In this document: piece by piece, positions 1-64,000 of the stretch | Position numbering within the stretch: position 1 is the stretch's first letter | Layout of the letters: every line of letters begins with the position of its first letter | IMG/VR virus record: IMGVR_UViG_3300029566_000004 | DNA: 64,000 nucleotides | Reading direction: 5' to 3' (one strand) | DNA from: a virus | Notes under the pieces: model-generated | Told to the model about the DNA's origin: nothing | What the model saw: the letters and a program-made list of their open reading frames with translations, nothing else | The model's database searches: none | Position numbers and translations under genes: made by a program

Positions 1-90
1 TCGAGTTCGAGTATAACAAAAAGCCCAGCACTAAGCTGAGCTTTATTGGAATGAATCAATATGGTAAAAAATAATAAAAATCAATGTTTC

Positions 91-642
91 TTATCCAGAA
101 GTGATACAATTGCGCATTTGTTGTTCCATATCGGCAATTATTTCATCTAATGATATCGGCTTGCAATCATGTGCATCTACCGATACATTATATACATATG
201 GCAAATCATTATAGAATTTGCGTTTGTCATGTGTATGGCCCGAAAGATTGAGCGTCATCTGCTTAAGTGATTCACGCTCAAGGTTGCCTGTCATACAAGG
301 GTAATGGGTCATGAAAAAGTGATGTTTATTATACTTGAGCTTAATCGCAAGCGCAACTTCAACCACATTCGGGCAAGTGCGGTAAAGCGCTTCGCGTGTA
401 TCAGTATCATGATTACCTAAAACAATATGTACTCGGCAAGGAATTTGCAGAAGATATTCCAATCCCTTCTGGTTATCTCCAAGCATTACATCGCCGAGAA
501 TATAAAGATCATCATCGGGTTGAAGTTGAAGCAGATTATGAAGAATAACCCCATTCATTTCTTCTACGTTATTAAAACCACGTGGTTCATATAAAAATGC
601 GCGGTCATGATTAAAATGGAGGTCAGAAGTTACATAAATCAT
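91..642 (-). CDS. calcineurin-like metallophosphoesterase
   Basis: 183-aa ORF; MPP motifs SDLHFNH, GDVMLGD, GNHDTD, GHTH. Confidence 0.8.
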   Translation of the reverse strand: MIYVTSDLHFNHDRAFLYEPRGFNNVEEMNGVILHNLLQLQPDDDLYILGDVMLGDNQKGLEYLLQIPCRVHIVLGNHDTDTREALYRTCPNVVEVALAIKLKYNKHHFFMTHYPCMTGNLERESLKQMTLNLSGHTHDKRKFYNDLPYVYNVSVDAHDCKPISLDEIIADMEQQMRNCITSG

Positions 643-664
643 TTTTTACCTCTCTTTTCTGCGT

Positions 665-1219
665 TTAATACACTTTATTTTCATAAGGCGATTCTAAATA
701 TAAAACCTTTACTGATATTTTCGTATCATTTTCTGGACGTTCAAATGAATTCCACATACGAGTAACAATATCATCTGGTACAATAGCATGGTAAGCGCGC
801 TGATGATTACGCTTTATCGTTTCTTTTAACGAGGCTCTGATAACAAGCACCGTTACTTCAACATTGGACAAATCCAAACGCTTTAACACTTTTAAACGAG
901 ATTTTTCAGTTAAATGAGTTGCATCAGCATATATACGAGTAGGCCCTTTGGCATCATTCAGATAATTCTGAATAGTTTCAATAAATTCATTGAAAACTTC
1001 GGTTTCATGAGTAAAATAATGGTCGTCTTTAGACTGCATATAGCTAAAGCGAATTTCATCGCGAGATACTACAGCGCAATCAGAACCGATAGCATTTGCT
1101 CGCAACCAGGTGCTTTTCCCAGAGCCAGGAGCGCCGCACATCAAGAAAAGCTGTTTCTTTTCAGGCTCTTTATTAATCTCCACAGGTTTTTTTGATTTCT
1201 TAAAAAGATTAAATTCCAT
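665..1219 (-). CDS. P-loop kinase, polynucleotide 5'-kinase-like
   Basis: 184-aa ORF with Walker A GAPGSGKST; lies between two phosphoesterases and downstream of an RNA ligase. Confidence 0.6.
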   Translation of the reverse strand: MEFNLFKKSKKPVEINKEPEKKQLFLMCGAPGSGKSTWLRANAIGSDCAVVSRDEIRFSYMQSKDDHYFTHETEVFNEFIETIQNYLNDAKGPTRIYADATHLTEKSRLKVLKRLDLSNVEVTVLVIRASLKETIKRNHQRAYHAIVPDDIVTRMWNSFERPENDTKISVKVLYLESPYENKVY

Positions 1220-1946
1220 AGATATTTCCTTTCACACGGTCATAAAACGGTATATGCTCACAAGTGTCTAAATTTAATAGTATCGCTCCACCAGACCAAA
1301 AAGAACCATTATCGATATCGATTTTATGGTCATCACCATATATAAGCAGAGTAGGCTCATGCGGCACATCCATATGTAACTCATCGACTACAAAAGGAAT
1401 TGGAGTATGACCATGGACGCATACTTCATCGGGTCGCTCACCGTTATCTTCTGGCACAATCACCTTATCACGAAAATGATTTCTGTCCCAAATTAAATCT
1501 TCACGGATAGGCAAATCTTTACGATATGGAGTATATCCCGCATGCGATAAATGCCAAATTGTGTTATTTTTTTCACTAAAATAATCCATATGTATAGGCA
1601 GTGTGCGCAAACGATCCAACCATACTTTGCGCTCTTCTGGGGTCTCTTTTAACCAGCCCCTATATGTATCATAGCCGTCATTCACTATTACTAATTCAAG
1701 AGATTCATTGAAAGGATAGCCAGCAAGACACTCTTCCATGGCATTTATAAGCATATCTTCATGATTGCCCATCAGATAGATAAACTGCGGATTAGTGTAT
1801 ACAGCTTTGATTAATTCCCAGTTCTTATAACCACGATCGCCGCAATCGCCTAAACAAATTACTTTATCTTCTGGTTTAATATAATCGAGAATTTGCTCAT
1901 AAATATCATACATACCGTGTAGATCTGAACACACATACATCGACAT
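1209..1946 (-). CDS. lambda-phosphatase/ApaH-like metallophosphoesterase
   Basis: 245-aa ORF; motifs SDLHG, GDCGDRG, GNHE, HGHT; RBS and promoter upstream. Confidence 0.8.
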   Translation of the reverse strand: MSMYVCSDLHGMYDIYEQILDYIKPEDKVICLGDCGDRGYKNWELIKAVYTNPQFIYLMGNHEDMLINAMEECLAGYPFNESLELVIVNDGYDTYRGWLKETPEERKVWLDRLRTLPIHMDYFSEKNNTIWHLSHAGYTPYRKDLPIREDLIWDRNHFRDKVIVPEDNGERPDEVCVHGHTPIPFVVDELHMDVPHEPTLLIYGDDHKIDIDNGSFWSGGAILLNLDTCEHIPFYDRVKGNIYGI

Positions 1947-1977
1947 GTTAAATTTCTCCTTTTATTTTTCTATATAT

Positions 1978-2006
1978 ATTATAACAAATTTTTTTATAAA
2001 AATCAA
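1978..2006 (-). promoter_or_regulatory. class-1 promoter TTGATT-N17-TATAAT
   Basis: Minus strand: TTGATT at 2006-2001, 17-nt spacer, TATAAT at 1983-1978; member of a motif repeated about 18 times. Confidence 0.7.
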
Positions 2007-2028
2007 AGGCGGCTGTTATGCCGCCTTT
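2005..2028 (-). terminator. intrinsic terminator hairpin
   Basis: AAAGGCGGC-TGTTAT-GCCGCCTTT followed by a T run in the minus sense, directly after the stop at 2032. Confidence 0.6.
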
Positions 2029-2031
2029 TTC

Positions 2032-2205
2032 TCAATCCTTTTTCTTATTATCTAGCAGAAGTGAAATGTTTAAGCCGCAGCATTTATATTCTGAATTATA
2101 TAGCATACATTTCTCTTCAAAACATTCTTCGACCTTTTCGTTACCAGTAAAGGGATCTGTACGAGAACGCAATGGACAAAGTTTTATTTCTACAAGTCTA
2201 CCCAT
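2032..2205 (-). CDS. small Cys-rich protein
   Basis: ORF track 2032-2250 trimmed to the ATG at 2205, which has a GAGG RBS; the longer form overlaps the upstream gene. Confidence 0.45.
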   Translation of the reverse strand: MGRLVEIKLCPLRSRTDPFTGNEKVEECFEEKCMLYNSEYKCCGLNISLLLDNKKKD

Positions 2206-2212
2206 ATATACC

Positions 2213-3643
2213 TCACATTTCTGATGCGATATCTGCATCGGCAACATCAATTGCCTCTTCAGTTATAATACCAGATAAACACTTAAATGTGAAATTCTTG
2301 TGTTTATAGGCAGTAAATGAAGGACGATTTACAATACGGACCACTACACCTTCGCGCACATGGGTTTTACCTATTGGGTCTGGACCGTCGCAGTAAGTTT
2401 CAGCAGCTTCCATTACCCATTCTCCGGGAGTTTTAGTAACATAATCAATAATTCCTTCACTATTTAGATATAGAATATTGCGGTCATTACTATCTGGAAT
2501 GCGGAGCTGCTCAAACACAGGAACAGTTTTACAACCCATTTGCTCACAACGATAACGCATATAGTCAGGAGTATATTCTACGACATTGCCATCCTCATTA
2601 GTCATAGTCATACGATATACATAGAAATCAGACTGAGACACAGGCTCTGGGATGCTAAATACACTGATTTCATCACGATAGAATTTTTTGCGCTGACCAG
2701 TTGGCTCACAGCCATATGAGAATACAGTAGTAGGACCATACTGACGCTCAAATTCTTTATCGTTTAACTTTTTATTACTTACTGATCCCATAATAGGCGC
2801 ACCAGAAGTAGTAAAACCAACAACTTCGTAGAATACTTCTTCACCCTTATGAAGTTTGCCTTCGAAGAACTTTGCGTGTGGCTCACGGAATTCATTAGAG
2901 CCATAGAAACCGCCATCGAAATTGTCAAGTACAGTACGACGAGTACCAGTTACATAACCCCAATCATAAATTGGCTTGCCGGGACGACGGAATAGTTTGT
3001 CCCAAAAAGTGCGCTTCATACCCTTAAACACTGGCAGATAACCGGTGCGCTGAGAGGTGCCATGCAATTTGAGTGTAATCTCAATCTCGTCACCAGGCTT
3101 AAAAGCGTTAAGATTATACGCAAGTTGTTCAGTATCGGCGTGCTCGTTAAATAAAGGCGCAATAGGTATATTCTTAGGCTTATTCTTACGAGTGCGGTTT
3201 GGGCTATTAAATTCATTATGAGCCTTTACCTTAGGAATATATTTATCACAAATCCCGTGGCCATTAAGCTCATGGATAACAGCGCCTTCAGTTAAGAGAG
3301 ACATATCTACACCAGTATATGCTACTGAGTCAAGAGCCATAAAGATACCATCAGAAGGTTCTCCGCGCAAACGAATAGTCTTGATGTTGCGCTTATCAGG
3401 CTCAAGATATCCACCAACATTTTTACCAGTTTCATCCTTGCGACGTACAAGATTATTCTGTGCGCAAAACTCTTCGCTTAACTGAAGCCCAGATGGGAAA
3501 TAAATACCCATATCACCAAGTTTTACATCCAGACCAACGCAAGTTTCACAGTCAAAGAACTTAGCGATTTGTAACTTATTGGCGTTCATATGTGGACGCA
3601 ACTCTTTTACTTTCACTACATAACCACAGTGAGTAATACTCAT
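2213..3643 (-). CDS. RNA ligase (Rnl2/DraRnl-like nucleotidyltransferase)
   Basis: Motif I KLHGTS resembles T4 Rnl2 KIHGTN; later EGVVVRI and YKHKNF motifs; start trimmed to ATG 3643 with RBS AAAGGAG. Confidence 0.7.
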   Translation of the reverse strand: MSITHCGYVVKVKELRPHMNANKLQIAKFFDCETCVGLDVKLGDMGIYFPSGLQLSEEFCAQNNLVRRKDETGKNVGGYLEPDKRNIKTIRLRGEPSDGIFMALDSVAYTGVDMSLLTEGAVIHELNGHGICDKYIPKVKAHNEFNSPNRTRKNKPKNIPIAPLFNEHADTEQLAYNLNAFKPGDEIEITLKLHGTSQRTGYLPVFKGMKRTFWDKLFRRPGKPIYDWGYVTGTRRTVLDNFDGGFYGSNEFREPHAKFFEGKLHKGEEVFYEVVGFTTSGAPIMGSVSNKKLNDKEFERQYGPTTVFSYGCEPTGQRKKFYRDEISVFSIPEPVSQSDFYVYRMTMTNEDGNVVEYTPDYMRYRCEQMGCKTVPVFEQLRIPDSNDRNILYLNSEGIIDYVTKTPGEWVMEAAETYCDGPDPIGKTHVREGVVVRIVNRPSFTAYKHKNFTFKCLSGIITEEAIDVADADIASEM

Positions 3644-4515
3644 TTTATATCTCCTTTCTGAACAACAGTCCAATTTAAATTTTGATAAGTCAATTTATTC
3701 ATATCTGACCAAATAATTTTTTTTGCAAGTGCTTTGTTGTCACGCTTATACTTAGGCATTGTTTTACGAATATGATTACACAGCCAATCACAAGCCTCTG
3801 TAAAAGTATTAAAACTATGTTTAAGTGCTTTAGTATCAGCATCATAAGCATATATGCATTCAGTATTATTGATAATTGCTTTGCGTGCTTTAGGATCAAG
3901 GCCCAAACGTGTAACTGCGGGCTTTGTTCCTTTCGCTACGAGTGCAGATTTATTTATTTCTGTTTTAGGCTCATAGTCCGGGAAAGGATGACCTTTTACC
4001 GTACCTCCTTGGTTCACCTCATCAAAAACAATTTTGAGAAATTCGGCATCTTCAAGAGCATTATGCGTCTGAACGAATTCCTCTTTTTTATAATAATTTA
4101 CAACTTTAATAAGAGCAATTTCTTTAATTAATCCAAAATGATTTTTAACAGTAGGAGCATAATTCACAAGGTTAGCCGCAATCAAAGAAAGTGACATTTG
4201 TGCGGTTATGCTAGTAGCTTTTTTAATTGCTTTACGCACAAATGTTAAATCTGTATTGCCATAACAGAAAAAGCGGCAAGGTGTGCCATCATTATGTTCT
4301 AATACCCAATAGAAAAAATGAGTAAATACATCATCTAAACTGGGCGCCGCTTTATTCATTCCATCAGTAATACCAGTTAAATTAGTAATAAAAGAAGTAA
4401 TTTTCTTATCGGTATAAACCATACTGGAAAATTTTGCATCTGTCTCACTAACGCAACCAATTGAAATAATTTCATTGGAAAATTGTGTTGCTTCAAAGTC
4501 AATAAAATAATTCAT
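3640..4515 (-). CDS. DnaQ-like DEDDh 3'-5' exonuclease
   Basis: N-terminal FIDFEAT (Exo I) and HNALEDAEF (Exo III, DEDDh) motifs. Confidence 0.7.
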   Translation of the reverse strand: MNYFIDFEATQFSNEIISIGCVSETDAKFSSMVYTDKKITSFITNLTGITDGMNKAAPSLDDVFTHFFYWVLEHNDGTPCRFFCYGNTDLTFVRKAIKKATSITAQMSLSLIAANLVNYAPTVKNHFGLIKEIALIKVVNYYKKEEFVQTHNALEDAEFLKIVFDEVNQGGTVKGHPFPDYEPKTEINKSALVAKGTKPAVTRLGLDPKARKAIINNTECIYAYDADTKALKHSFNTFTEACDWLCNHIRKTMPKYKRDNKALAKKIIWSDMNKLTYQNLNWTVVQKGDIK

Positions 4516-4516
4516 T

Positions 4517-5359
4517 TTATACCTCTAAGAAACTTTTAAGTTTATTACTTCTTATAGGATTACGCAGTTTAGTCAATGCTCGCTCTTCAATCCGACGAAT
4601 CCATTCTCGACTATAACCAAGTATTGTACCCACTTCTTCAAGCGATCTTTGAGAATGCCCATCTATGCCAAAACGCAATTTAATTACTTCACGCTCTTTT
4701 TCAGGAAGGGTATCTAAAACGGTTGAAACCATGGTCTTTAATTCAATAGAATAAATAGCATCAATAGGATCAACAGAATTTTCATCTGCAATTAAATCTC
4801 CAATGGTTGTTTCATCTTCATCAGTAAGAATAGTATTAGTTGAAATAGGTTCTATAAAAAACGAAGTAATTTCTTCTACTTCTTTTGAAGTCAATCCCAT
4901 TGCTTTTGCAATTTGATGCTTGGTTGGCTCATGACCAAGAGCTTGACGCAATGCTTCTGTGGTTTTACGAATTTTATTATAAGTCTCTTGAACATTAGCG
5001 GGAATGCGTGCAGTGCGATTCTGATTAACAATTTCACGTCTAATCGCTTGTTTAATCCAATAAGTAGCATAAGTTGAAAATTTATTCGTAGAAGTCAAAT
5101 CAAATTTTTCAATTGCTGGAATAAGTCCTATACTACCGATAGAAATAAGATCATCATTATCAAGCCCAGAGCATGTATAACGTCCAGCAATAGATTTAAC
5201 AAGACGCATATTATGCATCATCAATTCATTACGTGCTTCAATGTCGCCAGTTTGAGCGCGCTTAAGTAATTCGCGTTCCTCTTCAAATGTTAACAAGTCA
5301 TAACTGTTCAGTTTAGCACGATAAGCATGTGAACTATTGATGTCATTAATTGTACTCAT
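4517..5359 (-). CDS. sigma-70 family RNA polymerase sigma factor
   Basis: Region 2 (FSTYATYWIKQAIRREI), region 3, and a region 4 HTH (LEEVGTILGYSREWIRRIEERALTKLR). Confidence 0.9.
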   Translation of the reverse strand: MSTINDINSSHAYRAKLNSYDLLTFEEERELLKRAQTGDIEARNELMMHNMRLVKSIAGRYTCSGLDNDDLISIGSIGLIPAIEKFDLTSTNKFSTYATYWIKQAIRREIVNQNRTARIPANVQETYNKIRKTTEALRQALGHEPTKHQIAKAMGLTSKEVEEITSFFIEPISTNTILTDEDETTIGDLIADENSVDPIDAIYSIELKTMVSTVLDTLPEKEREVIKLRFGIDGHSQRSLEEVGTILGYSREWIRRIEERALTKLRNPIRSNKLKSFLEV

Positions 5360-5406
5360 TGACTTCCCCCTTATTTATCTTTATCTTTCTTTGATTTTCT
5401 ATATAT

Positions 5407-5435
5407 ATTTTATCATATTTTTTTTTAAAAATCAA
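5407..5435 (-). promoter_or_regulatory. class-1 promoter TTGATT-N17-TAAAAT (sigma gene)
   Basis: Minus strand: TTGATT 5435-5430, 17-nt spacer, TAAAAT 5412-5407. Confidence 0.65.
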
Positions 5436-5453
5436 AAAAGGTATATACACTAG

Positions 5454-5485
<32 letters not shown>

Positions 5486-5507
5486 CTATATATATGTCGT
5501 ATAGTTG

Positions 5508-6345
5508 TCATGTACAGAGCATACATGGAGCAAGATTACGCCCAGTATTTAATATCTGCGTTTTATTATATTCACGCCAACGTTTAGCAATATTTTCAAT
5601 ATTTTCTATATCATAATAGAAATACTCAAAATGCAGATCTTCAATACGATCAATGTGATAATGACCCATAAGCCAAGCATATCTAATTTTGATTTTATGG
5701 CGTAATTCCTCGAGCCATTTTTCCATAGTAGTATCAACTTCACTTTGTTCAATAAAGCTAAGGAATTTATCGAAGGGGCGCATAGTAAAAGGTGCAGTAT
5801 GAGACATTACAAAATCAAATTCTGGAGAAGTTTCAAATAGCAGCTCTGCGTCTTTCATCTCTTCTGGAGTTAATTGCTCATCAGAGAACCAACCACTTAT
5901 TTTTGGATCATTATTTCCCTCGCACAAGCCAGCTCTTGCGAGACGATACCATTTATCTACAGAATAAGCACCACCAATTATTGCAACACGATAGCCGCCA
6001 ATCATATATATGCCATAGTCAAGAAAATATCGAATGCGAGGATATTTTGGCTCCATATAAATCCAATTTTGGACATTCTCGTCATAGATTTTTTGCATCC
6101 CATTAATGGATTGCGGTCTTGCTTCATGATTGCCACGTAGACAGTAATAATAACATTGCGTAGTATTTATAATAATTTCCTTGGTATCTACATCGCGTTT
6201 GTTGAGATAATAATTGAATCCTACATCACCCAATATGATTACTGCGGCCTCGTCGTCGAACACGCATGGCACACTTTGCATTGCATAAAGGCTACCATGA
6301 ACATCGCTAACCCATAACAAACCATTTTTTTAGTTTGTTACTCAT
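5508..6345 (-). CDS. metallophosphoesterase with an apparent frameshift at an A7 run near the start
   Basis: Motifs SDVHG, GDVG, GNHE, GHYH. The RBS-linked ATG at 6345 is one frame off the body; the two frames meet at the homopolymer 6325-6331. Confidence 0.6.
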
Positions 6346-6378
6346 ATTATATCACCTTCTTTACTATTTTCTATATAT

Positions 6379-6407
6379 ATTATAACAAAAAATTATAAAA
6401 AAATCAA
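6379..6407 (-). promoter_or_regulatory. class-1 promoter TTGATT-N17-TATAAT
   Basis: Minus strand: TTGATT 6407-6402, TATAAT 6384-6379. Confidence 0.65.
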
Positions 6408-6486
6408 ATTATTGCTTTGGACAAACACAGTTAAATCTTATAGGTATTTTTTCAAAGTAAATGACCGTATGAAGGAGGTGCTAGAT

Positions 6487-6666
6487 ATGATTACATTAAT
6501 GTCAACTAATGGTCAGGTTCAATATGACCATGACGAATGGGTTGTTGACAAAGAAGAAGACTTAAAATTATTGCCGAGGAAAAGCGGTATGGGAAGTGTC
6601 GCTATTGTCATATCTACCGGAAAAGTGTATATGAAGGATAGCTCCGGCGAATGGAAGGTAATCTAA
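6487..6666 (+). CDS. small late-module protein
   Basis: GGAGG RBS 7 nt upstream of ATG 6487; first gene of the plus-strand block. Confidence 0.5.
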   Translation: MITLMSTNGQVQYDHDEWVVDKEEDLKLLPRKSGMGSVAIVISTGKVYMKDSSGEWKVI

Positions 6667-6667
6667 T

Positions 6668-6916
6668 ATGGATTTAATAACATATGCTTTATTAAAGCGA
6701 TAGATAGCTGAAAGCGGAGTTGATATTGAAACTATCATTCCCCATATAGGTGAAAATGGGAATTGGTACATCGGTGATAAAGACACAGGCGTTTCTGCGT
6801 TGCCCCCAGACGTAACTAACGTAGACATAGCTGACATCCAATAGGAAAAAGATGTTACTTTATATATTTTTGGTGGGTCTGCCTCCCAAGTTTTACCAAA
6901 GGAGGAAAATGAATAA
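6668..6916 (+). CDS. late-module protein (2 in-frame TAG)
   Basis: ATG 6668. The frame stays open to the TAA at 6914 only if TAG 6701 and TAG 6842 are sense codons. Confidence 0.55.
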
Positions 6917-7440
6917 TGTCCAAAGTATTAAAAGCGGTCGTTTAGCTGCGACGTGATAATGAATTTAATTTTGAACCTATTGCGAATTCATTCGTTCCCG
7001 CCAATGGCGAAGTAGTTCTAATAGATACACGTCGAGATGGTTTGCGTGCAAAAGTAGGAGATGGTAAAACTCCCTTGGCCAATCTTATTTGGACTGATGC
7101 ACGTTATCGCGATACCGTTGTGACGGGGTATTATGATGAATCTGAAGATGTTTTTTATGAAACAGATGCCAAAGAAGTAACTTTATCTGCCTATACCAAT
7201 CGTCTTTATATTGACAGATGGCGCAATAAAGTTTATTATTTTAATGGATTAACTTACGTATTAGTGGATGGGACTTGTCCCCCCGCATCCGCTACAATAC
7301 CTGGCATAGTTAAATTATATTCTACTACTGGCCAGAACACAGATGGCACAATGACTCAGAAAGCAATTACTGATGCATTAGACACAAAGTCTAAAGCTTC
7401 TGTAGATTTGCAAGATGAGCTTTTAGTTTTTTCAATTTAA
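6916..7440 (+). CDS. tail fibre protein, Mtd_N-like N-terminal domain (1 in-frame TAG)
   Basis: ATG overlaps the previous TAA. Motif VV[TAG]LRRDN..F.P....PANGEVVLIDT....KVGDGKT; same frame as track ORF 7042-7440. Confidence 0.7.
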
Positions 7441-7455
7441 GGAGGAAAAATTTAT

Positions 7456-8751
7456 ATGACATATACTTATGCAAATGCTCCCGTTCTTTCTAAAATTAAA
7501 ATCGGTGATAATTATTATTATATGAAAGATGCCGATGTACGGGCAATACTTGATACGTTTAATAATGCGATCGTAACTGGTACTATTGCCGCAAACGCAA
7601 GCGATGGTAATACTACAGATTTAGTTACTTTAGGTGTTGTTAAAGATTATGTTAACGCACAAGTTGGTACTATTAATAAGTTTGACGTCGAAGTTGCAAA
7701 TCCTGATAAAATTTTAACTACTCCTACCGCTGATGATATGTATATTCTTTATTTAGTTCCATCAGAGAATGCTGCTGCTGGTAGTTATGTTGAATATATT
7801 GTATTACGTTCCGGTACTGAAGGCAATTATACTTATGCTTGGGAGCAGATTGGCAATACAACTATTGACTTAACAGGTTATCTCTCTACTGATGCAACTG
7901 TTGCTGGCGTTAAATTCACTAATGGTAATGTTTCAGCCACAGCCTTAAAAACTGCATTAGACCTTGATAGCCTTGGCGCTTTTGCAAAAGCGGATACTGG
8001 TACTGCTACTGTTGTAAATGGTGTTGAGGATCATTCGTATCAACCTGCTGGTAATGTATCAGTAGTTCCTGGTTCTACTACTGCAACTGTTACATCTACT
8101 GGTACATATACTCCTGCTGGTAATATAACGGGTAGTGTTGTAGCTAGTGGTAATGTTTCAGCTGCTAAGAATAATGAAAGTGGCGCATTCCAGCTTAGTG
8201 GCTCTGTCGCTGCTCCAACAATTAGTGTTGTTCTTTCAAACGATAATTTTGTTAAGACTGCTGATGCTGGTTCATTACCTTCTTTCACAGAGGGTGCTTT
8301 TACAGCTGCAACATTAACTTACTCTAATAGTAATTTTGCTACTAATGGTTCTATTGCTTCAATTGGTAGTGGTGAAGATGCTGAAACCTTAATCTTCACT
8401 GCGGCAAGCACCGGTTCTGCAAGTAATATTACCGCATTTAATGGTGGTTCTAAGGCTGCTGACACTTTTAGCGCAGGCGCGCTTCCCACTTTCACAACAG
8501 GCAGTGCTGCGATTGGTGTTACTAGTGCTACCGCAACCGCTCCATCCTTTACCGGAGATAAATTTGACTTTACGTTTATTGGCACAGCTGCTACTGTTTC
8601 TGCCAACTTTGAAGGCACAGCAGCTACTATTAACGTAAGTGGTAATTATGACAAGACTACGATTGAAAGTGCGTCCTTTACTGGTACCACTGCAACTCTG
8701 TCTCATAATGTCACTACTGGTACAGTTACTGTTACTCCAGCTACAAAATAA
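7456..8751 (+). CDS. tail fibre/structural protein with Thr/Gly/Ala/Ser-rich repeats
   Basis: 431-aa ORF, AGGAGG RBS, low-complexity C-terminal two thirds, terminator downstream. Confidence 0.7.
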   Translation: MTYTYANAPVLSKIKIGDNYYYMKDADVRAILDTFNNAIVTGTIAANASDGNTTDLVTLGVVKDYVNAQVGTINKFDVEVANPDKILTTPTADDMYILYLVPSENAAAGSYVEYIVLRSGTEGNYTYAWEQIGNTTIDLTGYLSTDATVAGVKFTNGNVSATALKTALDLDSLGAFAKADTGTATVVNGVEDHSYQPAGNVSVVPGSTTATVTSTGTYTPAGNITGSVVASGNVSAAKNNESGAFQLSGSVAAPTISVVLSNDNFVKTADAGSLPSFTEGAFTAATLTYSNSNFATNGSIASIGSGEDAETLIFTAASTGSASNITAFNGGSKAADTFSAGALPTFTTGSAAIGVTSATATAPSFTGDKFDFTFIGTAATVSANFEGTAATINVSGNYDKTTIESASFTGTTATLSHNVTTGTVTVTPATK

Positions 8752-8770
8752 CTAATAATAAGGATAAATT

Positions 8771-8802
8771 AAGTAGGGGTTGAACTTCCCCTACTTAATT
8801 TT
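8771..8802 (+). terminator. intrinsic terminator
   Basis: AAGTAGGGG-TTGAACTT-CCCCTACTT followed by AATTTT. Confidence 0.6.
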
Positions 8803-8816
8803 AAAAGGAGATAAAT

Positions 8817-9158
8817 ATGGCAGATACTTTACGCATTAAAAAAATAAAATTAAACGATGGATCTGTCTATGCGATCTTCGATGAAGGTTCATTACGTTTA
8901 AATGACAATAATGTTTTAATTACGGGTAATAACATAGTTGACAATATGATTATTAAGGGGTCTTTACAAATTACTGAAATTGATGATATTCCTGTTAATA
9001 AATCGCTCGAATATGTTTTAACCTGGGATGCCTCAATTGGGGCATTTTATAAATGTACCTTAGCAGATTTATTTAGTAATGATATTTATGAATTATCTGT
9101 GGATAATAATAACATTCTTACATTAAATAATTTATATGCTAATACAACTATTCAATAA
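8817..9158 (+). CDS. late-module protein
   Basis: 113-aa ORF with RBS AAGGAG. Confidence 0.6.
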   Translation: MADTLRIKKIKLNDGSVYAIFDEGSLRLNDNNVLITGNNIVDNMIIKGSLQITEIDDIPVNKSLEYVLTWDASIGAFYKCTLADLFSNDIYELSVDNNNILTLNNLYANTTIQ

Positions 9159-9184
9159 ATTTACAAAGAAAAGAGGACAAATTT

Positions 9185-10393
9185 ATGGCATATGATGCTA
9201 ATGATTTGGTTATAAAATAGATTCAAGCATCAAATGGTTTGCATGAATTAGATGCAAAATATTTTGATGGTCATAAGTGGTCAGATGTAACAGAATTGGT
9301 AGAAGCGGGTTTTGAAGCTACCATTATGACAACTCTTCCCACGATTACTAGTGAAAATTATAATACATATCGTAATACCTTAGCTTTAAAGGCAGACGAA
9401 AATGCTGAAGCTGGTACGTATTTGGAATATATTGTAGTTAAAGAGGGTAGTACTCAAACTCCCACTTATACTTGGGAACAAATTGGTAGTACAAAAACTA
9501 ATTTTACAATTCCAACAGAACCGTCAATTACTTTAACTGTTAGCACAGCTTCTACTACAGTCCATACTACTAATAATGGTAGTCAAACCGCTACTGGAAA
9601 TGCAAGTATTGTATATGATAAAGCAACCAGTATTGGCTCTGCGGGTGGAGCTACTGCTACTGTTGAAATTACAGTTGACAAGTTAGCGCCTACTATCACT
9701 GAGAGTACTGGCGGAGCCAATATAAAGAATACGAGTTAGCTGGCAGCATCAACAGTTGATACTACTGAAGATGGCAGTCATACCCATTCTGTTACCACTA
9801 CTGCGCATAGTCATACAGTTTATTTAAGTTCCAGTTCTAAAACTGTTGTTACTAATGTAACTAAAACTGGTGCAGCTGGTGCTCATACACATAGCATATC
9901 AGTTAGTAGTTCTAGCACTCCTGTTATAATTTCCGCAAGCGTTAATAATAATATCCTAAGTTTTGGCACAGCTAACGTCATTTCTTCTATTAATGCAGCT
10001 AGCGCAACTGGAGAAGCCGGTGGTCATACTCATAGTATTACTCCTATTACTGCAACCATCAATCATATTACAGGTGCCACTTTAGCTGCTAGTGCTCCTA
10101 ATGGAACTGCAACCTCTGCCGGCACTCATAGTCATAATGTTACGATTGCAGCTCATAGTCATACTTATGTTGAGCTTAAAGCGCATACTCACGCTATTGC
10201 TACTATCAGTGCAACATATAGCGGCGATGCTACAATTAGTGAACATAGTCATACTATTAATTATACTACTACAACTGTTACTGGTACTGCTAGTGTTGCG
10301 GTTGCAAGTCATACTCATAGTGTTGTTATACCTGCGCATACTCATACCGTAACCGTACCTGCTCATAATCATAGTACAGCTGCTGGTTTATAA
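9185..10393 (+). CDS. receptor-binding tail fibre with at least 10 HxH motifs (2 in-frame TAG)
   Basis: ATG 9185; TAG at 9218 and 9737. The frame stays open to TAA 10391. Repeats are SHTHS, AHSHT, GHTHS, THSHN, AHTHA, EHSHT, AHNHS. Confidence 0.7.
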
Positions 10394-10461
10394 AAAATTA
10401 TTTAATGAAGGGAGAGGATTTAATCCTCTCTCTTTAATTAATTTAAAGGAGATAAAGGTGT

Positions 10462-11616
10462 ATGAATTATAAGATTTGTATTTATGCAATTTGTAAAAAT
10501 GAAAAAGAATGGATTAATCGGTGGATAGATAATATGTCTGAAGCTGATTATATCGTTGTTTTAGATACAGGTTCAACCGATGGATCTTATGAAATGTTAA
10601 AAGAAGATTCTCGTATAACTCGTGTTGAATAGAAAATCATTAATCCTTGGCGTTTTGATGTAGCACGCAATGAATCAATGAAATTGGTTCCAGAAGATAC
10701 CGATATTTTTGTTTGTACTGACTTTGATGAAGTGTTTGAATAGGGATGGGCGCAAGTATTACGTGATAATTGGCAACCTGAAGATACAAGATGCTATTAT
10801 ACATATGCATGGTCACATAATGCTTTAGGTGAGCCTCAAGATGTATTTAAATATGATAAAATTCATGCAAAAAATTATCATTGGGTATTTCCAGTGCATG
10901 AAGTATTAGTTCCAAACGATTTAAGTAAACCAGAAGTTGCTTTAGACGCAGGCGAACATATTTATTTACATCATTTATAGGATATAAGTAAACCGCGCGC
11001 CTATTATTTTGATTTGCTTAAAATTGGCGTAGAAGAAAATCCTGCTAATTCGCATTGTTAGATGCTATTAGCGCGGGAATATTTACTTAAGCAAGAATAT
11101 GATAATGCGCTTGAAGCTTATGAAAAATGTTTACAATACGCTGATATTTATGAGCCTAACAAAAAAATGGTTTTATGTGAGACATATGGAAGATTAGGTG
11201 ATTTATATTATTGGCATAAGCACAACTTGAGCGAATCTGTTAAATATTTTAATAAATGGATTGAAGTTGACCGCACGTATCGTGAACCTTATTTTTGTTT
11301 GGCTGATATATATAATAATCAGGAACTTTATCCCTTAGCAATTGGATTAGTTACTACTGGATTAATCGTTGGTCAGCGTCATTATGATTGGGTTGAGCGC
11401 AAGGATAATTGGATTGCTAAAGGCGAAGAACTTTTATGCTATTCTTATTTAGGTTTAAAAGATTATTCTAATGCAATTGTACATGGTAAATTAGCATTAG
11501 CACATGACCCAAACAATGTAACGCTTTTACAAAAATATACAATGGCTCTTGAGGGTTCGATTGCAGGAATGACGCAATCAAATAATAATAGTAACGAATC
11601 ATTGCAAAAACTTTGA
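10462..11616 (+). CDS. family-2 glycosyltransferase fused to a TPR-like region (4 in-frame TAG)
   Basis: N-terminus ICIYAICKNE...VVLDTGSTDGS...CTDFDE (GT2 DxD); TAG at 10630, 10741, 10978, 11059; same frame as track ORF 11062-11616. Confidence 0.75.
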
Positions 11617-11667
11617 AAATGATGGATGCGGGCGAGGATCGTTAAAATAAAAAAGGAGGATGATTGA

Positions 11668-13662
11668 ATGAATGAAATTTCGAAAATAATTATTCCAGGA
11701 AATACTGTTCCTTATGACTTACGTGATGATTATGCGCGCGAAAGAATTAATAATAGCCATTTATTTATTGTTAGTCCGTTAACGACGAGTATAATAAATA
11801 TATATACTTTATTAGGACGGGTGGTAGAACCTTATGAAGGATTAATGCTACATATTTTATGCACAAATAATAATAACGACTCGATTACCCCCACATCTAT
11901 TCGATTAGCAGCGAACGAATTACCAATTGAAATTGAGTATTCTAATTTTATTCGCCGCCGCCCAATAAATGGTGGGATTTACAGTTTTGTTTTACATTAT
12001 ATACCCGAAGAAGAGACGACTCCTGCGCATTGGAATTTTTATCCGATAGATGACACATTAAAATCAAAAGGTGTTGAAATTATTGAGTATACTACCGAAG
12101 CCGATGCAGCTCATGCACAAGTAAAAAAAGCATTGAGTCAAAATATATTACCAGTTGTGCACTATATTGATACAAATGCTGACAATTATGAATATTGGCT
12201 ACCATTATATGAATATGCTACTGATAAAACTAGTTTTATTTTTTCAGCATCTACGGCATATACTTCCAGTGAAGATATTTCGTTATCTTATATTAGAATA
12301 AATTTAGACTCTACGACCTGGGCTATTGATAACTGTGGAACTAATACGGTTAATATTCCCACAATGGCTTAGGCAAAAGGATTATTTTATGGGACTTGCT
12401 AGACCAGCAATGCCACAGCTGCAAAGACTGTTACAGGAGTTGCTGATTGGCCAGAGGCTTTTTTTGCCGGTTAGACAATTTTAATCAAATTTCAACATGG
12501 TAATAATGTTAAAGAAAATCTTACTTTAAGTATAAATGGATCAACTCCAGCTCCAATAGTAGCTTATGATGGTGTTAGCCCTGCGACGATATGGGCAGCT
12601 GGCTCAATTTTATTATTTATTTATAGTGGTACGGATTGGCGTTTAGTCGATGGTCATAATAATGTTAAAATTTTAGGTGATTTAGGTATGGGGTATGGCT
12701 CTTGTGCCAATGCATTAGAAGCAACTGCTAAAAATGCATCTATTCAAGATTATGTATTAACAACTGGAAGTCTTGTAGCAATTAGATTTACATATAGCGT
12801 ACCTGCTGGTTCTACTTTAAATATTTCTGGCACTGGCGCAAAAGCAATTTATTATAAAGGTGCGCCTATTCAATCTAATATAATTAAAAATAATGATACT
12901 GCGCTATTTGTTTATACTGGTTCCGTATATGAATTATTGACTACTACTTCAAAAAATTTATTGCCATTAACAACAAGTACTGATTATATTGTATGTACTA
13001 CATCTGCTAATAATAGTATTAAAATAGCAACATTAAGTGGATTTACATTACCAACTGCAGCAAACCCCTCTGGACATAGATTTGCGGTTAATTTTAAGAA
13101 TTCAGTGCCCGCTAACGCACAATTAAATATTTCTAGCACTGGAGCTAGACACATTATTTGTAATAATGCAAATATTAGCGCAAATACTATTCAAGCTAAT
13201 GATGTTGTCATATTAGAATCTTCTTGGAATGCTTCGTTGGCTACAGCTCAATATATTGTGCGTGCGATTGATCGCAATAATATACGACATGTTTATGAGA
13301 ATTCAATACGTATACGCAATACTACTATAAACAATGCTAACGGACATATCTACGAGTCACCGACAGATATTAAAGGGTACTGGAGTGCCACAACATCAAC
13401 AGGTAGTACGACAGCTACCAATCCTACAATATGTTTATATAATAATACAAATGGTTTCACAAATATTGCACCTGACATGGTACATTAGATAATAGGATCG
13501 GCATATATAGAAATTGGCTCGCGAAAACATATAACTCCTATTATTTTAGATCAAATTGATGTATCACGCACTGCTTTTTTACAGGCTCATTTGGCGAATT
13601 TTTCAGCGCCCGCTAATAGCACTCCTACTTACTATTTGCAAATAATATGTCCTAAAAAATGA
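11668..13662 (+). CDS. large tail fibre/receptor-binding protein (4 in-frame TAG)
   Basis: Track ORFs 11668-12372 and 12688-13488 share one frame. It is joined through TAG 12370, 12400, 12472 and 13486 and ends at TGA 13660. Repeated YG(T/S)C...TGAK.I modules. Confidence 0.65.
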
Positions 13663-13673
13663 GGTGATTAATT

Positions 13674-14555
13674 ATGGCAAAATATTATCCTGAAAATTTT
13701 ATTAAATGGGCTTTAACACATGTTAAACGCTCCACTATTCCTTCAGATGCAAAATTACCATTACCTATTGCAAAATGTGGTACTGAACCTTGGAATTATT
13801 TATTTGGCAGTGTTCGTGTAATGACAACTCAAGCGACTATTGACTATTATTTTAACAATCATTATAAAAATAAAATGACACGTATTGAATATAATGCAAT
13901 TACTGATGCTTGGAGTCGTACAGGTTACGCGACTGATTGTCAAGGTCTCTTGGATGCCTGGATGACTCATGAGATGAACAACAAGACGGATATCAATGCC
14001 CAGATGAATTATGCAAACTGGTGCACAGATAAGGGATCAATTGCAAGCATAAATCGTCCATATGTCATTGGAGAAGCTGTTTTCATGTATTCAGCTAGAT
14101 CTAAAAAAATGACACATATCGGATGGATTTGTGGATTTCGCGCAAATGGTGAACCTCTTGTCGTTGAGGCACGGGGCATTGCGTATGGCGTAGTTGTAAC
14201 TGAATTGTCAAAACGCAATTGGACTCATCGCGGTTTAATGACTGCAAAATTTGATTATACTAAACATCAGGAGGAACCTAAACCTATGTCTACAATTAAA
14301 TTTGAAAAAACAAATCCAATGAAAATTGGAGCACCTTATTTAGCCATGCAAAAAGCCTTAAACGCAGCTGGTTATACAGACGCTACTGGTAAAGTATTAG
14401 TAGAAGATGGAAAATGGGGTACTAAATCTTAGCAAGCATTTGAGAAATTGATTAATGCACATATTACAATTCCTGAACCAGAAAAAGTAAATCGTATTAC
14501 TACATTTTTTTCTCCAGATGGCAAATATAAGTTCTCTGTTATTTTAGAGAAATAA
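13674..14555 (+). CDS. endolysin: NlpC/P60-like peptidase plus PG-binding-like C-terminus (1 in-frame TAG)
   Basis: Cys motif TDCQGLL and His in MTHIGWI. After TAG 14430 the frame continues (QAFEKLINAH...) to TAA 14553. Confidence 0.65.
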
Positions 14556-14593
14556 ATTTAATAATAAAAATAAGAAAGGAAAGGAAGAATAAT

Positions 14594-15367
14594 ATGTCTT
14601 CAAGTCCAATTATTTTAACTACTACAAATTTTAGCACTTTATTTAGTGAAATTTATAGTGTAGTACATCCCGGCACAGGAGAAAATAATAATAATATTGG
14701 CAAAGTTTTATAGGTGGGTAATGATGGTAAAGTTACTTTTACTAATGATATTGTTACTAGTACTGGTTTAAACGCTTTAGAAGCGCGTGTTACGAATAAT
14801 GAAACGGCTTTAGCCAATAAAGTTACTTTAGATGATATAACAACCGCACTTAATACAGCTCGTCCAGTAACCAATAGTGCAAGTGCAAAATTGCAAACTG
14901 CAATTCTTAATCAAGCCGATGTAGCCATTGCTGCATAGTTAAATACTGGCGCTATTGGCGCAGCTATAATTTCAGCAACAACAAATATGGTAACTACAAG
15001 TGATGTTACAACAGCTATTAGTAATGCTAAAAAAGAACTATCTGCTGTTAAGGCTAATAGCGATTTAGCAAATGTATTAGGTTTTGCTAAAGGTAATAAT
15101 ACTAATCTTATAGCTCCTGACGGTACAGCATTAAATAAAACTAGTGTAACTACTATTAAAGAATATATTGATGTTAATGATGCTGAATTATCTACAAAAA
15201 TAGGTAGCGCACCAAATAGTACTGTTGCATTAAATACATTAAAAGCTAATTTAGGTATTACAACTAGTGGTGATATTAATATTTGGCAAGCTATTGAAGC
15301 AATTTCCAATAAAATCGGTAATACAGTTACTGTTAGACCTTCCGATTTAGGCATATCTACTACATAA
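14594..15367 (+). CDS. late-module protein, Ala/Thr/Asn-rich (2 in-frame TAG)
   Basis: ATG 14594 with RBS; TAG 14711 and 14936 join track ORFs 14714-14938 and 14987-15367 in one frame. Confidence 0.6.
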
Positions 15368-15383
15368 AATTAATAAAAAAAAT

Positions 15384-15420
15384 AAGGGGAACCGAATATT
15401 TGGTTCCCCTTATTTTTTTT
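15384..15420. terminator. bidirectional terminator between convergent genes
   Basis: AAGGGGAACC-GAATATTT-GGTTCCCCTT with A/T runs on both sides. Confidence 0.7.
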
Positions 15421-15434
15421 ATATTTTTTTAGTT

Positions 15435-16964
15435 TTATTTAATTCGTGTATACATTTCTCCGTCGAGAACATCAAGCATAAGCTCAAACGCAGTTTTACC
15501 TTTCATAATCTGCTCAAATAGTACAGGACTGAAGCCGCTAACGAAGGTGATACCATCTTTTACAGTCATAGGAATATTATTCTGACGAGCTTGCACATTC
15601 CAAAAGATGAGATTAGGCATCTTTAGACCCCATGCACGCCATTTATCAGCAATATGTTCCATGAGAGCACCACTATTATTATCACTCCATAGACGCGCAG
15701 CATCAAATTCCATATCTGAGATGATGATTATATTCTGAGGAATATCTTCCTTCTTCACATCAGGACGAAGTGCTATTTTAAGAAGAAGATCAAAAGTAGC
15801 TTCAATATCAGTGTTTTCACAAAGATTAGTACGGTAAATACGTGCAACCTTATCACAGAAGTCAACACCTTCAGTAGCTATCCACTGAGGACGACTAGAG
15901 AAGCTAATGTAATGTCCTGCAAAAGGTCCTTTGTTGTGTTCGGCGCAATAAAGACCAAGAGAAATAGCAACATTAATAGGTGCAGATGCCTCACTGCCCC
16001 TCATAGAACCAGAAGTATCAACAACTGCAATGCCATTAAAGGTTGCGCCTTTAAAGTAATCAGTCAAATTCTCCCAATATTTATTAACTGCCAGACGATT
16101 TATATCATCAAGAGCAGGCTCAAAGTCACTACCAAAGTCACTACACCAACCTAAACTTTTCCGCATAACATTTGTGGCGGCTGCAACGCATTCATAAGGA
16201 TGAAGCGCCTTAGCATTAACCTTAGTTTTAGTATCCTTCATGAAGTCTTCATAAGTGGTTTTGCCGATTTTCTGACGTTCAATATCGTGACGAGCAAAAG
16301 CATTGCGATAAATCATACCGGCGCGAGAAGGAATTTTGTCAAATTCAATTTCATTCCAACGTTTTGCAGACATCAGTCTTTCAAGAACACGAATACGTTC
16401 ACGAAGGCTAGAAAGTGCTTTACGATACTCACGAGAAGTAAGATTAAACTTTTGGCGAGTAAGGGTTGCAAGCTGACGGCTCTCATGGCTAGAAGTATTT
16501 TCAGATTTAAGCCATTTAGCAAGCAAAGAGGGGGTCTTGCTCTTAAGATCAAGAACAAGCTGTTGCTTCATCAGGTAGAACATCTTATCCTCAACAGGAG
16601 TTCCTACAAGAGCATAAAGATCGTCCCAGCGACCATAAAAAGGAATGTTCTCAAGATTACGAATTACATCTTCAGGATGATTTTTTGCAAGCCAGTTAAG
16701 GACAACGCGGAAGTAACGACGCTCACCCTGGCCACCGCGTACGGAGCGCAAATAAAAAAGGCACTTAAGCGCACGAAGCGCATCTTCTTCATAAGCCTTC
16801 TTAAAGAGCAGAATGCAATCTGCGTTGGAGCGGGTACGGTACGCGCCACCGAGTGCAAACATATCAAGTAGACCGCTCATAGTAGACTTGTGAGTCAGAG
16901 CACCATTCTCGGTAACAGCATAGTTGTTCGCGTTATTCATTACGTTCATAAAAGTATTAGCCAT
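15435..16964 (-). CDS. helical-domain plus vWA protein (DUF2828-like, Ro60/TROVE-like architecture)
   Basis: 509 aa; N-terminus TENGALTHKST..LLDMFA.GGA.R; C-terminal MIDAS VVDTSGSM. The family name comes from memory of similar phage proteins. Confidence 0.6.
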   Translation of the reverse strand: MANTFMNVMNNANNYAVTENGALTHKSTMSGLLDMFALGGAYRTRSNADCILLFKKAYEEDALRALKCLFYLRSVRGGQGERRYFRVVLNWLAKNHPEDVIRNLENIPFYGRWDDLYALVGTPVEDKMFYLMKQQLVLDLKSKTPSLLAKWLKSENTSSHESRQLATLTRQKFNLTSREYRKALSSLRERIRVLERLMSAKRWNEIEFDKIPSRAGMIYRNAFARHDIERQKIGKTTYEDFMKDTKTKVNAKALHPYECVAAATNVMRKSLGWCSDFGSDFEPALDDINRLAVNKYWENLTDYFKGATFNGIAVVDTSGSMRGSEASAPINVAISLGLYCAEHNKGPFAGHYISFSSRPQWIATEGVDFCDKVARIYRTNLCENTDIEATFDLLLKIALRPDVKKEDIPQNIIIISDMEFDAARLWSDNNSGALMEHIADKWRAWGLKMPNLIFWNVQARQNNIPMTVKDGITFVSGFSPVLFEQIMKGKTAFELMLDVLDGEMYTRIK

Positions 16965-17042
16965 TTTTAATTCTCCTTTATTTTTTTGATGTTCTCTTGG
17001 ACAAGAGAATTTTTATTTTTGAACTTTTTAATTTACATATAT

Positions 17043-17071
17043 ATTATATCATAATTTTTTTACTTTTTCAA
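17043..17071 (-). promoter_or_regulatory. class-1 promoter TTGAAA-N17-TATAAT
   Basis: Minus strand: TTGAAA 17071-17066, TATAAT 17048-17043; overlaps the stop of the upstream gene. Confidence 0.6.
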
Positions 17072-18276
17072 AAAAGTAATTTATGCAACTTTATTGAATT
17101 TCGAGTATAGCCATCAGATACATAAACTCTCTCAGCCGCTACTTCTTTATATTCATCTATGTGTTCATATTCATTGAGATGCGTTAAAACTAGGCTCGTA
17201 GTAACTGGATAGTCAGACTTTTTGCTCTCAGAGGCTATTCTAGTCGCAAATTCTTTATAGTCTAAAATACCATAACGTAGCGTATCCTGGAACATATTCG
17301 GAACATTTGTTCTATCCCACATGAAGAAGTTAATATCTTTTTTCTCGCACTCTGTATCAAAACGACCGGCACCATGACGAGTCATATATGTTCTTGAAAC
17401 GTAGTAAGTATTAATATAGCCGGTAAAATAACATTCTTTGAGAATTTCATTGATGTTATATAAACCAGTATGGCTAGGTGTAAGATGCGGATAATATTCC
17501 ATATTATCCTGGTCTAACAGCAAGCCCTGACCATTCTCAAAAATGACATCATCATATGAGTGTAAAAAGTCTGGACTGTCTACCAAAGCGCACTTTTTCA
17601 TCATGAATTCAAAATCTGAAATGTAATTCTGAATTGCAATTTCAGATTCTAGCGCTTTCTCTAATTCTATCGGCATTTTATGAATTTTTGTCTGGTCAAT
17701 ACGCTTTTCAGTATAATACTTCTTTAGCGATTTAAGATAGTCATATTTACCCAGATAAGACAAAGCCGCAAATTCACCGATAGAAATCCCATAGGGACTA
17801 ATGACTTCCTGCTGAAAAACGAATTCTTTATCTCTATAGCGGCATATGGTTTCATAAATACCTAAACCGCACGAGCCATGTTTTGCTACGCCGCGTTCAA
17901 TTTCTCGAGCCTGATTAATAATCATATCATAAAAGGTAGTAAATTTACACCTTTTATCAATATAAATCTTCGGGCGATTGAATAGTTTAGGCATTAACTT
18001 TTCATACTCTTCTTTGAATATCATTGGGTTACAAATGAAAGATTTGGCAATATAAGTAGATGCGCCCACAAAAGTACCCGCACCAATATGGCGAAAGATA
18101 TGTTCTCTGCCTTCTGGAGTAGTCACAGTATGTGCACGCTGAGGTCCACCATTGTGCAATACAACTATAGCGTTGTCACTTTTGGAAGCTAACCAATCGG
18201 TGACTAGTCCTTTACCTTCATCACCAAAGTTTGCTCCAATAACTGCGGATACCTTAAATTTATAAACTTCAAACAT
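17068..18276 (-). CDS. divergent adenylosuccinate synthetase family protein (PurA/PurZ-like)
   Basis: P-loop GANFGDEGKG, GGPQRAHT, GSCGLGI, FENGQGLLLD, RHGAGRF align with PurA motifs; the C-terminal TTGRRRR-type motif is not recognisable. Confidence 0.7.
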   Translation of the reverse strand: MFEVYKFKVSAVIGANFGDEGKGLVTDWLASKSDNAIVVLHNGGPQRAHTVTTPEGREHIFRHIGAGTFVGASTYIAKSFICNPMIFKEEYEKLMPKLFNRPKIYIDKRCKFTTFYDMIINQAREIERGVAKHGSCGLGIYETICRYRDKEFVFQQEVISPYGISIGEFAALSYLGKYDYLKSLKKYYTEKRIDQTKIHKMPIELEKALESEIAIQNYISDFEFMMKKCALVDSPDFLHSYDDVIFENGQGLLLDQDNMEYYPHLTPSHTGLYNINEILKECYFTGYINTYYVSRTYMTRHGAGRFDTECEKKDINFFMWDRTNVPNMFQDTLRYGILDYKEFATRIASESKKSDYPVTTSLVLTHLNEYEHIDEYKEVAAERVYVSDGYTRNSIKLHKLLF

Positions 18277-18296
18277 ACCTTTCACCTTTCTGTCAA

Positions 18297-19214
18297 TTAA
18301 AATTCAATCAATCCAGTAGAATTCGAATGCTCATATCCGCCATTTTTGGCTAAATCTTTCAGAGCATCTTTTACTATTAGCTGTACAGTACCGTCCCAAC
18401 TATTAATTACATCAACTGCACTTTTACCGCTATGCAACTCCAAAATTGAGACAATAATCTCAGGAATTTTGTCGATAGCTTCAACCACTATCGCATTATT
18501 GCCAAGAAGCTGTTTCCATTCATTATATACAGGCTGATAGATTACAGGATTAACAATGAGGTGATAAACCTCATATTTACGAGATACTTCAGTAAGAAGT
18601 TCAGTAGCACTCAAGTCACGCTCAACATCGTCACCGAGAAACTCTTTAATCTGTGCTTTAGTCAATTTAGGCAAGCAGCACTCATCGCCAACAGTAAACA
18701 GGAAACCTTTCTTGTGATGCTTATCCCATGCGTCAGTCTTACACCTACGAGAAGCTACATACCAAGGGAATGCATAACTTTCGCCGCCGTTACCACCGCC
18801 ACCGCGCTCAAAGTAAATATCATTGAGTTGCTCAGCGATACGAATATCAGACTCAAACTGCGTCACCTGGATAGGAGAAGAGTCGCATTCGCCATCGCCG
18901 AAAGCCATGAAGCACACCTGCGGGTCGGATACAGGATTGCGTTTATAGATTTCGCTCATAGTATCGCCAAGACGCTTACTGACCGTCTCAAGTACAGAAC
19001 TCATAGAGCCAGTTACGTCAAGAGCAAGCACGATAGGAGTAGAGTTAGGGTGTTCTGCACTATCACAACTCTCTCTGAATTTAAACTGTGTGGGATCAAA
19101 CGCATCCTTCATTCTACGCGCAGTATACATTTCACTTGCAGAACTGGAAGCTGTATAGCCCTTAGATATCGTGTAATTTGTCCAACTTGAGGACGTCCAA
19201 CTACCATAACCCAT
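18297..19214 (-). CDS. vWA domain protein
   Basis: MIDAS-like LALDVTGSMSS, about 300 aa. Confidence 0.65.
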   Translation of the reverse strand: MGYGSWTSSSWTNYTISKGYTASSSASEMYTARRMKDAFDPTQFKFRESCDSAEHPNSTPIVLALDVTGSMSSVLETVSKRLGDTMSEIYKRNPVSDPQVCFMAFGDGECDSSPIQVTQFESDIRIAEQLNDIYFERGGGGNGGESYAFPWYVASRRCKTDAWDKHHKKGFLFTVGDECCLPKLTKAQIKEFLGDDVERDLSATELLTEVSRKYEVYHLIVNPVIYQPVYNEWKQLLGNNAIVVEAIDKIPEIIVSILELHSGKSAVDVINSWDGTVQLIVKDALKDLAKNGGYEHSNSTGLIEF

Positions 19215-19217
19215 ACA

Positions 19218-20219
19218 TCATTCCTCCTTTGGATAGATTTCATTTTCTTTGGGTTCAAGTTTTATAAATTTGCGTTCACCATATGCTGTCTTTAAAGCTT
19301 CATCCCATTTACTCCACTCTTCGATCGGGTCTTCACTGGAGCCACTCATATAGAAATCAGTCATAGCCTTCGGGCAGTCAGTATCTAAAGTGCGAAGCAT
19401 TAATTTGACACTTTCTATATCTGTTAAATAGTTTGAAACTTTATCGGCTTTTACTTTTGGAGGCATAACCGCATATATATCAGAAGTAGTACCAATCATG
19501 GGCTCGCCTTCTTTTGCAGCAAACCACCAGCCACCGTAGATGCTAATTGCATGATACTTACAACTTATAAAACAGTTATCAATATCAATGCCATTAACTG
19601 TATAGCCTTCGTGATTAATGAAAGTAATATTCTGCATTAATCGACTCGTTATCCAAGCCAAATGGCGACCTGGTACTTTATTATGCCAATAATTCTCAAT
19701 AAGTGCACGCAACGGATACATATCTTCATTTTTCTGGATTGAAATAATATATTTATCACCAGACGTATAGTAATGAATATCTTGTGGAATTATTACATCA
19801 AAAATTTCTTTTTTCATTTTCGCGTCGGAACAATTCCAAGAAGCAAAAATATGCCGGAAATTCTCATAAAATCTTTTGTGAGCTGCATCGAATATGTAAA
19901 TAAGTCTTGTTTTACTTACATAATATTCGCATATGTCAAGAATACGATGATATTTATATCTGATTCTTAAGGTAGAGCCATTGTCTAACTTAAATGACAT
20001 TATTCCTTTCTCATGCCAAGAGCCATTTGCTAAAGCAGCTAAAGCTTCATCTTTTAACTCAGTTAAACGACGAAAGGCTACTTCGGCATTAGCATCTTTG
20101 TTGATATCAGGATGGACTTTTTTCGCATAAGCGCGATATTGCGCTTCAATCTCATTTTTGTCATGCGAAAATAAGTCACCATATGTGCAGGTCAAAATTT
20201 TATTAAGAAGTTCCGGCAT
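19218..20219 (-). CDS. J-domain (DnaJ-like) protein
   Basis: YRAYAKKVHPDINKD with the HPD motif. Start trimmed to ATG 20219 (RBS AAGGAG) because the longer ORF runs into tRNA-Ile. Confidence 0.7.
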   Translation of the reverse strand: MPELLNKILTCTYGDLFSHDKNEIEAQYRAYAKKVHPDINKDANAEVAFRRLTELKDEALAALANGSWHEKGIMSFKLDNGSTLRIRYKYHRILDICEYYVSKTRLIYIFDAAHKRFYENFRHIFASWNCSDAKMKKEIFDVIIPQDIHYYTSGDKYIISIQKNEDMYPLRALIENYWHNKVPGRHLAWITSRLMQNITFINHEGYTVNGIDIDNCFISCKYHAISIYGGWWFAAKEGEPMIGTTSDIYAVMPPKVKADKVSNYLTDIESVKLMLRTLDTDCPKAMTDFYMSGSSEDPIEEWSKWDEALKTAYGERKFIKLEPKENEIYPKEE

Positions 20220-20237
20220 ATAATTCTCCTTATATAA

Positions 20238-20314
20238 TGGTGCTGGTGGGTGGACTCGAACCACCGACATTCACCTTATCAGAGTGACGCTCTAACCAAC
20301 TGAACTACACCAGC
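20238..20314 (-). tRNA. tRNA-Ile(GAU)
   Basis: Hand-folded cloverleaf, loop CUGAUAA, T-loop GGUUCGAGUCC, encoded CCA. Confidence 0.85.
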
Positions 20315-20318
20315 GAAT

Positions 20319-20395
20319 TGGCACTCCGGAGAGGACTTGAACCCCCAACACCTTGATCCGTAGTCAAGAGCTCTTTCCAATTGAGCTACCGGAGT
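20319..20395 (-). tRNA. tRNA-Arg(ACG)
   Basis: Cloverleaf, loop CUACGGA, encoded CCA. Confidence 0.85.
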
Positions 20396-20533
20396 AAAAA
20401 AAATAAGGTGAAATAGCAGGCACAGGAAAAGTGGAAGTGAAAACCGTGTCAATAAACTATTTCACCTTAAAAATTACAAGACTCATTAAAAATAATATCC
20501 ATATTTCTATAAAATTGCTGTTTGAGTCTTAAT

Positions 20534-20607
20534 TGGAGCACGATATGAGATTTGAACTCACAACTTCGGTTTGGAAGACCAATATGTTACCCTTACACTA
20601 ATCGTGC
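20534..20607 (-). tRNA. tRNA-Gly(UCC)
   Basis: Cloverleaf, loop CUUCCAA, discriminator U, CCA. Confidence 0.85.
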
Positions 20608-20610
20608 ATA

Positions 20611-20684
20611 TGGTGCGGGGCTGCGGATTTGAACCGCTTTTTCAGCTTTTTAAAGCTGAGGGTATACCTTTAGCCTAACCCCGC
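20611..20684 (-). tRNA. tRNA-like gene with a non-canonical anticodon loop (UUUAAAAA)
   Basis: Good acceptor stem, T-arm and CCA. The anticodon stem CAGC/GCUG encloses 8 nt (6 nt if the U:A pair closes); a 7-nt loop is not possible. Confidence 0.5.
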
Positions 20685-20805
20685 AATATAAAACAAAACG
20701 TATTTTTCTTCACTCACTCAAAATAATTCATTTATTGCTACATACGTTTTTATATGGTGCGGATGGAGGGATTCGAACCCTCAAGGATTTCTCCCGACGG
20801 ATTTT

Positions 20806-21540
20806 CTTACTACTCTATGTTACCATAGCCGCATTATTGCGTTGTAGTCTGGATCATGTCTTCTCCATATCTTTCGACTTAGGAGGCTGGTGTATGATCT
20901 CTACACATTTACAATCTAAATGATTGATTTAGCTCGGCGTTATCCCAGTAGGACTTTCGCCGAATTAGCCAGCATTCACTCAGAAGATTTCTCACTCTGG
21001 TGCTCTATTTGCAGAAATAGTATTTTTTCTTCTACGCCAATTTGGAGTATAAGAATGACAGTTTGGACATAATAATTGAAGATTTTCTAAACGATTGTCT
21101 GTCCTATCTCCATTAATATGATGGATTTCAAGAGTAATTGGTTGTCCTAACCACTCTGTTAATCCACAGCATTCACATTTACGTCCTCTCAATTTAATTA
21201 AAGGATTTAATGTTGTGCTGCCATTCTTTTTAATTGAATTTACTGTAAATAATGTGTAATCATAATTCTCATGATTCCATGCTTGTCCTAAAAAATGTGA
21301 GGTATCAAGTTGAAGTTCTTGACACATTTTATTTAATGAAGTTAATGCTCCGCCACTGTCTCTTGCATATCCAAGGGCTATTGCAACTTCACGCATAGAC
21401 TACGCATTTTTTACAATTTCTTCAATTTGTTCTTTTGAAAAAGATTTCCATTTTGGTTCTCTTGCCATAATATAGACCTCCTTTTTTCTTGTCTATTTAT
21501 TATGGCAGAGGCGATAGATATTTTAATCTACTCTGCCCAA
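20806..21540 (-). mobile_element. group-I-like intron carrying an HNH endonuclease ORF
   Basis: Exon ends in U. A possible P1 pairs exon ACUU with intron GAGU (U.G at the splice site). The intron ends in G. About 258 nt lie outside the ORF. Confidence 0.6.
20992..21468 (-). CDS. HNH homing endonuclease (1 in-frame TAG)
   Basis: CECCG...EIHHINGDRTDNRLENLQLLCPNCH. Strong RBS before ATG 21468; TAG at 21402-21400 is in frame with track ORF 20992-21396. Confidence 0.8.
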
Positions 21541-21608
21541 AAGTCCGTTGTGTATGCCATTCCACCACATCCGCACAGTAAGTTTTCATTTCTTTTTCTT
21601 ACATATAT

Positions 21609-21637
21609 ATTTTATCAAATTTTTTTATAAAAATCAA
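21609..21637 (-). promoter_or_regulatory. class-1 promoter TTGATT-N17-TAAAAT
   Basis: Minus strand: TTGATT 21637-21632, TAAAAT 21614-21609; upstream of tRNA-Leu(UAA). Confidence 0.65.
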
Positions 21638-21769
21638 AAAGATAAAATCAAACTAGACGCTATAATAATTCACAAAGGATTCTAACCACCAATTAGAAAA
21701 AATTAAAAATATTAACATAATTGCTGTAAGCGTCTTATCTGGTTTTTATTTTCCCTTTTCCGATTAATA

Positions 21770-21858
21770 TGGCTGGGGTGGAGGGATTCGAACCCCCATC
21801 TTTCGCCTCAGAAGCCCGGCATTTAGAGTGCCGTGTGTTGCCATTACACCACACCCCA
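21770..21858 (-). tRNA. amber suppressor tRNA(CUA), tRNA-Gln-like acceptor, 19-nt variable region
   Basis: Loop CUCUAAA; U1:A72, G2:C71, G3:C70, G73 and CCA as in E. coli tRNA-Gln; variable region GGCUUCUGAGGCGAAAGAU. Confidence 0.8.
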
Positions 21859-22003
21859 GCGTATTATTTAAGGAAAAAGATAAAACATTTGTCAAAAATT
21901 ATTCGTTAAGTTATCAAGACCTCTAGTATAATATTTTATCAGAATATCACTTATAATAATTGCGGAAAAGGTCTTTCTTTATTTATATTATATTATAAAT
22001 TTT

Positions 22004-22531
22004 TTATTTTTTCAATTCTTCAATAATTAAATCTTTTGGCAAAAATTTTTTACATAAATAACAAGAGCCAAAAGACACACCATCTTGCGTTTTTGACATT
22101 GAAGGATCTTTATAATAATTAATTCTCTTATCAAAACCAAGGTATTGTATATTTTTCAAATAAGGGAATCGAGCTTGTCCCTGCAAAGTAGGAACAGGTA
22201 ATAACATTGCATAAGGTTTCCCTAATTCGTCAAGTCTCTTTAAGACATTGTCTTTCTGAGAAAAAGGAGGATTAGAAATAATTATGTCATAATGTTCTTT
22301 TGGTTCCCAAAAGAAAAAATTTTTCCCTTCGTCTATGTGAGAATGTATTACTTTAAAGCCATTCTTTACAAATACCTAAACATACTTAGATGTCTCCAAG
22401 TCAAAAGGACACCAAATAGTTTCATTCCCTTGTAAGTATTTAATAAGAGGAATTACTGCATATTCAGGTGTAAATACTTCATCACTTGCTTTGTCAGTTT
22501 TAGCCTACAAATAACCGACATTAAGAGGCAT
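22004..22531 (-). CDS. N6-adenine DNA methyltransferase-like protein (2 in-frame TAG)
   Basis: Catalytic IISNPPFS motif; ATG 22531 with RBS AAAGGAGG; TAG at 22507-22505 and 22378-22376 joins to track ORF 22004-22207. Confidence 0.65.
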
Positions 22532-22610
22532 TGTATTTCCTCCTTTTATTTTATTTCTGGATAATTAGTAAAAACAGTTACACCACGAGAAGGTTTATCC
22601 AAAGTAACCG

Positions 22611-22682
22611 AGCCCGTGGACGGAGTCGAACCGCCAGCCCTTTCTTTACAAGAGAAACGCTCTACCATTGAGCCACACGGGC
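22611..22682 (-). tRNA. tRNA-Thr(UGU)
   Basis: Cloverleaf, loop CUUGUAA, no encoded CCA. Confidence 0.8.
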
Positions 22683-22688
22683 AAATTC

Positions 22689-22777
22689 AAGACGATTGAA
22701 ATTTATAGGAATCGAACCTACTCAAACAAGGATACAGCCTGTTTTTAAACCATATATAAAATTGCAGAAATCGTCTT
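22689..22777 (-). ncRNA. tRNA-like / Y-RNA-like structured RNA
   Basis: 8-bp terminal stem AAGACGAU/AUCGUCUU encloses a canonical T-arm UAGGUUCGAUUCCUA and extra hairpins. Not a cloverleaf. Lies directly downstream of promoter 22796-22824. Confidence 0.35.
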
Positions 22778-22795
22778 TCTTTTTCTTACATATAT

Positions 22796-22824
22796 ATTAT
22801 ATCAAAAATTTTTATATTTTTCAA
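22796..22824 (-). promoter_or_regulatory. class-1 promoter TTGAAA-N17-TATAAT
   Basis: Minus strand: TTGAAA 22824-22819, TATAAT 22801-22796. Confidence 0.65.
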
Positions 22825-23256
22825 ATAAAAAATATCTGACATAGGACTTGAGCGCATCTACTCCACAAACACTAACTACTGTTGTCTTGTGCCACCCACC
22901 CATACATACATACGTAATGTATTATTACAACAAAACGCATACAATCCATCGACTTGCTGTATTCCTATGTCAGAATATTTTCCCTTGCCTCTACTGCCAT
23001 CCAGAAGAGTTGGAGCGTCTAGTTCGCAAGTAAAACACAACTAATAACAATTAATAAATAAATAAATAAAACCTACAATCTCTTCTCTTATAGGACGACC
23101 GATTTATAGTTATCGGCCTAACTCGAGTAGTATGTCTTTACGACCAAAGAACCACGCCGCGGACGTAGTCCACTTTTTAAATGATGGACACTTTTAATCC
23201 TACATCCTACTCAACAATAGACTTACATATGGATTTTGCCATAAAGCTATTGGTAC

Positions 23257-23330
23257 TGGCAGGGGTGCAGGGACTTGGACCCCAATCTGCGCCTTTGGAG
23301 AGCGTTATGCTGCCGTTACACCACACCCCT
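23257..23330 (-). tRNA. tRNA-Trp(CCA)
   Basis: Cloverleaf, A1:U72, G73, loop CUCCAAA, CCA; T-loop UCCAAGU is slightly atypical. Confidence 0.8.
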
Positions 23331-23333
23331 ATA

Positions 23334-23424
23334 TGGCAGAGGGAGAGGGATTTGAACCCTCGGAACAATAAACTTGTTCGGTAATTTAGCAAACTACTGC
23401 ACTCAGCCACTATGCGATCCCTCT
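23334..23424 (-). tRNA. tRNA-Ser(GCU)
   Basis: Class-II cloverleaf, loop UUGCUAA, long variable arm GAACA/UGUUC, G73, CCA. Confidence 0.85.
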
Positions 23425-23430
23425 ATAAAA

Positions 23431-23507
23431 TGGTAAGTCTGATGGGAGTTGAACCCATAATAAAACGGTTTTGAACCGTTCGCGTCTGCCTATTGCGCCA
23501 CAGACTC
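23431..23507 (-). tRNA. class-I tRNA with anticodon CAA (nominally Leu, no long variable arm)
   Basis: Clean cloverleaf, stem AACGG/CCGUU, loop UUCAAAA, 5-nt variable region, A73, CCA. Confidence 0.65.
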
Positions 23508-23513
23508 ATAAAA

Positions 23514-23600
23514 TGGTGCGTGTAATAGGACTCGAACCTATAAAGTGTTGCCACCATAGCGCCCTCAACACTACGCGTTTACCAGTTTCGCCACACACGC
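23514..23600 (-). tRNA. tRNA-Leu(GAG)
   Basis: Class-II cloverleaf, loop UUGAGGG, A73, CCA. Confidence 0.85.
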
Positions 23601-23747
23601 ATAAAATAGTCGGGATTGTATTACCATATAGCGCTATTAAGTAATAGAACTGGGCCATCTAACCCGACGGAGTGCCCCAAACCCTTGCTCATGCATTAGC
23701 TTAACAGATCGCTGTATGTTTATTATTGCGGAGGGAACAGCAACCCT

Positions 23748-23821
23748 TGGTGGAGACGCTAGGAGTTGAACCTAGTTTTCATCGGCGGTACCATTTTCGA
23801 GCTCTTTCCGAAGTCATCCCC
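23748..23821 (-). ncRNA. tRNA-Ala-like element lacking an anticodon arm
   Basis: Acceptor GGGGAUG/CGUCUCC with G3:U70, A73, CCA, D-arm UUCG/CGAA and T-arm CUAGG-UUCAACU-CCUAG. Only a 4-bp/3-nt mini-hairpin sits where the anticodon arm belongs. Confidence 0.45.
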
Positions 23822-23824
23822 ATA

Positions 23825-23899
23825 TGGTGGGCCAGGGTGGGATTGAACCACCGACGAACGAATTCTTAGTCCGCCACTCTACCTCTGAGTTAGCAGCCC
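23825..23899 (-). tRNA. class-I tRNA with anticodon AAG (nominally Leu, A34, no long variable arm)
   Basis: Standard 76-nt layout, loop CUAAGAA, A73, CCA. Confidence 0.6.
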
Positions 23900-23902
23900 A
23901 AA

Positions 23903-23978
23903 TGGAGCTTGCAATGCGACTTGAACGCATGACCTCACCCGTACCAAGGGTGTGCTCTACCAACTGAGCTATACAAGC
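23903..23978 (-). tRNA. tRNA-Thr(GGU)
   Basis: Cloverleaf, loop UUGGUAC, CCA. Confidence 0.85.
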
Positions 23979-23999
23979 ATATTAAAATCAACCTTAAAG

Positions 24000-24084
24000 T
24001 GGTGCGAGCGAAGAGACTCGAACTCATACACCCTGCGGCACCGGAACCTAAATCCGGCGCGTCTGCCAATTCCGCCACGCCCGC
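24000..24084 (-). tRNA. tRNA-Leu(UAG)
   Basis: Class-II cloverleaf, loop UUUAGGU, A73, CCA. Confidence 0.85.
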
Positions 24085-24150
24085 TGATGCCCTCTGCAAC
24101 GCAATGTCTCGTTTAAATTGATAAATGAAACAAAAACCAAATGCAAAGAT

Positions 24151-24226
24151 TGGTAACCCGTCGGAGATTCGAACTCCGGACACCTTGATTAAAAGTCAAG
24201 TGCTCTACCGACTGAGCTAACGGGTC
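24151..24226 (-). tRNA. tRNA-Lys(UUU)
   Basis: Cloverleaf, loop CUUUUAA, CCA. Confidence 0.85.
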
Positions 24227-24231
24227 AAATC

Positions 24232-24381
24232 TGGCTGAGGTGGCAGGATTTGAACCTGCGAATGCGGGAGTCTGGCAGGCGGCTAAGGATTTGAACCTTA
24301 ATCTTTAGTTTTGGAGGCTATTATGTTACCGTTACACCAACCACCTAAAGTCCCGTGCCTTAACCTCTTGGCTACACCTCA
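24232..24381 (-). tRNA. tRNA-Gln(UUG) split between U35 and G36 by a 74-nt tRNA-like insert
   Basis: Halves 24381-24347 and 24272-24232 join into a perfect 76-nt cloverleaf (U1:A72, G73, loop CUUUGAC, CCA) resembling E. coli tRNA-Gln. Confidence 0.7.
24273..24346 (-). tRNA. tRNA-Trp(CCA)-like gene nested inside the tRNA-Gln anticodon loop
   Basis: Own cloverleaf with CCA and loop CUCCAAA; weak anticodon stem (3 bp); clear paralog of tRNA-Trp 23257-23330. Confidence 0.65.
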
Positions 24382-24411
24382 ATTTTATAATCCCAAGTGT
24401 TTTGATGAAAA

Positions 24412-24488
24412 TGGTCGGGGTGGAGGGATTCGAACCCCCGACTTTCTGCTCCCAAAGCAGACGGACTACCAAACTGTCCTACACCCCG
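24412..24488 (-). tRNA. tRNA-Pro(UGG)
   Basis: Cloverleaf, loop UUUGGGA, CCA. Confidence 0.85.
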
Positions 24489-24491
24489 AAA

Positions 24492-24568
24492 TGGCGGTAC
24501 CAAGGGGATTTGAACCCCTGTCTCCGGCGTGACAGGCCGGCATTCTAGGCCAACTGAACTATGGAACC
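24492..24568 (-). tRNA. tRNA-Asp(GUC)
   Basis: Cloverleaf, loop CUGUCAC, G73, CCA. Confidence 0.85.
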
Positions 24569-24895
24569 ATAAAGAAAGGAGAATAGAGAGAAGAAAGAAG
24601 AAAAATGTGATGAAAAATTAAAGAAATCACATTTCCAGAGCTAAAAGACTCTCTCTATGAGGATAGTCTTTTCTTTCTGCGGCAAGCAATATATTCAGGA
24701 TTTTAACCTGCAGCCCAAAGTTCAATAGTATGTTTATTAAGCACTCAATAAACAAAATACAAGAAGGATCCAAAATAATTAACTTTGGGATTTCCGTCGC
24801 AGGCCTTTATAAAAGCTTGTCAGGGAAAATTATCTTAATGACAATAATTTTATTTTTTATTAATTATAAGCTATTCACTCATTTTTTACAATATA

Positions 24896-24924
24896 ATTAT
24901 ATCATAAATTTTTTGAAAAATCAA
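24896..24924 (-). promoter_or_regulatory. class-1 promoter TTGATT-N17-TATAAT with no ORF or tRNA for about 300 nt downstream
   Basis: Minus strand: TTGATT 24924-24919, TATAAT 24901-24896. The downstream stretch 24890-24570 has only hairpins. Confidence 0.55.
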
Positions 24925-25004
24925 TGGAGCATTCGGTTGGATTCGAACCAACGACATATACGGAGGTTGCAGCTCCGCCTCTTAAGCCACTTGAGTACGA
25001 ATGC
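24925..25004 (-). tRNA. tRNA-Cys(GCA)
   Basis: Cloverleaf, loop CUGCAAC, 8-nt variable region, CCA. Confidence 0.75.
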
Positions 25005-25238
25005 ATAAAAGGCAAAAGACGCATAGGGTCTACCTTGGTCTTTCGAAACTTTTTCTACACATGGTAGATAAGCAAAACTAGACACTTGGATTTTTTCAGA
25101 ATGTAGCGAAAAAAATTCTAAAATTTGCTGTGCGTGTCTAAATTTGGTGGGAATGCCTTACGAGATATATATTGCAATACGGTTTAACTTTTGCATGCCG
25201 TAGCACGTGATACTGACATATAAGTTTCTCTCGCTCCT

Positions 25239-25313
25239 TGGTACCTCGAGGTGGATTTGAACCACCGACTTCCGGAATATGAGTCCGTCGTTCTACCGCT
25301 GAACTATCGAGGC
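25239..25313 (-). tRNA. tRNA-Met(CAU), elongator or Ile2 type
   Basis: Cloverleaf, loop CUCAUAU, G1.U72, CCA. Confidence 0.8.
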
Positions 25314-25478
25314 ATATATAACTAAGTTTTGCTTTCGTTGTCTTTTTATTTTTGTGTGCTGCTAAATGACAATGCCACATATGGATTATATCCCCGGTGG
25401 TAGTTGAAACTTAGAAAATCCATCCTTTCCGCACACTTTGGCGCTCCCGGTAGGACTTGAACCTACGACGCGGTGGTT

Positions 25479-25946
25479 GCTTACACATCAGCTTACCAAT
25501 TCTTTACTACTTCCTCCAATTCATAATTTTTCGCCCAAGTAATACCTCTTACTTGACCATTTTTTGTAGGAAGAATACGAAGTCTTTTATCTGCTCCGCA
25601 CTCCTCAACTGGAACTAAATAACATTTTCCATTAAAAGTAGTTACGAAGTAATCAATTTCCTCGTTTGAGTATGTATGATGCACAATCTTACCATCTTTT
25701 CTATTACAACTTCTACAAGAAAATTTGAATGATGCACCATCATCTTCGGTATTTGATGTTTTAGCTTGAACTCGAATAAACTTTCCATTAACATCTACTA
25801 CAAAGTCATATCTCTCACAATCTCCATATGGAGTTAAAACATTATAACCAAGTTTTAGAAATGCTAACATTGTTTCAAGTTCTGTAATATTTCCTTTTTG
25901 TTTACTATTCATTTATCTTTTCATAAAGAATAGATAAGGTCAGGTA
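25479..25946 (-). mobile_element. intervening sequence that is almost entirely a PD-(D/E)XK endonuclease ORF
   Basis: Only 34 nt upstream and about 14 nt downstream of ORF 25493-25912 lie outside coding sequence. Confidence 0.6.
25493..25912 (-). CDS. PD-(D/E)XK homing endonuclease, I-Ssp6803I-like
   Basis: 139 aa; GNITE...LGYNVLTPYGD.ERYDFVVD....IRVQAKT matches the D...(E/Q)xK core of intron-associated PD-(D/E)XK nucleases (family recalled from memory). Confidence 0.6.
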   Translation of the reverse strand: MNSKQKGNITELETMLAFLKLGYNVLTPYGDCERYDFVVDVNGKFIRVQAKTSNTEDDGASFKFSCRSCNRKDGKIVHHTYSNEEIDYFVTTFNGKCYLVPVEECGADKRLRILPTKNGQVRGITWAKNYELEEVVKNW

Positions 25947-25988
25947 AACAGCCACCTGCTCTGCCAGCTGAGCTACAGGAGCATATAT

Positions 25989-26065
25989 TGGCGGTACCAA
26001 GGGGATTTGAACCCCTGTCTTCGGCGTGACGGACCGACATTCTAGGCCAACTGAACTATGGAACC
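25989..26065 (-). tRNA. tRNA-Asp(GUC), second copy with C33
   Basis: Near-duplicate of 24492-24568, but the loop is CCGUCAC (C at the universally conserved U33 position). Confidence 0.75.
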
Positions 26066-26223
26066 ATTCGTGATTACGCCGCAAGTTCGCGTCACTTGCT
26101 TTTACGGAGGGCGTAGGCTCCGCCTCAAATCTGGTGCTTATGAGGATATCACCCGGACGCCGTAGCGCCACTTTAAAGTTGCCTTAATTTAACGAGCTGG
26201 TCGAGCTCTTAAAAACTAGTCCC

Positions 26224-26295
26224 ATTTTAAGATTGGAGTCGAACCAATGACCTTCAGTTTTGCAGACTGATGCTCTACCTCTGAGCTACTCTCCC
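26224..26295 (-). pseudogene. tRNA-Cys(GCA)-like gene with a broken acceptor stem
   Basis: D, anticodon (CUGCAAA) and T arms are intact, but 5' GGGAGAG cannot pair with 3' CUUAAAA. Confidence 0.45.
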
Positions 26296-26332
26296 AATAT
26301 GCGGAAGCAAGATTGCTGTATAGGACTATAAA

Positions 26333-26408
26333 TGGTAGCGTCATGGGGATTCGAACCCCAGTTGCTGGATTGAAAGCCCAGTCTCCTAACCAATTAGAGG
26401 ATGGCGCC
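26333..26408 (-). tRNA. tRNA-Glu(UUC)
   Basis: Cloverleaf with 3-bp D stem, loop CUUUCAA, CCA. Confidence 0.8.
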
Positions 26409-26414
26409 AAGTTA

Positions 26415-26681
26415 TTAATTCATTGGGAGAAGAACTTTCCATGCGCCATTAGGCTGCATTTCCATTCGCCACCAAGAATCATTTTTAAGCAGATATACTG
26501 CAGTATCAGTATATTTATCAATAAATGCCTGCCGCAAATTTTCTGCTGCATCGAGGTCTTTTACAGGCCCCAGAAATTTCCCTTGAACAGGAGGAATATC
26601 CTCATACATGTTTTTAAATGTCTTTTCTACATAAACGGTATCAATAGGATAATGTTTGCGACATACAACATAAAATTTCAT
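26415..26681 (-). CDS. hypothetical protein
   Basis: Track ORF trimmed to ATG 26681 with RBS AAAGGAGAG. Confidence 0.55.
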   Translation of the reverse strand: MKFYVVCRKHYPIDTVYVEKTFKNMYEDIPPVQGKFLGPVKDLDAAENLRQAFIDKYTDTAVYLLKNDSWWRMEMQPNGAWKVLLPMN

Positions 26682-26885
26682 AGATATCTCTCCTTTGGAT
26701 TTATTTAATGAAGGGTGGAATTCAAACCCTCGCGCTATTATATAGCTTCTTTTCTTTAACGACAACAAGTAAGCTAAATGTCGCTGGTCTTACATCATTT
26801 ATTTAACGTCGCTGTTGGATGGCAGCAAACCTGCGACGAAAAGAATGCTTTGTTTTATGGTATAGAACCATAATATTGGTTTAGT

Positions 26886-26956
26886 TGCTCAAAATAGGAT
26901 TTGAACCTATATCTAACGATATATAGAATCGCTGCTTTGCTATTAAGCTATTGAGC
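26886..26956 (-). tRNA. tRNA-Ile(UAU)-like, C33
   Basis: Short cloverleaf, loop UCUAUAU, no encoded CCA. Confidence 0.6.
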
Positions 26957-27368
26957 ATCATGACCTTCGCCTCTAAAACCTTTTACGGCAAACTCAGCAA
27001 AGGATAAAGTTTTTCAAAGAGCCGCCAAACTCTTCTATTCTCAGCGCTCATCATTTAGACAATCAAGTATTGGCGCACTATCCAGTCATCTTAGAGCAAG
27101 TTTTTCACCGCTTCGTATTTGTTCACCTTGGAACGCCTGCCAGCATTTTATGCCAGCAGCCTGCCGGGGGTCGAACCCGCTATACGAGCAGCTTCATTTT
27201 TGAGAATAAGGTTATATGTAATTACTAGCAAACCTTTGGAAACCAGCTTAGCATGAGTTTATTGACATCTCTAAGGGTGGTCATTGGTCGCAACCAAAAT
27301 TTTTAGTTCCGTCGTTAGTTTAAACAGAGCATACCATCGTGAAGGTGTACGGTAACATTTTATGCTCC

Positions 27369-27441
27369 TTGCGGGGGTGGGACTCGAACCCACAACCTTC
27401 AGATTATGAGACTGACAAGCTACCTATTGCTATACCCCGCG
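27369..27441 (-). tRNA. initiator-type tRNA-fMet(CAU)
   Basis: Starts CGCGGGG and ends CCCCGCAA as E. coli tRNA-fMet does (C1.A72 mismatch); loop CUCAUAA. Confidence 0.8.
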
Positions 27442-27513
27442 ACGTAAAGGCAGTTTAAAGAGACGTGCCTAGGTCTCACAAGAAAGGAAAGATACATAAC
27501 GGTTTCGCACCGC

Positions 27514-27590
27514 TGGTGGCACCCGCCGGGCACGATCCGACATTACCAGCTTGAGAAGCTAGCGTCCTAGTTCAATTAGACGAGGAAGCC
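27514..27590 (-). tRNA. tRNA-Glu(CUC)
   Basis: Cloverleaf, loop UUCUCAA, atypical T-loop AUCGUGC, CCA. Confidence 0.7.
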
Positions 27591-27599
27591 ATATTAAAA

Positions 27600-28229
27600 T
27601 TATTTAGAAAATTTCCAAATATATCCATAAGCAGTTTTTCGTTTTCCTTTACAAACATCTGAAATATGACTAATTCCGCCTCTAGATGTTGATTCTGGAC
27701 AAACTGTTTTATAGGCTTCAGATAAAGAAGGAAAAGTTCTTAAATATTTACCATTTTTATCATATTGATTAATGATACATCCAAATTTTTCTTGATTAAT
27801 TTTTTCTTGAGATTTTATCTCAATATTATACTTTTTCAAAATTTGACTTAAATAGTTTCTATCACAATGATATATTTGACTTATTTCTTCTAAGTTAGGA
27901 TTTTCTTTATAAGCAAAAATTAAAACATCATAATCTAAATAGCGTTTTCCATCGCCCCCTAAAGTGGCATTATATCCATTTTTAAAAGAACGATAATGTT
28001 CAATCCAGTACTTTTCTCTTTCTTCTGGATTATTTGTTTCTTCTATCTGCTCGATATGAAAATGTTCAATTCCATATTTGCGCATCGCCGCATATAGCGG
28101 TCTTTTTTCATTTCTATCTCGAAAAGCATCTTGACAATGTTCTTTAAATCTTTTTTCAATAGAAAATTCTGTTTTGCCAATATAAATTTTCTAATTTATA
28201 TCATTAACAATTTTATAAATGTATGCCAT
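27600..28229 (-). CDS. GIY-YIG homing endonuclease, free-standing (1 in-frame TAG)
   Basis: N-terminus MAYIYKIVNDIN[TAG]KIYIGKT...R...H; ATG 28229 with RBS AAGGAG; TAG at 28193-28191. Confidence 0.75.
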
Positions 28230-28314
28230 AATTAAACAGCTCCTTTTTATTTTTTTGAATTAGTATTAGTTATAACAGAAGAAACCACGTGAAGGTTCTA
28301 ATTCATTTTCTTCC

Positions 28315-28387
28315 TGGCGCCACGAGGATTCGAACCCACGATTACCAGATTGAGAAACTGGTTGCCTAGCCATTAGCAGATGGCGTC
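28315..28387 (-). tRNA. tRNA-Glu(CUC), second copy
   Basis: Loop UUCUCAA; imperfect T stem (bulged U) and an A2.C71 mismatch. Confidence 0.6.
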
Positions 28388-28494
28388 ATTTTACTAGACC
28401 GTTTTTTATCATTTCTAAATCACAAATTTAATGATTAAACATTTGCTGTATCGGTCTATAATTTTCATTTCTTTTCTTTTCTTCTTACATATAT

Positions 28495-28523
28495 ATTATA
28501 ACAAAATTTTTTTAATTTTTCAA
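28495..28523 (-). promoter_or_regulatory. class-1 promoter TTGAAA-N17-TATAAT
   Basis: Minus strand: TTGAAA 28523-28518, TATAAT 28500-28495. Confidence 0.65.
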
Positions 28524-28545
28524 ATACCCGTTCTTGAATAGAGTC

Positions 28546-28631
28546 TGGTGCTGGTGAAGAGATTTGAACTCTTACGCTACCATAGCATTACGTTCTAAGC
28601 GTAACATGTCTGCCTATTCCATCACACCAGC
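28546..28631 (-). tRNA. tRNA-Leu(UAG), second copy
   Basis: Class-II cloverleaf, loop CUUAGAA, A73, CCA. Confidence 0.85.
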
Positions 28632-28823
28632 TTACTGCTCTATTTTATCTTTAATAACAAGGAATTCATCGACATCTGGATCAACTGCCAAACCACCCCA
28701 TGTACCATGAAGTTGTCCAATATCATCAATGTATTTAATTATGCCTTCTTTATCATGGTAAGGACTATTGATAGGCTCGCCGCACAGGCGTAGAATTTTA
28801 ATTTTATCGCCGATATGTGCCAT
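28632..28823 (-). CDS. small protein (DUF4314-like)
   Basis: Trimmed to ATG 28823 (RBS AAAGGAG); motif IDDIGQLHGTWGG; the stop abuts the tRNA-Leu 5' end. Confidence 0.55.
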   Translation of the reverse strand: MAHIGDKIKILRLCGEPINSPYHDKEGIIKYIDDIGQLHGTWGGLAVDPDVDEFLVIKDKIEQ

Positions 28824-28871
28824 TAACATACTCCTTTGATTAAATTTACAAGACACTTTTTTGTTATTATT

Positions 28872-28935
28872 ACTCTGCCAACTGAGCTACCAGTCCAAAT
28901 GAACTGGATAGGATTCAAACCTGCGGCAACGAGAA
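28872..28935 (-). other. permuted tRNA halves (3' half, then 4-nt linker, then 5' half) in a 5' leader
   Basis: The minus strand reads a T-arm plus CCAGUUC, then AUUU, then GGACUGG UA GCUC AGUUGGCA GAG. The two acceptor strands are complementary. Confidence 0.4.
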
Positions 28936-28985
28936 ATAATTTAATCTTATTTGCTGTTAGTGTCTTTCCTTTTTCTTACATATAT

Positions 28986-29014
28986 ATTATAACAAAATTT
29001 TTAATAAAAATCTA
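28986..29014 (-). promoter_or_regulatory. class-1 promoter (weak -35 TAGATT)-N17-TATAAT
   Basis: Same conserved block as the other class-1 promoters; TATAAT at 28991-28986. Confidence 0.5.
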
Positions 29015-29154
29015 ATAAGTAAAATAAAGTGGGAACTCTTTTTACAAATTTTGCGAACAATAAAAAACAAATAAATCATCAAAAGAAAACCTGTTTTAAT
29101 TTTTGATAATTTTAATTGCAATTTAATAATATCGCCAGTATCATCTGAATAAAG

Positions 29155-29469
29155 TTATAAACCAAGAGCCTTCATTAAATTTTCTACTGTTTGTCGCTCT
29201 TCGGGAGTGTATTCAGCAGGTGTAAATTTAGTAGGGGCTACTTCCTGTAGCGTAGTATCTTCAAAATTGATATTATCTGATTTTCCTACTGCGCCCATGG
29301 GAATTTTGGGGCAAGTTAATGAAATCGCAATTTGAACAGGTGAACCGTCCTTTGTTATATTTATATATAGCTTTTTGTCATAAATTCCGACGGTATCTGT
29401 ACCAAATTCTTTTGCAATACGTTGAAATACTTCTTCTTTAGCTGCTATTTCAGCTGCTCGTGTTGCCAT
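29155..29469 (-). CDS. hypothetical protein
   Basis: 104-aa ORF, RBS AAGGAG upstream. Confidence 0.6.
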   Translation of the reverse strand: MATRAAEIAAKEEVFQRIAKEFGTDTVGIYDKKLYINITKDGSPVQIAISLTCPKIPMGAVGKSDNINFEDTTLQEVAPTKFTPAEYTPEERQTVENLMKALGL

Positions 29470-29497
29470 ATATTTACTCCTTAAAAATTAAATTAGT

Positions 29498-30721
29498 TTA
29501 TTCAGATTCATAATAATCGTCTTCAAATTCATCAGGAGGGTCAGGGTCAATTATCTCCATGTCAATTGCACAGCTTTTACATAACATACTGTCACTTTCT
29601 CCATAGATATAATCCTGCCCGCAATGCATACATTTTACATCTGCTCCAATCTCCAATAGAGGTATATTGTCATCATTATGATATACATATCGTGAGCTAT
29701 ACATTGGCTCATAGCGATGAGAAAAAAGTAAATCATTAAAATGTAAAGAATTGTCTGGATTAGCATCACGCACCAAAGTACGTAATGGAACTAATTCACT
29801 TCCCCTATACCTTTTAATACAATAATATTTTTCATTTAAAGGCAATATATCATTTTTTGTATGAAATGAAGACACATATGAATCCGTAAAACGTGTCCAT
29901 GTGTAAGATAAACTAGTTAGTAATTTATCATAAATTAATTCATCTATATGATTAAGTTCATATGGATACTGACGACCTAAAAAACATACTTGATCAGTAG
30001 GATCCATATGTACAAGCATGCGCCATTTCTTAGAATTCCAACTTATACCATGAGGTAAGAAAGGATATTGTAATTTAGCTTCGCCTTTAATATAACACAT
30101 AAACGTTACATTATCAGCCATATAACTTAAATTACCCGCACGATATTCACCATCAAGAGCATGACATGAACGCCAATTGTAAGTATTTACACTTGACGTT
30201 AAAAAATCTAAAGGATGAATTGATATGCAAAAATCACCAGACATTTTGTCTTTTTGAATAATTGAACTCGCACACTCTTGCAAATGGCGCAAAACCGTGT
30301 TGTCACTAATAAAAAATTTAAATGCTTTTACTAATTTCATTCCAAGTTTAAAATCGGCGCAGTTAGGCAAAGTAACACAAGAAACAATATTATCAAAAAA
30401 ACTGTGTTCATTGCTTCGAATAAATTGTTGAAAATTCATCCATTGCGCATCTGCTAATTTACATTTAGCTATATAAAGAAATTCATTAATTAATAGCTCT
30501 TTTTCTTTATCTGAAAGATGAAAGGAAACATGACCTAAGTTTTTAATTAAATTAGAACCAAAACGAATTCGAAAACGTTCTTTATTTTTCCACCATTGCT
30601 CAAATAGTTCATCACTTACAATTGAATATCCTTGCGTATATTCTAAAATATGATTAAATTGATCTTGTATTTCAGAAACAGAAGTGCTCATGATCTCTAT
30701 GGACTCTTGTGTGAACGGCAT
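29498..30721 (-). CDS. large Cys-rich protein, paralog of 33262-35136
   Basis: Shared block SIHPLDFLTSS..NWRSC...WNSKKWR and C-terminal CxxC clusters; start at ATG 30721 with RBS GAGAGG. Confidence 0.65.
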   Translation of the reverse strand: MPFTQESIEIMSTSVSEIQDQFNHILEYTQGYSIVSDELFEQWWKNKERFRIRFGSNLIKNLGHVSFHLSDKEKELLINEFLYIAKCKLADAQWMNFQQFIRSNEHSFFDNIVSCVTLPNCADFKLGMKLVKAFKFFISDNTVLRHLQECASSIIQKDKMSGDFCISIHPLDFLTSSVNTYNWRSCHALDGEYRAGNLSYMADNVTFMCYIKGEAKLQYPFLPHGISWNSKKWRMLVHMDPTDQVCFLGRQYPYELNHIDELIYDKLLTSLSYTWTRFTDSYVSSFHTKNDILPLNEKYYCIKRYRGSELVPLRTLVRDANPDNSLHFNDLLFSHRYEPMYSSRYVYHNDDNIPLLEIGADVKCMHCGQDYIYGESDSMLCKSCAIDMEIIDPDPPDEFEDDYYESE

Positions 30722-31670
30722 AAGCAAAATCCTCTCTTTCTTTATTTTTGCAATTTAAACATATAGTCTCTTTCTCTGCTGGAATAAAATAATTGAAACA
30801 ATGTTCACAAATATCAACATTCATTCCATAATTTGTTATGCAAGTATCGCAAATGTTCCAAGTACCTGTTTCAGTTACGATTTTGTCAAGAGCACGAGCT
30901 GGTAATTTTGTTCCACAAAAACAACAAAAATCTGTAGATGTTGTATAGTCCTGCGGATAATGTTGTTCTATGTACTCAAATTTTGGTACTATTGGTTCTG
31001 ATAACATTTGTGCTACGGCGCTTAATGTATTCATAAAACTATTTACTTTTAAATACTCATAGGAGGTATGCTCATATTCATATCCAATAGATAAATTAAC
31101 AGAACAAATTTTCCAATAATGAGAAAGTATGCGAATGTCAGTATATGAGCCAATAGCCGTATGAAAGCCAAAACTTTCAATATATGCTTGAAACTGTTCA
31201 TTAGCTACATCATAAAAAACGCAATCATTATGATGCGCCCTATCAAGCTCAATCATATAATTAATATTTTCGAGCTTTGTCATTATTCCTGTTAATTCAT
31301 AAGCGCCTGCGCAACAATCTTCTTCATCGCGCATAAATAAAATTGTTGGACGATATCCCTGTTTTAGAAGATAATAAATGCCATATATCCCTGCTCTGTC
31401 ATCTGCGCCAAGACCATGTGGACTCCAAATTACTTGCTCTTCTCTATCATAAAAAATTTCTGTAGGAGGAGCATGAAATACTGTATCCATATGGGCTACT
31501 AATGCAATAGGAATTGTGCCATGCGCTATAATATTACCTTGACAAATTTCAATTTTATCTTTCTCATAATACTTTTCCAAGACTAGCTGAGAAGTATGAC
31601 TCAGCTGTTCTTGCGTCTGCTGGGCAACTACTTTAAATGCTTTATAGTCTTGTTCTGTAAATTCAAACAT
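30672..31670 (-). CDS. M20/M28/M42-type metallopeptidase-like protein with a C-terminal zinc ribbon
   Basis: AHMDTVF and LGADDRAGIYG motifs; C-terminal CxxC x4. Confidence 0.55.
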   Translation of the reverse strand: MFEFTEQDYKAFKVVAQQTQEQLSHTSQLVLEKYYEKDKIEICQGNIIAHGTIPIALVAHMDTVFHAPPTEIFYDREEQVIWSPHGLGADDRAGIYGIYYLLKQGYRPTILFMRDEEDCCAGAYELTGIMTKLENINYMIELDRAHHNDCVFYDVANEQFQAYIESFGFHTAIGSYTDIRILSHYWKICSVNLSIGYEYEHTSYEYLKVNSFMNTLSAVAQMLSEPIVPKFEYIEQHYPQDYTTSTDFCCFCGTKLPARALDKIVTETGTWNICDTCITNYGMNVDICEHCFNYFIPAEKETICLNCKNKEREDFAYAVHTRVHRDHEHFCF

Positions 31671-31730
31671 TATAGATACTCCTTTTATTTTCTCTATATA
31701 TATTTTATCATAATTTTTAATAAAAAACCA

Positions 31731-32537
31731 TTAAACCGATTGTAGTTCTGAATCAAAATATTCACTTATACTATCACGATTAGCTATCTATAATGCGTGC
31801 TCACAAATATGACAGCCATCTCCATTTGGAAATGTCTCACAATTTTGAGAACAATTGCAACGAGCTTTACCAAATCCAGGAGGAATCAAATAATTTGCAA
31901 CATTCATACCTTTGAACTCTAATAACAAAAGACCTAAATCTTGCTCCCAAACGCCTGACTTATAAATTTTAAATAATGCTTGCTCGGCGCGCGAACCATT
32001 TACATCGGGAAATTCAACTATACATCCCTCAATTATATCATATAATTGTAAATCTTCTGGGCGTATCCATGTGCCGTGCTCTAATTTAGATAAAATATTA
32101 TGCATAGACGCATCAACCACATTAGGAGTCCAGCGCACTGGAATACCAAAACGTTTTATTTTATCGTGTGAACTGAATAATGGCTGATTAAGATAAACAT
32201 ATGCAAGTCCTTCACGGCAAGCACGATTTAATTCAGCATATGTATTTAGATACGAAAGAAAATAAGCTTTAAGCCCATAACTTTTTGCTATTGGTATCAT
32301 ATTAAAATTAACCACGCCAATTGTAAAGCCTTTAGGAAATAATGGAGCCATATTTTTTAGCCATTTCCAATCAATATCAGCAGCAGTTTCTTCATAACAT
32401 TGAATAGTAACCGCCACATTTGGATATAGTTCAGGATATTCTAATATACGTTCTTTTTCATTATATTTAACTATAATTTCATCTGCTTGCGCTAAATATT
32501 CTCTATCACACCAAGCATGTAATGCAAATTTTATCAT
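31731..32537 (-). CDS. hypothetical protein (TAG 31790-31788 read through)
   Basis: Track ORF ends at a TAG. The frame continues for 18 codons to TAA 31733-31731, just before the next promoter block. Confidence 0.5.
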
Positions 32538-32679
32538 ATAATTATCACTCTCCTTCTTATTTTATTGTATCGAAAATTTTTATAAATTGCAACTAAAATT
32601 TCCCAGAGGCTTTCATCATTCCGGATGACGAAGCTGCCCGCCGCTCGCGCTGCATTCCGCACGATTTTAAAAATAAAAT

Positions 32680-32705
32680 AAAAGTGACCGCTATAGGTCA
32701 CTTTT
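32680..32705 (-). terminator. intrinsic terminator
   Basis: AAAAGTGACC-GCTATA-GGTCACTTTT with a T run in the minus sense. Confidence 0.65.
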
Positions 32706-32737
32706 ATTTGATCAAAGGCAAGAAATCAAATTATATG

Positions 32738-33181
32738 TTATTTATCGATTGCTTCATTGGCAGGCTTATCTGAGAGCCGATAGCCCATCACAATGCGCTT
32801 CTTACCATCGGCACCAGTAACCTTCAGCTCCTGCTTTTCAGCTTCTCCAGCTTTAACGAGAGAGTTAAGACGATACTGAATTTTTGCGGTGGTTACCTCT
32901 GCGCCCTCAATACAATCAGTAACTTCAGCGATGGTCTGAAACTCATCCGTCAGAACAGACGCAACTGCATTGAGCAGCTCATCAGCAGCAGCTTTATCAG
33001 CTGCACGTTTTCTAGCGGCAACATTCTTTTTCTCGAGCTGAGCTTTTTCATTCGTAGCGAAATTCAAAAGTTCTTCAGAAGTGATGGTGTGCTTTTCTTC
33101 ACCAATAGTGCATTCCATAGCCCCAGAATTAGCGAAGTTGATAAGAGCATCATAGATATTTTTTTTCGTAAGTTTAGACAT
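32738..33181 (-). CDS. putative winged-helix DNA-binding protein (related to 52249 and 55371)
   Basis: 147 aa; the C-terminal region resembles the wHTH-like tail of the two MAKNP.TYADAL paralogs. Confidence 0.5.
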   Translation of the reverse strand: MSKLTKKNIYDALINFANSGAMECTIGEEKHTITSEELLNFATNEKAQLEKKNVAARKRAADKAAADELLNAVASVLTDEFQTIAEVTDCIEGAEVTTAKIQYRLNSLVKAGEAEKQELKVTGADGKKRIVMGYRLSDKPANEAIDK

Positions 33182-33243
33182 GGTGGTTTTCTCCTTTAAG
33201 AGCTCATTTTTTTATTTTTATAAGAACTTTTTCTTACAGCTAT

Positions 33244-33272
33244 ATTTTATCAAAATTTTTATTAAAAATCAA
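33244..33272 (-). promoter_or_regulatory. class-1 promoter TTGATT-N17-TAAAAT
   Basis: Minus strand: TTGATT 33272-33267, TAAAAT 33249-33244. Confidence 0.6.
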
Positions 33273-35136
33273 GGTCATGAGGGTCGGCCGCATCTAAGAG
33301 GCCGCTATGGTTAAACCAATCATATACAGATGCATTATTAAAATTTCTCTTGTTCGCATATACATAGCGATCAGTGTAGAAAAATGCATCACGGCAAGCT
33401 TCTTTAAGACGAGAATCCATAGCCGCTGTATTAATGACTAAATAACCTTTATAAAGGAAAACACTTTTTATGGTTATTCCTTCTATACTGGTGAGGCCCA
33501 GGTCTGCGCCATGATTGTTAGTATATCTCTTTTTAATCGCAGCCCAACACAGAAGAAAATAATTCATTGCATACTGACTGCCGCATCTTTCTTTCTTCCA
33601 AAGTTTACAAAGTTCTTCAAATGAATAATAAGAATGAGTCATCATAAAATCATATATCTCTTGGCGCTCATGTCCATAATGAACATCCCAATTTATATTT
33701 ATACCATTTACGGGGGATGTAAGATATAGTGACTGGACGTCATACGCTTCGCGCAAACGAATATAGTCATCAAGATAAGCTATCGCATCTTTATATGAAT
33801 GATTCATTAGACTGGCGGGCATATAAATAATAGGAATCATTTCGTTACGCCAACCGTCTTCGTGAGTTACACAATCATGTGCGCTATATTCCTGATAGCA
33901 ATCACTGCAAAGAGGAATATCGCCATCATTAATAAAGAAAATCTCATCTTCAGTTAAACGGCATCCGCACTTGTCGCAATACCAAATATCGGCATCTGGT
34001 TCGCATACTTCACATGCCAGGCTATCTCCCTTAAGACTATCCCTATCGGTATTGCCGCAAATCATACACTGAGCGTCACCCGAATAATTGACAAGAAGAG
34101 AGTCGCCGATGCCTTTACGACGAAAACCCCAATGTTTAGTATTCGAGCAACAGTCATTATACATTAAATCAGTTTCAAAACGTACACGAGTTGAACCTAT
34201 CATAGGATATTCAAAAGTATAAGGCTTTTCATAGATATTATTCGGGCAAGCCGTTACCATTAATTCATAAAGCCAATTTGTAACAATCTTATCAATAGAA
34301 CTATCGTAATACGGATAAGATTTAACATTAGCAACAATATCTGGAGTAACAATATAGAGGGAGCGCCATTTTTTGCTATTCCAAGCGGCCTCACGACTAA
34401 TATACATCGGATGAGAAGACTCAAGATAAGCTACAATAATACAAGGGCTATTCATCATTTCTACAGTACCCATACGATAGCAGCCATTTTCTTGCCAAGA
34501 CATGCATGAACTCCAATCACAAGCATTATCACTCATGGTCATATAGTCCAAAGGATGAATAGACAAACAAAGCTTACCTTCGAGAGCAGTAGTGTTTGTA
34601 CACATTGATTGACAAATACGAAACTCTTCAAATTCATCATCATCCATAAAGTGAAGAATGCCGTTTAACTGCTTAAGAGCTTTCATTAATCTACAACCGT
34701 GATTAAGACGATAACCACCAATTTTTACATTAGCTCCACTATATTCATTGGCAAGAAGAGCGTCAGGAGTTACAAGATGACGTAATATGTGAAATTCATC
34801 AGTAGTAACAGTGTTGTTAGCGTAAAGCGCACGGAAACTTTTATCAATCTGATAAATAAATTGATCGAGACGATAAACGTGCTCATAAGTAATTTCATCA
34901 TCACACAATTCATCATACGATTTGTGCAGAGAAACTTCACGCGAGAGAATCAGCTGATTGCCGAAAAGAGTGGTCAAAAATTTACTCTTTGCTTCAGACC
35001 AAGGAGAGAGTAGATTGAAACTGGGAATCATATTGTCGCCAATATGATAACACTGTTCATCAGAAGCATAAATTTCACGATACTTATCGATTAATGAATA
35101 ATCCTTAGCTGTCAACAGATTACGAATATCGCTCAT
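33262..35136 (-). CDS. large Cys-rich protein, paralog of 29498-30721
   Basis: LSIHPLDYMTMSD..DWSSC...WNSKKWRS plus multiple CxxC; start trimmed to ATG 35136 (RBS AAGGGAG). Confidence 0.65.
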   Translation of the reverse strand: MSDIRNLLTAKDYSLIDKYREIYASDEQCYHIGDNMIPSFNLLSPWSEAKSKFLTTLFGNQLILSREVSLHKSYDELCDDEITYEHVYRLDQFIYQIDKSFRALYANNTVTTDEFHILRHLVTPDALLANEYSGANVKIGGYRLNHGCRLMKALKQLNGILHFMDDDEFEEFRICQSMCTNTTALEGKLCLSIHPLDYMTMSDNACDWSSCMSWQENGCYRMGTVEMMNSPCIIVAYLESSHPMYISREAAWNSKKWRSLYIVTPDIVANVKSYPYYDSSIDKIVTNWLYELMVTACPNNIYEKPYTFEYPMIGSTRVRFETDLMYNDCCSNTKHWGFRRKGIGDSLLVNYSGDAQCMICGNTDRDSLKGDSLACEVCEPDADIWYCDKCGCRLTEDEIFFINDGDIPLCSDCYQEYSAHDCVTHEDGWRNEMIPIIYMPASLMNHSYKDAIAYLDDYIRLREAYDVQSLYLTSPVNGININWDVHYGHERQEIYDFMMTHSYYSFEELCKLWKKERCGSQYAMNYFLLCWAAIKKRYTNNHGADLGLTSIEGITIKSVFLYKGYLVINTAAMDSRLKEACRDAFFYTDRYVYANKRNFNNASVYDWFNHSGLLDAADPHDLDF

Positions 35137-35168
35137 TGGTTTTTCTCCCTTTTTCATTTTCTATAATT

Positions 35169-35197
35169 ATTTTATCATATTTTTTTATAAAAATCAA
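35169..35197 (-). promoter_or_regulatory. class-1 promoter TTGATT-N17-TAAAAT
   Basis: Minus strand: TTGATT 35197-35192, TAAAAT 35174-35169. Confidence 0.6.
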
Positions 35198-35269
35198 AGA
35201 AGGTAAATTATTCTAGCATACTCATTTCGATTGCTATTGCTTTATTTGCGTTTTCTTCTGAATATTCCC

Positions 35270-35650
35270 TTATTCACACTCATTTGCAATATTTAATGTT
35301 TCATCGTAATAAGCTGAAGCAAGTGTGCCGCCATTCATAATATCCAACGCAGACGCTATTACTCGCGGATGGTGAATCCGACATGTCGGAAAAATAATTC
35401 TTTCAGAGAACTCTAACTTTGTGCCGTATTGAATGAAAGTTTCAGTTGAACGGCGAGCTCTCATAGATTCCTCTTCTGGTATCATTCGCAGAACAGATCC
35501 ATCAAGGAAATATGCTGACATTTCGGATTTACCTTTTCTAACTGCAAGTATGCATTCTGGCGGCGATACATCTATAATATCCTCAAAGACTTTTTCTGCC
35601 CATGCTCGATCCCAATACCAAATATGAATTATTCGACTCAGATAATTCAT
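35270..35650 (-). CDS. hypothetical protein
   Basis: 126-aa ORF. Confidence 0.5.
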   Translation of the reverse strand: MNYLSRIIHIWYWDRAWAEKVFEDIIDVSPPECILAVRKGKSEMSAYFLDGSVLRMIPEEESMRARRSTETFIQYGTKLEFSERIIFPTCRIHHPRVIASALDIMNGGTLASAYYDETLNIANECE

Positions 35651-35718
35651 TTATTACCCCCGAATAATATAGTAAAATAATTTGTTGCAAAGCATATCTA
35701 CATCAATCAGTCTCATAA

Positions 35719-36129
35719 TCATTCTCCTTCCACTGACTGCTTAAGCCATTCCATCGTCCATTCAAAACTGTTGGTTCGTTGTCCCCATTCATATGCAACG
35801 GCATCTTCTGCGCCTGCATTATAAATATCGTGAAACAGCTCATTCAACTCGTTATCAGTCATTGATCGGATGCTATCGGCGTTGGTCTTTTCTTTGGTAA
35901 GCGGCGTAAAATATTTGTTCCAAGTAGAAGTAGGACAGTTGCAACGATTCAGATCAATATCATTGTTCCATTTAACATTTTGCCCGATTTGACCGTCTGC
36001 AAAATGGCAAACACAATTCACAGATATACCATTGAGCGCATCTCGCTCGATTAAAGTTTCAATTTCATCCAGTGACAAGCTATCTTCCAAATCGCAGATA
36101 TATAAAGTCATTTTATAGAGCTGTGCCAT
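35719..36129 (-). CDS. hypothetical protein
   Basis: Trimmed to ATG 36129 behind the conserved junction CCGAAAGGAGAATGATTATG. Confidence 0.55.
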   Translation of the reverse strand: MAQLYKMTLYICDLEDSLSLDEIETLIERDALNGISVNCVCHFADGQIGQNVKWNNDIDLNRCNCPTSTWNKYFTPLTKEKTNADSIRSMTDNELNELFHDIYNAGAEDAVAYEWGQRTNSFEWTMEWLKQSVEGE

Positions 36130-36131
36130 AA

Positions 36132-36437
36132 TCATTCTCCTTTCGGCGGCTGTGGCAAATATTGCCAATGGGTGACTTTGTATGACAAACCCATCTGGAA
36201 TTTCTCGCCGTCATAAAAACAAATTCCAATTGCCCAATAATCATCATCGTCGCAATAAGCGTGCCTATAATGCACAATACAATTCACTTTTTCTTCCGGC
36301 AACCTATCCTTGACCGAAATCCACTCCTGCACCGTCACACCATTGCGGATAAGGTAATCTGCAATATCTCCAAGCGTTTTCTGACCGGGCTGAATAATTA
36401 TATCCAGTAACTCCACCAGCTTTCCCTTAACATCCAT
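36132..36437 (-). CDS. DUF551-like protein (paralog family)
   Basis: MDVKGKLVELL...NGVTVQEWISVKDRLPE...THWQYLPQPPKGE. Confidence 0.65.
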   Translation of the reverse strand: MDVKGKLVELLDIIIQPGQKTLGDIADYLIRNGVTVQEWISVKDRLPEEKVNCIVHYRHAYCDDDDYWAIGICFYDGEKFQMGLSYKVTHWQYLPQPPKGE

Positions 36438-36739
36438 CAGTCAGCACCTCCATCCATAATTGCGCCGCAGTTGGGGCAGTAGTTATATCTGTGTCCCCAA
36501 ACCGTTCTGTATCCACACACAGAGCAGTCTTCGCATTCATTCATAAAGGGTGCTTCTGTCGGAACCCACCGCCCATGCCGAACTGGGGCAACGTCGGCGG
36601 CTGGAGCGTCGAGTATTGCTCTTTGCGCTCTATCAAGACCACGGTCAAAACCTTCCTCATAGGAAGAATTCGGAGGATTCTTGTAATAATATTTTCTTAT
36701 TCCTTCACTTATCGCTTCACGCTCGATATACTCAGCCAT
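36437..36739 (-). CDS. zinc-ribbon protein (paralog of 38409-38717)
   Basis: C-terminus CSVCGY...NYCPNCGAIMDGG. Confidence 0.55.
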   Translation of the reverse strand: MAEYIEREAISEGIRKYYYKNPPNSSYEEGFDRGLDRAQRAILDAPAADVAPVRHGRWVPTEAPFMNECEDCSVCGYRTVWGHRYNYCPNCGAIMDGGAD

Positions 36740-36959
36740 TGTCATCACCTTCTTCCAGTCCCAAATGCTTTACTGTTTGCATTGCAGGAATACCGTCAAC
36801 GAGATACGAAAGTTCACATAGTGCTTCAAGGCAGAACTCATAAGATTTAAAATCCTGCTCAAACAGTTGCACGTTGTTCCTGTGAATTACTCTTGTAAGC
36901 CCAACCAGATAGGCTATGTACTTTTTCTGCTGTTTCTTTGTCAGGAAGAAAAGCCGCAT
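36732..36959 (-). CDS. hypothetical protein
   Basis: ATG 36959 overlaps the TGA of the upstream gene (ATGA-type coupling). Confidence 0.45.
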   Translation of the reverse strand: MRLFFLTKKQQKKYIAYLVGLTRVIHRNNVQLFEQDFKSYEFCLEALCELSYLVDGIPAMQTVKHLGLEEGDDNG

Positions 36960-37387
36960 CAATTAGCACCCCCTTTCCGTTCTTCTCCTTTCGGTGGATT
37001 TGGCAGCGGCATCCAGTGTGTCACGGAGAATAAACCATTGTGTTCAGAAAGCCAGCCATATGTTTCCTCAAACCAATCATTTTTTGCTTGCCTATATTCC
37101 ATAACTCTTGGAATGTGCATAAATCCGTTATCCTCAACAACCTGTGCAAGCACCCAATCGTGTTCTTTATTGTCCGGCAACCTATCCTTAACCGAAATCC
37201 ACTTTGTTTTTTCAAGCGCAAAAATTGCCATTGCCAAAGCGTCAAGACCTACTTCTTCGGCAGGATCACCCTTTCCACCGTGCTCCAAATATGTGGTATA
37301 ACTATCTGTCCGCTGTCGATGTTCTTCTCGCAAGATAAGAAGTGCGTCCTCAATAGGTAACTCCACCAGCTTTTCTCTAACATCCAT
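36959..37387 (-). CDS. DUF551-like protein
   Basis: MDVREKLVEL...WISVKDRLPD...THWMPLPNPPKGE; RBS GGAGGAGG. Confidence 0.65.
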   Translation of the reverse strand: MDVREKLVELPIEDALLILREEHRQRTDSYTTYLEHGGKGDPAEEVGLDALAMAIFALEKTKWISVKDRLPDNKEHDWVLAQVVEDNGFMHIPRVMEYRQAKNDWFEETYGWLSEHNGLFSVTHWMPLPNPPKGEERKGGAN

Positions 37388-37389
37388 TG

Positions 37390-37854
37390 TTATGCCTCCT
37401 CCGGAAATTTTCTTGTCAAATCGGTCAACTCAAGCCATTTCAAAATGAACTCGCACAGACCTTCTTGATAATCTTCCAAAAACCTTGTGCCAACACTTTC
37501 AAACTCCCAGCAAGGTTCTTTGTCATTCCACCAAATCTGCGCAACCGAATAGCAAGAACGAGTGGAAATCTTTTTTTCTCCGGTTTCCAAATCCGTAACC
37601 TCAATTGGATTATGGCATTGCCACTTTACCACATCCCATTTTTTAGGGTCTGTATGTCCATCGATGAAACAAGTTGGTCTGATTTCAAAATCCTTAAATT
37701 TCATTCTTCTTTTGCCTCCGTAAATTTTCGTGTCAAGCGGCTTTTCCATTGTAATTTTACAAGAAACGCCATTGATGCAAACAAATTCTCTGTCTTTTCC
37801 TGCATGTATACATAGACTATGGCAATTTTTGCAGTTATCATATTTTATGGCCAT
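37390..37854 (-). CDS. hypothetical Cys-containing protein
   Basis: Start moved to ATG 37854 (better spacing from AAGGAG). Confidence 0.5.
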   Translation of the reverse strand: MAIKYDNCKNCHSLCIHAGKDREFVCINGVSCKITMEKPLDTKIYGGKRRMKFKDFEIRPTCFIDGHTDPKKWDVVKWQCHNPIEVTDLETGEKKISTRSCYSVAQIWWNDKEPCWEFESVGTRFLEDYQEGLCEFILKWLELTDLTRKFPEEA

Positions 37855-38260
37855 ATTCATTCTCCTTCGGCGGATGTGACATAGCGGTCTGCCTTTCTTC
37901 TTTCAACGGAACAAGTCGCCTTCCGCAGAACGGGCAAACTTCAATATAAAAATCTCTGCATTCTCCACGAAAATGTACAGTTGCCCACCACGCTTGGCTT
38001 TGATATCCGTTTTCTTTCCTTGTTGATGGATGAATGCTCATTTCCATTCCATCTTCATCATCATAGCTGTGCTTCAACATTCTATGCCCTTCGTCATTAT
38101 CGCAACAATATGGGCAACCGGATTCATGCACCGTTACGCCATTGCTGATAAGGTGGTCGGCAATTCTCTTAATCTTTTCTTCCCACCACCATTCGTCAAG
38201 CACTTTCCCCTCAAAAGGTGCTTGCTTCAAAATCTCCACCAGCTTTTCCCTAGCATCCAT
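37838..38260 (-). CDS. protein sharing the MD(V/A)REKLVE...NGVTVHE N-terminal module, zinc-ribbon C-terminus
   Basis: The N-terminus is paralogous to the DUF551-like genes; C-terminus has CPFCGRR. Confidence 0.55.
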   Translation of the reverse strand: MDAREKLVEILKQAPFEGKVLDEWWWEEKIKRIADHLISNGVTVHESGCPYCCDNDEGHRMLKHSYDDEDGMEMSIHPSTRKENGYQSQAWWATVHFRGECRDFYIEVCPFCGRRLVPLKEERQTAMSHPPKENEYGHKI

Positions 38261-38409
38261 CAGTCAGCACCTTCTTTCGCGCACTGTCCTTCGCAGCAGT
38301 GTAAATATATGCAATGGTAGCATGAACAATCTGAACAGCAGAAGTACTCCGGATCTATTGGGTCATAGTCTCTTTCTGGAAAGTCACAAGTAGCGCATAA
38401 ATCTTTCAT
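38260..38409 (-). CDS. 49-aa Cys-rich micro-protein
   Basis: Not in the ORF track (under 60 aa). ATG and TGA overlap both neighbours; MKDLCATCDF...CCSDCSCYHC. Confidence 0.4.
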   Translation of the reverse strand: MKDLCATCDFPERDYDPIDPEYFCCSDCSCYHCIYLHCCEGQCAKEGAD

Positions 38410-38717
38410 CAGTCAACACCTCCGTCCATTTTTGCTCCGCAGCTTGGGCAGTAGTCTGTCAAACACACTTCATATAAATCGCCACCATAAAGGTCGTCTT
38501 TCTTGAACGATAGTGCATCCGCATCACAAGCTGAGCAGAAATACTTTCCGCTTCCGCCATCGTACAGCCATTCTGCGTGAACCACTTCCACGGCATCCAC
38601 GGTTGGAGCTTCTCGCAGTATAAGCGTTGCGTAGTTGGTTAGATGATATGCATTTGGGTGTGCAATTCCTTGATCGCGAACAATTTCCATCGCTCTATCG
38701 GCATCAATCAGTCTCAT
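38409..38717 (-). CDS. zinc-ribbon protein
   Basis: MRLIDADRAM...FCSACD...DYCPSCGAKMDGG; start behind GGAGAATGATTATG. Confidence 0.55.
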   Translation of the reverse strand: MRLIDADRAMEIVRDQGIAHPNAYHLTNYATLILREAPTVDAVEVVHAEWLYDGGSGKYFCSACDADALSFKKDDLYGGDLYEVCLTDYCPSCGAKMDGGVD

Positions 38718-38719
38718 AA

Positions 38720-39115
38720 TCATTCTCCTTTCGGCGGATGGGGCATTTCGCGCCAATGCGATACTGGATGTATATCACCCAGTGCTGGGAAGAAAAACAC
38801 GTTCCCAACTGTATAACATTCTCGCACCGGTGGAAATTCTCCCGCATCCGTCATATATCCCAAAACGCTGATAAAATTTTGTGGAAGTTTTTCATCAACC
38901 GAAATCCACTCCTGCACCGTTTCAATTGACGGTTCTGATTTGCAAAACGTGATTGGTGCATTTTTTAATTGCTTCAAGAGTTCATCGCTCATTTTCACAT
39001 TTTCATGTACCGTTACGCCGTTTGCGATAAGGTGATCTGCGACATATTCAACGTCTTGCTGTGTGTCAATCGAGTGTCCCGTGAGTAAATCAATCAGCTT
39101 TTCCCTAACATCCAT
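38720..39115 (-). CDS. DUF551-like protein
   Basis: MDVREKLIDLL...NGVTVHE...WISVDEKLPQ...SHWREMPHPPKGE. Confidence 0.65.
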   Translation of the reverse strand: MDVREKLIDLLTGHSIDTQQDVEYVADHLIANGVTVHENVKMSDELLKQLKNAPITFCKSEPSIETVQEWISVDEKLPQNFISVLGYMTDAGEFPPVRECYTVGNVFFFPALGDIHPVSHWREMPHPPKGE

Positions 39116-39201
39116 TGTTATGCCTCCTTATCGTTTGATAGTATAGTCGTTAATTCGTCATTTCTGTCTTGCAACTGTCTGCGGCGGTTGTAAGCCACCC
39201 C

Positions 39202-39546
39202 TTACCATTGGCCTTGATATACTTTATATAGGACTTTCAACCCCTTGTTAGTCAAACACCAATATTCTGTTTGATTGAGTTGACGTGCTTGCCAGTTGCT
39301 ATAATAGCTATACTTAATAAAACCTTGTTCTTGCGCTTCTTTTAATTGTTGCCTTGTAATACCATCGGCTTCATAATGGTAAAGATAGCCACCGCCAAAA
39401 TAGCGCTTGCTTAATTCTTTGAACCACTCAAAAGAACCTTTTTCATAACCATAAACATCAACGAGGTATTTACTATCAGCTTCAAAATGTTTTGCCGTTT
39501 CCTTTGCATTATCAAACTGTTTTTTGAAGAATTCACAAAGTTTCAT
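39202..39546 (-). CDS. hypothetical protein
   Basis: 114-aa ORF with RBS AGGAGG. Confidence 0.6.
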   Translation of the reverse strand: MKLCEFFKKQFDNAKETAKHFEADSKYLVDVYGYEKGSFEWFKELSKRYFGGGYLYHYEADGITRQQLKEAQEQGFIKYSYYSNWQARQLNQTEYWCLTNKGLKVLYKVYQGQW

Positions 39547-39614
39547 ATCTCGTTGCCTCCTAATTAATATCAGGTGTTACCATATTTTTTCTTCTTTTCT
39601 TATTTTCTATATAT

Positions 39615-39643
39615 ATTTTATCAAAAATTTTTATAAAAATCAA
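39615..39643 (-). promoter_or_regulatory. class-1 promoter TTGATT-N17-TAAAAT
   Basis: TTGATT 39643-39638, TAAAAT 39620-39615; preceded by terminator hairpin 39644-39663. Confidence 0.65.
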
Positions 39644-39740
39644 AGGCGACCAAAAGGTCGCCTTAAAATTAGCTATTTGGTTGCGCTTACTCTGCCTTGG
39701 GCGCATCTAATATATTTCCACAAATTCCACTTGTCTGAAA

Positions 39741-40019
39741 TCATTGAACAGCCTCATAAGTCTTCTCAAAGATGTCGCACTTACACGGATAGATTTCCCC
39801 GTTTACGCCGCGTATAATATAATCTCCAGCTTTGGCAACCATTGTTCCTTCGAGTGTTTTTATTTCGCACCATGCAGCACCTTGGTGGAACTTCCCGAAG
39901 TCATGAGTAATGATTGTGTTTTCCGAAACCGCGTCCCAAAACCAATCTTCTCCAACAAGCCCTCTCTCGTTTAACTGGAACGCGTCAATAACCACTGGCT
40001 TTTTTCTGTACTTACTCAT
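39741..40019 (-). CDS. hypothetical protein
   Basis: 92-aa ORF with RBS. Confidence 0.55.
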   Translation of the reverse strand: MSKYRKKPVVIDAFQLNERGLVGEDWFWDAVSENTIITHDFGKFHQGAAWCEIKTLEGTMVAKAGDYIIRGVNGEIYPCKCDIFEKTYEAVQ

Positions 40020-40350
40020 CGCGCTTCATCTCCGCCTTTTTAGGGTCAGGGTCAGGGTCGGGGTGTTCCTTTACCCAATTTTCAACAATTGCGACCATTT
40101 CTCTTGCATCTTCTCTGCTTTCAAGAAACCTTTTAAAGCCATATTCTTCAACCAGTTGACGCTCCTTCTGCCAAAGGTATTCTACGGCGCTCATCTCCTG
40201 CGGAAAAGTTGAGCAATGTTCAAACCATTGTTTCATTCGAAAAATGGGTACAAGTTCTATGCCATTGGAGTAGATTTTCTCAGTGTCAACAATTTTATAT
40301 TGATCCATAAATTCTTCAACCGTTTTGGGAAAAGTCATTATATCACTCAT
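40012..40350 (-). CDS. hypothetical protein
   Basis: 112-aa ORF with RBS AAGGAG. Confidence 0.55.
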   Translation of the reverse strand: MSDIMTFPKTVEEFMDQYKIVDTEKIYSNGIELVPIFRMKQWFEHCSTFPQEMSAVEYLWQKERQLVEEYGFKRFLESREDAREMVAIVENWVKEHPDPDPDPKKAEMKRDE

Positions 40351-40373
40351 TGTTTGTCTCCTTCATTATCGCA

Positions 40374-40640
40374 TTAAAATTTATACTGTTTACCTTTATT
40401 TGTTACCGTAAATGAGCGCAAATGAGCAATTGCTTCAGGACTAAGCTCAAGACAATCAAGACAATCAGATGCCTCAAGTTTATATAAAGTTACTTCAATG
40501 ATGGTATTCTCACCATAGCGACGTTCAAGCTGTATCATAGCATCGGCGCAACTAGACGCACATGTGATACCCTGATTAATATTAGTTACCTTATCAAAAT
40601 CATCATACCATCTTACTTTGTAAGTATAACATCCACCCAT
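40374..40640 (-). CDS. hypothetical protein
   Basis: 88-aa ORF with RBS AAGGGAG. Confidence 0.55.
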   Translation of the reverse strand: MGGCYTYKVRWYDDFDKVTNINQGITCASSCADAMIQLERRYGENTIIEVTLYKLEASDCLDCLELSPEAIAHLRSFTVTNKGKQYKF

Positions 40641-40672
40641 ACTTTTTCTCCCTTCATCATTTCTTTATATAT

Positions 40673-40701
40673 ATTTTATCAAAAATTTTTATAAAAATCA
40701 A
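40673..40701 (-). promoter_or_regulatory. class-1 promoter TTGATT-N17-TAAAAT
   Basis: TTGATT 40701-40696, TAAAAT 40678-40673. Confidence 0.65.
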
Positions 40702-40770
40702 AGGCGGCCAAAAGGTCGCCTTTAAGCCAAATATTAAGCTACTATTACTTTGCCTGAGACGCATTAGCCA

Positions 40771-40995
40771 TTAATAATTAAGTCCTTTCATTACATATTC
40801 ATATTCGTCGTCAGAGAGAGTACAAAAAGAAAGTTGAAGCTGTAAACAGGCATTATAAATATTATGTTCATTTAGTTCAAGAGAGGGATGATTTTTAAAA
40901 TATATTATTAATTCATCCAATTCCGAGATGTTCATGGCATAAGCATTAAACGCTAAGGCCTCAATGGAATCATTGTACCACGGTGGATTAATCAT
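40771..40995 (-). CDS. hypothetical protein
   Basis: 74-aa ORF with RBS AAGGAG. Confidence 0.5.
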   Translation of the reverse strand: MINPPWYNDSIEALAFNAYAMNISELDELIIYFKNHPSLELNEHNIYNACLQLQLSFCTLSDDEYEYVMKGLNY

Positions 40996-41007
40996 AGCAT
41001 ACTCCTT

Positions 41008-41721
41008 TTAATTATTTTCAGCAAGAGCGCAACGAGTCAAAATTGTTTGCGCAACGCCTTTATAAGAATTGTGGTCTTTCACAGTGCCCGTTAGAAGCCA
41101 CGTGGAACCCGCCTCAACTTGTTTGGTAGTCGTAAACCATACATATATATTTTCATAATTATCTTCAAAAGTAATAACTTGTTTGTCACCATAATTTGAA
41201 GAAAAAGTGTTGCAAGATATAACAGTAACGGGAATGTTGCGCAGACGCTCACCTATTTCACCCTGATAAGTTGATTTTCCTGCCTCATATAGGATAGGTT
41301 CAAGGGCCTTTGTTATCACTTCTTCGGTGTAGCATTTGCCATCTTCGCCACCGACGAGAGACCAGTCAAGTCGAATAGGCTCAAGACCATTGATTTCCGG
41401 TACTTCTTTGCCACCAGCGATACTCCAGCCCCACAAACGAGTATAAGTAGCACCGGCTTCGCGCAGCTCTTCTTTATGGTCGAAAGTTTCACCACGGAAA
41501 ATAGTGATATAGCCTTCAGCAAAGCCAAGGACTTCTTTCTGAGTTTTATACACTTCCTGGGTGGCAGCAGCATCAGCACCGTACATAGAATGATATTCAT
41601 TTTCTGTATACCAACGCACCTGTTTGGGGCCAGTAGGCGCAGCAACTTTAACATACATGCGGCCATTAACCGAATATGGAGTGCCTATTTGTTGAAGATT
41701 CTGATAAGACTTAGCGACCAT
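41008..41721 (-). CDS. hypothetical protein
   Basis: Trimmed to ATG 41721; the longer track ORF reads through the promoter block. Confidence 0.55.
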   Translation of the reverse strand: MVAKSYQNLQQIGTPYSVNGRMYVKVAAPTGPKQVRWYTENEYHSMYGADAAATQEVYKTQKEVLGFAEGYITIFRGETFDHKEELREAGATYTRLWGWSIAGGKEVPEINGLEPIRLDWSLVGGEDGKCYTEEVITKALEPILYEAGKSTYQGEIGERLRNIPVTVISCNTFSSNYGDKQVITFEDNYENIYVWFTTTKQVEAGSTWLLTGTVKDHNSYKGVAQTILTRCALAENN

Positions 41722-41755
41722 GGATTTTATGTCCTTTCCTTTATTTTCTATATAT

Positions 41756-41784
41756 ATTTTATCAAATTTTTTTATAAAAATCAA
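41756..41784 (-). promoter_or_regulatory. class-1 promoter TTGATT-N17-TAAAAT
   Basis: TTGATT 41784-41779, TAAAAT 41761-41756. Confidence 0.65.
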
Positions 41785-41839
41785 AAAGTGCCACATAAAT
41801 GCGGCACTGATTGCTCATTATTTAATATGGATTATTGAC

Positions 41840-42766
41840 TTAATTGGGATTCATGAGAATATTGGCGTTTTCGCCAAGCATATAAGTCGGAAGTTTACCA
41901 TCCCACTGCTGAATGTAATAATATTTCAGTAAATCAGAGGTTAGCCATGCGGCGATTGCTTTATTGCGAGCGGCTTCTTTTTGACCCGCATATTCGGCCG
42001 CATCTGCCTGAATTTTAGTAACTTCAAGTTCAGCCTGCGCGGCTATCCTAGCCTGCTCCGCATCAGCCTGTGCTTTTATTACCTGCCGATTAGCTTCCTG
42101 CTCTGCTTCCATAGTAAGCTGATCTTGCTGGGTTTGTGCAGTTAGCTTATTCTGCTGAGCGACCTGCTTTGCTTCGACGGCATTCGTAAATGCGTCGGTA
42201 AAATCAATATTCTGAACCATAATTGAACTAACAACTATTCCATACTGACTGACACTGGGTACAACAATATTAGCTATTTGTTCTGAAAGCGTTTCACGAT
42301 TACTAATTAGCTGTTCCGCAGTATATTCTGCAAAAATAGCTTTCGTGCCTTCCAACAGACGAGGATATACAATATTTTGATAATATTCAGTACCAACAGT
42401 GCGGTATAGTTTTTGCGCTGTTTCTTGATTTATGGAGTAGTTAACGGCAAGAAGAATATCAACTTCTTGAATGTCTGACGAAAATGCTTGGAATGTTTCG
42501 GTGGTTTTCTGCGTACGATTATCCATCTTTATTACCTTCTGGAACGGTGATTTCCAATTAAAACCTTCAGTAAGGACTTTATCCTCAACCTTACCAAAAG
42601 TAGTCAAGATGCCTGTGTGTCCAGCAGGAATTGAAGCGCAACTATTTGCGAAGAAAATAATGCCGATAAGCAAAATCAAACCCAATGGAATCCATATCCA
42701 GAGGCGTTTACGAAGCTTTTTGGCACGAATTTCGGTTGCTGTCGCATCTTCATGATTGTTAAACAT
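41840..42766 (-). CDS. SPFH/band-7 (prohibitin/HflC-like) membrane protein
   Basis: N-terminal TM helix, then GHTGILTTFGKVEDKVLTEGFNWKSPF and a Gln/Ala-rich coiled coil. Confidence 0.75.
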   Translation of the reverse strand: MFNNHEDATATEIRAKKLRKRLWIWIPLGLILLIGIIFFANSCASIPAGHTGILTTFGKVEDKVLTEGFNWKSPFQKVIKMDNRTQKTTETFQAFSSDIQEVDILLAVNYSINQETAQKLYRTVGTEYYQNIVYPRLLEGTKAIFAEYTAEQLISNRETLSEQIANIVVPSVSQYGIVVSSIMVQNIDFTDAFTNAVEAKQVAQQNKLTAQTQQDQLTMEAEQEANRQVIKAQADAEQARIAAQAELEVTKIQADAAEYAGQKEAARNKAIAAWLTSDLLKYYYIQQWDGKLPTYMLGENANILMNPN

Positions 42767-42835
42767 AGTTATTTATTCTCCTTTATATAATATTTTAGGA
42801 TTTCATTTTTCTGTATTCATTTTTCTTACATATAT

Positions 42836-42864
42836 ATTTTATCAAAAATTTTTATGAAAATCAA
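42836..42864 (-). promoter_or_regulatory. class-1 promoter TTGATT-N17-TAAAAT
   Basis: TTGATT 42864-42859, TAAAAT 42841-42836. Confidence 0.65.
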
Positions 42865-42933
42865 AAATGGAACTCTAAAGGAATTTTTTGTATAATTATA
42901 ATAGATGAATATTTATTTAAAGGAGATAATAAA

Positions 42934-43590
42934 ATGGTGGAAGCAATTTGCGCGGGCATCGTTATCGGATTAGGCTGTGTTGCGAATTTATACATAGGGG
43001 GTATAATGGGGGCAATTTTCTATGCAATTGTGGTTATGAGTGTTATTTATTATGATCTTGATTTATTTGTGGGACATACTGGAATTCTTAATTCTAAATA
43101 GACCGATATAATAGAGCTTGGTTTAATTTTTATGTGGAACATTATGGGCGTGTCAATAATTGCCGTTTTGGTTTTATTAACTCCTAGCTATCGGGACGGC
43201 GTTATCGAAAGCGCACGAAAAATTTGGGAATATTACAATCACATCGGACCTTTCGGCATGGTTCCGTTAGGGATCTTTTGCGGCTTAACAATGTACGGAG
43301 GTATAGTGGCATATACTAAAACGCAAAATTATATAATGACAATGATTCCAATAATGATGTGCATTTTGTGCCATTGGCCCTTTTCGCTCAATATAATATT
43401 TTTACTGTGGCTTAATCCAGGTTGTGGCTAGGGAGTCGGAGGCGGATGGGAATTAGCTTTAAGCGCTTTAGTTGGTAATTTAATAGGATGTAATGCATGG
43501 TTATTGATACGAAGAGGTAGTAAGCGCATGACAACAAATTTAGAACCGCAGAAAAAAACATTCTGGGATTATTTTAAAAAGAATAATTGA
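42934..43590 (+). CDS. multi-pass membrane protein (2 in-frame TAG)
   Basis: ATG 42934 with RBS AAGGAG; TAG 43099 and 43429 join to track ORF 43132-43431; ends at TGA 43588; hydrophobic throughout. Confidence 0.55.
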
Positions 43591-43611
43591 TTAAGATGGG
43601 CGCATTAATAA

Positions 43612-43697
43612 AAAATGGTCAAAAATTTCTATTGAAAATATGTTTTTATAGATAAAAATGGTCAAATTTTTCTATAAAAATGGTCAAATTTTTCTAT
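43612..43697 (+). repeat. three iterons AAAATGGTCAAA(A/T)TTT(T)TCTAT
   Basis: Copies at 43612-43632, 43655-43675 and 43677-43697 (the last two are 22 bp apart), immediately upstream of the Rep-like gene. Confidence 0.85.
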
Positions 43698-43716
43698 AAA
43701 ATGAAAGGGAAGAAAA

Positions 43717-44346
43717 ATGAAAGTTGAATTAAATTCACGGTAGATGCCTTCTAACCATGATATTGTTAAAGAAAAAAATTATTGTGATTTGCTTTATGCA
43801 TGGCTATAGTGTAATTCAGAAAAAGTTTATGTCGATGGGTATGATCGACGTATTGCTAAAAATAAAGTAAAATGGACAATTATAGAAAAAGATTTTACAC
43901 ACATTATGCCGGATGGACGCAAAGAAAAAATTATGAATCGAAAAACTATTGCCAAGTATTTTGAGACTTTAGTATAGTTAGGGCTAGTTACTTTATATGA
44001 TAATTATTATTATTTAACTTTGTTAGGAGTACATGATGCGCATTTGATTGAATATAATACATTAACTAAATTAATGAATGTATTATAGAAAAATAGTATT
44101 AATATTTATATTTATTTATTTAATCGTTTTTATGCAAATGGATGTGAACCATTTGTTGCTACAATGAAATAGATTAAAGATTATATTGGCATTGCGACTA
44201 GTACTACTTCTAATAACGCAATTGTTAGTGATACAATCGAAATTTTACAAAGATTAGGGTTATTAGAAATGAACATAGAATATGATGATAAATAGTTAAA
44301 GAGTTATATGAAATTTAATTGGGTAGCTAATAAATTACCAGATTAA
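43717..44346 (+). CDS. replication initiator-like protein, tandem winged-helix-like halves (6 in-frame TAG)
   Basis: The frame is open from ATG 43717 to TAA 44344 only with TAG as sense. Flanked by the same iteron on both sides. Function inferred from context. Confidence 0.5.
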
Positions 44347-44425
44347 AATGGTCAAAATTTTCTATTGATTTTGCATAGATGATCTATATAAAATCGGCAA
44401 AAATGGTCAAATTTTAGATATCTAT
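44345..44425 (+). repeat. two more iteron copies
   Basis: AAAATGGTCAAAATTTTCTAT at 44345-44365 and a variant at 44400-44425. Confidence 0.8.
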
Positions 44426-44463
44426 TAAATATATAGTTGAGTGCTTCGCTCCCGCTCGCCTTA

Positions 44464-44518
44464 GGCTTATAAAAATATTTTTACGCAACTTCGTTGCTCC
44501 AAAATATTTTTATAAGCC
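44464..44518. repeat. perfect 18-bp inverted repeat with a nested 5-bp hairpin
   Basis: GGCTTATAAAAATATTTT (44464-44481) and its exact reverse complement (44501-44518). The spacer contains GCAAC-TTC-GTTGC. Confidence 0.9.
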
Positions 44519-44714
44519 GGGCGCCTCTCACATGGGGGTATTTGCGCACTTGACCTGCCTTGTACTTTACTTGTGCTTTGCTATTGGGGGTGGGGTTCAA
44601 GTTCAGCATATTAAGGGTGAATTGGAACGGGGTATATAGTTTTAAAAAGCCCATATGGAAGCTTAAGCGCAAGTATAAGAGACATAGTTAATTACTGTTG
44701 CTATTGGAGGTATT

Positions 44715-44969
44715 ATGTTAAATATAAGTAATATTGATTATACGATAGGTTATGATTCTGCTGCTACTACTGGAGAGAAGGTATTTGAGTCGAGGGGGAG
44801 AGAGGAGACTCTAATTATTAAATGGATAAGGTATATATTGTATAAAGAGTTAGAAAGAATGAAAAATAGGTTTAAGATAATTGTAACGATTGATACTACT
44901 ACAGGGGATATTAGTAGTAGGTTAGAGGCTGATAGGAATTGTAATATAGTAGGGATAGAGTGGAAATAA
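44715..44969 (+). CDS. hypothetical protein
   Basis: 84-aa ORF with RBS GGAGG. Confidence 0.5.
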   Translation: MLNISNIDYTIGYDSAATTGEKVFESRGREETLIIKWIRYILYKELERMKNRFKIIVTIDTTTGDISSRLEADRNCNIVGIEWK

Positions 44970-44970
44970 T

Positions 44971-45225
44971 ATGTGGCATAGAGAGTCAGCGCAGAGTAAG
45001 TTGTTGAACAAGAGATTAGAAATATATGGAGGTAATATGTTTAAGATAGTTGCACTTGAAAGATGGTAGCTTAAGCGCAAAGATACTGGAGAAGTTTTGT
45101 TAGCAGTTGATTGTAATGAGAAAAATACTATTGTTATTAAATCTGAAGTAATTCCATTGGCTATTGGAAAATTAAATAATAATAGTACTACCTTAGTAGA
45201 GTTAGATGTATATAAAAATATATAA
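44971..45225 (+). CDS. hypothetical protein (1 in-frame TAG)
   Basis: ATG 44971 follows the previous stop by 1 nt; open to TAA 45223 if the single TAG is sense. Confidence 0.45.
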
Positions 45226-45231
45226 TATTGG

Positions 45232-45420
45232 AAAATAGGGGGTATAGGGAATCGAGGGTGCTTAGGGGAAAATAAGGGAAATAGGGAGTATGTCTAAAAA
45301 TAAAAAATAGGGGCATAGAAAAATAGGGGGGTGTTAAAATAGGGGGAATAGGGGCAATAGAGAGTATGCCCGGTGTGTTAGAATAGGGGTATGCTGAGTG
45401 CTAAAATAGGGGGGTATGCC
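45232..45420 (+). repeat. array of about 11 AATAGGGG-type G-rich motifs
   Basis: AATAGGGG(G) or close variants every 11-25 bp, several followed by GTATGC; 45238-45268 fits G3+N1-7 x4. Confidence 0.85.
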
Positions 45421-45491
45421 TGGCCCCGTTCGGTTACCAAATTTCCCCTCATAGTATCGAAACACATCCTTTCGCAGCTTCTGGAACAAAT

Positions 45492-45525
45492 ATAAAAAAG
45501 ACCGCACGATTTCCGTACGGTCTTT
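45492..45525 (-). terminator. intrinsic terminator
   Basis: AAAGACCG...CGGTCTTT hairpin with a T run in the minus sense, downstream of 45554-46030. Confidence 0.6.
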
Positions 45526-45553
45526 AATAGGCTACCAACTATGTCTATATATA

Positions 45554-46030
45554 TTACTTAAACAACTGCTTAAGCAACTTATGCAATTCGTCATCAAGAT
45601 CTGTGGGCTTATTAGCGCACTTACACTTCTTAGTGTTAGAGATAGTCTCATGGCGCAACTTTGCGGGCTGCTCATCCATGTCCTCATTCAGAGTCTTATT
45701 AAGATTCTCAAACATGGACTTGAGCTCGGTGGCCGCAACCATTGCAGCCTCAGTTGACTCAATAACGTCGCGCACATCTTCATCAGAAAATTCGCCTTCA
45801 TCCCAACCATAGTATTTCTGCATGTATTTCCAAAAGAGCCGGCAGAGTTCAGCCATATCTTTCTGCTTTTCAGAATTGCGCTTAGCCGCTTCTTTTTCTC
45901 TTTGAGTGGCCTTCTGGTTTTCTTCATACTCAGCAAATGCTGCATTCAGAGTGTCAGCAATCTCATTAGCAATCGCCTGCGGGTCGTCACCCTTTTGAAG
46001 ACGTGCCATAATATCATCCTTTGTATACAT
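45554..46030 (-). CDS. acidic hypothetical protein
   Basis: 158-aa ORF with RBS AAGGAG. Confidence 0.6.
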   Translation of the reverse strand: MYTKDDIMARLQKGDDPQAIANEIADTLNAAFAEYEENQKATQREKEAAKRNSEKQKDMAELCRLFWKYMQKYYGWDEGEFSDEDVRDVIESTEAAMVAATELKSMFENLNKTLNEDMDEQPAKLRHETISNTKKCKCANKPTDLDDELHKLLKQLFK

Positions 46031-46076
46031 AGAATATTCTCCTTTTTTTTATTAGAATTACTTTTCTTATATATAT

Positions 46077-46105
46077 ATTATACAAAAAATTTTTATAATT
46101 TTCAA
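46077..46105 (-). promoter_or_regulatory. class-1 promoter TTGAAA-N17-TATAAT
   Basis: TTGAAA 46105-46100, TATAAT 46082-46077. Confidence 0.65.
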
Positions 46106-46120
46106 ATATTTTGTGCAAAA

Positions 46121-46905
46121 TCCGTTCGGTTACCGTACGGAGAAGCGCATTTTACGCGAAAATCGCAAAATTTGCTCAGAAAACAGCGATTTTTGTGATG
46201 CGAGAGTATAGATTTTAACCTATAAAATCATTTAGTATGCACGTTTTAGCTGTTTCTGTACATCAATGAAAATTTTTTTAGCATTTTCAATTAGATTTAA
46301 GTAAAATATATGCGTTTTTGGCATTTTTAGACAGTTTACATCTGATATAGCCTGCGCATCTTATGTCTAATTTTGCCTTATAATGATATTTTGTTTAAGG
46401 TGTATTATTTTCTTGTATATATATTATACGAAAAGTTTTTATAATTTTCAAATATACGGCACAAAAGTCAAGATAAGTCAAGCCGTACGGTTGCCGTTCG
46501 TGAACGCCGCAAGTCTCAAAAAATGGTTTCCGGAGGCGATTTTTGTGATGCGAGAGCATAGATTTTAACCTATAAAATCATTTAGTATGCATGTTTTAGG
46601 AGCTTCTCATGGCAAACAAAATTTTTTTAGCATTTTCAATTAGATTCAAGTAAAATATATGCGTTTTCGGCATTTTTGTCTACTTTTGGATGTTAGTTTG
46701 CGCTATAATTACCGTTCGGGAACGCCGCATTCTCAAAATTTGCTCAGAAAACGGTGATTTTTGTAATGCGAGAGCATAGATTTTTACCTAAAAAATCATT
46801 TACTTATAGTGTTTTAAGATTATTTATACCGCAAGCGAAAAATTTTTGGCATTTTCAACTAGATTTAAGTAAAATATTTAAAATTTTGGCATTTTTACCT
46901 ACTCC
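46121..46905. repeat. three degenerate tandem units (about 230-360 bp) without ORFs
   Basis: Shared blocks GATTTTTGTGATGCGAGAG(T/C)ATAGATTTTAACCTATAAAATCATTTAGTATGCA and TTTTTTTAGCATTTTCAATTAGATT.AAGTAAAATATATGCGTTTT in each unit. Confidence 0.8.
46423..46451 (-). promoter_or_regulatory. orphan class-1 promoter TTGAAA-N17-TATAAT (no ORF downstream)
   Basis: TTGAAA 46451-46446, TATAAT 46428-46423. The next 290 nt on the minus strand are repeat unit A with no ORF. Confidence 0.55.
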
Positions 46906-46976
46906 TGGCCGTTCGGTTATCGCACTATACCCGTTCGGGGTGTAGGTTTGAGCCGAGTTAAGGTGCAACTTATAAG

Positions 46977-47163
46977 TGTGAGCAAATTTTTTGCATATAC
47001 GTGCAATACCGAAAGATTCCTTCCGATGTCGATTACGAGAAATGACGGTCCAATGTATGAGTCCACCTTTGTGAGCAAAAATTTCGCATATGTGCGTTTT
47101 TGAATTTCGGGAAACAAAGGCGCAATATATAAGTCCGCTTTTGTGAGCAAAAATTTCGCATAT
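46977..47163. repeat. 3 copies of GTGAGCAAA(A)ATTT(T/C)GCATAT
   Basis: Copies start at 46977, 47071 and 47143. Confidence 0.8.
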
Positions 47164-47301
47164 GATATACCGAACGGGAACTCGGCCCGCATCGCTGGAA
47201 AGCGGGCCGAGCTATATAATATATTGTTTAACCCGGGCGGGATTATATATAATATAGTGATAAAAATAAAAAAGATGCCCCCTCATAGGAGGCACCTTGT
47301 C

Positions 47302-47532
47302 TTACAATTCGGCTTTTATCCTCTTATATTCATTCAGCATTAATTCTTCTGTTGCATATATTTTTGACACTTTGTTAACTCCGTCATAAGGCTTCATTAA
47401 GTATATATCTATTCGATAGCGTATACACTCAGAGCTGTTTACAAGAGCAGGATTTTCATGAACCTTATACTGACTTTTTACCACGATCGCAATATTATGT
47501 TTGGGGATAAGAGTATTAGCGAACTCAATCAT
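47302..47532 (-). CDS. small early protein
   Basis: Trimmed to ATG 47532; the longer ORF reads through the promoter -10 region. Confidence 0.5.
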   Translation of the reverse strand: MIEFANTLIPKHNIAIVVKSQYKVHENPALVNSSECIRYRIDIYLMKPYDGVNKVSKIYATEELMLNEYKRIKAEL

Positions 47533-47562
47533 TTCACATACCTCATTTCTTTTGATGTACTT

Positions 47563-47591
47563 ATTATACACTATTGCAGCGAGTTTGTCAA
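47563..47591 (-). promoter_or_regulatory. class-2 promoter TTGACA-N17-TATAAT
   Basis: TTGACA 47591-47586, TATAAT 47568-47563; palindromic element at 47611-47649 upstream. Confidence 0.75.
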
Positions 47592-47712
47592 TAGCTTTTT
47601 TAGAATTTCAATAATATATTTTTCGGCCCGGACTCGAAAATATATTATAGATAATTGATGCGTAAAAAAGCGGGGATGAAAATCCCCGCATTTATTACAC
47701 GTTGGTTAAGAA

Positions 47713-48846
47713 TTACTGCTGGTTTACGTTCCGCAAATATTTTTGATAATCAGAACGAAAATCACACAGTTCGTCATTCTGAATAGTTGCATTGTAAGCA
47801 CCATAAAACTGATTAATAGTCAGGTCGTCAGAGTTAATATCAACGCAGACAAGCATTTCGTCAGTTTCTTTATCGCACACAACGACAAGATGTCTTTCGC
47901 CGTTACGAAGATAAGTCCTCCATTCGAAAGAATTCACGCAATTGTGAAAATGATTGCCAATTTCGGCGCATTCATCACGAGTAAGCGGAACACGAATATA
48001 ATAGCGATCATTCTCATAAGACAAATCGTGAGAAGTTTGTGCTTTGGCAAACTTACGGTTTTCCGCATCAGTAATTTCTACATTGTAGCGGGCTTCCAGA
48101 TCGGCATGAGCACGATTGATATTTTCTATCTTGTAATCAGTAATTTCCAGCCTATCAAGAATTTCGATAATGCGTGACATTTTGCGGCAAACTTCACGAA
48201 TTTCAGCCTCCGCATTGTACCGCCGAAAAGAAATACCAAACAACATAAAAAGTTCAGCTTCATCTACATTAAAGAATTCTTTAACTTTTGCTTGCGCTTC
48301 AGCAAAGCGATCATTAGCGGCGGAGCGGAGCGCAGAACGGAACGCCTTACAAGATTTAATATAAGGACGCAGAGAAGGCGTAATAGATGAAGCAAAACGC
48401 GCAAGACCATATTGTTCAAGAACGTTTGCGGTCAGTTCACGTTCTACCAAATACTTCAAACGATCAACATTGGGCAAATTGTCGGGATTGGTGTTCCATT
48501 TGCGAAGTACTGTAAGCACATCTTTCCATGCGGGCAAAGTACCTATTCCCCAGTCATAAAAGAACAGACAGTCCAAAGCAAAAACTTTCACCTTGATAGA
48601 AATATCGGGCAAGCTGATAATGCGATCAGCGTATTCACGATAAACAAGATCACGATGTCCCAGAACAGCACCATAAAAAGCATCGCCGATACGTTCACTA
48701 ATCTGCTTGGGACGAGAAGACAGTTCTTTACCAGAAACACCGACAATGCGGAAGGGTTCTTCAAGGTAAGCGGTAATGTGCTTGCCAGTATCAAGATCGA
48801 TAACGTAAGTGTTGCGGTTGCGTGTAATATTAATGATAGTATCCAT
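47713..48846 (-). CDS. PcfJ-like protein (tentative)
   Basis: Trimmed to ATG 48846 (RBS AGGAG). The C-terminal HFHNCVNSF...GERHLVVV recalls the PcfJ family; assignment from memory only. Confidence 0.55.
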   Translation of the reverse strand: MDTIINITRNRNTYVIDLDTGKHITAYLEEPFRIVGVSGKELSSRPKQISERIGDAFYGAVLGHRDLVYREYADRIISLPDISIKVKVFALDCLFFYDWGIGTLPAWKDVLTVLRKWNTNPDNLPNVDRLKYLVERELTANVLEQYGLARFASSITPSLRPYIKSCKAFRSALRSAANDRFAEAQAKVKEFFNVDEAELFMLFGISFRRYNAEAEIREVCRKMSRIIEILDRLEITDYKIENINRAHADLEARYNVEITDAENRKFAKAQTSHDLSYENDRYYIRVPLTRDECAEIGNHFHNCVNSFEWRTYLRNGERHLVVVCDKETDEMLVCVDINSDDLTINQFYGAYNATIQNDELCDFRSDYQKYLRNVNQQ

Positions 48847-48877
48847 TAATTTGTATCTCCTGTTCTTTGATGACTTT

Positions 48878-48906
48878 ATTATAACAGATTTGAACATCGC
48901 TGTCAA
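48878..48906 (-). promoter_or_regulatory. class-2 promoter TTGACA-N17-TATAAT
   Basis: TTGACA 48906-48901, TATAAT 48883-48878. Confidence 0.75.
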
Positions 48907-49042
48907 GTACTTTTTGGTTAAAAGAATAATATATTTTGGCGCCCGGACGGCATTGTATACTATACATTCTTTGAAAGCTGACGAAGGCGCGGGAGGGACA
49001 CTACTCACCTCGCCACGCCTTGCCAGAAGGAAAGAAAGGAGA

Positions 49043-49357
49043 TTAATCGGGAGGGGTATCAACTTCGTGTACCCCCAACAGATAGGCAATATTATTTAGT
49101 GTGATAAATTCTTTCATTGGCTGTTGGATTTCATCGGGGATAAGAGCGGCTACGCTTGGAGCAATGCTCTTCAAGCCGTAATAAACCATTGCTACCCAAT
49201 TACCTCCGCAAGCCGCGCAATGGTTACACAGAAAGTCTTGATAAGTAATGTCCACATGGGGAGCGGCATGGATAGCAGCCACGATTTGACCGCCCAAATC
49301 TTCGCCCCAAAGGTCGATGATATCTTGATAGATTTCTTTGATGTTTTCATAGGTCAC
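49043..49357 (-). CDS. hypothetical protein
   Basis: 104-aa ORF, GTG start 9 nt after AAAGGGG. Confidence 0.5.
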   Translation of the reverse strand: MTYENIKEIYQDIIDLWGEDLGGQIVAAIHAAPHVDITYQDFLCNHCAACGGNWVAMVYYGLKSIAPSVAALIPDEIQQPMKEFITLNNIAYLLGVHEVDTPPD

Positions 49358-49385
49358 TGTTGTTTCCCCTTTCTTTTGATGTATT

Positions 49386-49414
49386 CATTATAACACAGGT
49401 TTGCGGGCTTGTCA
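49386..49414 (-). promoter_or_regulatory. class-2 promoter TTGACA-N17-TATAAT
   Basis: TTGACA 49414-49409, TATAAT 49391-49386. Confidence 0.75.
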
Positions 49415-49501
49415 ATAGCTTTACAGAATATATTTTGGCGCCCGGACGACATTGTATACTGTATATTCGCGCCTGAACATAACTAAAAAAAGGGAGGGGG
49501 A

Positions 49502-50029
49502 TTACCCCCTCATAGCGAATTTGACAATCCGTCCATTATAGCGACCATTGCTCCAATCATGGTCAAAAATTTCATCTTCACAAAGTTCTTCAACGCTATC
49601 CCATCCGCATTTATGAAACCAGTGCTTGTGATCAAAAGATACTACAAAATGGAAATCATTTACACCAACTCGGAACAAAACAATTGTTTCATCGGGACGA
49701 ATCTCTTCCAGTTCGTCAACTACTCGACAGTTAGGAAAATCTTTCAAAATGTGGTTAGTAAATCGGCGGGTTAAAAGTTCAATGCAAGAAAAATAGCAAG
49801 CCCGATTAAAAGACTCATTTTTGTCATGCCGACTTATTTCATAGGCAATTTGTTCAAGATTATCCCATTCCTCATAAACGTCATATCGTTCAGATTCATC
49901 AAAAGGTTCATACCAAGAGTAAGTACCAAGCGCAAAACCGCCGCAATTATAGCTGCATATAGCGGTATTGTAGCGGTTGCGTTTATGAGAATGATTATAA
50001 GGATCTTCGTGCGTAAAAGTGAAAAACAT
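49502..50029 (-). CDS. hypothetical protein
   Basis: 175-aa ORF with RBS. Confidence 0.6.
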   Translation of the reverse strand: MFFTFTHEDPYNHSHKRNRYNTAICSYNCGGFALGTYSWYEPFDESERYDVYEEWDNLEQIAYEISRHDKNESFNRACYFSCIELLTRRFTNHILKDFPNCRVVDELEEIRPDETIVLFRVGVNDFHFVVSFDHKHWFHKCGWDSVEELCEDEIFDHDWSNGRYNGRIVKFAMRG

Positions 50030-50065
50030 ACCTTAAATTTCCTTTCCTTTCCTTTTGGCACTTGT

Positions 50066-50094
50066 ATTATACCAGATACAAGCCTGTTTGTCAA
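50066..50094 (-). promoter_or_regulatory. class-2 promoter TTGACA-N17-TATAAT
   Basis: TTGACA 50094-50089, TATAAT 50071-50066. Confidence 0.75.
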
Positions 50095-50148
50095 TAGATT
50101 TTTGCGAGGGAAAATAATATATTTTTTTCGCCCGGACGGCATTATATA

Positions 50149-50304
50149 TTAATCAAAATCAATGTGTTTATCACGCTGACGAGAATATTTCTTTTTATTT
50201 TTAAATACGGTAGGGCGGGGCATTGTGGGGCGTTCTTCGCCCCGTACTCTCGCCAGAAAATTAAGCATTTCTTTTTCCTTTTTACTTTTTTTACGACAAC
50301 TCAT
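50149..50304 (-). CDS. 51-aa highly basic micro-protein
   Basis: Not in the track; ATGA overlap with the stop of 50301-50618; MSCRKKSKKEKE... Confidence 0.4.
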   Translation of the reverse strand: MSCRKKSKKEKEMLNFLARVRGEERPTMPRPTVFKNKKKYSRQRDKHIDFD

Positions 50305-50618
50305 AGTAAAAGATTCCTTCCGTACATGTTAATATAAGCGGTCAATTCCTCGGCGTCAACAAAGATTTCATTCGCAAGCACAAAAAACAAGTACTGATAT
50401 AATTGTGTAGTAGTGATTTTACCTGCTGTAATATGTACAACAAGGTAAGAGCGAGTGAGCAGTGGGTTAAGACGGAATGACGGTTCAAGATATGCGGTAA
50501 CTTTGGCAAGATGAGTGAGCATTTCATCTTTGGTGATATAACGTAAATACTCATTAAGAGCTTTAAGAGCGCGGTTGACGTTGCGGGATTTGTTATTGCT
50601 ACGCAGTATAGTAAACAT
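50301..50618 (-). CDS. hypothetical protein
   Basis: Trimmed to ATG 50618 (RBS AAAGGA). Confidence 0.5.
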   Translation of the reverse strand: MFTILRSNNKSRNVNRALKALNEYLRYITKDEMLTHLAKVTAYLEPSFRLNPLLTRSYLVVHITAGKITTTQLYQYLFFVLANEIFVDAEELTAYINMYGRNLLL

Positions 50619-50648
50619 TGAGTCTATTTCCTTTCTTTTGATGTACTT

Positions 50649-50677
50649 ATTATACACTATTGGAATGTTTTTGTCAA
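50649..50677 (-). promoter_or_regulatory. class-2 promoter TTGACA-N17-TATAAT
   Basis: TTGACA 50677-50672, TATAAT 50654-50649. Confidence 0.75.
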
Positions 50678-50778
50678 TAGATTTTTTCAAGAAAAAATAA
50701 TATATTTTTCGGGCCGGGCGCGCAAATATATTATAGATAGTTGCGACTGAAAGTGCGGGGGCTTGCGCCCCCTGTTGA

Positions 50779-51141
50779 TTATTGCTTAGGCGGTCTATGT
50801 TTTGTCAGCTTCAAAGTGTAGTTTTCACCGTTGAGTGTAAATTCAATCTCGGTTTCAGTCTTCACTTTTGTGATAGTTGCCTGCAACTCTGTAAGAGTGG
50901 TTTGACAAGCTGTAAGGATTGCCCCTTTTGCTTCGTCAATTTTACGTTCTCTCTGTACAGGTTTTGTGCGTTTATTACCTCCTGCATTTCGGGCATCTTT
51001 ACTTGCTTTTTTTTGCTCGGGAGTAAGCTCAAACAGATTTTCACCGTGATCAATAGCTTCATCATCTTGCAAAACTTCGATAGCTTCTTCTCTTGAGCAA
51101 TGTAAACCTTCCATGATTCGCAAAATATCAGCTTCGGTCAT
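50779..51141 (-). CDS. hypothetical protein
   Basis: Trimmed to ATG 51141 (RBS AAAGGAG). Confidence 0.55.
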   Translation of the reverse strand: MTEADILRIMEGLHCSREEAIEVLQDDEAIDHGENLFELTPEQKKASKDARNAGGNKRTKPVQRERKIDEAKGAILTACQTTLTELQATITKVKTETEIEFTLNGENYTLKLTKHRPPKQ

Positions 51142-51171
51142 AATTGTTTCTCCTTTCTTTGTGACGCTATT

Positions 51172-51200
51172 ATTATACCTAATCACGTTGCGTTTGTCAA
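51172..51200 (-). promoter_or_regulatory. class-2 promoter TTGACA-N17-TATAAT
   Basis: TTGACA 51200-51195, TATAAT 51177-51172. Confidence 0.75.
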
Positions 51201-51365
51201 GTATTTTTTGAAAATATATTATGTAGAATTGGGGTACAGGTCTATGAGCGCACTTGACATTATATCGTTGGGTGTTGGCTTGTGAGCCGCAGGGTCACTC
51301 GTTTACCTGTGTTTAAGACTTACTTACTGTTGACTATCCTTATTCAGCAAGTCCCCACAATTTTA

Positions 51366-51518
51366 TTAATCATTGTCCCAATTTTCGCCTTCTGGATCGC
51401 TGTAAGCGGCATCATCACATTCTTCAAGCAGATTATATCCTTCATCGGCAAGAGCGCAATAAACTACTGTAAGATAGGGACAACTGTCATCAGAACACGG
51501 GCAATAATATCGTTTCAT
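51366..51518 (-). CDS. 50-aa acidic Cys-containing protein
   Basis: Trimmed to ATG 51518 (RBS AAGGAG). Confidence 0.45.
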   Translation of the reverse strand: MKRYYCPCSDDSCPYLTVVYCALADEGYNLLEECDDAAYSDPEGENWDND

Positions 51519-51699
51519 TGTAGCTTTACTCCTTTTCTTTTTTCTATAAATATTATACCATATTTTTCCGTACTTGTCAATAGTTTTCGCTGCGGAAAAT
51601 AAAATATATTTTCCGGCCCGGGCCAAATTGTATATTATATAATTTAACACATAAGAAAAGAGACGTAAAACATTTTAGTAGTTTTACGTCTCAGTGATT

Positions 51700-52044
51700 T
51701 TACGCTTTGATGTTATTAAGCAATTCAACCGCTTCGGCGACCCATTCGTCAAAATGATTTTTAATCGCTTTGGCAATTTTAGAATTTCGGCAAATAAAAT
51801 GGTCATTGCCGCAATGTACTACAACTTGTGGATAGTGGAATTCAATCTTGGCACGCAACATAGCTTCAAGCGCAAGTCTTTCAGTTTTTGTACCTTTAAA
51901 TTGATACGACTTAGTGATAGAACGTTTTTCCGTACGCCATAATCGGTTAGTACGCTGTATAAGATTTACGGTTTCACCGATTTTAACGGTACGATCGCCA
52001 TTTTCAATAGCATCGGCAAAATAGATATAGGAAGTTTCTTTCAT
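51700..52044 (-). CDS. T5orf172/GIY-YIG-like domain protein
   Basis: N-terminus YIYFADAIENGDRTVKIGETVNLIQR resembles the T5orf172 motif. Confidence 0.5.
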   Translation of the reverse strand: MKETSYIYFADAIENGDRTVKIGETVNLIQRTNRLWRTEKRSITKSYQFKGTKTERLALEAMLRAKIEFHYPQVVVHCGNDHFICRNSKIAKAIKNHFDEWVAEAVELLNNIKA

Positions 52045-52248
52045 TGCGGTTTTATAATCTCCTTTGTTTTTTTGATGTACTAATTATACACCCTCTGTTG
52101 GTACTTGTCAAGTACTTTTGGCTAAAAAAAATAATATATTTTTGCGTCCGGGCCCGATTGTATATTGTATATAATATACGGTCTAAGCTAATATAAAAAA
52201 TTAAGGGGCTGAATAGCCCCTCGGGGATTGATAATCCCCTGTCGTTAA

Positions 52249-52602
52249 TTATGCAAGACTGAAATAGGCTTTCCGCTTAATCTGCTCTCTTTTTACTGAG
52301 CCTTCCTCTACAAGCTGACGGACAAGAGCGGAGGCTTTCTGGTTGCTTGCACCGTTAAGCATCGGAACGACAGACATAATTTCTGTAACAGTTCTCGCCG
52401 TGCCGTCCGCCAGTACCGCAAGAATTTCTGTTTTCGTATTATTATTAGCAGTCTGAGTTGCCGTGGGCTTTCTGTCGGAAGAGTTCTTTTTCTCAATTGA
52501 CGCTTTGAGAGCGGTCAGCGTGATACGAGTATCTTCATTCATGCCTTCCAGATTCAGAGCGTTTGTAAGAGCATCAGCATAAGTCATCGGATTTTTTGCC
52601 AT
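52249..52602 (-). CDS. putative winged-helix DNA-binding protein (paralog of 55371-55727)
   Basis: MAKNPMTYADALTNAL...; about 75 percent identical by eye to its paralog. Confidence 0.6.
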   Translation of the reverse strand: MAKNPMTYADALTNALNLEGMNEDTRITLTALKASIEKKNSSDRKPTATQTANNNTKTEILAVLADGTARTVTEIMSVVPMLNGASNQKASALVRQLVEEGSVKREQIKRKAYFSLA

Positions 52603-52887
52603 TATATACTTTCCCTTCTGGTTTTTTAGGGTTCTTCCTTCCCTTGTTGATGTACTTATTATACCACATGGGGAGCAGTTTGTCAAGCATTTTTTTGCTT
52701 TCCGAATAATATATTTTTTTGAGCTCCTTCGGTAGAGGCTTTACTCGTTCAGTCGCTCCCCTTCTTGGTACATTGATAGTATAGCACAGATAGAGGTGGA
52801 TTGCAAGCCCTTTTTGCATTATAGATAATATATTCGCACTCCCGGGCGAGATTGTATATTATTTGAGATAAAAAGCACTTGCGTGCC

Positions 52888-53334
52888 TTAAGTTAAGATG
52901 GTCTTACATTTTGTATGATAAGGGCGGCATTCCTTTTCAAAGACAGCGCGTAAATCCTTTTCAAGATTTTCTTCGGAAGTATTGACAAAATTGTCGCATC
53001 CCCAATAGGTCATTAATGAGGTCTGGGCATCAGTGATTTGAAATACATAGGTGGGGATTTCATGGGCGTATGCGTAACCGAGTTCCCAATTAGATCCTGC
53101 CGTGCTAACACGACCAACAGAAATAAAAAGAAAAATATCACTATGTAAAATAGCATGTACGTCAGCTTTGAATACTTTTTTTGCCCAATCTTCTTGAGAT
53201 ATATCCCATGCGTTAGGGATTTCAAGTTCAAAGGGACAGTAAACATCATACCCCAACGAGCGCAAAAGCTCAGCAACTTTAACCATTCGAGTGCGTTCAG
53301 TTGAACCGCACGAACCGCAGAGGTAAATTTTCAT
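52888..53334 (-). CDS. nucleoside 2-deoxyribosyltransferase-like protein
   Basis: Trimmed to MKIYLCGS...; Rossmann-like N-terminus and SNWELGYAYA motif typical of the NDT/Rcl family. Confidence 0.5.
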   Translation of the reverse strand: MKIYLCGSCGSTERTRMVKVAELLRSLGYDVYCPFELEIPNAWDISQEDWAKKVFKADVHAILHSDIFLFISVGRVSTAGSNWELGYAYAHEIPTYVFQITDAQTSLMTYWGCDNFVNTSEENLEKDLRAVFEKECRPYHTKCKTILT

Positions 53335-53353
53335 TTCGGTATATCCTTTCTCT

Positions 53354-53647
53354 TTAATTGATTTCCTTGTGTAATACCTTATGGTGGTGTTCAAAAATGC
53401 GGTTAGCGACTTCTTCGGCGGTGAGATAGCCTTCGACGTCATCGCCCACTTCTTCTTCATCGACAAGCCCCATTATTTCAAGCAGACCATCTTTTCCGCC
53501 AAAGCTGAATTTGTGGCAGACGACATCACAGACAACGTGTTTCCTATTGGGATACCATACCTGTGGAGCTCCCCAACAAGAGGTAACTTTAAAGGGGATA
53601 TTGCTCTTTTTGAGGATTTCGATAAGTTTGGTCATTTCGTTTTTCAT
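53354..53647 (-). CDS. hypothetical protein
   Basis: 97-aa ORF with RBS AAGGAG. Confidence 0.55.
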   Translation of the reverse strand: MKNEMTKLIEILKKSNIPFKVTSCWGAPQVWYPNRKHVVCDVVCHKFSFGGKDGLLEIMGLVDEEEVGDDVEGYLTAEEVANRIFEHHHKVLHKEIN

Positions 53648-53936
53648 TTTGTTATCTCCTTTTCTTTTGATACATTAATTATACCATATTGAGAGTGAGT
53701 TGTCAAGCATTTTTTTACTTTCCGAATAATATATTTTTCGGAGATTCTTCACTTTGCTTGCCCTTTTGGGTACATGTATAGTATAGCATAAATCGGTAGT
53801 AATTGCAAGTATTTTTAGCTAAAAAAAATAATATATTTTCCCGGCCGGGCGGGGTTGTATATTATGTACTCTTTCGTAATATTGTAAAAAAAGAGGGGGT
53901 ATCCCCTCTTTCATTATGACAAAAGTGTTTTCTTTT

Positions 53937-54572
53937 TCAAAACGGCACAGATATATTCGCAGTCAATTCTTCAAACTCTTTACGTTCTTGTTCTACAATC
54001 TGTTCATATTCCGCTGTAATACTCGGAATATCAATAAAATTGCGACTTGATATATAATCTGCATAATGTACGAGTTGATCAATAGCGGTAAACGGGCGAT
54101 CTTTTCGGTCAGTTACCCATTGCCCCATATGAGAGCGAATAGCCATCGGAATAAAATCAGGCAGTTTGCCATACATAGATTCATAGGCTTCATGCCAAAA
54201 ATTCTCTACCATTTCAGCGCAAATTGCGCCATGTTGCGGATAGGCTTCTTTGTCAAGCTCATTGTCATTGCCGTATTTAGCGCAATCATGAAGTAATATT
54301 GCAACACGAGCGTAATTTTTATATTCCTCGGGCATATAACTCCAACGGCTTAAACGAAGTAATTCTTCAAGGAACATACAGGCAGCTTTTACATGACGTA
54401 CTAAGCCGCCTATTCCCTGAGAAAAGACAGGGTGAAATTTTCCTGAAGAGGATGCGCCGCTTGACCAAAACCACGCGCCTACACGCTCATCCAAGAAACG
54501 AGCGCAAAAATCACGCAGCGTCAAATCAGTAATGCGTTCAAGTTCAGTTTGAAAATAAAGTGATTTTTTCAT
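53937..54572 (-). CDS. HD-domain phosphohydrolase
   Basis: H...HD motif (RHVKAA...AILLHDCAKY) and a later D. Confidence 0.7.
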   Translation of the reverse strand: MKKSLYFQTELERITDLTLRDFCARFLDERVGAWFWSSGASSSGKFHPVFSQGIGGLVRHVKAACMFLEELLRLSRWSYMPEEYKNYARVAILLHDCAKYGNDNELDKEAYPQHGAICAEMVENFWHEAYESMYGKLPDFIPMAIRSHMGQWVTDRKDRPFTAIDQLVHYADYISSRNFIDIPSITAEYEQIVEQERKEFEELTANISVPF

Positions 54573-54729
54573 TGTGTGGGGGATACCTCCTTCCCTTCAT
54601 TTCACTATTGGTATTATAACAGACTGGGACGCAAATGTCAAGCCCTTTTTCCATTTAAAAATAATATATTTTTCCGTCCGGACGCCATTGTATATTGTAT
54701 ATTATCTGTTGGTGTAAAGTAAAAGGGCT

Positions 54730-55161
54730 TTACAGCCCTTTCAGCACTTCAAATATTTCATCTTGTCGATAAGCCTTGCCTGTCCAAGCCTTACGATTTG
54801 CTTCTTCATCGTCAAACAAAATATCATTTCCTTCGTTATAACGATTTTTAGGAGTTCCATAAGGAACAATATGAATTATGTCAAATTGTACGCTTGGCAA
54901 ATGTTTTGCAAGCCAATTACGTTTTGCTTTAGCGGTGCGATCATTATATTCTGGCGTACCATTTTTAGAACACCAAGAAATAATACCGAGAGTATAACCT
55001 TCTTGCTTTAAGCGATTCAGCATACGGGCAAGGGTAGAAAAATGAATAAGCGGCTTTGCAATTTCATAGGGGGTGGTGTTATATGTTTTAAGATAATCCA
55101 GCCAGTTTTCCACGCCGTAAAAATTTGCGATCGTGCCATCCATGTCAAAGTAAATAGTCAT
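54730..55161 (-). CDS. HAD-family 5'(3')-deoxyribonucleotidase-like phosphatase
   Basis: N-terminal IYFDMDGTIANFY (DxDxT), about 140 aa. Confidence 0.65.
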   Translation of the reverse strand: MTIYFDMDGTIANFYGVENWLDYLKTYNTTPYEIAKPLIHFSTLARMLNRLKQEGYTLGIISWCSKNGTPEYNDRTAKAKRNWLAKHLPSVQFDIIHIVPYGTPKNRYNEGNDILFDDEEANRKAWTGKAYRQDEIFEVLKGL

Positions 55162-55370
55162 TTAGAATACTCTCCTTTCTTTCAGCATGGTAATTATACC
55201 AAATTTTTCATAAAAAATCAACTCTTTTTTGCAATTATACTATATATAATTGCGGCCGGGCTAGAAAATATATCATATATTTTCTAGCGCAAAAATATAT
55301 TCCCGCCTGCGCAGACAACAGGCGGGAGCGGTTTTTCTTATCTTACAGAAGTAAGGTTTTTCTTTATGCC

Positions 55371-55727
55371 TTACTTAGCAAGAGAGAAATATGCCTTGCG
55401 CTTAACGACTTCACGCTTAACCGAGCCTTCTTCTACAAGCTGACGGACAAGAGCGGAGGCTTTCTGATTGGAAGCTCCATTGAGGGAAAGCACTGCACTC
55501 ATGATTTCAGTCACGGTGCGGGAAGTGCCATCTGCAAGGACAGCGAGAATTTCCGCTTTGGTGTTTTCGTTTGCGGTCTGGGTTGCGGTAGGCTTGCGAT
55601 CCGAAGCATTTTTCTTTTCGATTGAAGCCTTGAGCGCAAGCAGGGTCACGCGGGTGTCTTCATTCATTCCTTCAAGAGCAAGAGCATTAGTCAGAGCATC
55701 TGCATAAGTGAGGGGATTTTTTGCCAT
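55371..55727 (-). CDS. putative winged-helix DNA-binding protein
   Basis: MAKNPLTYADALTNAL...; paralog of 52249-52602. Confidence 0.6.
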   Translation of the reverse strand: MAKNPLTYADALTNALALEGMNEDTRVTLLALKASIEKKNASDRKPTATQTANENTKAEILAVLADGTSRTVTEIMSAVLSLNGASNQKASALVRQLVEEGSVKREVVKRKAYFSLAK

Positions 55728-56072
55728 AATGGTAGCCTTTCTCGTTTTAGAGGGTGTCGTTCCCTTGTTGTGATTATATTGTACCATAGGGAGCGGGATT
55801 TGTCAAGAGGTTTTGAAAATATATTTTCTTGACTTATTCCCCCATTCAAAAACCACGCAATGTAATGAGCGGAGTTGGTGTCGGGGGTACGTTCCCTTTC
55901 CTTTGGAACATCTGTATTATAACATATTGGGGGCGGGGTGTCAATAGACTTTTCACATTATAGATAATATATTTTCGCGCCCGGACGAATCTGTATATCA
56001 TATACTCTGACAAACATTAAAAAAGCGGAATGTGCAGTTCCGCTTAACCAGTAGAGGACATAAATTACATTT

Positions 56073-56234
56073 TACAGGTTAATCGCATAGATAAAGGGAT
56101 GAATGCCAGCAATGAGAGCCAAAACCGCACATATAGCAGCGGCACGATATTTGCAACACCATTCACACATAAGTCCGATAAGAAGTAAAATACCAATAGC
56201 AATAAGACAGATAGTAACAGAAATTGGGAACATA
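56073..56234 (-). CDS. 53-aa membrane micro-protein
   Basis: RBS AAGGAG 7 nt before ATG 56234; two hydrophobic helices; replaces the out-of-frame track ORF 56065-56280. Confidence 0.45.
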
Positions 56235-56511
56235 ATATTTTCTCCTTTTCTTTTTTTCTATTGGTATTATACCATATCAATAACAGCGTGTCAAGAGGTT
56301 TCGGGTAAATATATTGTATATAATGCGAGGCGGATTATAGATGAAAAAATTGTATATAATATATTATTTCGAAATTCCGGCCATGGCATTGGAAAACGGC
56401 CGGCGCAAAGCATTGTATATAATATATCTCTTGTTTAAATATACAAAAATAAGGAAACTACCCACAGCTTTATAGACGGTAGTTTCCTTATTTTTTATAA
56501 GAAATAGTTCT

Positions 56512-56751
56512 CTATTCCTGTTCGACTGTATAGAACCTATCTCTGTCATTATAGAACCTATCTATTTCATGCCAGCCTTTATCGGTCATTTCCCACAAGG
56601 TAACCATGACAGGATTGGAGCAGAATTGAACAGAATTGCATATATTCTGATAAGCATTGGCGCAGACTTCCATACCATTGTAATAAAGATCAATGGGATC
56701 ATTATAACTACCATTGACGTCAATCAAGATGCAAAATTCAGCAGTTTTCAT
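56512..56751 (-). CDS. hypothetical protein
   Basis: Trimmed to ATG 56751 (RBS AAGGAG). Confidence 0.5.
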   Translation of the reverse strand: MKTAEFCILIDVNGSYNDPIDLYYNGMEVCANAYQNICNSVQFCSNPVMVTLWEMTDKGWHEIDRFYNDRDRFYTVEQE

Positions 56752-56829
56752 TGTTTGATTCTCCTTTTCTTTTGGTATCATTATTGTACCATATAACAGA
56801 GCATATGTCAAGAGCTATTTGCGAATATA

Positions 56830-57024
56830 TTATTCGCTAAACATACGAGCTATATGTTCATATGCACGTGAGCATTCGCAATCACTGTCATAACACAAAA
56901 GTATATAGGTATAACCGTCAATAGAGTGTTTGAGATAAATCTTTATGTCCTTACTATTAACCCGTTGGATAAAGTCAATAAATTCAATAGGAATAATATA
57001 ATGTCCATGAATAACGGCTTTCAT
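56830..57024 (-). CDS. hypothetical protein
   Basis: 64-aa ORF with RBS AAAGGGGG. Confidence 0.5.
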   Translation of the reverse strand: MKAVIHGHYIIPIEFIDFIQRVNSKDIKIYLKHSIDGYTYILLCYDSDCECSRAYEHIARMFSE

Positions 57025-57157
57025 TAGAATGCCCCCTTTCTTTCAACATAGTAATTATACCAAATTTTTCATAAAAAATCAATACTTTTTGGGAAAATAG
57101 ATTATATATAAATTGAAAGCTAATTTGTAGAAAAAAATTCGTATATTATATATTATA

Positions 57158-57192
57158 TTAAAATACCGCTCGTGGCGTCAGTTCACGAGCGG
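57158..57192 (-). terminator. conserved terminator hairpin CCGCTCGTG-N9-CACGAGCGG
   Basis: 9-bp GC-rich stem then UAUUUUA in the minus sense. Family members at 57905, 58741, 59575, 60507 and 62054. Confidence 0.65.
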
Positions 57193-57250
57193 TTCAAGAC
57201 TTTATATATAAAATAATAAAAAGAAAGCCCCTTATCGGGGCAGGTTGCCC

Positions 57251-57736
57251 CTACCGGGGCAGTTTGGCAAGGGTGCTTTCATTACAAAGTGTAGCACGTT
57301 CCCACTTTATCTGATAGCCGATACCGTCAATGTAAATATCAGGATGTGTAAAAAATGGACGGTTGTCTTTGTGCCACGGTTGGTTGCATATATGAAAGAT
57401 ATGCCTTTCGAATACTTCGCCTTTGTTATAGTTATGTTCGGCTTTCGCTTTATTACAATCAGCTTTAAATTGCTCTTCGGTATATTCCGAAAGTTTGCGC
57501 GCACCATGATTGATAAGCATGAGCTTTTTGTCATATGTAGGCGCATAACGGAGAGAAAATCCATTATTACGGCTTGCTTTATCCAGCTTGCAGACCGCAT
57601 ATAAAAGGTCATAGTCCGCTTCTACAACGTACATTTCGCCATAGTAGGTAAAACCAAGCAGGAAGTGCGACGTAGCAGAATTTTTGCGATAAGCGGCAAA
57701 AAGGGTTTCGTAAATATTAGTGGTGTTAGTAGTCAT
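57251..57736 (-). CDS. hypothetical protein
   Basis: Trimmed to ATG 57736 (RBS GAGAGG). Confidence 0.55.
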   Translation of the reverse strand: MTTNTTNIYETLFAAYRKNSATSHFLLGFTYYGEMYVVEADYDLLYAVCKLDKASRNNGFSLRYAPTYDKKLMLINHGARKLSEYTEEQFKADCNKAKAEHNYNKGEVFERHIFHICNQPWHKDNRPFFTHPDIYIDGIGYQIKWERATLCNESTLAKLPR

Positions 57737-57980
57737 TATTGTGTACCTCTCTTTCTTTCGGTACACCTATTATACATCATGCGATCGCCAATGTCAAGCG
57801 TTTTTGCACGGAAAAAATAATATATTTTCGGGAAATTTAAAATAATATATTATATATTATTTTATATGAGAAAAAATTAGTATATTATATATTAAAGTAA
57901 AATACCGCTCGTGGCGTTAGTTCACGAGCGGACAGGCTCTCCCTTATGAGAGAGCCCTGCGCATGAGTAAATTATTATGA

Positions 57981-58178
57981 TTAGTCTTCCATTTCCATCT
58001 CATCAGTATCGAGCGCGGGATATTTTTCATGGGCTTCTACAGCGAGTCGGAGAATCGTGTCATAGATTGCGGTGTTTTCCATGCGTTCGCACTGCTTAGC
58101 GAACGTGATAACAATATGATGCTCAGAGCCGTAGATTTTAATCATCCTGTCCAGCAGATTTTTTCTTATAGTGTTCAT
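57981..58178 (-). CDS. small protein (paralog of 62689-62871)
   Basis: MNTIRKNLLDRMIKIYG...RLAVEAHEKYP. Confidence 0.55.
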   Translation of the reverse strand: MNTIRKNLLDRMIKIYGSEHHIVITFAKQCERMENTAIYDTILRLAVEAHEKYPALDTDEMEMED

Positions 58179-58274
58179 AGCTTTTACCTCTCTTTCCTTT
58201 CGGTGAATACATTATACCACATTAAAACAATGCTGTCAAGTGGTTTTTAAAATATATTTTTTGGGGGGGAGGGC

Positions 58275-58559
58275 TTACGCCCTCTCAACCAAACGTAAGA
58301 AAGATATTTTGACAGATTCCATATGGTCATCATCATCATACGCAACGAAAAAGGTGGACTTTTCGTCGTTTGCCAGTGATTCAAGAATATCTGACTTTAT
58401 GTAATCCGGATCGGCTGAATTATAATCGCCTATTTCATTTATAGCTTTTACTATAAATTCAATTGCAAGATCAAGATCTTCGGTTGCGATAGGATAAATA
58501 TCGCAGGAAGTTTCTACAAAGTAGATAAGACGGTTTGTAGTGATAGTTTTCATTTTCAT
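58275..58559 (-). CDS. hypothetical protein
   Basis: Trimmed to ATG 58559. Confidence 0.5.
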   Translation of the reverse strand: MKMKTITTNRLIYFVETSCDIYPIATEDLDLAIEFIVKAINEIGDYNSADPDYIKSDILESLANDEKSTFFVAYDDDDHMESVKISFLRLVERA

Positions 58560-58855
58560 AAGATAAATACCTCTCTTTTCTTTCGATGAATACATTATAC
58601 CACATAAAATTAAGGTTGTCAACAGGTTTTTTGCATTATACATAATATATTTTTGTGGACATTTCAGGATTTAAAAAGTATATTATATATTATGTACAAG
58701 CGAGGGAAAAAATTAGTATATTATATATTAAAGTAAAATACCGCTCGTGGCATCAGTTCACGAGCGGCTGAGCTCTCTCAGCCAAGAGAGCCCAGCGCAT
58801 AAGCGATACGGTTTGTCAGTCTTCGAAACAAGCCTTAAAAAGCTGTCCGATGAGG

Positions 58856-59200
58856 TCAAAAAGAAGGCTCTCCTTCCTCTTCAAAAGCAGGACACCAACG
58901 CTGATAACGGCACTCGGAGCAAACACGACAGTTATCACATTCAGTAATAATCTCTTTCTTGGTGGGTTTGGTATCTTCCATTTCCACTTTGTCAGTGTTA
59001 AGAATGGTGGCATCAATTTCTCCTGTGGTGTCCGATACAATATGACAGACAAACCAGCTAAGTTTAAGAGTTTTCAGAGGTGCGAGAAGTTCTTTGGCAT
59101 GCTCAATTGCATGTTCGAGATCGCAATAGCCGAGACTGTAATGAGCAACGTCGTCTATTACACAGAGGTAGCGGTCAGCGTGGGTAAGAGTGATATTCAT
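58856..59200 (-). CDS. hypothetical protein with a C-terminal CxxC pair
   Basis: 114-aa ORF with RBS AAGGAG. Confidence 0.55.
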   Translation of the reverse strand: MNITLTHADRYLCVIDDVAHYSLGYCDLEHAIEHAKELLAPLKTLKLSWFVCHIVSDTTGEIDATILNTDKVEMEDTKPTKKEIITECDNCRVCSECRYQRWCPAFEEEGEPSF

Positions 59201-59255
59201 TAGTTTGTATCTCCTTTATTTGATGAGTTTATTATAACAGATTTGAGCGCAATTG

Positions 59256-59414
59256 TCAAGCATTTTTTTTAATTCTTTTTAGCAAATGCCAAGAGCCAAT
59301 GCGAAAAACTACACGATAAATATTACGCCCAATGCAAACTTTTTCGCCCTGCCGGAATTTGTTATTTCGCATACTTCCAAAATCCCAGCCGCAATAGCCA
59401 AAAATTTCATTCAT
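59256..59414 (-). CDS. 52-aa protein
   Basis: Trimmed to ATG 59414 (RBS AAAGGAG). Confidence 0.45.
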   Translation of the reverse strand: MNEIFGYCGWDFGSMRNNKFRQGEKVCIGRNIYRVVFRIGSWHLLKRIKKNA

Positions 59415-59633
59415 TATATTCACTCCTTTCTTTTGGATTATAGTATAACACATAAGGCGCGATTTGTCAATAGTTTTTTTGAAATATATAATATATTATG
59501 GGAGATTAAAAGTGAGTATATTATATATTTTTTGTGTTGTAAAAATTTAGTATATTATATATTATTTCAAATTTGGCTCGTGAACTGGTGCTACGAGCCG
59601 TCAAAAGTAAAAGAGAGCTTGCAATTTTATTTT

Positions 59634-59999
59634 TTAATCTTCATTGAGTATCTCTTGAATTTCGTCATTGTCGAGACTGTCTCCCACCATCACCGCATAC
59701 CCCGCAATAGCGTTTACACATATCGGAGCATCGACAGCATAGCCCGCAGATTCCAAATTGTCATAGTCGTTCATCCAGAAAAAGCGGTCACGAGGGCTAA
59801 AATTGCTGCAAAATCCCATGCGTAAAATATCCGTTGGTGTCCGCCCTTCAAGTGCTTTGTCAAGGTTGTACTTGCTGTAAATGCATCTATTTTTGTTGCC
59901 TATTGCGCAGCAGTAGGTATTGTGCAGCGCAATCAATTCGTCGTCGCCAATACTGTTGATATAATCAACGATTTTTTGTTTCTTTTGCATTTCGTTCAT
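59634..59999 (-). CDS. hypothetical protein
   Basis: Trimmed to ATG 59999 behind the conserved leader 60008-60040. Confidence 0.55.
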   Translation of the reverse strand: MNEMQKKQKIVDYINSIGDDELIALHNTYCCAIGNKNRCIYSKYNLDKALEGRTPTDILRMGFCSNFSPRDRFFWMNDYDNLESAGYAVDAPICVNAIAGYAVMVGDSLDNDEIQEILNED

Positions 60000-60057
60000 T
60001 TTATTTTCCTCTCTCCCCGTATAGCCTGTTAGGACAGCTTGTTTTTTCATCCTTTTG

Positions 60058-60321
60058 TTATTTAAGTTTTACATATACACCATATTTCACATCGTTAATC
60101 TTCACGAGCTTGCAACTTTCTATAATGTAATCTTTTGAGCCTTCATCATAAAAAATTTCAGATTTACGATGATAAAAATTCACTTCACCGTTCGGAAATT
60201 TTACAAAAAGTACATCAACGTTAAAGGGTTCATAATCCTTGTAAATTTTTGCATATGTTGCGTTAAAATTCTGTTGCGTTTTAACTGTCGCATCCCAAAT
60301 TTCAAAAATTGTCATTTTCAT
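60058..60321 (-). CDS. hypothetical protein
   Basis: 87-aa ORF. Confidence 0.5.
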   Translation of the reverse strand: MKMTIFEIWDATVKTQQNFNATYAKIYKDYEPFNVDVLFVKFPNGEVNFYHRKSEIFYDEGSKDYIIESCKLVKINDVKYGVYVKLK

Positions 60322-60591
60322 TTACCTACCATTTCATTGATATTCGGTTCGGTGTCTCTTACCGTGATTATAGTATAACACATTTGGTTCGGCATTGCAA
60401 GTGTTTTTTGTGAAAAAAAATAATATATTTTCGGGAAATTTGGGGCAGTATATTATATACGATTTTGCGATTAAAAAAAATGGTATATTATATATTATTC
60501 CAAATACGGCTCGTGGCGCCAGTTCACGAGCCGTCAAAAGTAAAAGAGAGCTTAGCAAGCCCTCTTTAGATTTTTACTCCGTCAAAAAGTC

Positions 60592-60741
60592 TTAATAAAG
60601 TTTTTTGCCATTATGAAATCGTTCATATCTAGCTTCCAGAAAGTCCAGAATAAATTCGTAGTTATCCGCGTCTATGGGATCGGCGAATGTTTTTTCCAGA
60701 ACCTCGCCAGTATGATCATTATAAATTCGAATCGTCTCCAT
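60592..60741 (-). CDS. 49-aa protein
   Basis: Trimmed to ATG 60741 behind the conserved leader 60751-60782. Confidence 0.45.
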   Translation of the reverse strand: METIRIYNDHTGEVLEKTFADPIDADNYEFILDFLEARYERFHNGKKLY

Positions 60742-60793
60742 TTTGTCTGCCTTTCTCCCCATATAGCCTGTTAGGACAGCTTGAAAAATTTTA

Positions 60794-61021
60794 TTATTTC
60801 CAAAGGTAGTTTTCGTAGCAACCATATGTTGCAGTCACTCCCGACATTTTGCGATAGCGGTTACACTCCGGATTCCATTCATAAGGATATACAACCTTCG
60901 AACGCTTTGGAGTGCCTTTACACATCAAACCTTCTACAAGCTGTCCATTTTTAACGTAAAATCTCAAAGTGCCGTCTTTTGAATAATGCCAACCGTCAGC
61001 ATACGTTGTTCTTTTACTCAT
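60794..61021 (-). CDS. small protein (paralog of 62241-62411)
   Basis: Trimmed to ATG 61021 (RBS AAGGAGG). Confidence 0.5.
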   Translation of the reverse strand: MSKRTTYADGWHYSKDGTLRFYVKNGQLVEGLMCKGTPKRSKVVYPYEWNPECNRYRKMSGVTATYGCYENYLWK

Positions 61022-61420
61022 TGTCATTGTCCTCCTTGTTACTTCCTTTTGGATTGTCTTAATTATACCCCATTTGAACCGACATTGCAAGCGTTTTTAG
61101 GCGAAAGAAAAAATATATTTTTTTTATTAATCTATGTCATAATGTGCGATTCAACTTGACTGCTAACAATATATAATATATTATTTTTTTGCTCCAAGCT
61201 AAGCTGAAAATAATATATAATATTATAGCTTATTATACTATTTCCAGAATATATTATATATTTGGTATTTTACTTATTTTGGGAAAAATATATTATTTTT
61301 TATATTTTAACATGACTCTTGGATTTTTTTAGATAATATATTATATATAAAATTTCGGATATATTACATATTATATCGTATATCACGGTAATGTAATAAA
61401 AAAGGGCTTTCGCCCTTTTA

Positions 61421-61561
61421 TTAGTCTTCGTAAGTCTTAATCTCAACGTACCATTCGTTATTATTAATTGACGGATAACGCCTTTTTGCGTCTTCCCACG
61501 AATAGCCAAACACACAATCTGTCTTACCTGTAACTTTGTTTCTAATATAAAAACACCACAT
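61421..61561 (-). CDS. 46-aa protein
   Basis: Not in the track; ATG 61561 behind the conserved leader 61574-61606; MWCFYIRNKV... Confidence 0.4.
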   Translation of the reverse strand: MWCFYIRNKVTGKTDCVFGYSWEDAKRRYPSINNNEWYVEIKTYED

Positions 61562-61617
61562 TTTGCTTGTTTTCCTCTCTCCCCGTACAGCCTGTTAGGA
61601 CAGCTTGAAAAATTTTA

Positions 61618-61851
61618 TTATTTCGCTCTTTCTTCATTAACAGTTCGGATTCTAACTTCAAGATCAAACAAAAAGTCAGTGCCGAATGTTTCCGCAATCG
61701 AGAGAAGTTTTTTCCGCATCATAGTATATTGATTATCAGCGTTGATTCGGTTATTCAGTGGCAGTGTGCGATAATATGAGCTTTGTTCTTCCCAGCTCCC
61801 GATCATACGGTCAATGATGTTTTCCGCCTTAATATAGTCAAAGTTTTCCAT
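61618..61851 (-). CDS. small protein (paralog of 63679-63912)
   Basis: MENFDYIKAENIIDRMIGSW... Confidence 0.55.
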   Translation of the reverse strand: MENFDYIKAENIIDRMIGSWEEQSSYYRTLPLNNRINADNQYTMMRKKLLSIAETFGTDFLFDLEVRIRTVNEERAK

Positions 61852-62240
61852 AGTTTTACCTTTCGTACGTTTTACAGCCGCCGCTTGAATTGTGGTTGGT
61901 CTCCCTAACCACGAGTATAGTATAACACATTTGAACCGGCATTGCAAGTGTTTTTAGGCGAAAGAAAAAATATATTTTCGGGAAATTTGGGGTAGTATAT
62001 TATATACGATTTTGCGATTAAAAAAAATGGTATATTATATATTATTCCAAATACGGCTCGTGGCGCCAGTTCACGAGCCGCCGCAAACAATAATATATTA
62101 TAGCCAGTGTAAAATAATATATTATATATAATGCCCAAAAGTGAAAGAAATACGAACATATATTATATATAATTACATATGTAAAAAAGGGGCATCAGCC
62201 CCGCACCGGATAATATATTTTTTAGCCCGTTGAGGGCTTT

Positions 62241-62411
62241 TCAGCCCTCGATGAACATGAAGCGCACGGGGATTTTTTCAGCTTTGAGCTCTTTTTCTGC
62301 GGCGATCGCGCTGTCAAGTCCTCTGCCAGTGCGGAGTACGCACCTGTCTTTTGTCATTCTCCATTCGCCGCGATCAAAGTAGTAACGAATGTATGTGGTG
62401 GTGGTTTTCAT
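62241..62411 (-). CDS. small protein
   Basis: Trimmed to ATG 62411 (RBS GGGAGG). Confidence 0.5.
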   Translation of the reverse strand: MKTTTTYIRYYFDRGEWRMTKDRCVLRTGRGLDSAIAAEKELKAEKIPVRFMFIEG

Positions 62412-62688
62412 TGTTATTGTCCTCCCTTTTACTTCCTTTTGGATTGTCTTAATTATACCACCTTTTCCGAAAATTGCAATACCTTTTTTCATTATCTATT
62501 ATCTATAATTTCGGGACCCAAATAATATATTATATATTCTCACATAGCTCTTGGATTTTTTAGATAATATATAATATATAAAATTTCGGATATATTACAT
62601 ATTATATCGTATATCACGACAATGCAATATAAAAGGGCTTTCGCCCTTTTATTAGTCTTTGTAAGTCTTACCTTATTTCTTTCTTTTT

Positions 62689-62871
62689 TTAGTCAAGGTT
62701 CGGAAACTTTTCATGAGCTTCTACAGCGAGTCGGAGAATCGTGTTATTGATTTCAGTATCTTCCAAATGTTCACACAGCTCCGTAAAATGAATAACGGCA
62801 GGATGTTCAAATCCATAAATTCTGATCATGCGATCAATCAGATTTTTTCTCATAGTGCTCATAGTGTTCAT
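62689..62871 (-). CDS. small protein (paralog of 57981-58178)
   Basis: The promoter and leader are also duplicated (62870-62940 versus 58178-58250). Confidence 0.55.
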   Translation of the reverse strand: MNTMSTMRKNLIDRMIRIYGFEHPAVIHFTELCEHLEDTEINNTILRLAVEAHEKFPNLD

Positions 62872-63284
62872 AGCTTTTACCTCTCTTTCCTTTCGGTGAA
62901 TAAATTATACCACATTAAAACAATGCTGTCAAGTGTTTTTGTGTGAAAGAAAAAATATATTTTTTTAACTCGGCTTGAACACTAATAATATATAATATAT
63001 TATCTTTCCGCTCTAAACTAAGTTAGAAATAATATACAATATTATATATTACTGTTGCTTCAATAATATATTATATCTTTAGTGTGTTACTTGTTTTGGG
63101 AAAAATATATTATTTTTTATATTTTCACATGGCTCTTGGATTTTTTTAGATAATATATTATATATAATTTCGGGATATTAAAGAATTACGTTTTGAATAA
63201 CTGTTTCAAATTTTTCTAACCGACAAAGCGATTTTAAATAAAAAACCGACCGCAGCTCTCATTTGCGGTCGGCCAATTAAAACT

Positions 63285-63362
63285 ATATATAATATAACTT
63301 TATAAATTATATATAATATAACTTTATAAATTATATATAATATAACTTTATAAATTATATAT
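63285..63362. repeat. 24-bp tandem repeat, 3.2 copies
   Basis: ATATATAATATAACTTTATAAATT repeated perfectly at 63285, 63309 and 63333. Confidence 0.9.
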
Positions 63363-63446
63363 TATAGATAATTGTGTATATAAAAAAGAGAGCTCACGCT
63401 CTCAACAGTATCTAAGTCCTAATTAATGACTATTTGCTGACAGTTA

Positions 63447-63605
63447 TTACCAATTGTTTACGGCAATCGCCCATGCTCTTGTATATTCTACAACATAAAT
63501 TTCTTCAGTAATCTCTGTAAAACCTACGTTTATTAGTCTTTCTGCTTCTGCTATATTATCCGTACAAGTCAAACCGCCTGTTTTGTAATTGATGAAATAT
63601 TTCAT
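63447..63605 (-). CDS. 52-aa protein
   Basis: Not in the track; ATG 63605 behind the conserved leader 63634-63666. Confidence 0.4.
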   Translation of the reverse strand: MKYFINYKTGGLTCTDNIAEAERLINVGFTEITEEIYVVEYTRAWAIAVNNW

Positions 63606-63678
63606 TATACATACCTCATTTCTGTCTTTTTGTCATCTCTCCCCGTATAGCCTGTTAGGACAGCTTGAAAAACTTTTA

Positions 63679-63912
63679 TTATTTCGCTCTTTCTTCGTTA
63701 ACAGTTTTGATTCTTACTTCAAGATCTACCAAAAAATCAATTCCGTACGTTTCAGCAATTGAAATGAGTTTTTTACGCAACATAGTATAATGATTATCAG
63801 CGTTGATCCGGTTGCTCAACGATAGTTTGGCATAATATAAGTCTTGCTCACACCAGCTACCGATCATACGGTCAATGATATCTTCCGCCTTAATATAGTC
63901 AAAGTTTTCCAT
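63679..63912 (-). CDS. small protein (paralog of 61618-61851)
   Basis: MENFDYIKAEDIIDRMIGSW... Confidence 0.55.
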   Translation of the reverse strand: MENFDYIKAEDIIDRMIGSWCEQDLYYAKLSLSNRINADNHYTMLRKKLISIAETYGIDFLVDLEVRIKTVNEERAK

Positions 63913-64000
63913 AGTTTTACCTTTCGTACGTTTTACGGCCGCCGCCCGATTCGGTTCGGTTTCCCTTACCGTGACTATAGTATAACACATTTGAACCGGC

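Follow-up and report, generated by a model that had tools for sequence, protein, structure and literature searches.

In-frame TAG codons predicted to be read as glutamine in part of the genes of a gut phage, and a suppressor tRNA with an unusual extra arm

Introduction

In the DNA analysed here, a stretch of 64,000 nucleotides from the IMG/VR virus record IMGVR_UViG_3300029566_000004 (in the following, the window), many open reading frames are interrupted by TAG. This raises the question of whether the codon is a stop or a sense codon in this virus and, if it is sense, which residue it specifies and in which genes. The initial annotation proposed that TAG is a sense codon, probably for Gln, and referred to stop codon recoding as a known phage strategy, which fits the code-15 biology of Borges 2021 and Peters 2022. 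According to these sources (bioRxiv 10.1101/2021.08.26.457843; PMC9523058), code-15 gut phages comprise crAss-like phages, Lak phages and the Garnet, Amethyst, Jade, Sapphire and Agate clades, and proof of code 15 by proteomics is given for crAss-like phages only (Peters, PMC9523058).

The window is part of a gut phage of roughly 130-138 kb that uses code 15 in part of its genes. The capsid, portal, terminase and tail genes all lie outside the window, and neither megablast nor tblastn detected any similarity between the window and the GenBank phage collection. For the region 17068-18285, PurZ (2-aminoadenine genome pathway) and PurA were considered and rejected, as NF038379 scored 38.7 bits against the NCBIfam cut-off of 300 and the PurA models were likewise far under their cut-offs.

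Open frames across TAG codons

For the TAG counts, open reading frames were defined with TAA and TGA as the only stops. All 14 genes that had been listed as TAG-containing were recovered at the coordinates given and with the same counts, amounting to 30 in-frame TAGs, and each of them ends in TAA or TGA. In the late genes, TAA and TGA together occur off-frame at 0.077 per codon, and at this density the runs of 165-430 codons that stay open after the first TAG have per-gene probabilities of 1e-6 to 1e-15. TAG-containing open frames reach 664 codons; in 200 shuffles, the corresponding length averaged 137 and never exceeded 237. These open runs and frame lengths exclude chance as the origin of the frames. 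All 16 TAGs of the late block are kept in four close relatives (L001-L004; contigs from other samples, 94-100% identical) and thus are not sequencing errors.

Per 1000 codons, TAG occurs 5.5 times in the plus-strand block at 6.4-15.4 kb (three genes of which have none), 24 times at 42.9-45.2 kb, 7.2 times in the genes within the tRNA array and 0-0.5 times in the remaining minus-strand blocks. About 75 minus-strand genes have essentially no sense TAG, yet their Gln codons number 20-35 per 1000. TAG serves as the terminator in at most 2 of 85 genes. The earlier assignment of TAG to late, replication and selfish-element genes was broadly right, although "late" and "replication" are labels that we infer.

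That the TAGs are real stops in pseudogenes, split genes or misassembled sequence has next to no chance of being correct: it would account for the truncated proteins delivered by code-11 gene callers, such as 252-aa endolysin entries, but not for frames open up to 430 codons past the first TAG, family homology that runs across and past the TAGs, their retention in independent assemblies, the interchange of TAG and CAR at invariant Gln positions and the dedicated tRNA(CUA).

TAG-containing genes

Judging from their homologues, the plus-strand fibre-like, glycosyltransferase and endolysin genes need read-through of TAG to yield full-length products. On this strand, an 82-aa gene (6668..6916) contains two TAGs, at 6701 and 6842, and the relatives L005 and L006 carry CAA at both. 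The fibre-like gene at 6916..7440 (174 aa) has a single TAG at 6943. As had been noticed from the sequence, it takes the Gln position of a fibre motif, here the N-terminal V-Q-L-R-R-D, and the same two relatives have CAA there. An HxH-repeat fibre-like gene (9185..10393, 402 aa, two TAGs) matches phrog_4311 at its C-terminus; its TAG185 is CAG in L005. In the gene for a GT2 glycosyltransferase with TPR (10462..11616, 384 aa, four TAGs), the Pfam GT2 match covers residues 9-109 and spans TAG57 and TAG94, and two of the TAGs are CAA in L005. The next gene (11668..13662, 664 aa) probably encodes a fibre or receptor-binding protein, and its four TAGs are all kept in L001-L004.

The endolysin-like gene at 13674..14555 (plus strand, 293 aa) has one TAG, at 14430, and matches the endolysin family phrog_2649 (E=8.7e-4). 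Database entries of 252 aa for its homologues are cut exactly at the TAG position; 55 of 92 distant homologues have Q in this column, and L005 has CAG. Of the domains said to continue past TAG, GT2 was found, but the PG-binding tail was not: PF01471 was seen in homologues of the endolysin only, and a Pfam search of the window protein at E<=0.01 gave no PG-binding domain. A 257-aa gene (14594..15367, plus strand) follows with two TAGs, of which TAG40 is CAA in L005 (blastn).

Read-through is also needed for three mobile-type genes of the tRNA array, one other gene and the island at 42.9-45.2 kb with its membrane protein and winged-helix genes. The array genes lie on the minus strand. An HNH endonuclease gene (20992..21468; Pfam HNH) has one TAG at codon 23, which is spanned by a match to phrog_10822 (residues 6-151). 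A DNA methyltransferase-like gene (22004..22531; weak Pfam Eco57I match) has two, at codons 9 and 52, the latter within a match to phrog_799 (residues 12-160). In the GIY-YIG homing endonuclease gene (27600..28229), TAG13 sits between the GIY and YIG motifs and is spanned by the Pfam GIY-YIG match (residues 1-87); phrog_5123 matches residues 1-97. Dependence of selfish genes on TAG was claimed in general and applies to these three, but not to the PD-(D/E)XK gene at 25493-25912, which has zero TAGs. The other gene (31731..32537, minus strand, 268 aa) has a sense TAG at codon 250; homologues extend 17-29 aa beyond this position with a conserved tail, and the two nearest have Q at it. TAG in homing endonuclease and replication genes is present as stated, but it is not new: Borges described variable recoding of replication genes and preferential recoding of an intron homing endonuclease (bioRxiv 10.1101/2021.08.26.457843).

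Three plus-strand frames make up the TAG-rich island. The gene for a polytopic membrane protein (42934..43590) has two TAGs, conserved in close relatives and both spanned by a weak Form_Nir_trans Pfam match (residues 2-185). A small ORF at 44971..45225, whose coding status is uncertain, has one TAG and no family match. Between them, a tandem winged-helix DNA-binding protein (43717..44346; phrog_3396, E=8e-8) is encoded by the most TAG-biased gene of the window, with TAG as 6 of its 7 Gln codons. The AF2 model (pLDDT 83.8) has a tandem winged-helix fold, and its Foldseek matches are tandem winged-helix proteins only, the best being winged helices of Stn1, SelB and TFE at E>=0.009 (best E=0.009). 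The gene is flanked by iteron-like direct repeats of 22 bp (AAAAATGGTCAAAwwTTTCTAT), three upstream (43607..43697) and two downstream (44340..44415), all on the plus strand. This repeat, with 22-nt spacing, also flanks the orthologue in the distant relatives L019 and L021.

The tandem winged-helix fold is shared with iteron-binding initiators (RepA, RepE, pi; Pfam Rep_3), as are direct repeats of 17-26 nt, here with 22-nt spacing and on both sides of the protein's own gene. However, the phage protein differs from them in that no Rep match was found in Pfam, PHROG or the Foldseek search against PDB structures. Neither sequence nor fold placed it in the Rep_3, RepA or pi families. The "Rep-like" gene of the initial annotation has its six TAGs, but its product is a tandem winged-helix protein outside these families, and 22-bp iterons lie on either side of the gene. 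From this arrangement we regard it as a putative origin-binding replication initiator, which may instead be a transcription or partition factor.

The residue at TAG and the suppressor tRNA

At conserved TAG columns, the residue found in homologues is predominantly Gln, as the initial annotation had expected from such alignments. In the Rep-like protein, four TAG columns hold Q in 118/118, 120/120, 120/120 and 111/120 homologues (120 homologues aligned), and two columns of the GT2-TPR protein hold it in 91/120 and 85/120. This evidence is not circular, since the DNA of relatives has CAA or CAG at those codons; the relatives used for this comparison have 60-80% protein identity. With Q dominating the columns and TAG swapping with CAA and CAG, the alignments indicate Gln as the residue at sense TAG.

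The CUA-anticodon tRNA reported from the sequence was confirmed by ARAGORN, by Rfam (58.5 bits) and by an MFE fold that gives a cloverleaf. It lies at 21770..21858 on the minus strand, is 89 nt long with CCA encoded and has its anticodon at 21824-21826; three IMG/VR contigs of 129-138 kb carry nearly identical copies. It aligns to tRNA-Gln(UUG) of relatives except for a 15-nt insertion. The variable region is abnormal, with 19 nt, a feature that the initial annotation had missed, and contains a hairpin (GCUU-CUG-AGGC, 21805-21815) that displays U-CUG-A. Recognition by E. coli GlnRS follows identity elements at U1-A72, G2-C71, G3-C70, G73, G10, U35 and G36 of the anticodon. By sequence and fold, the phage tRNA carries all of these except G36, as position 36 is A; the U-CUG-A loop is in the extra arm. 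Its acceptor end is of the Gln type. Assignment as a class II tRNA (Ser, Leu, Tyr) was rejected: the arm is long, but the tRNA has U1-A72 and not G1-C72, together with G73 and the anticodon CUA.

Decoding of UAG as Ser, Tyr, Leu or Trp is very improbable, although several features would agree with it. The 19-nt variable region resembles class II, and once the insertion is taken out, identity is 76% to the tRNA-Trp(CCA) of the window and 72% to the tRNA-Gln of a relative. The fibre gene 11668..13662 is divergent in L005, where TAG stands opposite CAA or CAG of the window three times and opposite TAT (Tyr) of the window three times as well; the latter count against Gln and in favour of another residue. 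However, TAG columns almost never hold S, Y, L or W in the 120-sequence alignments, four columns of the Rep-like protein are invariant for Q, and at conserved sites TAG exchanges with CAA or CAG and not with TCN, TAY or TGG. The tRNA itself has a 1-72 pair of U-A like tRNA-Gln, where the Trp tRNAs of the phage have A-U; its arm loop is CUG, without a Ser-type arm; and G73 presumably excludes Leu and Tyr if the E. coli identity rules apply.

The early region and the timing of read-through

The block at 47-63 kb is probably an early region because 17 perfect TTGACA-N17-TATAAT promoters (47563..62932, minus strand) precede its small TAG-free genes; among the perfect sites found, none lies upstream of the plus-strand modules. 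The 32 genes at 45.5-64 kb have zero sense TAG. The claim of TAG-free early cassettes held for sense TAG but not for TAG as a stop, which is used by the early gene 57251..57766 (minus strand). This codon, at 57251-57253, is a true stop, because L010 carries TAA in its place (with an indel behind it) and an intrinsic terminator, the hairpin GCCCCGATAAGGGGC with a T-run (57227..57241, minus strand), lies 7 nt after it. Reading TAG as sense throughout applies to the 14 genes and fails in at least this one. In 56488-56811, the TAG at codon 100 of 107 could be either sense or stop.

If TAG were always a sense codon, in the host too, there would be no temporal switch, and its distribution would reflect gene age or codon bias. 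This is unlikely, if somewhat less so than decoding as another residue. It agrees with the rarity of TAG stops and with a TTGAAA-N17-TATAAT site (21987..22015, minus strand, 11 of 12 matches) about 130 nt upstream of the suppressor tRNA. From its sequence, this site would function as a sigma-70-like promoter; tRNA(CUA) may therefore be made early, which weakens a strict late switch. On the other side stand the genuine TAG stop of 57251-57766 with the TAA in the relative and the adjacent terminator, and the near absence of sense TAG from some 75 minus-strand genes rich in Gln codons. In addition, MAGs of Ruminococcus and Clostridia contain homologues of the endolysin, and code-15 phages are reported to infect standard-code hosts (Borges, bioRxiv 10.1101/2021.08.26.457843).

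Few genes are as rich in TAG as that of the putative replication initiator, an observation that runs against a simple "late only" scheme; the three TAG-free genes of the plus-strand late block also count against the explanation favoured here. The RpoD-like sigma factor encoded by a TAG-free gene at 4517..5359 (minus strand; NCBIfam RpoD, 277 bits; Pfam Sigma70 r2-r4 matched in that of L001) is a candidate driver of later transcription.

The extra arm

Among long-arm amber suppressors, the extra-arm loop is YUG-A in 33 of 38, and among long-arm opal suppressors it is U-CCA-A in 11 of 15; ordinary class II tRNAs of the same loci have these in 7 and 0 of 122, respectively. By its sequence, tRNA(CUA) belongs to this widespread class of phage suppressors, in which the extra-arm loop equals the cognate anticodon. 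Its own arm is the shortest of the class (2-4 base pairs), and the 7-nt loop is not assured. Full-text literature searches found no published description of an anticodon-displaying extra arm.

Class II tRNAs (Ser, Leu, bacterial Tyr) share the additional helix between the anticodon and T arms, and in tRNA-Ser this long arm is what the synthetase recognises. The phage tRNA differs by its Gln-like acceptor end, by 5-7 unpaired bases after the arm and by a conserved loop identical to an anticodon loop, found in only 7/122 class II arms. E. coli supE (tRNA-Gln CUA) and su7 (tRNA-Trp CUA, charged by GlnRS) insert Gln at UAG; they arose by point mutation of tRNAs of 75-76 nt whose variable loop has the normal 4-5 nt. 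The CUA anticodon, a weak 1-72 pair, G73 and Gln at UAG are shared with the phage tRNA, in which the 15-nt insertion instead forms the hairpin showing U-CUG-A.

The loop of the extra arm corresponds to a normal tRNA-Gln anticodon loop, and we propose that it could supply the G36-type signal missing from CUA. GlnRS would have to dock on the arm at positions 44-48, a hypothetical geometry that counts against the proposal. Almost as probable is that the arm is no aminoacylation signal but a leftover of arm duplication, a decoy for a nuclease or modification enzyme, or an element for processing or stability. In the GlnRS-tRNAGln structure, as for class I synthetases, the variable region points away from the enzyme; the arm in the window is very short, and several phages also have a canonical tRNA(CUA) of 73-75 nt without the arm, which suggests that it is dispensable for suppression. 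Against this, many unrelated contigs share the loop sequence although their stems covary, and the motif goes with the amino acid that is reassigned (YUG in CUA suppressors, CCA in UCA suppressors), with cross-occurrence near zero and near absence from Ser, Leu and Tyr arms. A mere leftover would decay; the arm may still be a decoy for an anticodon nuclease.

Discussion

The phage shares with known code-15 gut phages in-frame TAG as Gln, its own tRNA(CUA), a recoded homing endonuclease and recoding of replication genes, which varies among such phages. Its TAGs fall in fibre-like and endolysin-like genes among others, with the rest compatible with the standard code; in the known phages they are concentrated in structural and lysis genes. 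It differs in that an iteron-flanked winged-helix gene is the most TAG-biased (6/7 Gln codons), in the long extra arm of the suppressor and in the lack of similarity to GenBank phages. phAss-1 (proposed Phassvirus) is a human gut phage of ~136 kb with TAG as Gln in 41 ORFs (PMC10607447); it has several tRNA(CUA) genes among ~30 tRNAs and no synthetase of its own (Babkin et al. 2023, PMC10607447). Size, gut source, TAG as Gln and tRNA(CUA) are alike. However, megablast and tblastn gave no match of the phAss-1 type in a collection expected to include OQ749652, BK046881 and BK025033; by this comparison, the window phage appears to represent another lineage.

As in the Borges model, early genes are legible in the standard code. 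Of the structural and lysis genes, the window holds endolysin-like and fibre-like ones, which carry TAG.

We consider it highly probable that the phage uses code 15 in part of its genes, with UAG decoded as Gln by its tRNA(CUA); recoding as a timer and a role for the arm are proposed parts of this reading. TAA and TGA stay stops, and the host system would charge tRNA(CUA) with Gln. The small genes with perfect sigma-70 promoters would be translated in the standard code of the host directly upon infection, and would avoid TAG or terminate at it. For the TAG genes, full-length products would await enough suppressor tRNA to rival release factor 1, and recoding may in this way add a translational timer to transcriptional control. 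The recoding itself matches known code-15 biology; what looks new is the tRNA with its extra arm.

Reading frames through in-frame TAG codons

All open reading frames and TAG counts named in the initial annotation were recovered with TAA and TGA as the sole stops. Across 14 genes, each of which starts with ATG and ends in TAA or TGA, there are 30 in-frame TAGs. In the off-frames of the late genes the combined density of TAA and TGA is 0.077 per codon, which gives a frame a probability of 1e-6 to 1e-15 of staying open for the observed 165-430 codons past the first TAG. At 6.4-15.4 kb, the longest open frame that contains TAG comprises 664 codons, compared with a maximum of 237 in 200 shuffles. 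The open TAG frames far exceed what is expected by chance.

Recognisable domains do continue past the TAGs, as had been proposed. Family profile matches cross them in the GT2 gene (residues 9-109) and the GIY-YIG gene (residues 1-87), and the same holds for the HNH gene (residues 6-151, phrog_10822) and the methyltransferase gene (residues 12-160, phrog_799). A start of the HNH gene at Met25, which would avoid its TAG, is unlikely because the PHROG match starts at residue 6. When TAG is read as sense, coding coverage of the 6.4-15.4 kb region rises from 0.65 to 0.91. Since reading TAA as sense inflates coverage too, by fusing adjoining ORFs, homology was preferred over coding density.

The database contains an entry with 98% identity to the GT2-TPR protein; the contigs that carry its gene come from four independent samples (L001-L004), match the window at 0-21 kb in gene order and keep 16 of the 16 late-block TAGs. 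The collection's gene calls for these contigs cannot be translated with table 11, which implies that other pipelines have already used code 15. A public protein collection contains 252-aa stumps of the endolysin, an example of the truncation of TAG-containing proteins by standard-code annotation. A sequence search of the PDB with the endolysin gave no match.

Glutamine as the residue inserted at TAG

The assignment of TAG to glutamine is backed by alignment columns and by codon swaps in the DNA of relatives. Among 120 homologues of the GT2-TPR protein, the two conserved TAG columns contain Q in 91 and 85. For the 209-aa product of 43717-44346, also aligned with 120 homologues, four TAG columns contain Q in 118/118, 120/120, 120/120 and 111/120. 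Because code 15 had been used to translate some of the database proteins, we checked the DNA of relatives. In the invariant Q columns of the latter protein, TAG, CAA and CAG are interchangeable in the DNA of three related loci, L016, L019 and L021, whose products are 97%, 60% and 65% identical to that of the window. Of about 21 sites that differ between the window and two relatives of roughly 80% identity (L005 and L006), 10 have TAG exchanged with CAA or CAG. At the TAG column of the endolysin, 55 of 92 distant homologues have Q, and L005 has the codon CAG. The TAG columns contain practically no Ser, Tyr, Leu or Trp; these columns and the codon swaps led us to reject all four as the inserted residue. 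In the poorly conserved fibre gene, three TAT codons of the window stand opposite TAG in L005; we regard these pairings as single-step mutational neighbours.

Relation to known recoded phages

TAG-to-Gln recoding with suppressor tRNAs has been found in many gut phage clades, in which early genes keep the standard code, structural and lysis genes are recoded, replication genes are recoded to a variable extent and an intron homing endonuclease is preferentially recoded (Borges et al., bioRxiv 10.1101/2021.08.26.457843). For crAss-like phages, Peters et al. (PMC9523058) confirmed code 15 by proteomics. The description of stop-codon recoding as a known phage strategy agrees with both papers. A 136-kb TAG-recoded phage has also been described (Babkin et al., PMC10607447); it shares TAG recoding with the window phage, but the sequences are without similarity. 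Megablast and tblastn searches of a GenBank-derived collection gave no match of the window to phAss-1/Phassvirus or any other GenBank phage. The recoding is thus known biology in a new lineage, and the window adds a clean further code-15 example from a lineage without GenBank relatives. MAGs of Ruminococcus and Clostridia contain homologues of the endolysin, a hint of a Firmicutes host.

Distribution of TAG and its use as a true stop

The density of TAG on the plus strand is 5.5 per 1000 codons at 6.4-15.4 kb (16 TAG vs 47 CAA+CAG) and 24 per 1000 codons in the island at 42.9-45.2 kb. Genes inside the tRNA array have 7.2 per 1000 codons and the other minus-strand blocks 0-0.5. The RpoD-like sigma factor gene (4517-5359) is free of TAG.

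In the minus-strand block 47563-62932, 17 perfect (12/12) TTGACA-N17-TATAAT promoters lie on the coding strand and precede small genes. Hairpin terminators follow many of these genes, and the array is unusually regular. No promoter site of at least 11/12 lies ahead of any plus-strand module; of the sole two plus-strand sites (11/12), one lies in gene 6916-7440 and the other at 59.5 kb, in the minus-strand block. The plus-strand genes have no shared late-promoter motif upstream, save a Shine-Dalgarno-like AAGGAGA. The promoter array supports the earlier labelling of the small genes as early cassettes, their early timing being a prediction. The accompanying statement that they contain no TAG has to be amended, as one of them ends in this codon.

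This gene, 57251-57766, has its TAG replaced by TAA at the same codon in the relative L010, followed by an indel, and an intrinsic terminator begins 7 nt 3' of the TAG stop. The TAA in L010 and the adjoining terminator indicate that TAG has two meanings in the genome: the proposed sense reading stands for 14 genes, and in 57251-57766 TAG is a true stop. At 56488-56811, TAG100 and a TAA 8 codons later both lie before the same terminator, and either may be the stop. TAG250 of 31731-32537 was rejected as a true stop because homologues run 17-29 residues further with a conserved tail. Codon 85 of the 88 in 40374-40640 (minus strand), three codons before the stop, is CAG in the window and TAG in the close relatives L013, L014, L016 and L017; the two codons may be synonymous for Gln, or these relatives may stop earlier.

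A TTGAAA-N17-TATAAT site is located about 130 nt upstream of the suppressor tRNA(CUA) gene, so the tRNA may be made early. The delay would then consist in the accumulation of tRNA(CUA) against RF1. The observation of the initial annotation is confirmed and its interpretation supported, with two refinements: the true TAG stop in an early gene, and the inferred status of the labels 'late' and 'replication'. One genome in which TAG terminates an early gene and elsewhere encodes Gln bears on how recoding might time the infection cycle.

A TAG-rich winged-helix gene flanked by repeats

The product of 43717-44346 was modelled as two winged-helix units (AF2, pLDDT 83.8). Foldseek with this model retrieved generic tandem winged-helix proteins alone (E>=0.009) and no Rep structures, and a Pfam search of the product gave no match; assignment to a known Rep family is without Pfam or Foldseek support. 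Five copies of the iteron-like repeat AAAAATGGTCAAAwwTTTCTAT, with a period of 22 bp, flank the gene at 43607-43697 and 44340-44415. The same repeat, with 22-nt spacing, lies on both sides of the orthologue in L019 (9818-9958 and 10628-10703) and L021 (9831-9943 and 10637-10760). Its core, TGGTCAAAwwTTTCTAT, is kept in the DNA of these relatives though the protein is merely 60-65% identical. The orthologues are likewise TAG-rich and located on a small plus-strand island. An iteron-binding origin protein is a reasonable reading of the model and the repeats, and the repeats themselves probably constitute an origin of replication. The cumulative GC skew turns near 42 kb. As the most TAG-dependent gene encodes the putative origin-binding protein, it too bears on recoding as a timer of the infection cycle.

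Other genes in the window

The gene at 17068-18285 (minus strand) is a divergent adenylosuccinate-synthetase-like gene that matches phrog_1211 (annotated PurZ-like). Its NCBIfam scores are far under the PurA and PurZ cut-offs, which speaks against a PurZ identity. Together with genes for an HD-domain protein (53937-54572), a nucleoside 2-deoxyribosyltransferase (52888-53466) and an NT5C-like nucleotidase (54730-55161), it could form a modified-base pathway.

An RNA-repair-like set at 91-5359 and 15435-16964 (minus strand) comprises two Metallophos phosphoesterases, an AAA_33/PNK-like kinase, an ATP-dependent RNA ligase, an RNase T-like exonuclease and a DUF2828/TROVE (Ro-like) protein. The set, which may act against host tRNA cleavage, adjoins the tRNA array of 25 genes. 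The DUF2828 gene is intact in the window (15435-16964) and split by a GIY-YIG gene in L001.

The suppressor tRNA(CUA)

Both ARAGORN and Rfam (58.5 bits) detected the tRNA with anticodon CUA at 21770-21858 (minus strand), which has a cloverleaf fold and an encoded CCA end. It has U1-A72, G2-C71, G3-C70, G73 and G10, which we take to be the E. coli GlnRS identity set; U1-A72 is also a determinant of GatCAB. Except for a 15-nt insertion that starts the variable region, it aligns to tRNA-Gln(UUG) of close relatives. Its body is 76% like phage tRNA-Trp, which has A1-U72, and 72% like tRNA-Gln. Three IMG/VR contigs of 129-138 kb contain the same tRNA (with two substitutions in one), which suggests the likely genome size.

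Near the tRNAs, Rfam at gathering thresholds detected tRNAs alone and no ribozymes or other RNA families. The array at 20200-28700 (minus strand) is without tRNA-Gln(UUG), which is present in the arrays of L009, L014 and L015. In a tRNA-like gene at 20611-20684 (minus strand), kept in L003 and L009, the anticodon loop comprises 8 nt, UUUAAAAA, and ARAGORN gives the anticodon as 'taaa'; it may act as a Leu tRNA with anticodon UAA, read in an ochre-like manner or cause frameshifting. Rfam-only tRNA matches are located at 28315-28387, 26230-26290 and 22697-22765 (minus strand). One has a 9-nt anticodon loop; one, whose acceptor stem does not pair, is probably a tRNA pseudogene.

An anticodon-like extra arm in suppressor tRNAs

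A pattern scan of IMG/VR (UGGGG...CUCUAAA...T-loop) yielded, among the matches listed, many tRNA(CUA) of 88-98 nt on unrelated contigs; some long-arm contigs also encode a canonical tRNA(CUA) of 73-75 nt. A second scan without acceptor constraint gave at least 120 loci, with 52 unique tRNA(CUA) among the matches listed, 38 of them long-armed. The suppressor and control tRNAs derive from the window (arm at 21805-21815, minus strand) and the loci L024-L049, L054-L162 and L178-L275.

Among the matches listed, 33 of the 38 long-arm tRNA(CUA) have YUGA in the extra arm (30 CUG, 3 UUG), compared with 7/122 Ser/Leu/Tyr extra arms from the same loci, which served as controls (Fisher p 4e-22), and 1/15 tRNA(UCA). 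With YUG as reference, the positions 3 and 4 nt outward pair in 33 of the 33 listed, with CG, GC, AT and TA covariation, and the next pair outward is formed in 23. Directly outside the U-YUG-A core, the base 2 nt 5' of the triplet and the base that follows the A form C.A or U.G in most of the matches listed, and U precedes the triplet in 26 of the 33. This pairing pattern implies a 7-nt loop, N-U-YUG-A-N, which has the layout of a tRNA-Gln anticodon loop; the real tRNA-Gln(UUG) anticodon loop of these phages is CU-UUG-AC. The window arm, GCUU-CUG-AGGC, is the shortest of its class among the matches listed.

A scan for opal suppressors returned, among the matches listed, 15 long-arm tRNA(UCA). 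In 11 of these the loop has U-CCA-A/U, which contains the Trp anticodon, and is closed by a 4-bp stem that covaries. UCCA[AU] occurs in 0/38 of the listed tRNA(CUA) and 0/122 of the listed Ser/Leu/Tyr controls (Fisher p 3e-13 for 11/15 tRNA(UCA) vs the controls). GAU, the usual bacterial Ile anticodon, was found in the arm of 6/7 long-arm tRNA-Ile(UAU) vs 21/122 controls among the matches listed. These six (89-95 nt; L084:1804, L094:5346, L102:902, L104:929, L115:3352 and L125:3669) give a hint of the same device for other host-foreign anticodons, and no more than a hint because four are near-identical. The window tRNA-Ile(UAU) (26884-26957) is normal, at 74 nt.

Among rival roles, the extra arm may act as a nuclease decoy or a stability element. 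We tentatively put forward, from the sequence patterns and with rather less than even confidence, that phage suppressor tRNAs including 21770-21858 form an undescribed 'two-anticodon-arm' class, in which the arm would give the synthetase the lost anticodon signal. A hairpin at the start of the variable region would display the anticodon loop of the inserted amino acid, N-U-YUG-A-N in UAG-to-Gln and U-CCA-A in UGA-to-Trp suppressors, and the true anticodon arm would read the stop codon. To the host GlnRS or TrpRS, or to the GluRS/GatCAB route, the extra arm would present a surrogate anticodon stem-loop and so restore the identity signal missing from the suppressor anticodon. A full-text literature search found no description of anticodon-like extra arms in suppressor tRNAs, which may still have been published.

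What merits further study is the extra arm with its anticodon. If true, the proposal would supply the engineering of orthogonal or efficient suppressor tRNAs with a design principle taken from nature. It would also account for efficient and specific suppressor charging in standard-code hosts, and answer how host enzymes that read the anticodon charge phage suppressors correctly.

What the first reader, a model, noticed from the sequence alone, without database searches (positions are those of the whole stretch)
20755..21574. tRNA-Leu(UAA) carries a group-I-like intron at the classic U34/A35 site, with a TAG-containing HNH ORF
The exons (21574-21541 and 20805-20755) join into an 85-nt class-II tRNA-Leu with loop CUU|AAAA. 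The 735-nt insert begins after a U. It can form a P1-like pairing (exon ACUU with intron GAGU, giving U.G at the splice site) and it ends in G. About 258 nt lie outside the ORF, which is enough for a compact group I core. The insertion site is the same as in the ancient cyanobacterial and plastid trnL(UAA) intron. The intron ORF is an HNH endonuclease whose 23rd codon is TAG, so the homing enzyme can only be made when suppression is active. A trnL(UAA)-type intron in a phage tRNA array is unusual.
Basis: partly seen in the sequence, partly recalled or inferred. Interest (0 to 1): 0.7.

Follow-up and report, generated by a model that had tools for sequence, protein, structure and literature searches.

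The report
Mobile self-splicing intron in phage tRNA-Leu
A phage leucine-tRNA gene is split by a group I (most likely self-splicing) intron that carries its own DNA-cutting 'homing' enzyme gene, readable only when the phage suppresses the TAG stop codon; such introns prove common in phage tRNA genes, where a 2014 review said none were known.

Summary
Window 21574-20755 (- strand) is an 85-nt tRNA-Leu(UAA) gene split between U34 and A35 by a 735-nt insert. The insert is a group I intron of the compact tRNA type. Rfam RF00028 matches it over the full model at 42-43 bits, below the cut-off of 50, but phage homologs score 51-62 and cyanobacterial trnL introns 76-86. On 14 phage homologs my P2-P9 structure pairs in 94% of cells (31-40% in slid controls), and 38 of 56 pairs show double changes. 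The HNH reading frame runs through the TAG at codon 23. The phage has a CUA suppressor tRNA 200 nt away and other genes with in-frame TAGs. The family is widespread: in dozens of IMG/VR phage contigs, in bacteria of many phyla, and probably, unannotated, in cultured phage Atu_ph07. Self-splicing, homing and the timing role of TAG are inferred, not shown. It is a new variant of a known kind and moderately interesting.

The parts
21541..21574 (-). tRNA-Leu(UAA) 5' exon (34 nt, ends ...GGACUU; U34 is the last base)
20806..21540 (-). group I intron, 735 nt
   Evidence: ARAGORN -i; RF00028 hit; comparative structure
20755..20805 (-). tRNA-Leu(UAA) 3' exon (51 nt, starts AAAAUCC, includes the encoded CCA)
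21504..21537 (-). leader hairpin 1 (GGCAGAG...CUCUGCC), starting 3 nt after the 5' splice site; the GGCA/UGCC base is kept in most relatives; function unexplained (possibly protects the 5' end of the excised intron RNA)
   Evidence: fold, z = -3.4 for the whole leader; leaders of relatives
21467..21503 (-). leader hairpin 2: a TATAAATA-like box pairs with the segment containing the AUG, with the Shine-Dalgarno sequence in the loop; candidate translational control or internal promoter region
   Evidence: weak sigma-70-like match TTAAAA-16-CATAAT at 21526-21499
21477..21483 (-). Shine-Dalgarno sequence AAGGAGG of the HNH ORF
20992..21468 (-). HNH homing-endonuclease ORF, 158 sense codons plus UGA stop, in the P1 loop; its 3' end overlaps the guide sequence and the 5' strand of P2
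   Evidence: Pfam HNH_3 31.8 bits and HNH 23.4 bits; phrog_10822 E 2e-43 over residues 6-151; 1373 homologs
21400..21402 (-). in-frame TAG, codon 23 of the HNH ORF
   Evidence: conserved coding sequence on both sides
21003..21005 (-). internal guide sequence GAG that pairs with exon CUU (U.G at the splice site); the base 5' of it (A, 21006) pairs with intron nt +1 (U)
   Evidence: invariant in alignment A2; same position in ORF-less phage and bacterial introns; the +1 / guide-minus-1 pair holds in 13 of 15 introns with five pair types
20981..20999 (-). P2 hairpin CAGAG(U)GA-GAAA-UCUUCUG with a GAAA tetraloop; contains the ORF stop codon UGA
   Evidence: 7 of 7 pairs with changes on both sides
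20886..20973 (-). P3 (GCUGGC 20973-20968 with ACCAGC 20891-20886), enclosing P4, P5, P6 and the 5' strand of P7
   Evidence: 6 of 6 P3 pairs with changes on both sides
20934..20963 (-). P4 (UCGGCG/CGCCGA) and P5 (GUCC...GGAU)
   Evidence: P4 96% of cells paired, P5 86%
20912..20926 (-). P6 hairpin (CAAUC/GAUUG); of variable length in relatives, and the site of ORF insertion in a second group of these introns
20851..20901 (-). P7 pseudoknot (GAGAUCAU 20901-20894 with AUGAUCC 20857-20851), enclosing the P3 3' strand and P8; the window carries two compensated base-pair swaps relative to the family consensus GACUAU/AUAGUC
20863..20885 (-). P8 with an 11-nt tetraloop-receptor motif (CCUAAG...UAUGG) and a GAAA loop
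20809..20848 (-). P9 domain: P9 (ACUAC/GUAGU), P9a (CGCA/UGCG) and P9b (CUAUG/CAUAG with a GUAA loop)
   Evidence: P9 99% of cells paired, P9b 100% with 5 of 5 double changes
20806..20806 (-). terminal G of the intron (omega G)
   Evidence: invariant in A2
21770..21858 (-). context: suppressor tRNA(CUA), 89 nt, about 200 nt upstream in the same array; needed to read the TAG

Best explanation
This is a functional tRNA-Leu(UAA) gene of a TAG-recoded phage, interrupted in the anticodon loop (U34|A35) by a mobile group I intron of the compact tRNA type found in bacterial tRNA genes. Shown by sequence and comparison: the intron has a conserved guide sequence GAG, P2 with a GAAA loop, P3 to P9 with the P3/P7 pseudoknot, a receptor motif in P8 and a terminal G. 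The HNH gene lies in the P1 loop, between the 5' splice site and the guide sequence. Its reading frame continues through the TAG at codon 23, and its last 11 codons overlap the guide sequence and P2. Inferred: the pre-tRNA splices itself with a guanosine cofactor to give the tRNA that reads UUA, the phage's commonest leucine codon. The HNH protein cuts intronless tRNA-Leu(UAA) genes in co-infecting phages, so repair copies the intron in (homing). More speculative: the early TAG, together with a leader hairpin that buries the AUG, keeps ribosomes off the guide sequence and P2 until the suppressor tRNA is active. On this view splicing comes first and endonuclease synthesis later.
For: Split tRNA. 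Group I fold: RF00028 matches the full model at 41.6-42.8 bits, E 5e-9 to 1.5e-7. Phage homologs score 50.7-61.7 bits and cyanobacterial trnL introns 76-86. On 14 distinct phage introns my structure pairs in 94.4% of cells against 31-40% when slid, 38 of 56 pairs change on both sides, and 0 of 500 shuffles reach the observed values. Guide sequence: GAG is invariant, sits just 5' of P2 in ORF-less phage and bacterial introns too, and the adjacent long-range pair covaries in 13 of 15 introns. HNH: Pfam HNH_3 and HNH are above their cut-offs. The phrog alignment and 27 homologs run across the TAG, and the Cys4, His and Asn residues are invariant. TAG recoding: a CUA suppressor tRNA is present. 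A glycosyltransferase domain spans two TAGs and a GIY-YIG domain spans one. HNH homologs in other lineages carry TAGs at other codons, some aligned with conserved Gln. Mobility: ORF-less, ORF-in-P1-loop and ORF-in-P6 forms all occur, HNH homologs stand alone next to intact tRNA-Leu genes, and intronless alleles exist. Need for the tRNA: TTA is 36% of Leu codons. Timing: the first TAG lies within codons 7-30 in all 8 TAG-bearing lineages; leader hairpins.
Against: No experiment or transcript data: self-splicing, homing and timing are all inferred. RF00028 is below its curated threshold for this copy. P1 is short (3 exon pairs plus 1) and must form across about 530 nt. P10 is weak or absent in this copy. 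Translation from the internal AUG (Met25, 21396-21394) cannot be excluded, although no Shine-Dalgarno sequence precedes it. The amino acid inserted at TAG is unknown: the suppressor tRNA has a long variable arm and G73, which looks Ser-like, whereas alignments in other lineages suggest Gln. The early-TAG bias rests on 8 lineages that are not fully independent. The internal promoter is only a weak consensus match (10 hits in the region against 5.3 expected).
Confidence: 0.85

Rival explanations
1. The insert is a decayed or non-splicing insertion, and this tRNA-Leu copy is a pseudogene; the host's tRNA-Leu(UAA) serves the phage.
For: RF00028 is below its gathering score. One relative, L031, has clearly lost the catalytic core while keeping the HNH ORF, so decay does happen in this family.
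Against: All core helices are intact in the window. Its deviations from the consensus are compensated pair swaps, for example two in P7. The guide sequence, the terminal G and the exon cloverleaf are perfect. Nearly identical copies persist in at least seven independent contigs. No other tRNA-Leu(UAA) is found in the window, although TTA is the top Leu codon.
Confidence: 0.07
2. TAG is a real stop. The 22-codon upstream frame is a short leader peptide or non-coding, and the endonuclease starts at Met25 (21396), so no suppression is needed.
For: An in-frame ATG lies two codons after the TAG. The catalytic HNH domain is entirely downstream of it.
Against: Residues 1-22 are conserved in homologs, with M1 and W7 invariant, and the phrog_10822 alignment starts at residue 6. 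The strong Shine-Dalgarno sequence precedes the first ATG, not Met25. Homologs in other lineages have TAGs deep inside the catalytic region, at codons 109 and 131, where no restart could rescue them. Other window genes have domains that span TAGs.
Confidence: 0.08
3. One reading: P1 forms locally between exon ACUU and intron GAGU (nt 8-11), and the ORF lies in a P2-type loop.
For: The four-base complementarity exists in the window and its closest relatives.
Against: Relatives with homologous leaders have GACU or GACG at that place, which breaks the pairing. GAGU lies inside the strong leader hairpin 1. The GAG just 5' of P2 is invariant and occupies the position of the guide sequence in all ORF-less phage and bacterial tRNA-Leu introns.
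Confidence: 0.04
4. The insert is removed by proteins (an endonuclease plus the phage RNA ligase) rather than by self-splicing.
For: The window encodes an Rnl-type RNA ligase (weak match), a metallophosphoesterase and an RNase T-like exonuclease. Other tRNA genes in the array carry inserts with no ribozyme: a PDDEXK_5 ORF in tRNA-Asp and a whole tRNA nested in another.
Against: A complete group I core supported by covariation is present and would be unnecessary. Members of the same intron family occur in bacteria of many phyla without this phage gene set.
Confidence: 0.03

Closest known systems
[quoted passage not shown] 1990 and Kuhsel et al. 1990, as cited in PMC3984707)
   Same: Same host gene and the same insertion site between U34 and A35. 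Same opening architecture: short P1, guide sequence UUGAG(C/U), then P2 with a GAAA loop. The core is homologous: the phage profile aligns end to end with 50 bacterial tRNA-Leu introns, and RF00028 hits both.
   Different: The host is a phage. This intron carries an HNH endonuclease gene in the P1 loop, whereas the classical trnL introns are ORF-less (my knowledge). It is nearer to introns of Proteobacteria, Acidobacteriota and Bacteroidota (up to 104 bits) than to cyanobacterial ones (28-54 bits). The P9 domain is a three-way junction specific to this family.
Azoarcus tRNA-Ile(CAU) intron, the structural model for the compact subgroup IC3 (cited in PMC3984707)
   Same: Compact core of about 200 nt in a tRNA anticodon loop, a GAAA tetraloop in P2, an 11-nt receptor motif CCUAAG...UAUGG in P8, and near-identical P4 and R elements. 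The comparison with the Azoarcus sequence is from my memory and was not run.
   Different: Different tRNA and insertion site. Azoarcus has no ORF and a local P1.
Synechocystis tRNA-fMet intron encoding I-Ssp6803I (Bonocora and Shub 2001, cited in PMC3984707)
   Same: A tRNA anticodon-loop group I intron that carries a homing endonuclease aimed at the anticodon region of the tRNA gene.
   Different: That enzyme is a PD-(D/E)XK protein, not an HNH, and the host is a cyanobacterium. The window does encode a PDDEXK_5 relative, but inside a different tRNA gene (tRNA-Asp) and with no recognisable ribozyme.
Phage T4 td, nrdB and sunY introns with I-TevI and I-TevII (PMC2988022; the regulation is from my knowledge of Gott et al. 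1988)
   Same: A phage group I intron with a homing endonuclease ORF. The endonuclease start region is buried in a hairpin whose 5' arm looks like a TATAAATA late-promoter box. The ORF touches core sequence, so expression must be restrained.
   Different: The T4 introns are in protein-coding genes, belong to other subgroups, have their ORFs in P6 or P9 loops, and do not use stop-codon recoding.
Recoded intron endonuclease in 'Agate' phages (Borges et al. preprint, 10.1101/2021.08.26.457843), and introns with recoded ORFs in crAss-like phages (PMC7886860)
   Same: A group I intron endonuclease gene with in-frame recoded stop codons in a stop-codon-recoded gut phage. The authors proposed that the stops delay endonuclease production until late in infection.
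   Different: Those cases are TGA or TAG in introns of protein-coding genes. Here the host gene is a tRNA that itself belongs to the translation apparatus, and the ORF physically overlaps the guide sequence and P2.
Phage T4 SegB, a free-standing homing endonuclease in the tRNA gene cluster (PMC13096335 abstract; my knowledge)
   Same: Homing endonucleases that live in and mobilise phage tRNA arrays. HNH homologs stand alone next to intact tRNA-Leu genes in many phages, and a GIY-YIG/NUMOD1 gene lies in this window's array.
   Different: SegB is free-standing and is not inside an intron.

Membership tests
Group I intron (Rfam RF00028) | Covariance-model score at or above the curated gathering score (50 bits) | tested here: not met
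   41.6 bits in the local search and 42.8 bits in the whole-window search, full model 1-253, E 5e-9 and 1.5e-7; not listed at gathering threshold. Homologs of the same alignment pass: L011 61.7, L022 59.6, L005 59.0, L068 57.6, L008 50.7.
Group I intron (Rfam RF00028) | 5' splice site follows a U that forms a U.G pair with an internal guide sequence (P1) | tested here: met
   Exon ...CUU with an invariant GAG at 21005-21003. The neighbouring pair (intron +1 with the base 5' of GAG) holds in 13 of 15 introns with five pair types. The three exon pairs themselves are invariant, so they give no covariation evidence.
Group I intron (Rfam RF00028) | Intron ends in G (omega G) | tested here: met
   G at 20806, invariant in all 14 aligned introns.
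Group I intron (Rfam RF00028) | Conserved core P3-P8 with the P3/P7 pseudoknot, maintained by compensatory change | tested here: met
   94.4% of cells paired against 31-40% when slid; 38 of 56 pairs with changes on both sides; 0 of 500 shuffles reach the observed values. P3 6/6, P7 3/7 and P8 3/7 pairs with double changes; the remaining pairs are mostly invariant.
Group I intron (Rfam RF00028) | Guanosine-initiated self-splicing | not testable with these tools
   Needs in vitro transcription and splicing, or RNA data.
tRNA-Leu(UAA) anticodon-loop intron (bacterial/plastid trnL type, subgroup IC3) | Insertion between U34 and A35 of tRNA-Leu(UAA) | tested here: met
   ARAGORN on the spliced and unspliced sequence; the same junction CUU|...G|AAAAUC as in 50 bacterial introns.
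tRNA-Leu(UAA) anticodon-loop intron (bacterial/plastid trnL type, subgroup IC3) | Sequence homology of the core to cellular tRNA-Leu introns | tested here: met
   The profile of the phage cores aligns over its full length (model positions 4-208) with bacterial tRNA-Leu introns: 104 bits for the best (a Gammaproteobacteria MAG), 28-54 bits for cyanobacteria.
tRNA-Leu(UAA) anticodon-loop intron (bacterial/plastid trnL type, subgroup IC3) | IC3 peripheral design (P2 GAAA tetraloop, 11-nt receptor in P8, GNRA loop in P9) | tested here: inconclusive
   The motifs are present and conserved. No subgroup classifier was available, the defining list is from my memory of the Azoarcus structure, and tertiary docking cannot be tested.
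HNH endonuclease (Pfam PF13392 HNH_3, PF01844 HNH) | Profile score above the Pfam gathering score | tested here: met
   HNH_3 31.8 against 24.8; HNH 23.4 against 21.4; phrog_10822 E 2.2e-43.
HNH endonuclease (Pfam PF13392 HNH_3, PF01844 HNH) | Catalytic His/Asn residues and zinc-binding cysteines intact | tested here: met
   C98, C101, H116, H117, N129, C134, N136, C137 and H138 are invariant across 28 sequences.
Homing endonuclease (function) | Site-specific cleavage of the intronless allele, followed by copying of the intron | not testable with these tools
   Indirect only: intron presence/absence, ORF presence/absence, and free-standing homologs beside intact tRNA-Leu genes.
Stop-codon-recoded (TAG) phage gene | In-frame TAG flanked on both sides by conserved coding sequence | tested here: met
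   likewise for a glycosyltransferase and a GIY-YIG gene in the window.
Stop-codon-recoded (TAG) phage gene | Cognate suppressor tRNA(CUA) encoded by the genome | tested here: met
   21770-21858, 58.5 bits for the Rfam tRNA model.
Stop-codon-recoded (TAG) phage gene | Identity of the amino acid inserted at TAG | tested here: inconclusive
   TAGs in other lineages align with conserved Gln at positions 109 and 131. Position 23 is variable, and this window's suppressor tRNA has a long variable arm and G73.

The most novel reading that the evidence does not exclude
[quoted passage not shown] This would help explain how the 'ancient' trnL intron came to be scattered over many bacterial phyla. In stop-codon-recoded phages the element has also gained a timing switch: an early in-frame TAG stops ribosomes before they reach the guide sequence and P2, which lie inside the ORF. 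The tRNA is therefore spliced first, and the endonuclease is made only once the neighbouring suppressor tRNA is active.
Probability: 0.4. Interest if true: 0.75.

Novelty: new variant of a known kind. Interest (0 to 1): 0.62.

Why it matters
A 2014 review of bacterial group I introns (PMC3984707) states that every phage intron known then sat in a protein-coding gene, despite the many phage tRNA genes. Ten full-text searches found no later report to the contrary. The data here show the opposite at scale:
- Introns of this tRNA type, with and without homing endonuclease genes, interrupt tRNA-Leu(UAA) and several other tRNA genes in dozens of phage contigs.
- A candidate copy lies unannotated in a cultured jumbo phage, because standard tRNA finders miss such genes. 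Phage tRNA repertoires are therefore under-counted.
- The tRNA-Leu intron, long used as a marker of ancient vertical descent in cyanobacteria and plastids, has a plausible mobile form and a plausible vector.
- The overlap of the endonuclease ORF with the ribozyme's guide sequence, combined with an early recoded stop codon, offers a simple and testable case of stop-codon recoding used to order two incompatible uses of one RNA.

Tried and rejected
2. My own idea of a long-range P1 extension between GCAGA (nt 5-9) and UCUGC just upstream of the guide sequence fits the window but not L001, L005 or other relatives. Rejected.
3. A regex for exon junctions picked up an AAAATC inside the ORF and gave false introns. 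I replaced it with ARAGORN boundaries plus manual correction for L020, L029 and L064.
4. ARAGORN run with long introns allowed gives many false positives that join halves of neighbouring tRNAs. I accepted only calls whose 3' end coincided with a profile hit to the intron core.
5. The 14-mer viral scan might have been mostly chance matches; filtering with the core profile showed 84 of 120 loci are real.
6. Megablast of 20 kb of the window against GenBank phages found nothing, so the phage lineage is unnamed. Blastn of the intron region found only HNH-gene matches.
7. The sigma-70 promoter scan was inconclusive: 10 hits against 5.3 +/- 2.4 expected.
8. The ORF-length comparison under alternative codes does not discriminate, because treating TGA or TAA as sense raises it even more. 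I replaced it with domain alignments that span TAGs.
9. RF00028 gave no hit at E <= 1e-3 on the Atu_ph07 locus, so that intron rests on ARAGORN and the family profile only.
10. An exact 16-mer search for the outer nested tRNA in viral contigs gave three chance matches.
11. Position 23 = Gln in the closest database homologs is not evidence, because those proteins were called with a TAG=Gln code.
Full report
**1. The observation**

On the minus strand, 21574-21541 and 20805-20755 join into an 85-nt tRNA-Leu(UAA). It has a long variable arm, the anticodon loop CUUAAAA and an encoded CCA. Default ARAGORN and the Rfam tRNA model miss it. ARAGORN with introns allowed reports tRNA-Leu c[20755,21574] with a 735-nt intron at position 35. 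The insert follows a U and ends in G. It holds an ORF (21468-20992) of 158 sense codons behind an AAGGAGG Shine-Dalgarno sequence, with TAG as codon 23 (21402-21400). 72 + 186 = 258 nt lie outside the ORF.

**2. Is it a group I intron?**

At Rfam's gathering threshold nothing is reported. With permissive thresholds RF00028 matches 20827/9-21024 on the minus strand over the entire model (1-253) at 41.6-42.8 bits (cut-off 50), E 5e-9 locally and 1.5e-7 for the window. It is the only group I hit in 64 kb.

I calibrated this score on relatives with the same model:

| Intron | RF00028 bits |
|---|---|
| Cyanobacterial tRNA-Leu introns | 76-86 |
| Other bacterial tRNA-Leu introns | 56-63 |
| Phage homologs L011, L022, L005, L068, L008 | 50.7-61.7 |
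| Phage homolog L021 | 47.4 |
| Window | 41.6-42.8 |

The window copy is a divergent member of a family whose other members pass.

Independent support comes from comparison. I aligned 14 distinct phage tRNA-Leu introns from the guide sequence to the terminal G (alignment A2). I wrote out P2, P3, P4, P5, P6, P7 (as a pseudoknot), P8, P9, P9a and P9b from the window sequence. 94.4% of cells form standard pairs, against 31-40% when the 3' partners are slid by 1-3 columns. 38 of 56 pairs change on both sides, and no shuffle out of 500 reaches any observed measure. The window's low Rfam score is partly explained by two compensated swaps in P7 (GAUCAU/AUGAUC instead of GACUAU/AUAGUC), which cost sequence score but keep the helix.

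**3.

That tetramer reads GACU or GACG in L005, L008, L011 and L019, whose leaders are otherwise homologous. It also lies inside a stable local hairpin.

A GAG(C/U) immediately 5' of P2 is invariant in all phage introns. It is also present in ORF-less ones (L068, 198 nt), in those with the ORF elsewhere (L041, L046) and in 50 bacterial tRNA-Leu introns, where it closes a short local P1. In the window it is at 21005-21003.

So P1 is CUU/GAG with U.G at the splice site. One further pair forms between intron nt +1 and the base 5' of GAG. That pair is kept in 13 of 15 introns as U-A, C-G, U-G, G-U or G-C. The HNH gene therefore sits in the P1 loop, about 530 nt separate the two strands of P1, and the last 11 codons of the ORF run through the guide sequence and the 5' strand of P2. 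The UGA stop is part of P2.

P2 ends in a GAAA tetraloop, P8 carries the 11-nt receptor motif CCUAAG...UAUGG, and P9b ends in GUAA. From my memory of the Azoarcus structure this is the design of the compact IC3 tRNA introns. I could not run a subgroup classifier. P10 is weak or absent in this copy.

**4. The ORF and the TAG**

The protein matches Pfam HNH_3 and HNH above their cut-offs. It matches phrog_10822 at E 2e-43 over residues 6-151, that is, across the TAG. 1373 homologs were found. In an alignment of 28, M1 and W7 upstream of the TAG are invariant, as are the four cysteines and the His/Asn catalytic residues. The Gln at position 23 in the two closest database proteins is not evidence, because those genes were called with a TAG=Gln code and their loci contain TAG.

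Recoding in this genome is supported in several ways:
- A tRNA(CUA) lies 200 nt upstream.
- A glycosyltransferase domain spans two TAGs in ORF 10456-11616.
- A GIY-YIG domain spans a TAG in ORF 27600-28259.
- HNH homologs in other lineages have TAGs at codons 30 and 131; 16, 53, 109 and 153; 16, 46 and 158; and so on. Two of these align with strongly conserved Gln.

A restart at Met25 cannot be excluded for the window copy. It has no Shine-Dalgarno sequence, however, and would not rescue the homologs.

**5. Relatives and distribution**

The HNH family is tied to tRNA-Leu genes.
- In L001-L012, L015-L029 and others it lies inside a tRNA-Leu(UAA) intron at the same site, with introns of 724-1087 nt.
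- In L013/L014, L033, L037, L039, L040, L044-L047, L052 and others it stands alone next to an intact tRNA-Leu gene.
84 of those loci contain a real homolog of the core. At least 35, and probably about 50, are tRNA-Leu(UAA) introns. Their lengths fall into two groups: 192-208 nt (ORF-less) and about 670-1090 nt.
- ORFs occur either in the P1 loop or in P6, and in P6 in either orientation.
- Related cores interrupt tRNA-Asn, -Thr, -Ala, -Ser, -Arg, -Pro, CAU tRNAs and a CUA suppressor tRNA.
- Among deposited phage genomes, three unannotated huge-phage assemblies carry the ORF-less form. The cultured Agrobacterium jumbo phage Atu_ph07 has an unannotated tRNA-Leu(UAA) split at the same site by 278 nt that match the family profile, although RF00028 gave no hit there. 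Its genome paper used tRNAscan-SE and never mentions introns.
- A genome scan found the same intron in tRNA-Leu(UAA) of many bacterial phyla (52 of 120 loci). Six of these are 680-850 nt long and encode the same HNH family.
- The phage profile scores non-cyanobacterial introns highest (up to 104 bits) and cyanobacterial ones lowest (28-54 bits).
- Intronless alleles with the identical anticodon arm occur in 92 viral contigs.

**6. How it most likely works**

Shown: the gene structure, the fold, the intact endonuclease frame, and its dependence on TAG read-through.

Inferred from established group I and homing biology: guanosine-initiated self-splicing gives tRNA-Leu(UAA), which reads UUA, 36% of leucine codons in the window's long ORFs. 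The HNH enzyme cuts intronless tRNA-Leu genes of co-infecting genomes, and repair copies the intron.

More speculative is the ordering of these two events. Ribosomes translating the full ORF would unwind the guide sequence and P2, so translation and splicing of one molecule exclude each other. Three features look like restraints on translation.
- The first in-frame TAG lies at codon 7, 9, 16, 16, 17, 20, 23 or 30 in all eight TAG-bearing lineages. The product of the per-lineage chance values is 4e-4, but the lineages are not independent.
- A leader hairpin pairs a TATAAATA-like box with the AUG region. The box is kept in relatives and is exact in L022 and L025. This recalls the control of the T4 intron endonucleases (my knowledge).
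- A second homing endonuclease gene in the array (GIY-YIG, 27600-28259) also has an early TAG, at codon 13.

Borges et al. proposed such a delay for a TGA-recoded intron endonuclease in a protein-coding gene. A conserved hairpin 3 nt after the 5' splice site remains unexplained.

**7. Novelty**

The kind is known: a group I intron in tRNA-Leu(UAA), an HNH homing endonuclease, and recoded stops in intron ORFs. New, as far as ten full-text searches and the papers I read show, are four things: the phage tRNA gene as host, an endonuclease-bearing mobile form of the trnL intron, the ORF in the P1 loop overlapping the guide sequence, and the combination with TAG recoding. The 2014 review states that all phage introns known then were in protein-coding genes. 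Later phage-intron papers I checked do not mention tRNA hosts. The library lacks most subscription journals, so a prior report cannot be excluded.

**8. Limits**

There are no RNA or biochemical data. Both collection scans were cut at 120 rows, so the counts are lower bounds and not random samples. The structure was derived from the window sequence, which favours it in the slid control, although not in the double-change counts. The phage lineage and its host are unidentified.

Noticed in passing
window 24232-24381 (- strand); also L048/L049 2778-2930, L087 4972-5124, L007 2960-3113: A tRNA nested inside a tRNA. A perfect 76-nt cloverleaf with anticodon UUA (it would read the UAA stop codon), a 7-bp acceptor stem and an encoded CCA is interrupted between nt 36 and 37 by exactly the 74-nt tRNA-Trp(CCA) gene (24346-24273) that ARAGORN and Rfam call on their own. 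The same layout, with other tRNA identities, occurs in four other phage contigs. Control: 4 of 687 distinct tRNAs with their own flanks against 0 of 6870 with swapped flanks. RNase P and RNase Z release of the inner tRNA would leave 3'-OH and 5'-P halves that an ATP-dependent RNA ligase could join; that is speculation.
   Followed up: partly
window 25439-25982 (- strand); also L002 1265-1799, L005/L006 3950-4490: tRNA-Asp(GUC), a perfect cloverleaf, is split between nt 35 and 36 by 468 nt that are almost entirely an ORF (25912-25493). The ORF is a full-length PDDEXK_5 protein (PF11645, E 6e-32) and matches PDB 2OST at E 4e-9 (I-Ssp6803I from my memory). There is a U before the insert and a G at its end, the insert ends are complementary, there is no room for a group I core and no RF00028 hit. 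The same ORF type splits tRNA-Ser and tRNA-Ala in related phages. An intact tRNA-Asp(GUC) lies 7 nt upstream (26065-25989). It is either a gene broken by a homing endonuclease gene or an insert removed by proteins.
   Followed up: partly
window 27600-28259 (- strand): A free-standing GIY-YIG + NUMOD1 homing endonuclease gene sits inside the tRNA array, with an in-frame TAG at its 13th codon.
   Followed up: partly
window 21770-21858 (- strand): The suppressor tRNA(CUA) is 89 nt long with a long variable arm and G at the discriminator position, which is a Ser-like shape. Alignments of TAG positions in related phages suggest Gln instead. The decoded amino acid is unresolved.
   Followed up: partly
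window 20611-20684 (- strand); also in L004 and L016: A 74-nt tRNA has an 8-nt anticodon loop (UUUAAAAA; ARAGORN reads a four-base anticodon UAAA) directly downstream of the split tRNA-Leu. The Rfam tRNA score is only 34.5 bits. It is conserved in close relatives.
   Followed up: no
window 1209-5374 and 15435-17012 (- strand); 28844-28951: A cluster of RNA-repair and processing-like genes: metallophosphoesterase (1209-1961), Rnl-type RNA ligase (2213-3694; phrog_968, Pfam RNA_ligase below its cut-off), RNase T-like exonuclease (3640-4524) and a sigma-70 family factor (4517-5374). Also a DUF2828/DUF7788 protein that PHROGs labels RNA-binding (15435-17012) and a weak YrlA (Y RNA-like) hit at 31.6 bits against a cut-off of 69.
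   Followed up: no
L189 872-1233 (Agrobacterium phage Atu_ph07, MF403008.1 about 112890-113250): A cultured jumbo phage has an unannotated tRNA-Leu(UAA) split at the same site by a 278-nt insert that matches the phage intron profile (E 1.6e-13 and 1.2e-9), though not RF00028 at E <= 1e-3. GenBank annotates a hypothetical protein over part of it, and the genome paper reports 33 tRNAs and no introns.
   Followed up: partly
L102, L151, L183 (Asn); L157, L162 (Thr); L114, L158 (Ala); L163, L174 (Ser); L155 (Arg); L076 (Pro); L188 (CAU); L144 (CUA suppressor): Homologous intron cores of about 200-360 nt interrupt many other phage tRNA genes, including a suppressor tRNA. tRNA assignments are ARAGORN calls, or 3'-exon sequence only for L188, and were not individually checked.
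   Followed up: no
L243 (Arcicella MAG), L310, L242, L250, L297, L298: Bacterial (or prophage, or mis-binned) tRNA-Leu(UAA) introns of 680-850 nt encode the same HNH family. The gene is in the sense orientation upstream of the core in L243 and L310, and antisense in the others.
   Followed up: partly
L031 1387-2284: A tRNA-Leu(UAA) is interrupted by an HNH-bearing insert that has lost the P3-P8 core and does not end in G at the expected place. It is probably a decayed intron and a dead tRNA gene.
   Followed up: no
window 26230-26290, 28315-28387, 22697-22765 (- strand): Three Rfam tRNA hits are not called by ARAGORN. One is partial (model 6-65, 55.3 bits) and two are low-scoring (38.8 and 29.6 bits). 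They may be degenerate or unusual tRNAs in the array.
   Followed up: no
window 21504-21537 (- strand) and the homologous leaders of L001-L029: A conserved hairpin starts 3 nt after the 5' splice site, with a GGCA/UGCC base and an AAAAUUUU-rich loop. No known group I element occupies this position. It may stabilise the excised intron as an mRNA or contain a promoter element.
   Followed up: partly

Follow-up and report, generated by a model that had tools for sequence, protein, structure and literature searches.

A gene for tRNA-Gln(UUG) at positions 24232–24381 (minus strand) of a 64,000-nucleotide stretch of DNA from a gut phage (IMG/VR record IMGVR_UViG_3300029566_000004; the whole stretch is referred to below as the window) is interrupted within its anticodon by a second tRNA. 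The question raised by this locus is whether the outer gene has simply been broken or whether the inner tRNA behaves as an intron, so that a functional tRNA-Gln is recovered from the transcript. An earlier note, made from the letters of the window alone, described the nesting and regarded splicing as conceivable.

Anatomy and alleles of the nested gene

The 5' half of the outer tRNA-Gln(UUG), comprising positions 1–35, occupies 24347..24381 on the minus strand and reads TGAGGTGTAGCCAAGAGGTTAAGGCACGGGACTTT (35 nt), ending ...CUUU with U35 as its last base. The 3' half, which runs from G36 to an encoded CCA, occupies 24232..24272 and reads GACTCCCGCATTCGCAGGTTCAAATCCTGCCACCTCAGCCA (41 nt). Between them, at 24273..24346 on the same strand, lies the intervening element, a tRNA-Trp(CCA) of 74 nt that extends from A1 to its own encoded CCA (AGGTGG...GCCTGCCA; start and end AGGTGGTTGG...GCCGCCTGCCA). 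The statement that the two halves join to a flawless 76-nt tRNA-Gln is borne out by ARAGORN, which reports the joined sequence as tRNA-Gln(ttg), 76 nt in length and with every stem pair intact; the four stems are complementary across the split and the 7-nt anticodon loop is CUUUGAC. The elements by which GlnRS recognizes its tRNA in E. coli are U1:A72, G73, G2:C71, G3:C70, U35 and G36. The outer tRNA-Gln of the window has U1:A72, G73, G2:C71, U35 and G36, with A:U as pair 3:70.

The position of the junctions is fixed by uninterrupted alleles. The 5' half is identical to the corresponding part of those in L007, L015, L166 and L167, and the 3' half is identical to that of L015. Relative to the uninterrupted allele the ends of the insert are unambiguous (T|A...A|G), with neither duplication nor microhomology, and the base-exact comparison supports the earlier count of exactly 74 nt between U35 and G36. 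The insert corresponds to the exact span of a mature tRNA, from +1 to CCA. When the whole 150 nt is submitted to ARAGORN a 'tRNA-Stop(tta)' is returned, with the intron moved by one base; since the uninterrupted alleles show the boundary to be U35|G36, this call was rejected. The same one-base-shifted reading also gives Glu if applied to the nested genes of L024 and L027 described below.

The insert itself is called as tRNA-Trp(cca) by ARAGORN and scores 49.5 bits against the Rfam tRNA model RF00005 (gathering score 29), so that the check with tRNA finder and Rfam suggested for the joined halves and for the insert returns Gln and Trp, respectively. The claim that it forms a cloverleaf of its own therefore stands, but the cloverleaf is imperfect: its anticodon stem has three Watson–Crick pairs, with A27/A43 and C31/A39 mismatched. 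Folded alone, the insert has an RNAfold z of −0.4. In the RNAfold prediction for the 150-nt precursor the outer acceptor, anticodon and T stems form together with the inner acceptor and T stems, and both junctions fall in a 4-nt/7-nt internal loop that joins the outer anticodon stem to the inner acceptor stem (MFE and centroid structures). The insert had been described as a diverged paralogue of the free-standing tRNA-Trp(CCA) at 23257..23330 (minus strand), which has an unusual T loop (TCCAAGT); an identity of 77% between the two agrees with this. Neither ARAGORN nor Rfam finds a second tRNA-Gln in the 64-kb window, and the nested gene is its sole Gln gene, as was claimed. Three tRNA matches in the window are made by Rfam only, namely a damaged Cys-like gene, a Glu-like gene and a weak match. 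The use of Gln codons (CAA 1.24%, CAG 1.29%) is uninformative, and the sole find of a promoter scan was a weak site adjoining a tRNA start.

In close relatives, which are 95–98% identical to the window phage over aligned stretches of the array region, the tRNA-Gln gene is likewise flanked by tRNA-Pro and tRNA-Lys and is found in several states. It is uninterrupted in L007, L015, L166 and L167. It carries the 74-nt tRNA-Trp at U35|G36 in the window, in L160 (ERZ28576353 scaffold_76, a 150-kb ENA assembly from sample SAMEA3708778 that is 100% identical to the window over 12.4 kb) and in L025 (OOWZ01000007, 147 kb, an independent human-gut assembly). In L159, L161, L162 and L163 there is instead an insert of ~470 nt at G36|A37 that encodes a 138-aa PF11645 (I-Ssp6803I-type PD-(D/E)XK) protein, in L164 and L168 an insert of ~790 nt at the same bond encodes a protein of the same family, and in L165 a different Gln gene is in place. 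The insertion of the tRNA is thus a derived, polymorphic state, with presence and absence distributed as in mobile introns. Between L025 and the window there are two substitutions in the inner tRNA (97% identity) and none in the 76 nt of the outer tRNA; 108 nt of neighbouring flank contain six. When relatives were sampled family-wide through the neighbouring DnaJ-like gene, arrays were found in the closest relatives only and none was nested.

The bond that receives the endonuclease ORFs is one nucleotide from that which receives the tRNA, and an endonuclease-ORF insert is also present in the anticodon loop of a tRNA in another phage, L021. These inserts give no ribozyme match and have ~50 nt outside the ORF; their termini are complementary to one another, and the CAA at the 3' end is complementary to the anticodon UUG. 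A reading in which they lie at U35|G36 and change G36 to A, giving an ochre suppressor, was discarded, since after re-alignment they fall at G36|A37 and leave the Gln anticodon unaltered.

Nested tRNA genes in other phages

A second lineage shows the same arrangement. The 162-kb contig L031 contains a tRNA-Gln that differs from that of the window at ~9 positions and is interrupted at the same bond by a homologous tRNA-Trp, 86% identical to that of the window. The anticodon stem of this inner tRNA is perfect, with six pairs as against four in L025 and three in the window, and the contig has no other tRNA-Trp among its 23 tRNAs. The outer genes of L031 and the window are related by two fully compensatory changes (A3:U70 to G3:C70 and A51:U63 to U51:A63) and by no disruptive change in a stem. 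Precisely these 74 nt are missing from L233 and L234, whose flanks are ~91% identical to those of L031. Sampling with the radical-SAM neighbour of L031 as anchor gave 22 loci, none of them nested, and recovered the intact counterpart L233. The inner tRNAs of the window and L031 are closer to each other than either is to any free tRNA-Trp, which implies that the element is old or has moved between Gln genes with base precision. Judged from these comparisons, a single recent accident is excluded as the source of the insert.

Further cases were found using an exact-anchor scan, a scan for T-loop spacing and a script that deletes each tRNA and rescans the joined flanks. In L024 and L029 another tRNA-Gln is interrupted at U35|G36 by a cloverleaf of 71–72 nt, which has a terminal stem of 7 bp, a canonical T arm and a GCCA end but a non-standard anticodon loop. 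In L027 a 71-nt cloverleaf that ends ACCA and has a non-canonical T loop occupies U35|G36 of yet another tRNA-Gln, and this 2.3-kb contig also has a tRNA-Lys(UUU) that is split between U34 and U35 by a genuine tRNA-Phe(GAA). L090 has a tRNA-Phe(GAA), ending CCC, between U34 and C35 of a tRNA-Arg(UCU). In L129 elements of 62 and 67 nt, each built from a terminal stem of 7 bp, a T arm and a tail reading ACAA, follow U34 of a tRNA-Pro(UGG) and a tRNA-Lys(UUU); these score 36.8 and 39.9 bits against the Rfam tRNA model. ARAGORN rejects two of the three inserts of L024, L029 and L027, and Rfam scores the outer gene in their place. The base 5' of the insert is U in every nested case, and bacterial RNase P prefers U at position −1.

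The frequency with which such a pattern arises by chance was gauged by deleting each of 1167 ARAGORN tRNAs in 153 sequences and rescanning the joined flanks. The real nested cases appeared, together with two poor calls in L140 and L151 that we regard as spurious, and nothing else. An Ile tRNA in L051 within an outer gene that would have an 8-nt loop is a doubtful case and was set aside. The matches of the T-loop-spacing scan (at least 120 loci) were mostly unrelated tandem T-arm hairpins. A search of 185,579 species genomes for a nested Gln gene gave only four chance matches, a search of IMG/VR with the Gln gap pattern gave no match, and among GenBank phages compared with the window locus, L090, L027 and L129 no record covered 80% or more of any nested composite.

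The outer genes are well preserved. In the four distinct interrupted Gln genes (the window, L031, L024/L029 and L027) 100% of 80 stem-pair cells are paired, compared with 31–46% in slid controls, and 7/20 stem pairs have changed on both sides; pair 3:70, for example, is G:C in both L031 and L024. It is possible that these paired changes are older than the insertions, which could have been independent or transferred. Between L024 and L029, as between the window and L025, all of the substitutions within the gene are in the insert and none is in the outer tRNA. The nested Gln(UUG) is the only copy in the window, in L031 and in L027, and the array of L027 is non-redundant apart from its nested genes.

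The inserts form a series: some are real tRNAs, others are non-decoding cloverleafs, and the most reduced are acceptor/T-arm minihelices. Such a minihelix is the minimal substrate of RNase P. Retention of the tRNA fold where decoding features are missing would be expected from selection for the shape seen by RNase P and not for decoding; the sequences point to selection acting on the tRNA shape of the insert.

Intron or disrupted gene

In our view, the best reading of these observations is that the element is one member of a broader and so far undescribed group of insertions, in which phage tRNA genes are split by a tRNA, or by a module with the shape of one, directly after a U at 34|35 or 35|36. 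That the insert in the window is a tRNA-shaped intron, which the enzymes of tRNA end-processing excise before the phage ligase joins the exons, is a proposal drawn from sequence to which we would give nearly an even chance. It is strengthened because the nesting recurs, is polymorphic and varies in the insert while the outer cloverleafs stay perfect.

According to this proposal both cloverleafs would fold within a precursor transcribed from the tRNA array. Cleavage by RNase P immediately 5' of the inner A1 would give a ...CUUU-3'OH end, and a candidate 3'-end endonuclease of the tRNase Z/BN type would cut exactly 3' of the inner A76, leaving 5'-P-GAC.... The predicted products are a tRNA-Trp and a tRNA-Gln nicked at U35/G36, the latter kept in one piece by pairing in its acceptor, D and anticodon stems and belonging to the class of substrate that is repaired by Rnl1 of phage T4. 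The phage RNA ligase would then seal the nick; should the ends differ, they would be healed by the kinase and phosphoesterases. The ligated exon junction would be expected across GGGACUUU|GACUCCCG, so that spliced molecules would contain GGCACGGGACUUUGACUCCCGCAU and unspliced precursors ACUUUAGGUGG and CUGCCAGACUCC. At the DNA level the element resembles a mobile intron, with presence and absence alleles in two lineages, and its spread or retention has probably been helped by loss of the homing-endonuclease target in the anticodon loop.

A cut after A76 has some precedent, in that a report on T. maritima tRNase Z contains the statement that this enzyme cleaves CCA-containing pre-tRNA exactly after A76 (PMC1540738). 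Two features of the inserts count against the model: the anticodon stem of the inner tRNA in the window is weak, and the inner tRNA of L090 ends CCC and the inserts of L129 end CAA, not CCA. CCA inhibits the RNase Z of Bacillus-type hosts. Such inhibition counts against a cut at A76, and the nearest GenBank relatives of the window's ligase are in Bacillus phages.

The earlier note assigned an RNA ligase, a kinase and phosphoesterases to the phage, and matches to profile collections agree with these assignments. The candidate sealing enzyme is an ATP-dependent RNA ligase at 2213..3673 (minus strand; phrog_968, E 4.4e-63). Its matches to PF09414 (23.1 bits) and to the DraRnl-type model TIGR02306 (E 8.8e-12) are below the cut-offs, it has no sequence match in the PDB, and it is 45% identical to the annotated RNA ligases of the Bacillus phages PBC2 and Kirov. 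The candidate end-healing enzyme, at 665..1219 (minus strand), is a P-loop polynucleotide-kinase-like protein (PF13671 AAA_33, E 1.3e-17; phrog_505 polynucleotide kinase, E 1.1e-20) with a weak match to bacterial Pnkp. A metallophosphoesterase at 91..642 (minus strand; PF12850; phrog_547, E 4e-41) may heal 3' ends, and a second in the same gene cluster is found at 1209..1946 (minus strand; PF00149, E 4.7e-14); a third is located at 5508–6320, and an RNase T-like exonuclease at 3640–4515. As predicted from sequence, a heal-and-seal gene set of ligase, kinase and phosphoesterases is present in the window. The ligase gene is also present in relatives with intact tRNA-Gln alleles. L090, which was recovered through T-loop spacing with no protein used in the search, has a homologue of this ligase (62% identity) 7.5 kb from its nested pair and is alone in having one among the T-loop-spacing matches listed (at least 120 loci).

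The strongest alternative is that the tRNA-Gln is disrupted and never spliced, a tRNA copy having entered the anticodon loop, probably via RNA/cDNA. The inner tRNA alone would then be expressed, if anything is, and the phage tRNA-Gln would be dispensable; the insert would split the site of a PD-(D/E)XK homing endonuclease and serve as the repair template after cuts. We consider this a real possibility, although an appreciably less than even one. The anticodon loop is a hot spot for homing, with two ORF inserts at G36|A37 (L159, L161–L164 and L168; L021), and the tRNA insert could therefore persist unspliced through drive or immunity at the DNA level. Immunity alone is nevertheless insufficient to explain why the terminal stem, T arm and 3' tail are kept in inserts whose decoding features are lost. 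The window between 24347 and 24926 is 99.5% identical to L159 and ~90% identical to the intact alleles L166 and L167, which suggests conversion tracts. The halves of the window gene are identical to the intact allele, so that no selection since the insertion is required and constraint after it is not measurable in this lineage; against this, a homologous insert is found in two lineages at 14% divergence and both outer genes are perfect.

Tolerance of broken tRNA genes is also relevant to this alternative. The ORF inserts are common in these arrays, and their lack of a ribozyme and of much sequence outside the ORF means that unspliced disruption may be common here. Taken together with damaged tRNA genes in the arrays, one of which lies at 26230–26290 in the array of the window, the ribozyme-less inserts of ~470 nt indicate that disrupted tRNA genes may be tolerated. 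Set against such tolerance, the arrays concerned are otherwise non-redundant and have no further copy of the nested Gln, Lys or Phe gene, and there is no decayed outer gene among at least nine nested cases.

A second alternative retains the intron and replaces the enzyme that removes it. A different nuclease, for example a structure-specific RNA endonuclease of the phage that is possibly related to PD-(D/E)XK proteins, would excise both the tRNA and the ORF-type inserts, after which the kinase and phosphoesterases would heal the ends and the ligase or host RtcB would seal them. This we judge to be unlikely. It would accommodate the ribozyme-less ORF inserts, which occur within otherwise perfect tRNA genes in two lineages and whose ends pair both mutually and, through the terminal CAA, with the anticodon. 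It would also give a role to the full heal-and-seal set including the kinase, since kinase action is required solely at 5'-OH ends, which are not products of RNase P. No candidate for such an RNA endonuclease was found, however; proteins of the PF11645 family are known as DNA homing endonucleases, and the window precursor has no bulge–helix–bulge. The tRNA shape of the inserts points rather to tRNA-processing enzymes.

An assembly or chimera artefact is practically untenable, for although tRNA arrays are repetitive and that of the window is mosaic, the same junctions were produced by different assemblers from independent data (window/L160, L025, L031, L024, L029 and L027) in copies that differ by SNPs and have base-exact boundaries, and the nested allele is natural.

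Relation to known systems and significance

The earlier note saw no ORF, ribozyme or bulge–helix–bulge motif in the insert, and our results are in accord with this. At permissive thresholds Rfam gives only tRNA for the 74-nt insert; a group I core (P3–P9, ~200 nt or more) is absent; the 3' end is ...GCCA and not the terminal G of group I introns; and neither the MFE nor the centroid fold of the 150-nt precursor has a bulge–helix–bulge at the two junctions. The window does contain a group I intron, in the tRNA-Leu(UAA) gene at 20755–21574, at the classical U34|A35 site and with an HNH ORF. The self-splicing group I introns of bacterial and phage tRNAs, in tRNA-Leu(UAA) and, with I-Ssp6803I, in tRNA-fMet, resemble the nested element in their location in the anticodon loop after a U, their presence/absence distribution and their link to homing endonucleases (PMC3984707). 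They differ from it in that the insert has 74 nt, contains no ribozyme, matches no Rfam intron, ends in A and is itself a tRNA, and hence cannot self-splice.

An archaeal tRNA-Trp intron encodes a box C/D RNA. The archaeal and eukaryal introns of the bulge–helix–bulge type, which are removed by EndA and joined by a ligase, would share with the nested element, if it works as proposed here, excision by protein, joining by an RNA ligase and the presence of a functional RNA in the intron (PMC4090602). Unlike these introns, the insert has no bulge–helix–bulge, is positioned at 35|36 (or 34|35 in other cases) and not at 37|38, and is found in a bacterial phage; the nucleases proposed are end-maturation enzymes of tRNA, and no match to EndA was obtained among the ~30 window ORFs scanned against Pfam. 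Permuted and split tRNA genes, as in Cyanidioschyzon merolae and Nanoarchaeum, are likewise disrupted genes whose expression involves cuts by RNase P and tRNase Z together with joining (PMC3978253). Their halves, however, are permuted or unlinked, are joined at a bulge–helix–bulge and have no second tRNA between them.

The repair of anticodon loops in T4, which involves PrrC, Pnkp and Rnl1, is similar in its substrate, a nicked anticodon loop, and in its use of a ligase, a kinase and a phosphatase (PMC3400036, PMC2610378). In T4 the break is damage by the host, whereas here it would be programmed by the structure of the gene, and the ligase is DraRnl-like and not Rnl1. Anticodon nucleases favour U34-modified tRNAs, to which Gln UUG, Lys UUU and Arg UCU belong, and the outer tRNAs of all of the nested cases have U at position 34. 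In tRNA punctuation, as in mitochondrial polycistrons and the mascRNA of MALAT1, a tRNA fold also marks the cuts of RNase P and RNase Z, but the flanking RNAs are not known to be joined again, nor is the signal known to lie within another tRNA. Variants of the Neurospora Mauriceville retroplasmid offer a parallel for origin, since a whole mature tRNA including CCA has been copied into DNA, and such copying would explain the exact boundaries seen here; those events are driven by a reverse transcriptase, concern a mitochondrial plasmid and are not within another tRNA.

No known class of intron or of disrupted tRNA gene has defining features that the nested gene satisfies, and we therefore regard it as new as an arrangement. 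The suggestion that it has not been described before agrees with our searches of the full-text literature, which cover it incompletely and in which no tRNA within a tRNA and no tRNA-shaped intron of a phage tRNA was found; this is absence of evidence only. We tentatively propose, as a possibility that we hold to be rather below even, a previously unrecognized class of phage tRNA intron in which the intron is a tRNA or tRNA-shaped module. RNase P and a post-CCA endonuclease would excise it and the phage ligase would seal the exons, giving a third route of tRNA splicing beside self-splicing and the bulge–helix–bulge/EndA pathway. Such introns would be mobile among anticodon loops of the U34 type (Gln, Lys, Arg and Pro) and may arise by the reverse reaction, in which a mature tRNA is joined into a tRNA broken by an anticodon nuclease and the product is copied into DNA.

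How the insert originated is a matter for speculation. The genes of the array are 3–6 nt apart, and the ends of a mature tRNA are hard to obtain by DNA recombination in so tight an array, so that an event at the RNA level fits better. A tRNA broken in its anticodon loop could have received a mature tRNA by ligation, and the product could then have been copied into DNA.

If the nested genes are spliced, they would represent a new kind of intron and a new splicing route in the bacterial world, built from housekeeping tRNA enzymes and a phage repair ligase. Phage RNA ligases and kinase-phosphatases would then have a programmed substrate besides the damage caused by anticodon nucleases. Splicing would also link tRNA-targeting immunity, homing-endonuclease drive and the origin of introns, with a plausible route by which an intron may arise through reversal of its own splicing chemistry. 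Even if they are unspliced, these genes record recurrent insertions of mature-tRNA size at single phosphodiester bonds of the anticodon loop, the product of a mutational process that is unexplained. Spliced or not, the outer genes are silently missed by standard tRNA finders, and the tRNA repertoires of phages are consequently under-counted.

Protein-coding inserts and a group I intron in tRNA genes

The window contains an interrupted tRNA-Asp(GUC)-like gene (25439–25982, minus strand) that forms a perfect cloverleaf, with the break falling between U35 and C36 and an insert of 468 nt. Nearly all of this insert is taken up by an ORF (25493–25912) encoding a 139-residue PD-(D/E)XK protein of the I-Ssp6803I type (PF11645). 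The insert has no Rfam match, and the space is too small for a ribozyme. In related phages (L025, L007, L015, L031 and L159–L168), tRNA genes for Gln, Pro, Asp, Lys and Met are also broken by inserts of about 470 nt like that of the tRNA-Asp gene.

Inserts of the ORF type occur in tRNA-Gln at the G36|A37 bond in relatives L159 (7305–7775) and L168 (3910–4699), and also in a different phage, L021, whose tRNA-Gln holds the same insert with identical termini. The 5′ and 3′ ends of these inserts pair with one another (UUAGAU with AUCUGA and CAGAGAC with GUCUUAG), and the 3′-terminal CAA is complementary to the anticodon UUG, so that the anticodon stem would lengthen into a single long helix. A tRNA-Leu(UAA) gene of the window (20755–21574, minus strand) is interrupted at the classical U34|A35 site by a 735 nt group I intron, which matches the Rfam Intron_gpI model with 42.8 bits, a value below the gathering score, and which contains an HNH endonuclease ORF (20992–21396).

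We note another family of inserts, 79–84 nt in length, in the anticodon loops of phage tRNAs in the viral contigs L044 (6371–6536), L143 (2224–2380 and 3871–4023) and L043 (about 1510–1650). Its members share the 5′ motif (A/G)GAGTAAAC(T/C) and have a T-arm-like hairpin close to the 3′ end. Tandem T-arm-like hairpins (GGTTCRANYCC), only 25–40 nt apart, were also observed outside any recognisable tRNA in many viral contigs (L046, 513–595; L068, 259–354; L041, 518–576; and many others of L033–L152).

Unusual and damaged tRNA genes

Two tRNAs of note are encoded on the minus strand of the window at 21770–21858 and 20611–20684. One has the anticodon CUA; in the other the anticodon loop is eight nucleotides long and is called 'taaa' by ARAGORN. 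Because it combines the anticodon CUA with a long variable arm, the former is a candidate amber suppressor. TAG stops are rare among the ORFs examined (four of 22).

The free-standing tRNA-Trp (23257–23330, minus strand) carries the T loop TCCAAGT in place of TTCAAGT, with C at position 55, as does that of the near-identical phage L007; TTC is retained in L015 and L025. The tRNA-Cys(GCA)-like sequence at 26230–26290 (minus strand; Rfam, 55 bits, model positions 6–65) lacks a matching 3′ acceptor strand; the array thus tolerates a damaged tRNA gene here. Directly downstream of the nested Gln gene in the second lineage, L031, lies a tRNA-like gene (5137–5255, minus strand) whose acceptor stem reads TATGAGA/TCTCATA. 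Its T arm is canonical and is separated from the D arm by approximately 46–65 additional nucleotides.

Neighbouring RNA-related and metabolic genes

A 509-residue DUF2828/DUF7788 protein (15435–16964, minus strand) belongs to a PHROGs family labelled 'RNA-binding protein' (E = 1e-122), and a weak match to the Y-RNA-like YrlA family of Rfam is found at 28844–28951 (minus strand; 31.6 bits). The YrlA match is stronger in L129, a phage with minihelix inserts, where it lies within the tRNA array (40.6 bits). This protein and RNA may constitute a phage Ro/Y-RNA-like module. An adenylosuccinate-synthetase homologue (17068–18285, minus strand; PF00709, in a PHROG family annotated as PurZ-like), whose place beside the tRNA array is kept in relatives, might be a sign of modified purine metabolism. 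Thg1-like proteins act in tRNA 5′-end repair. Genes for such proteins are found beside the same gene cluster in the more distant relatives L153 (9184–10014) and L156 (14146–15030), and add to the dense set of tRNA-repair genes of this phage group.
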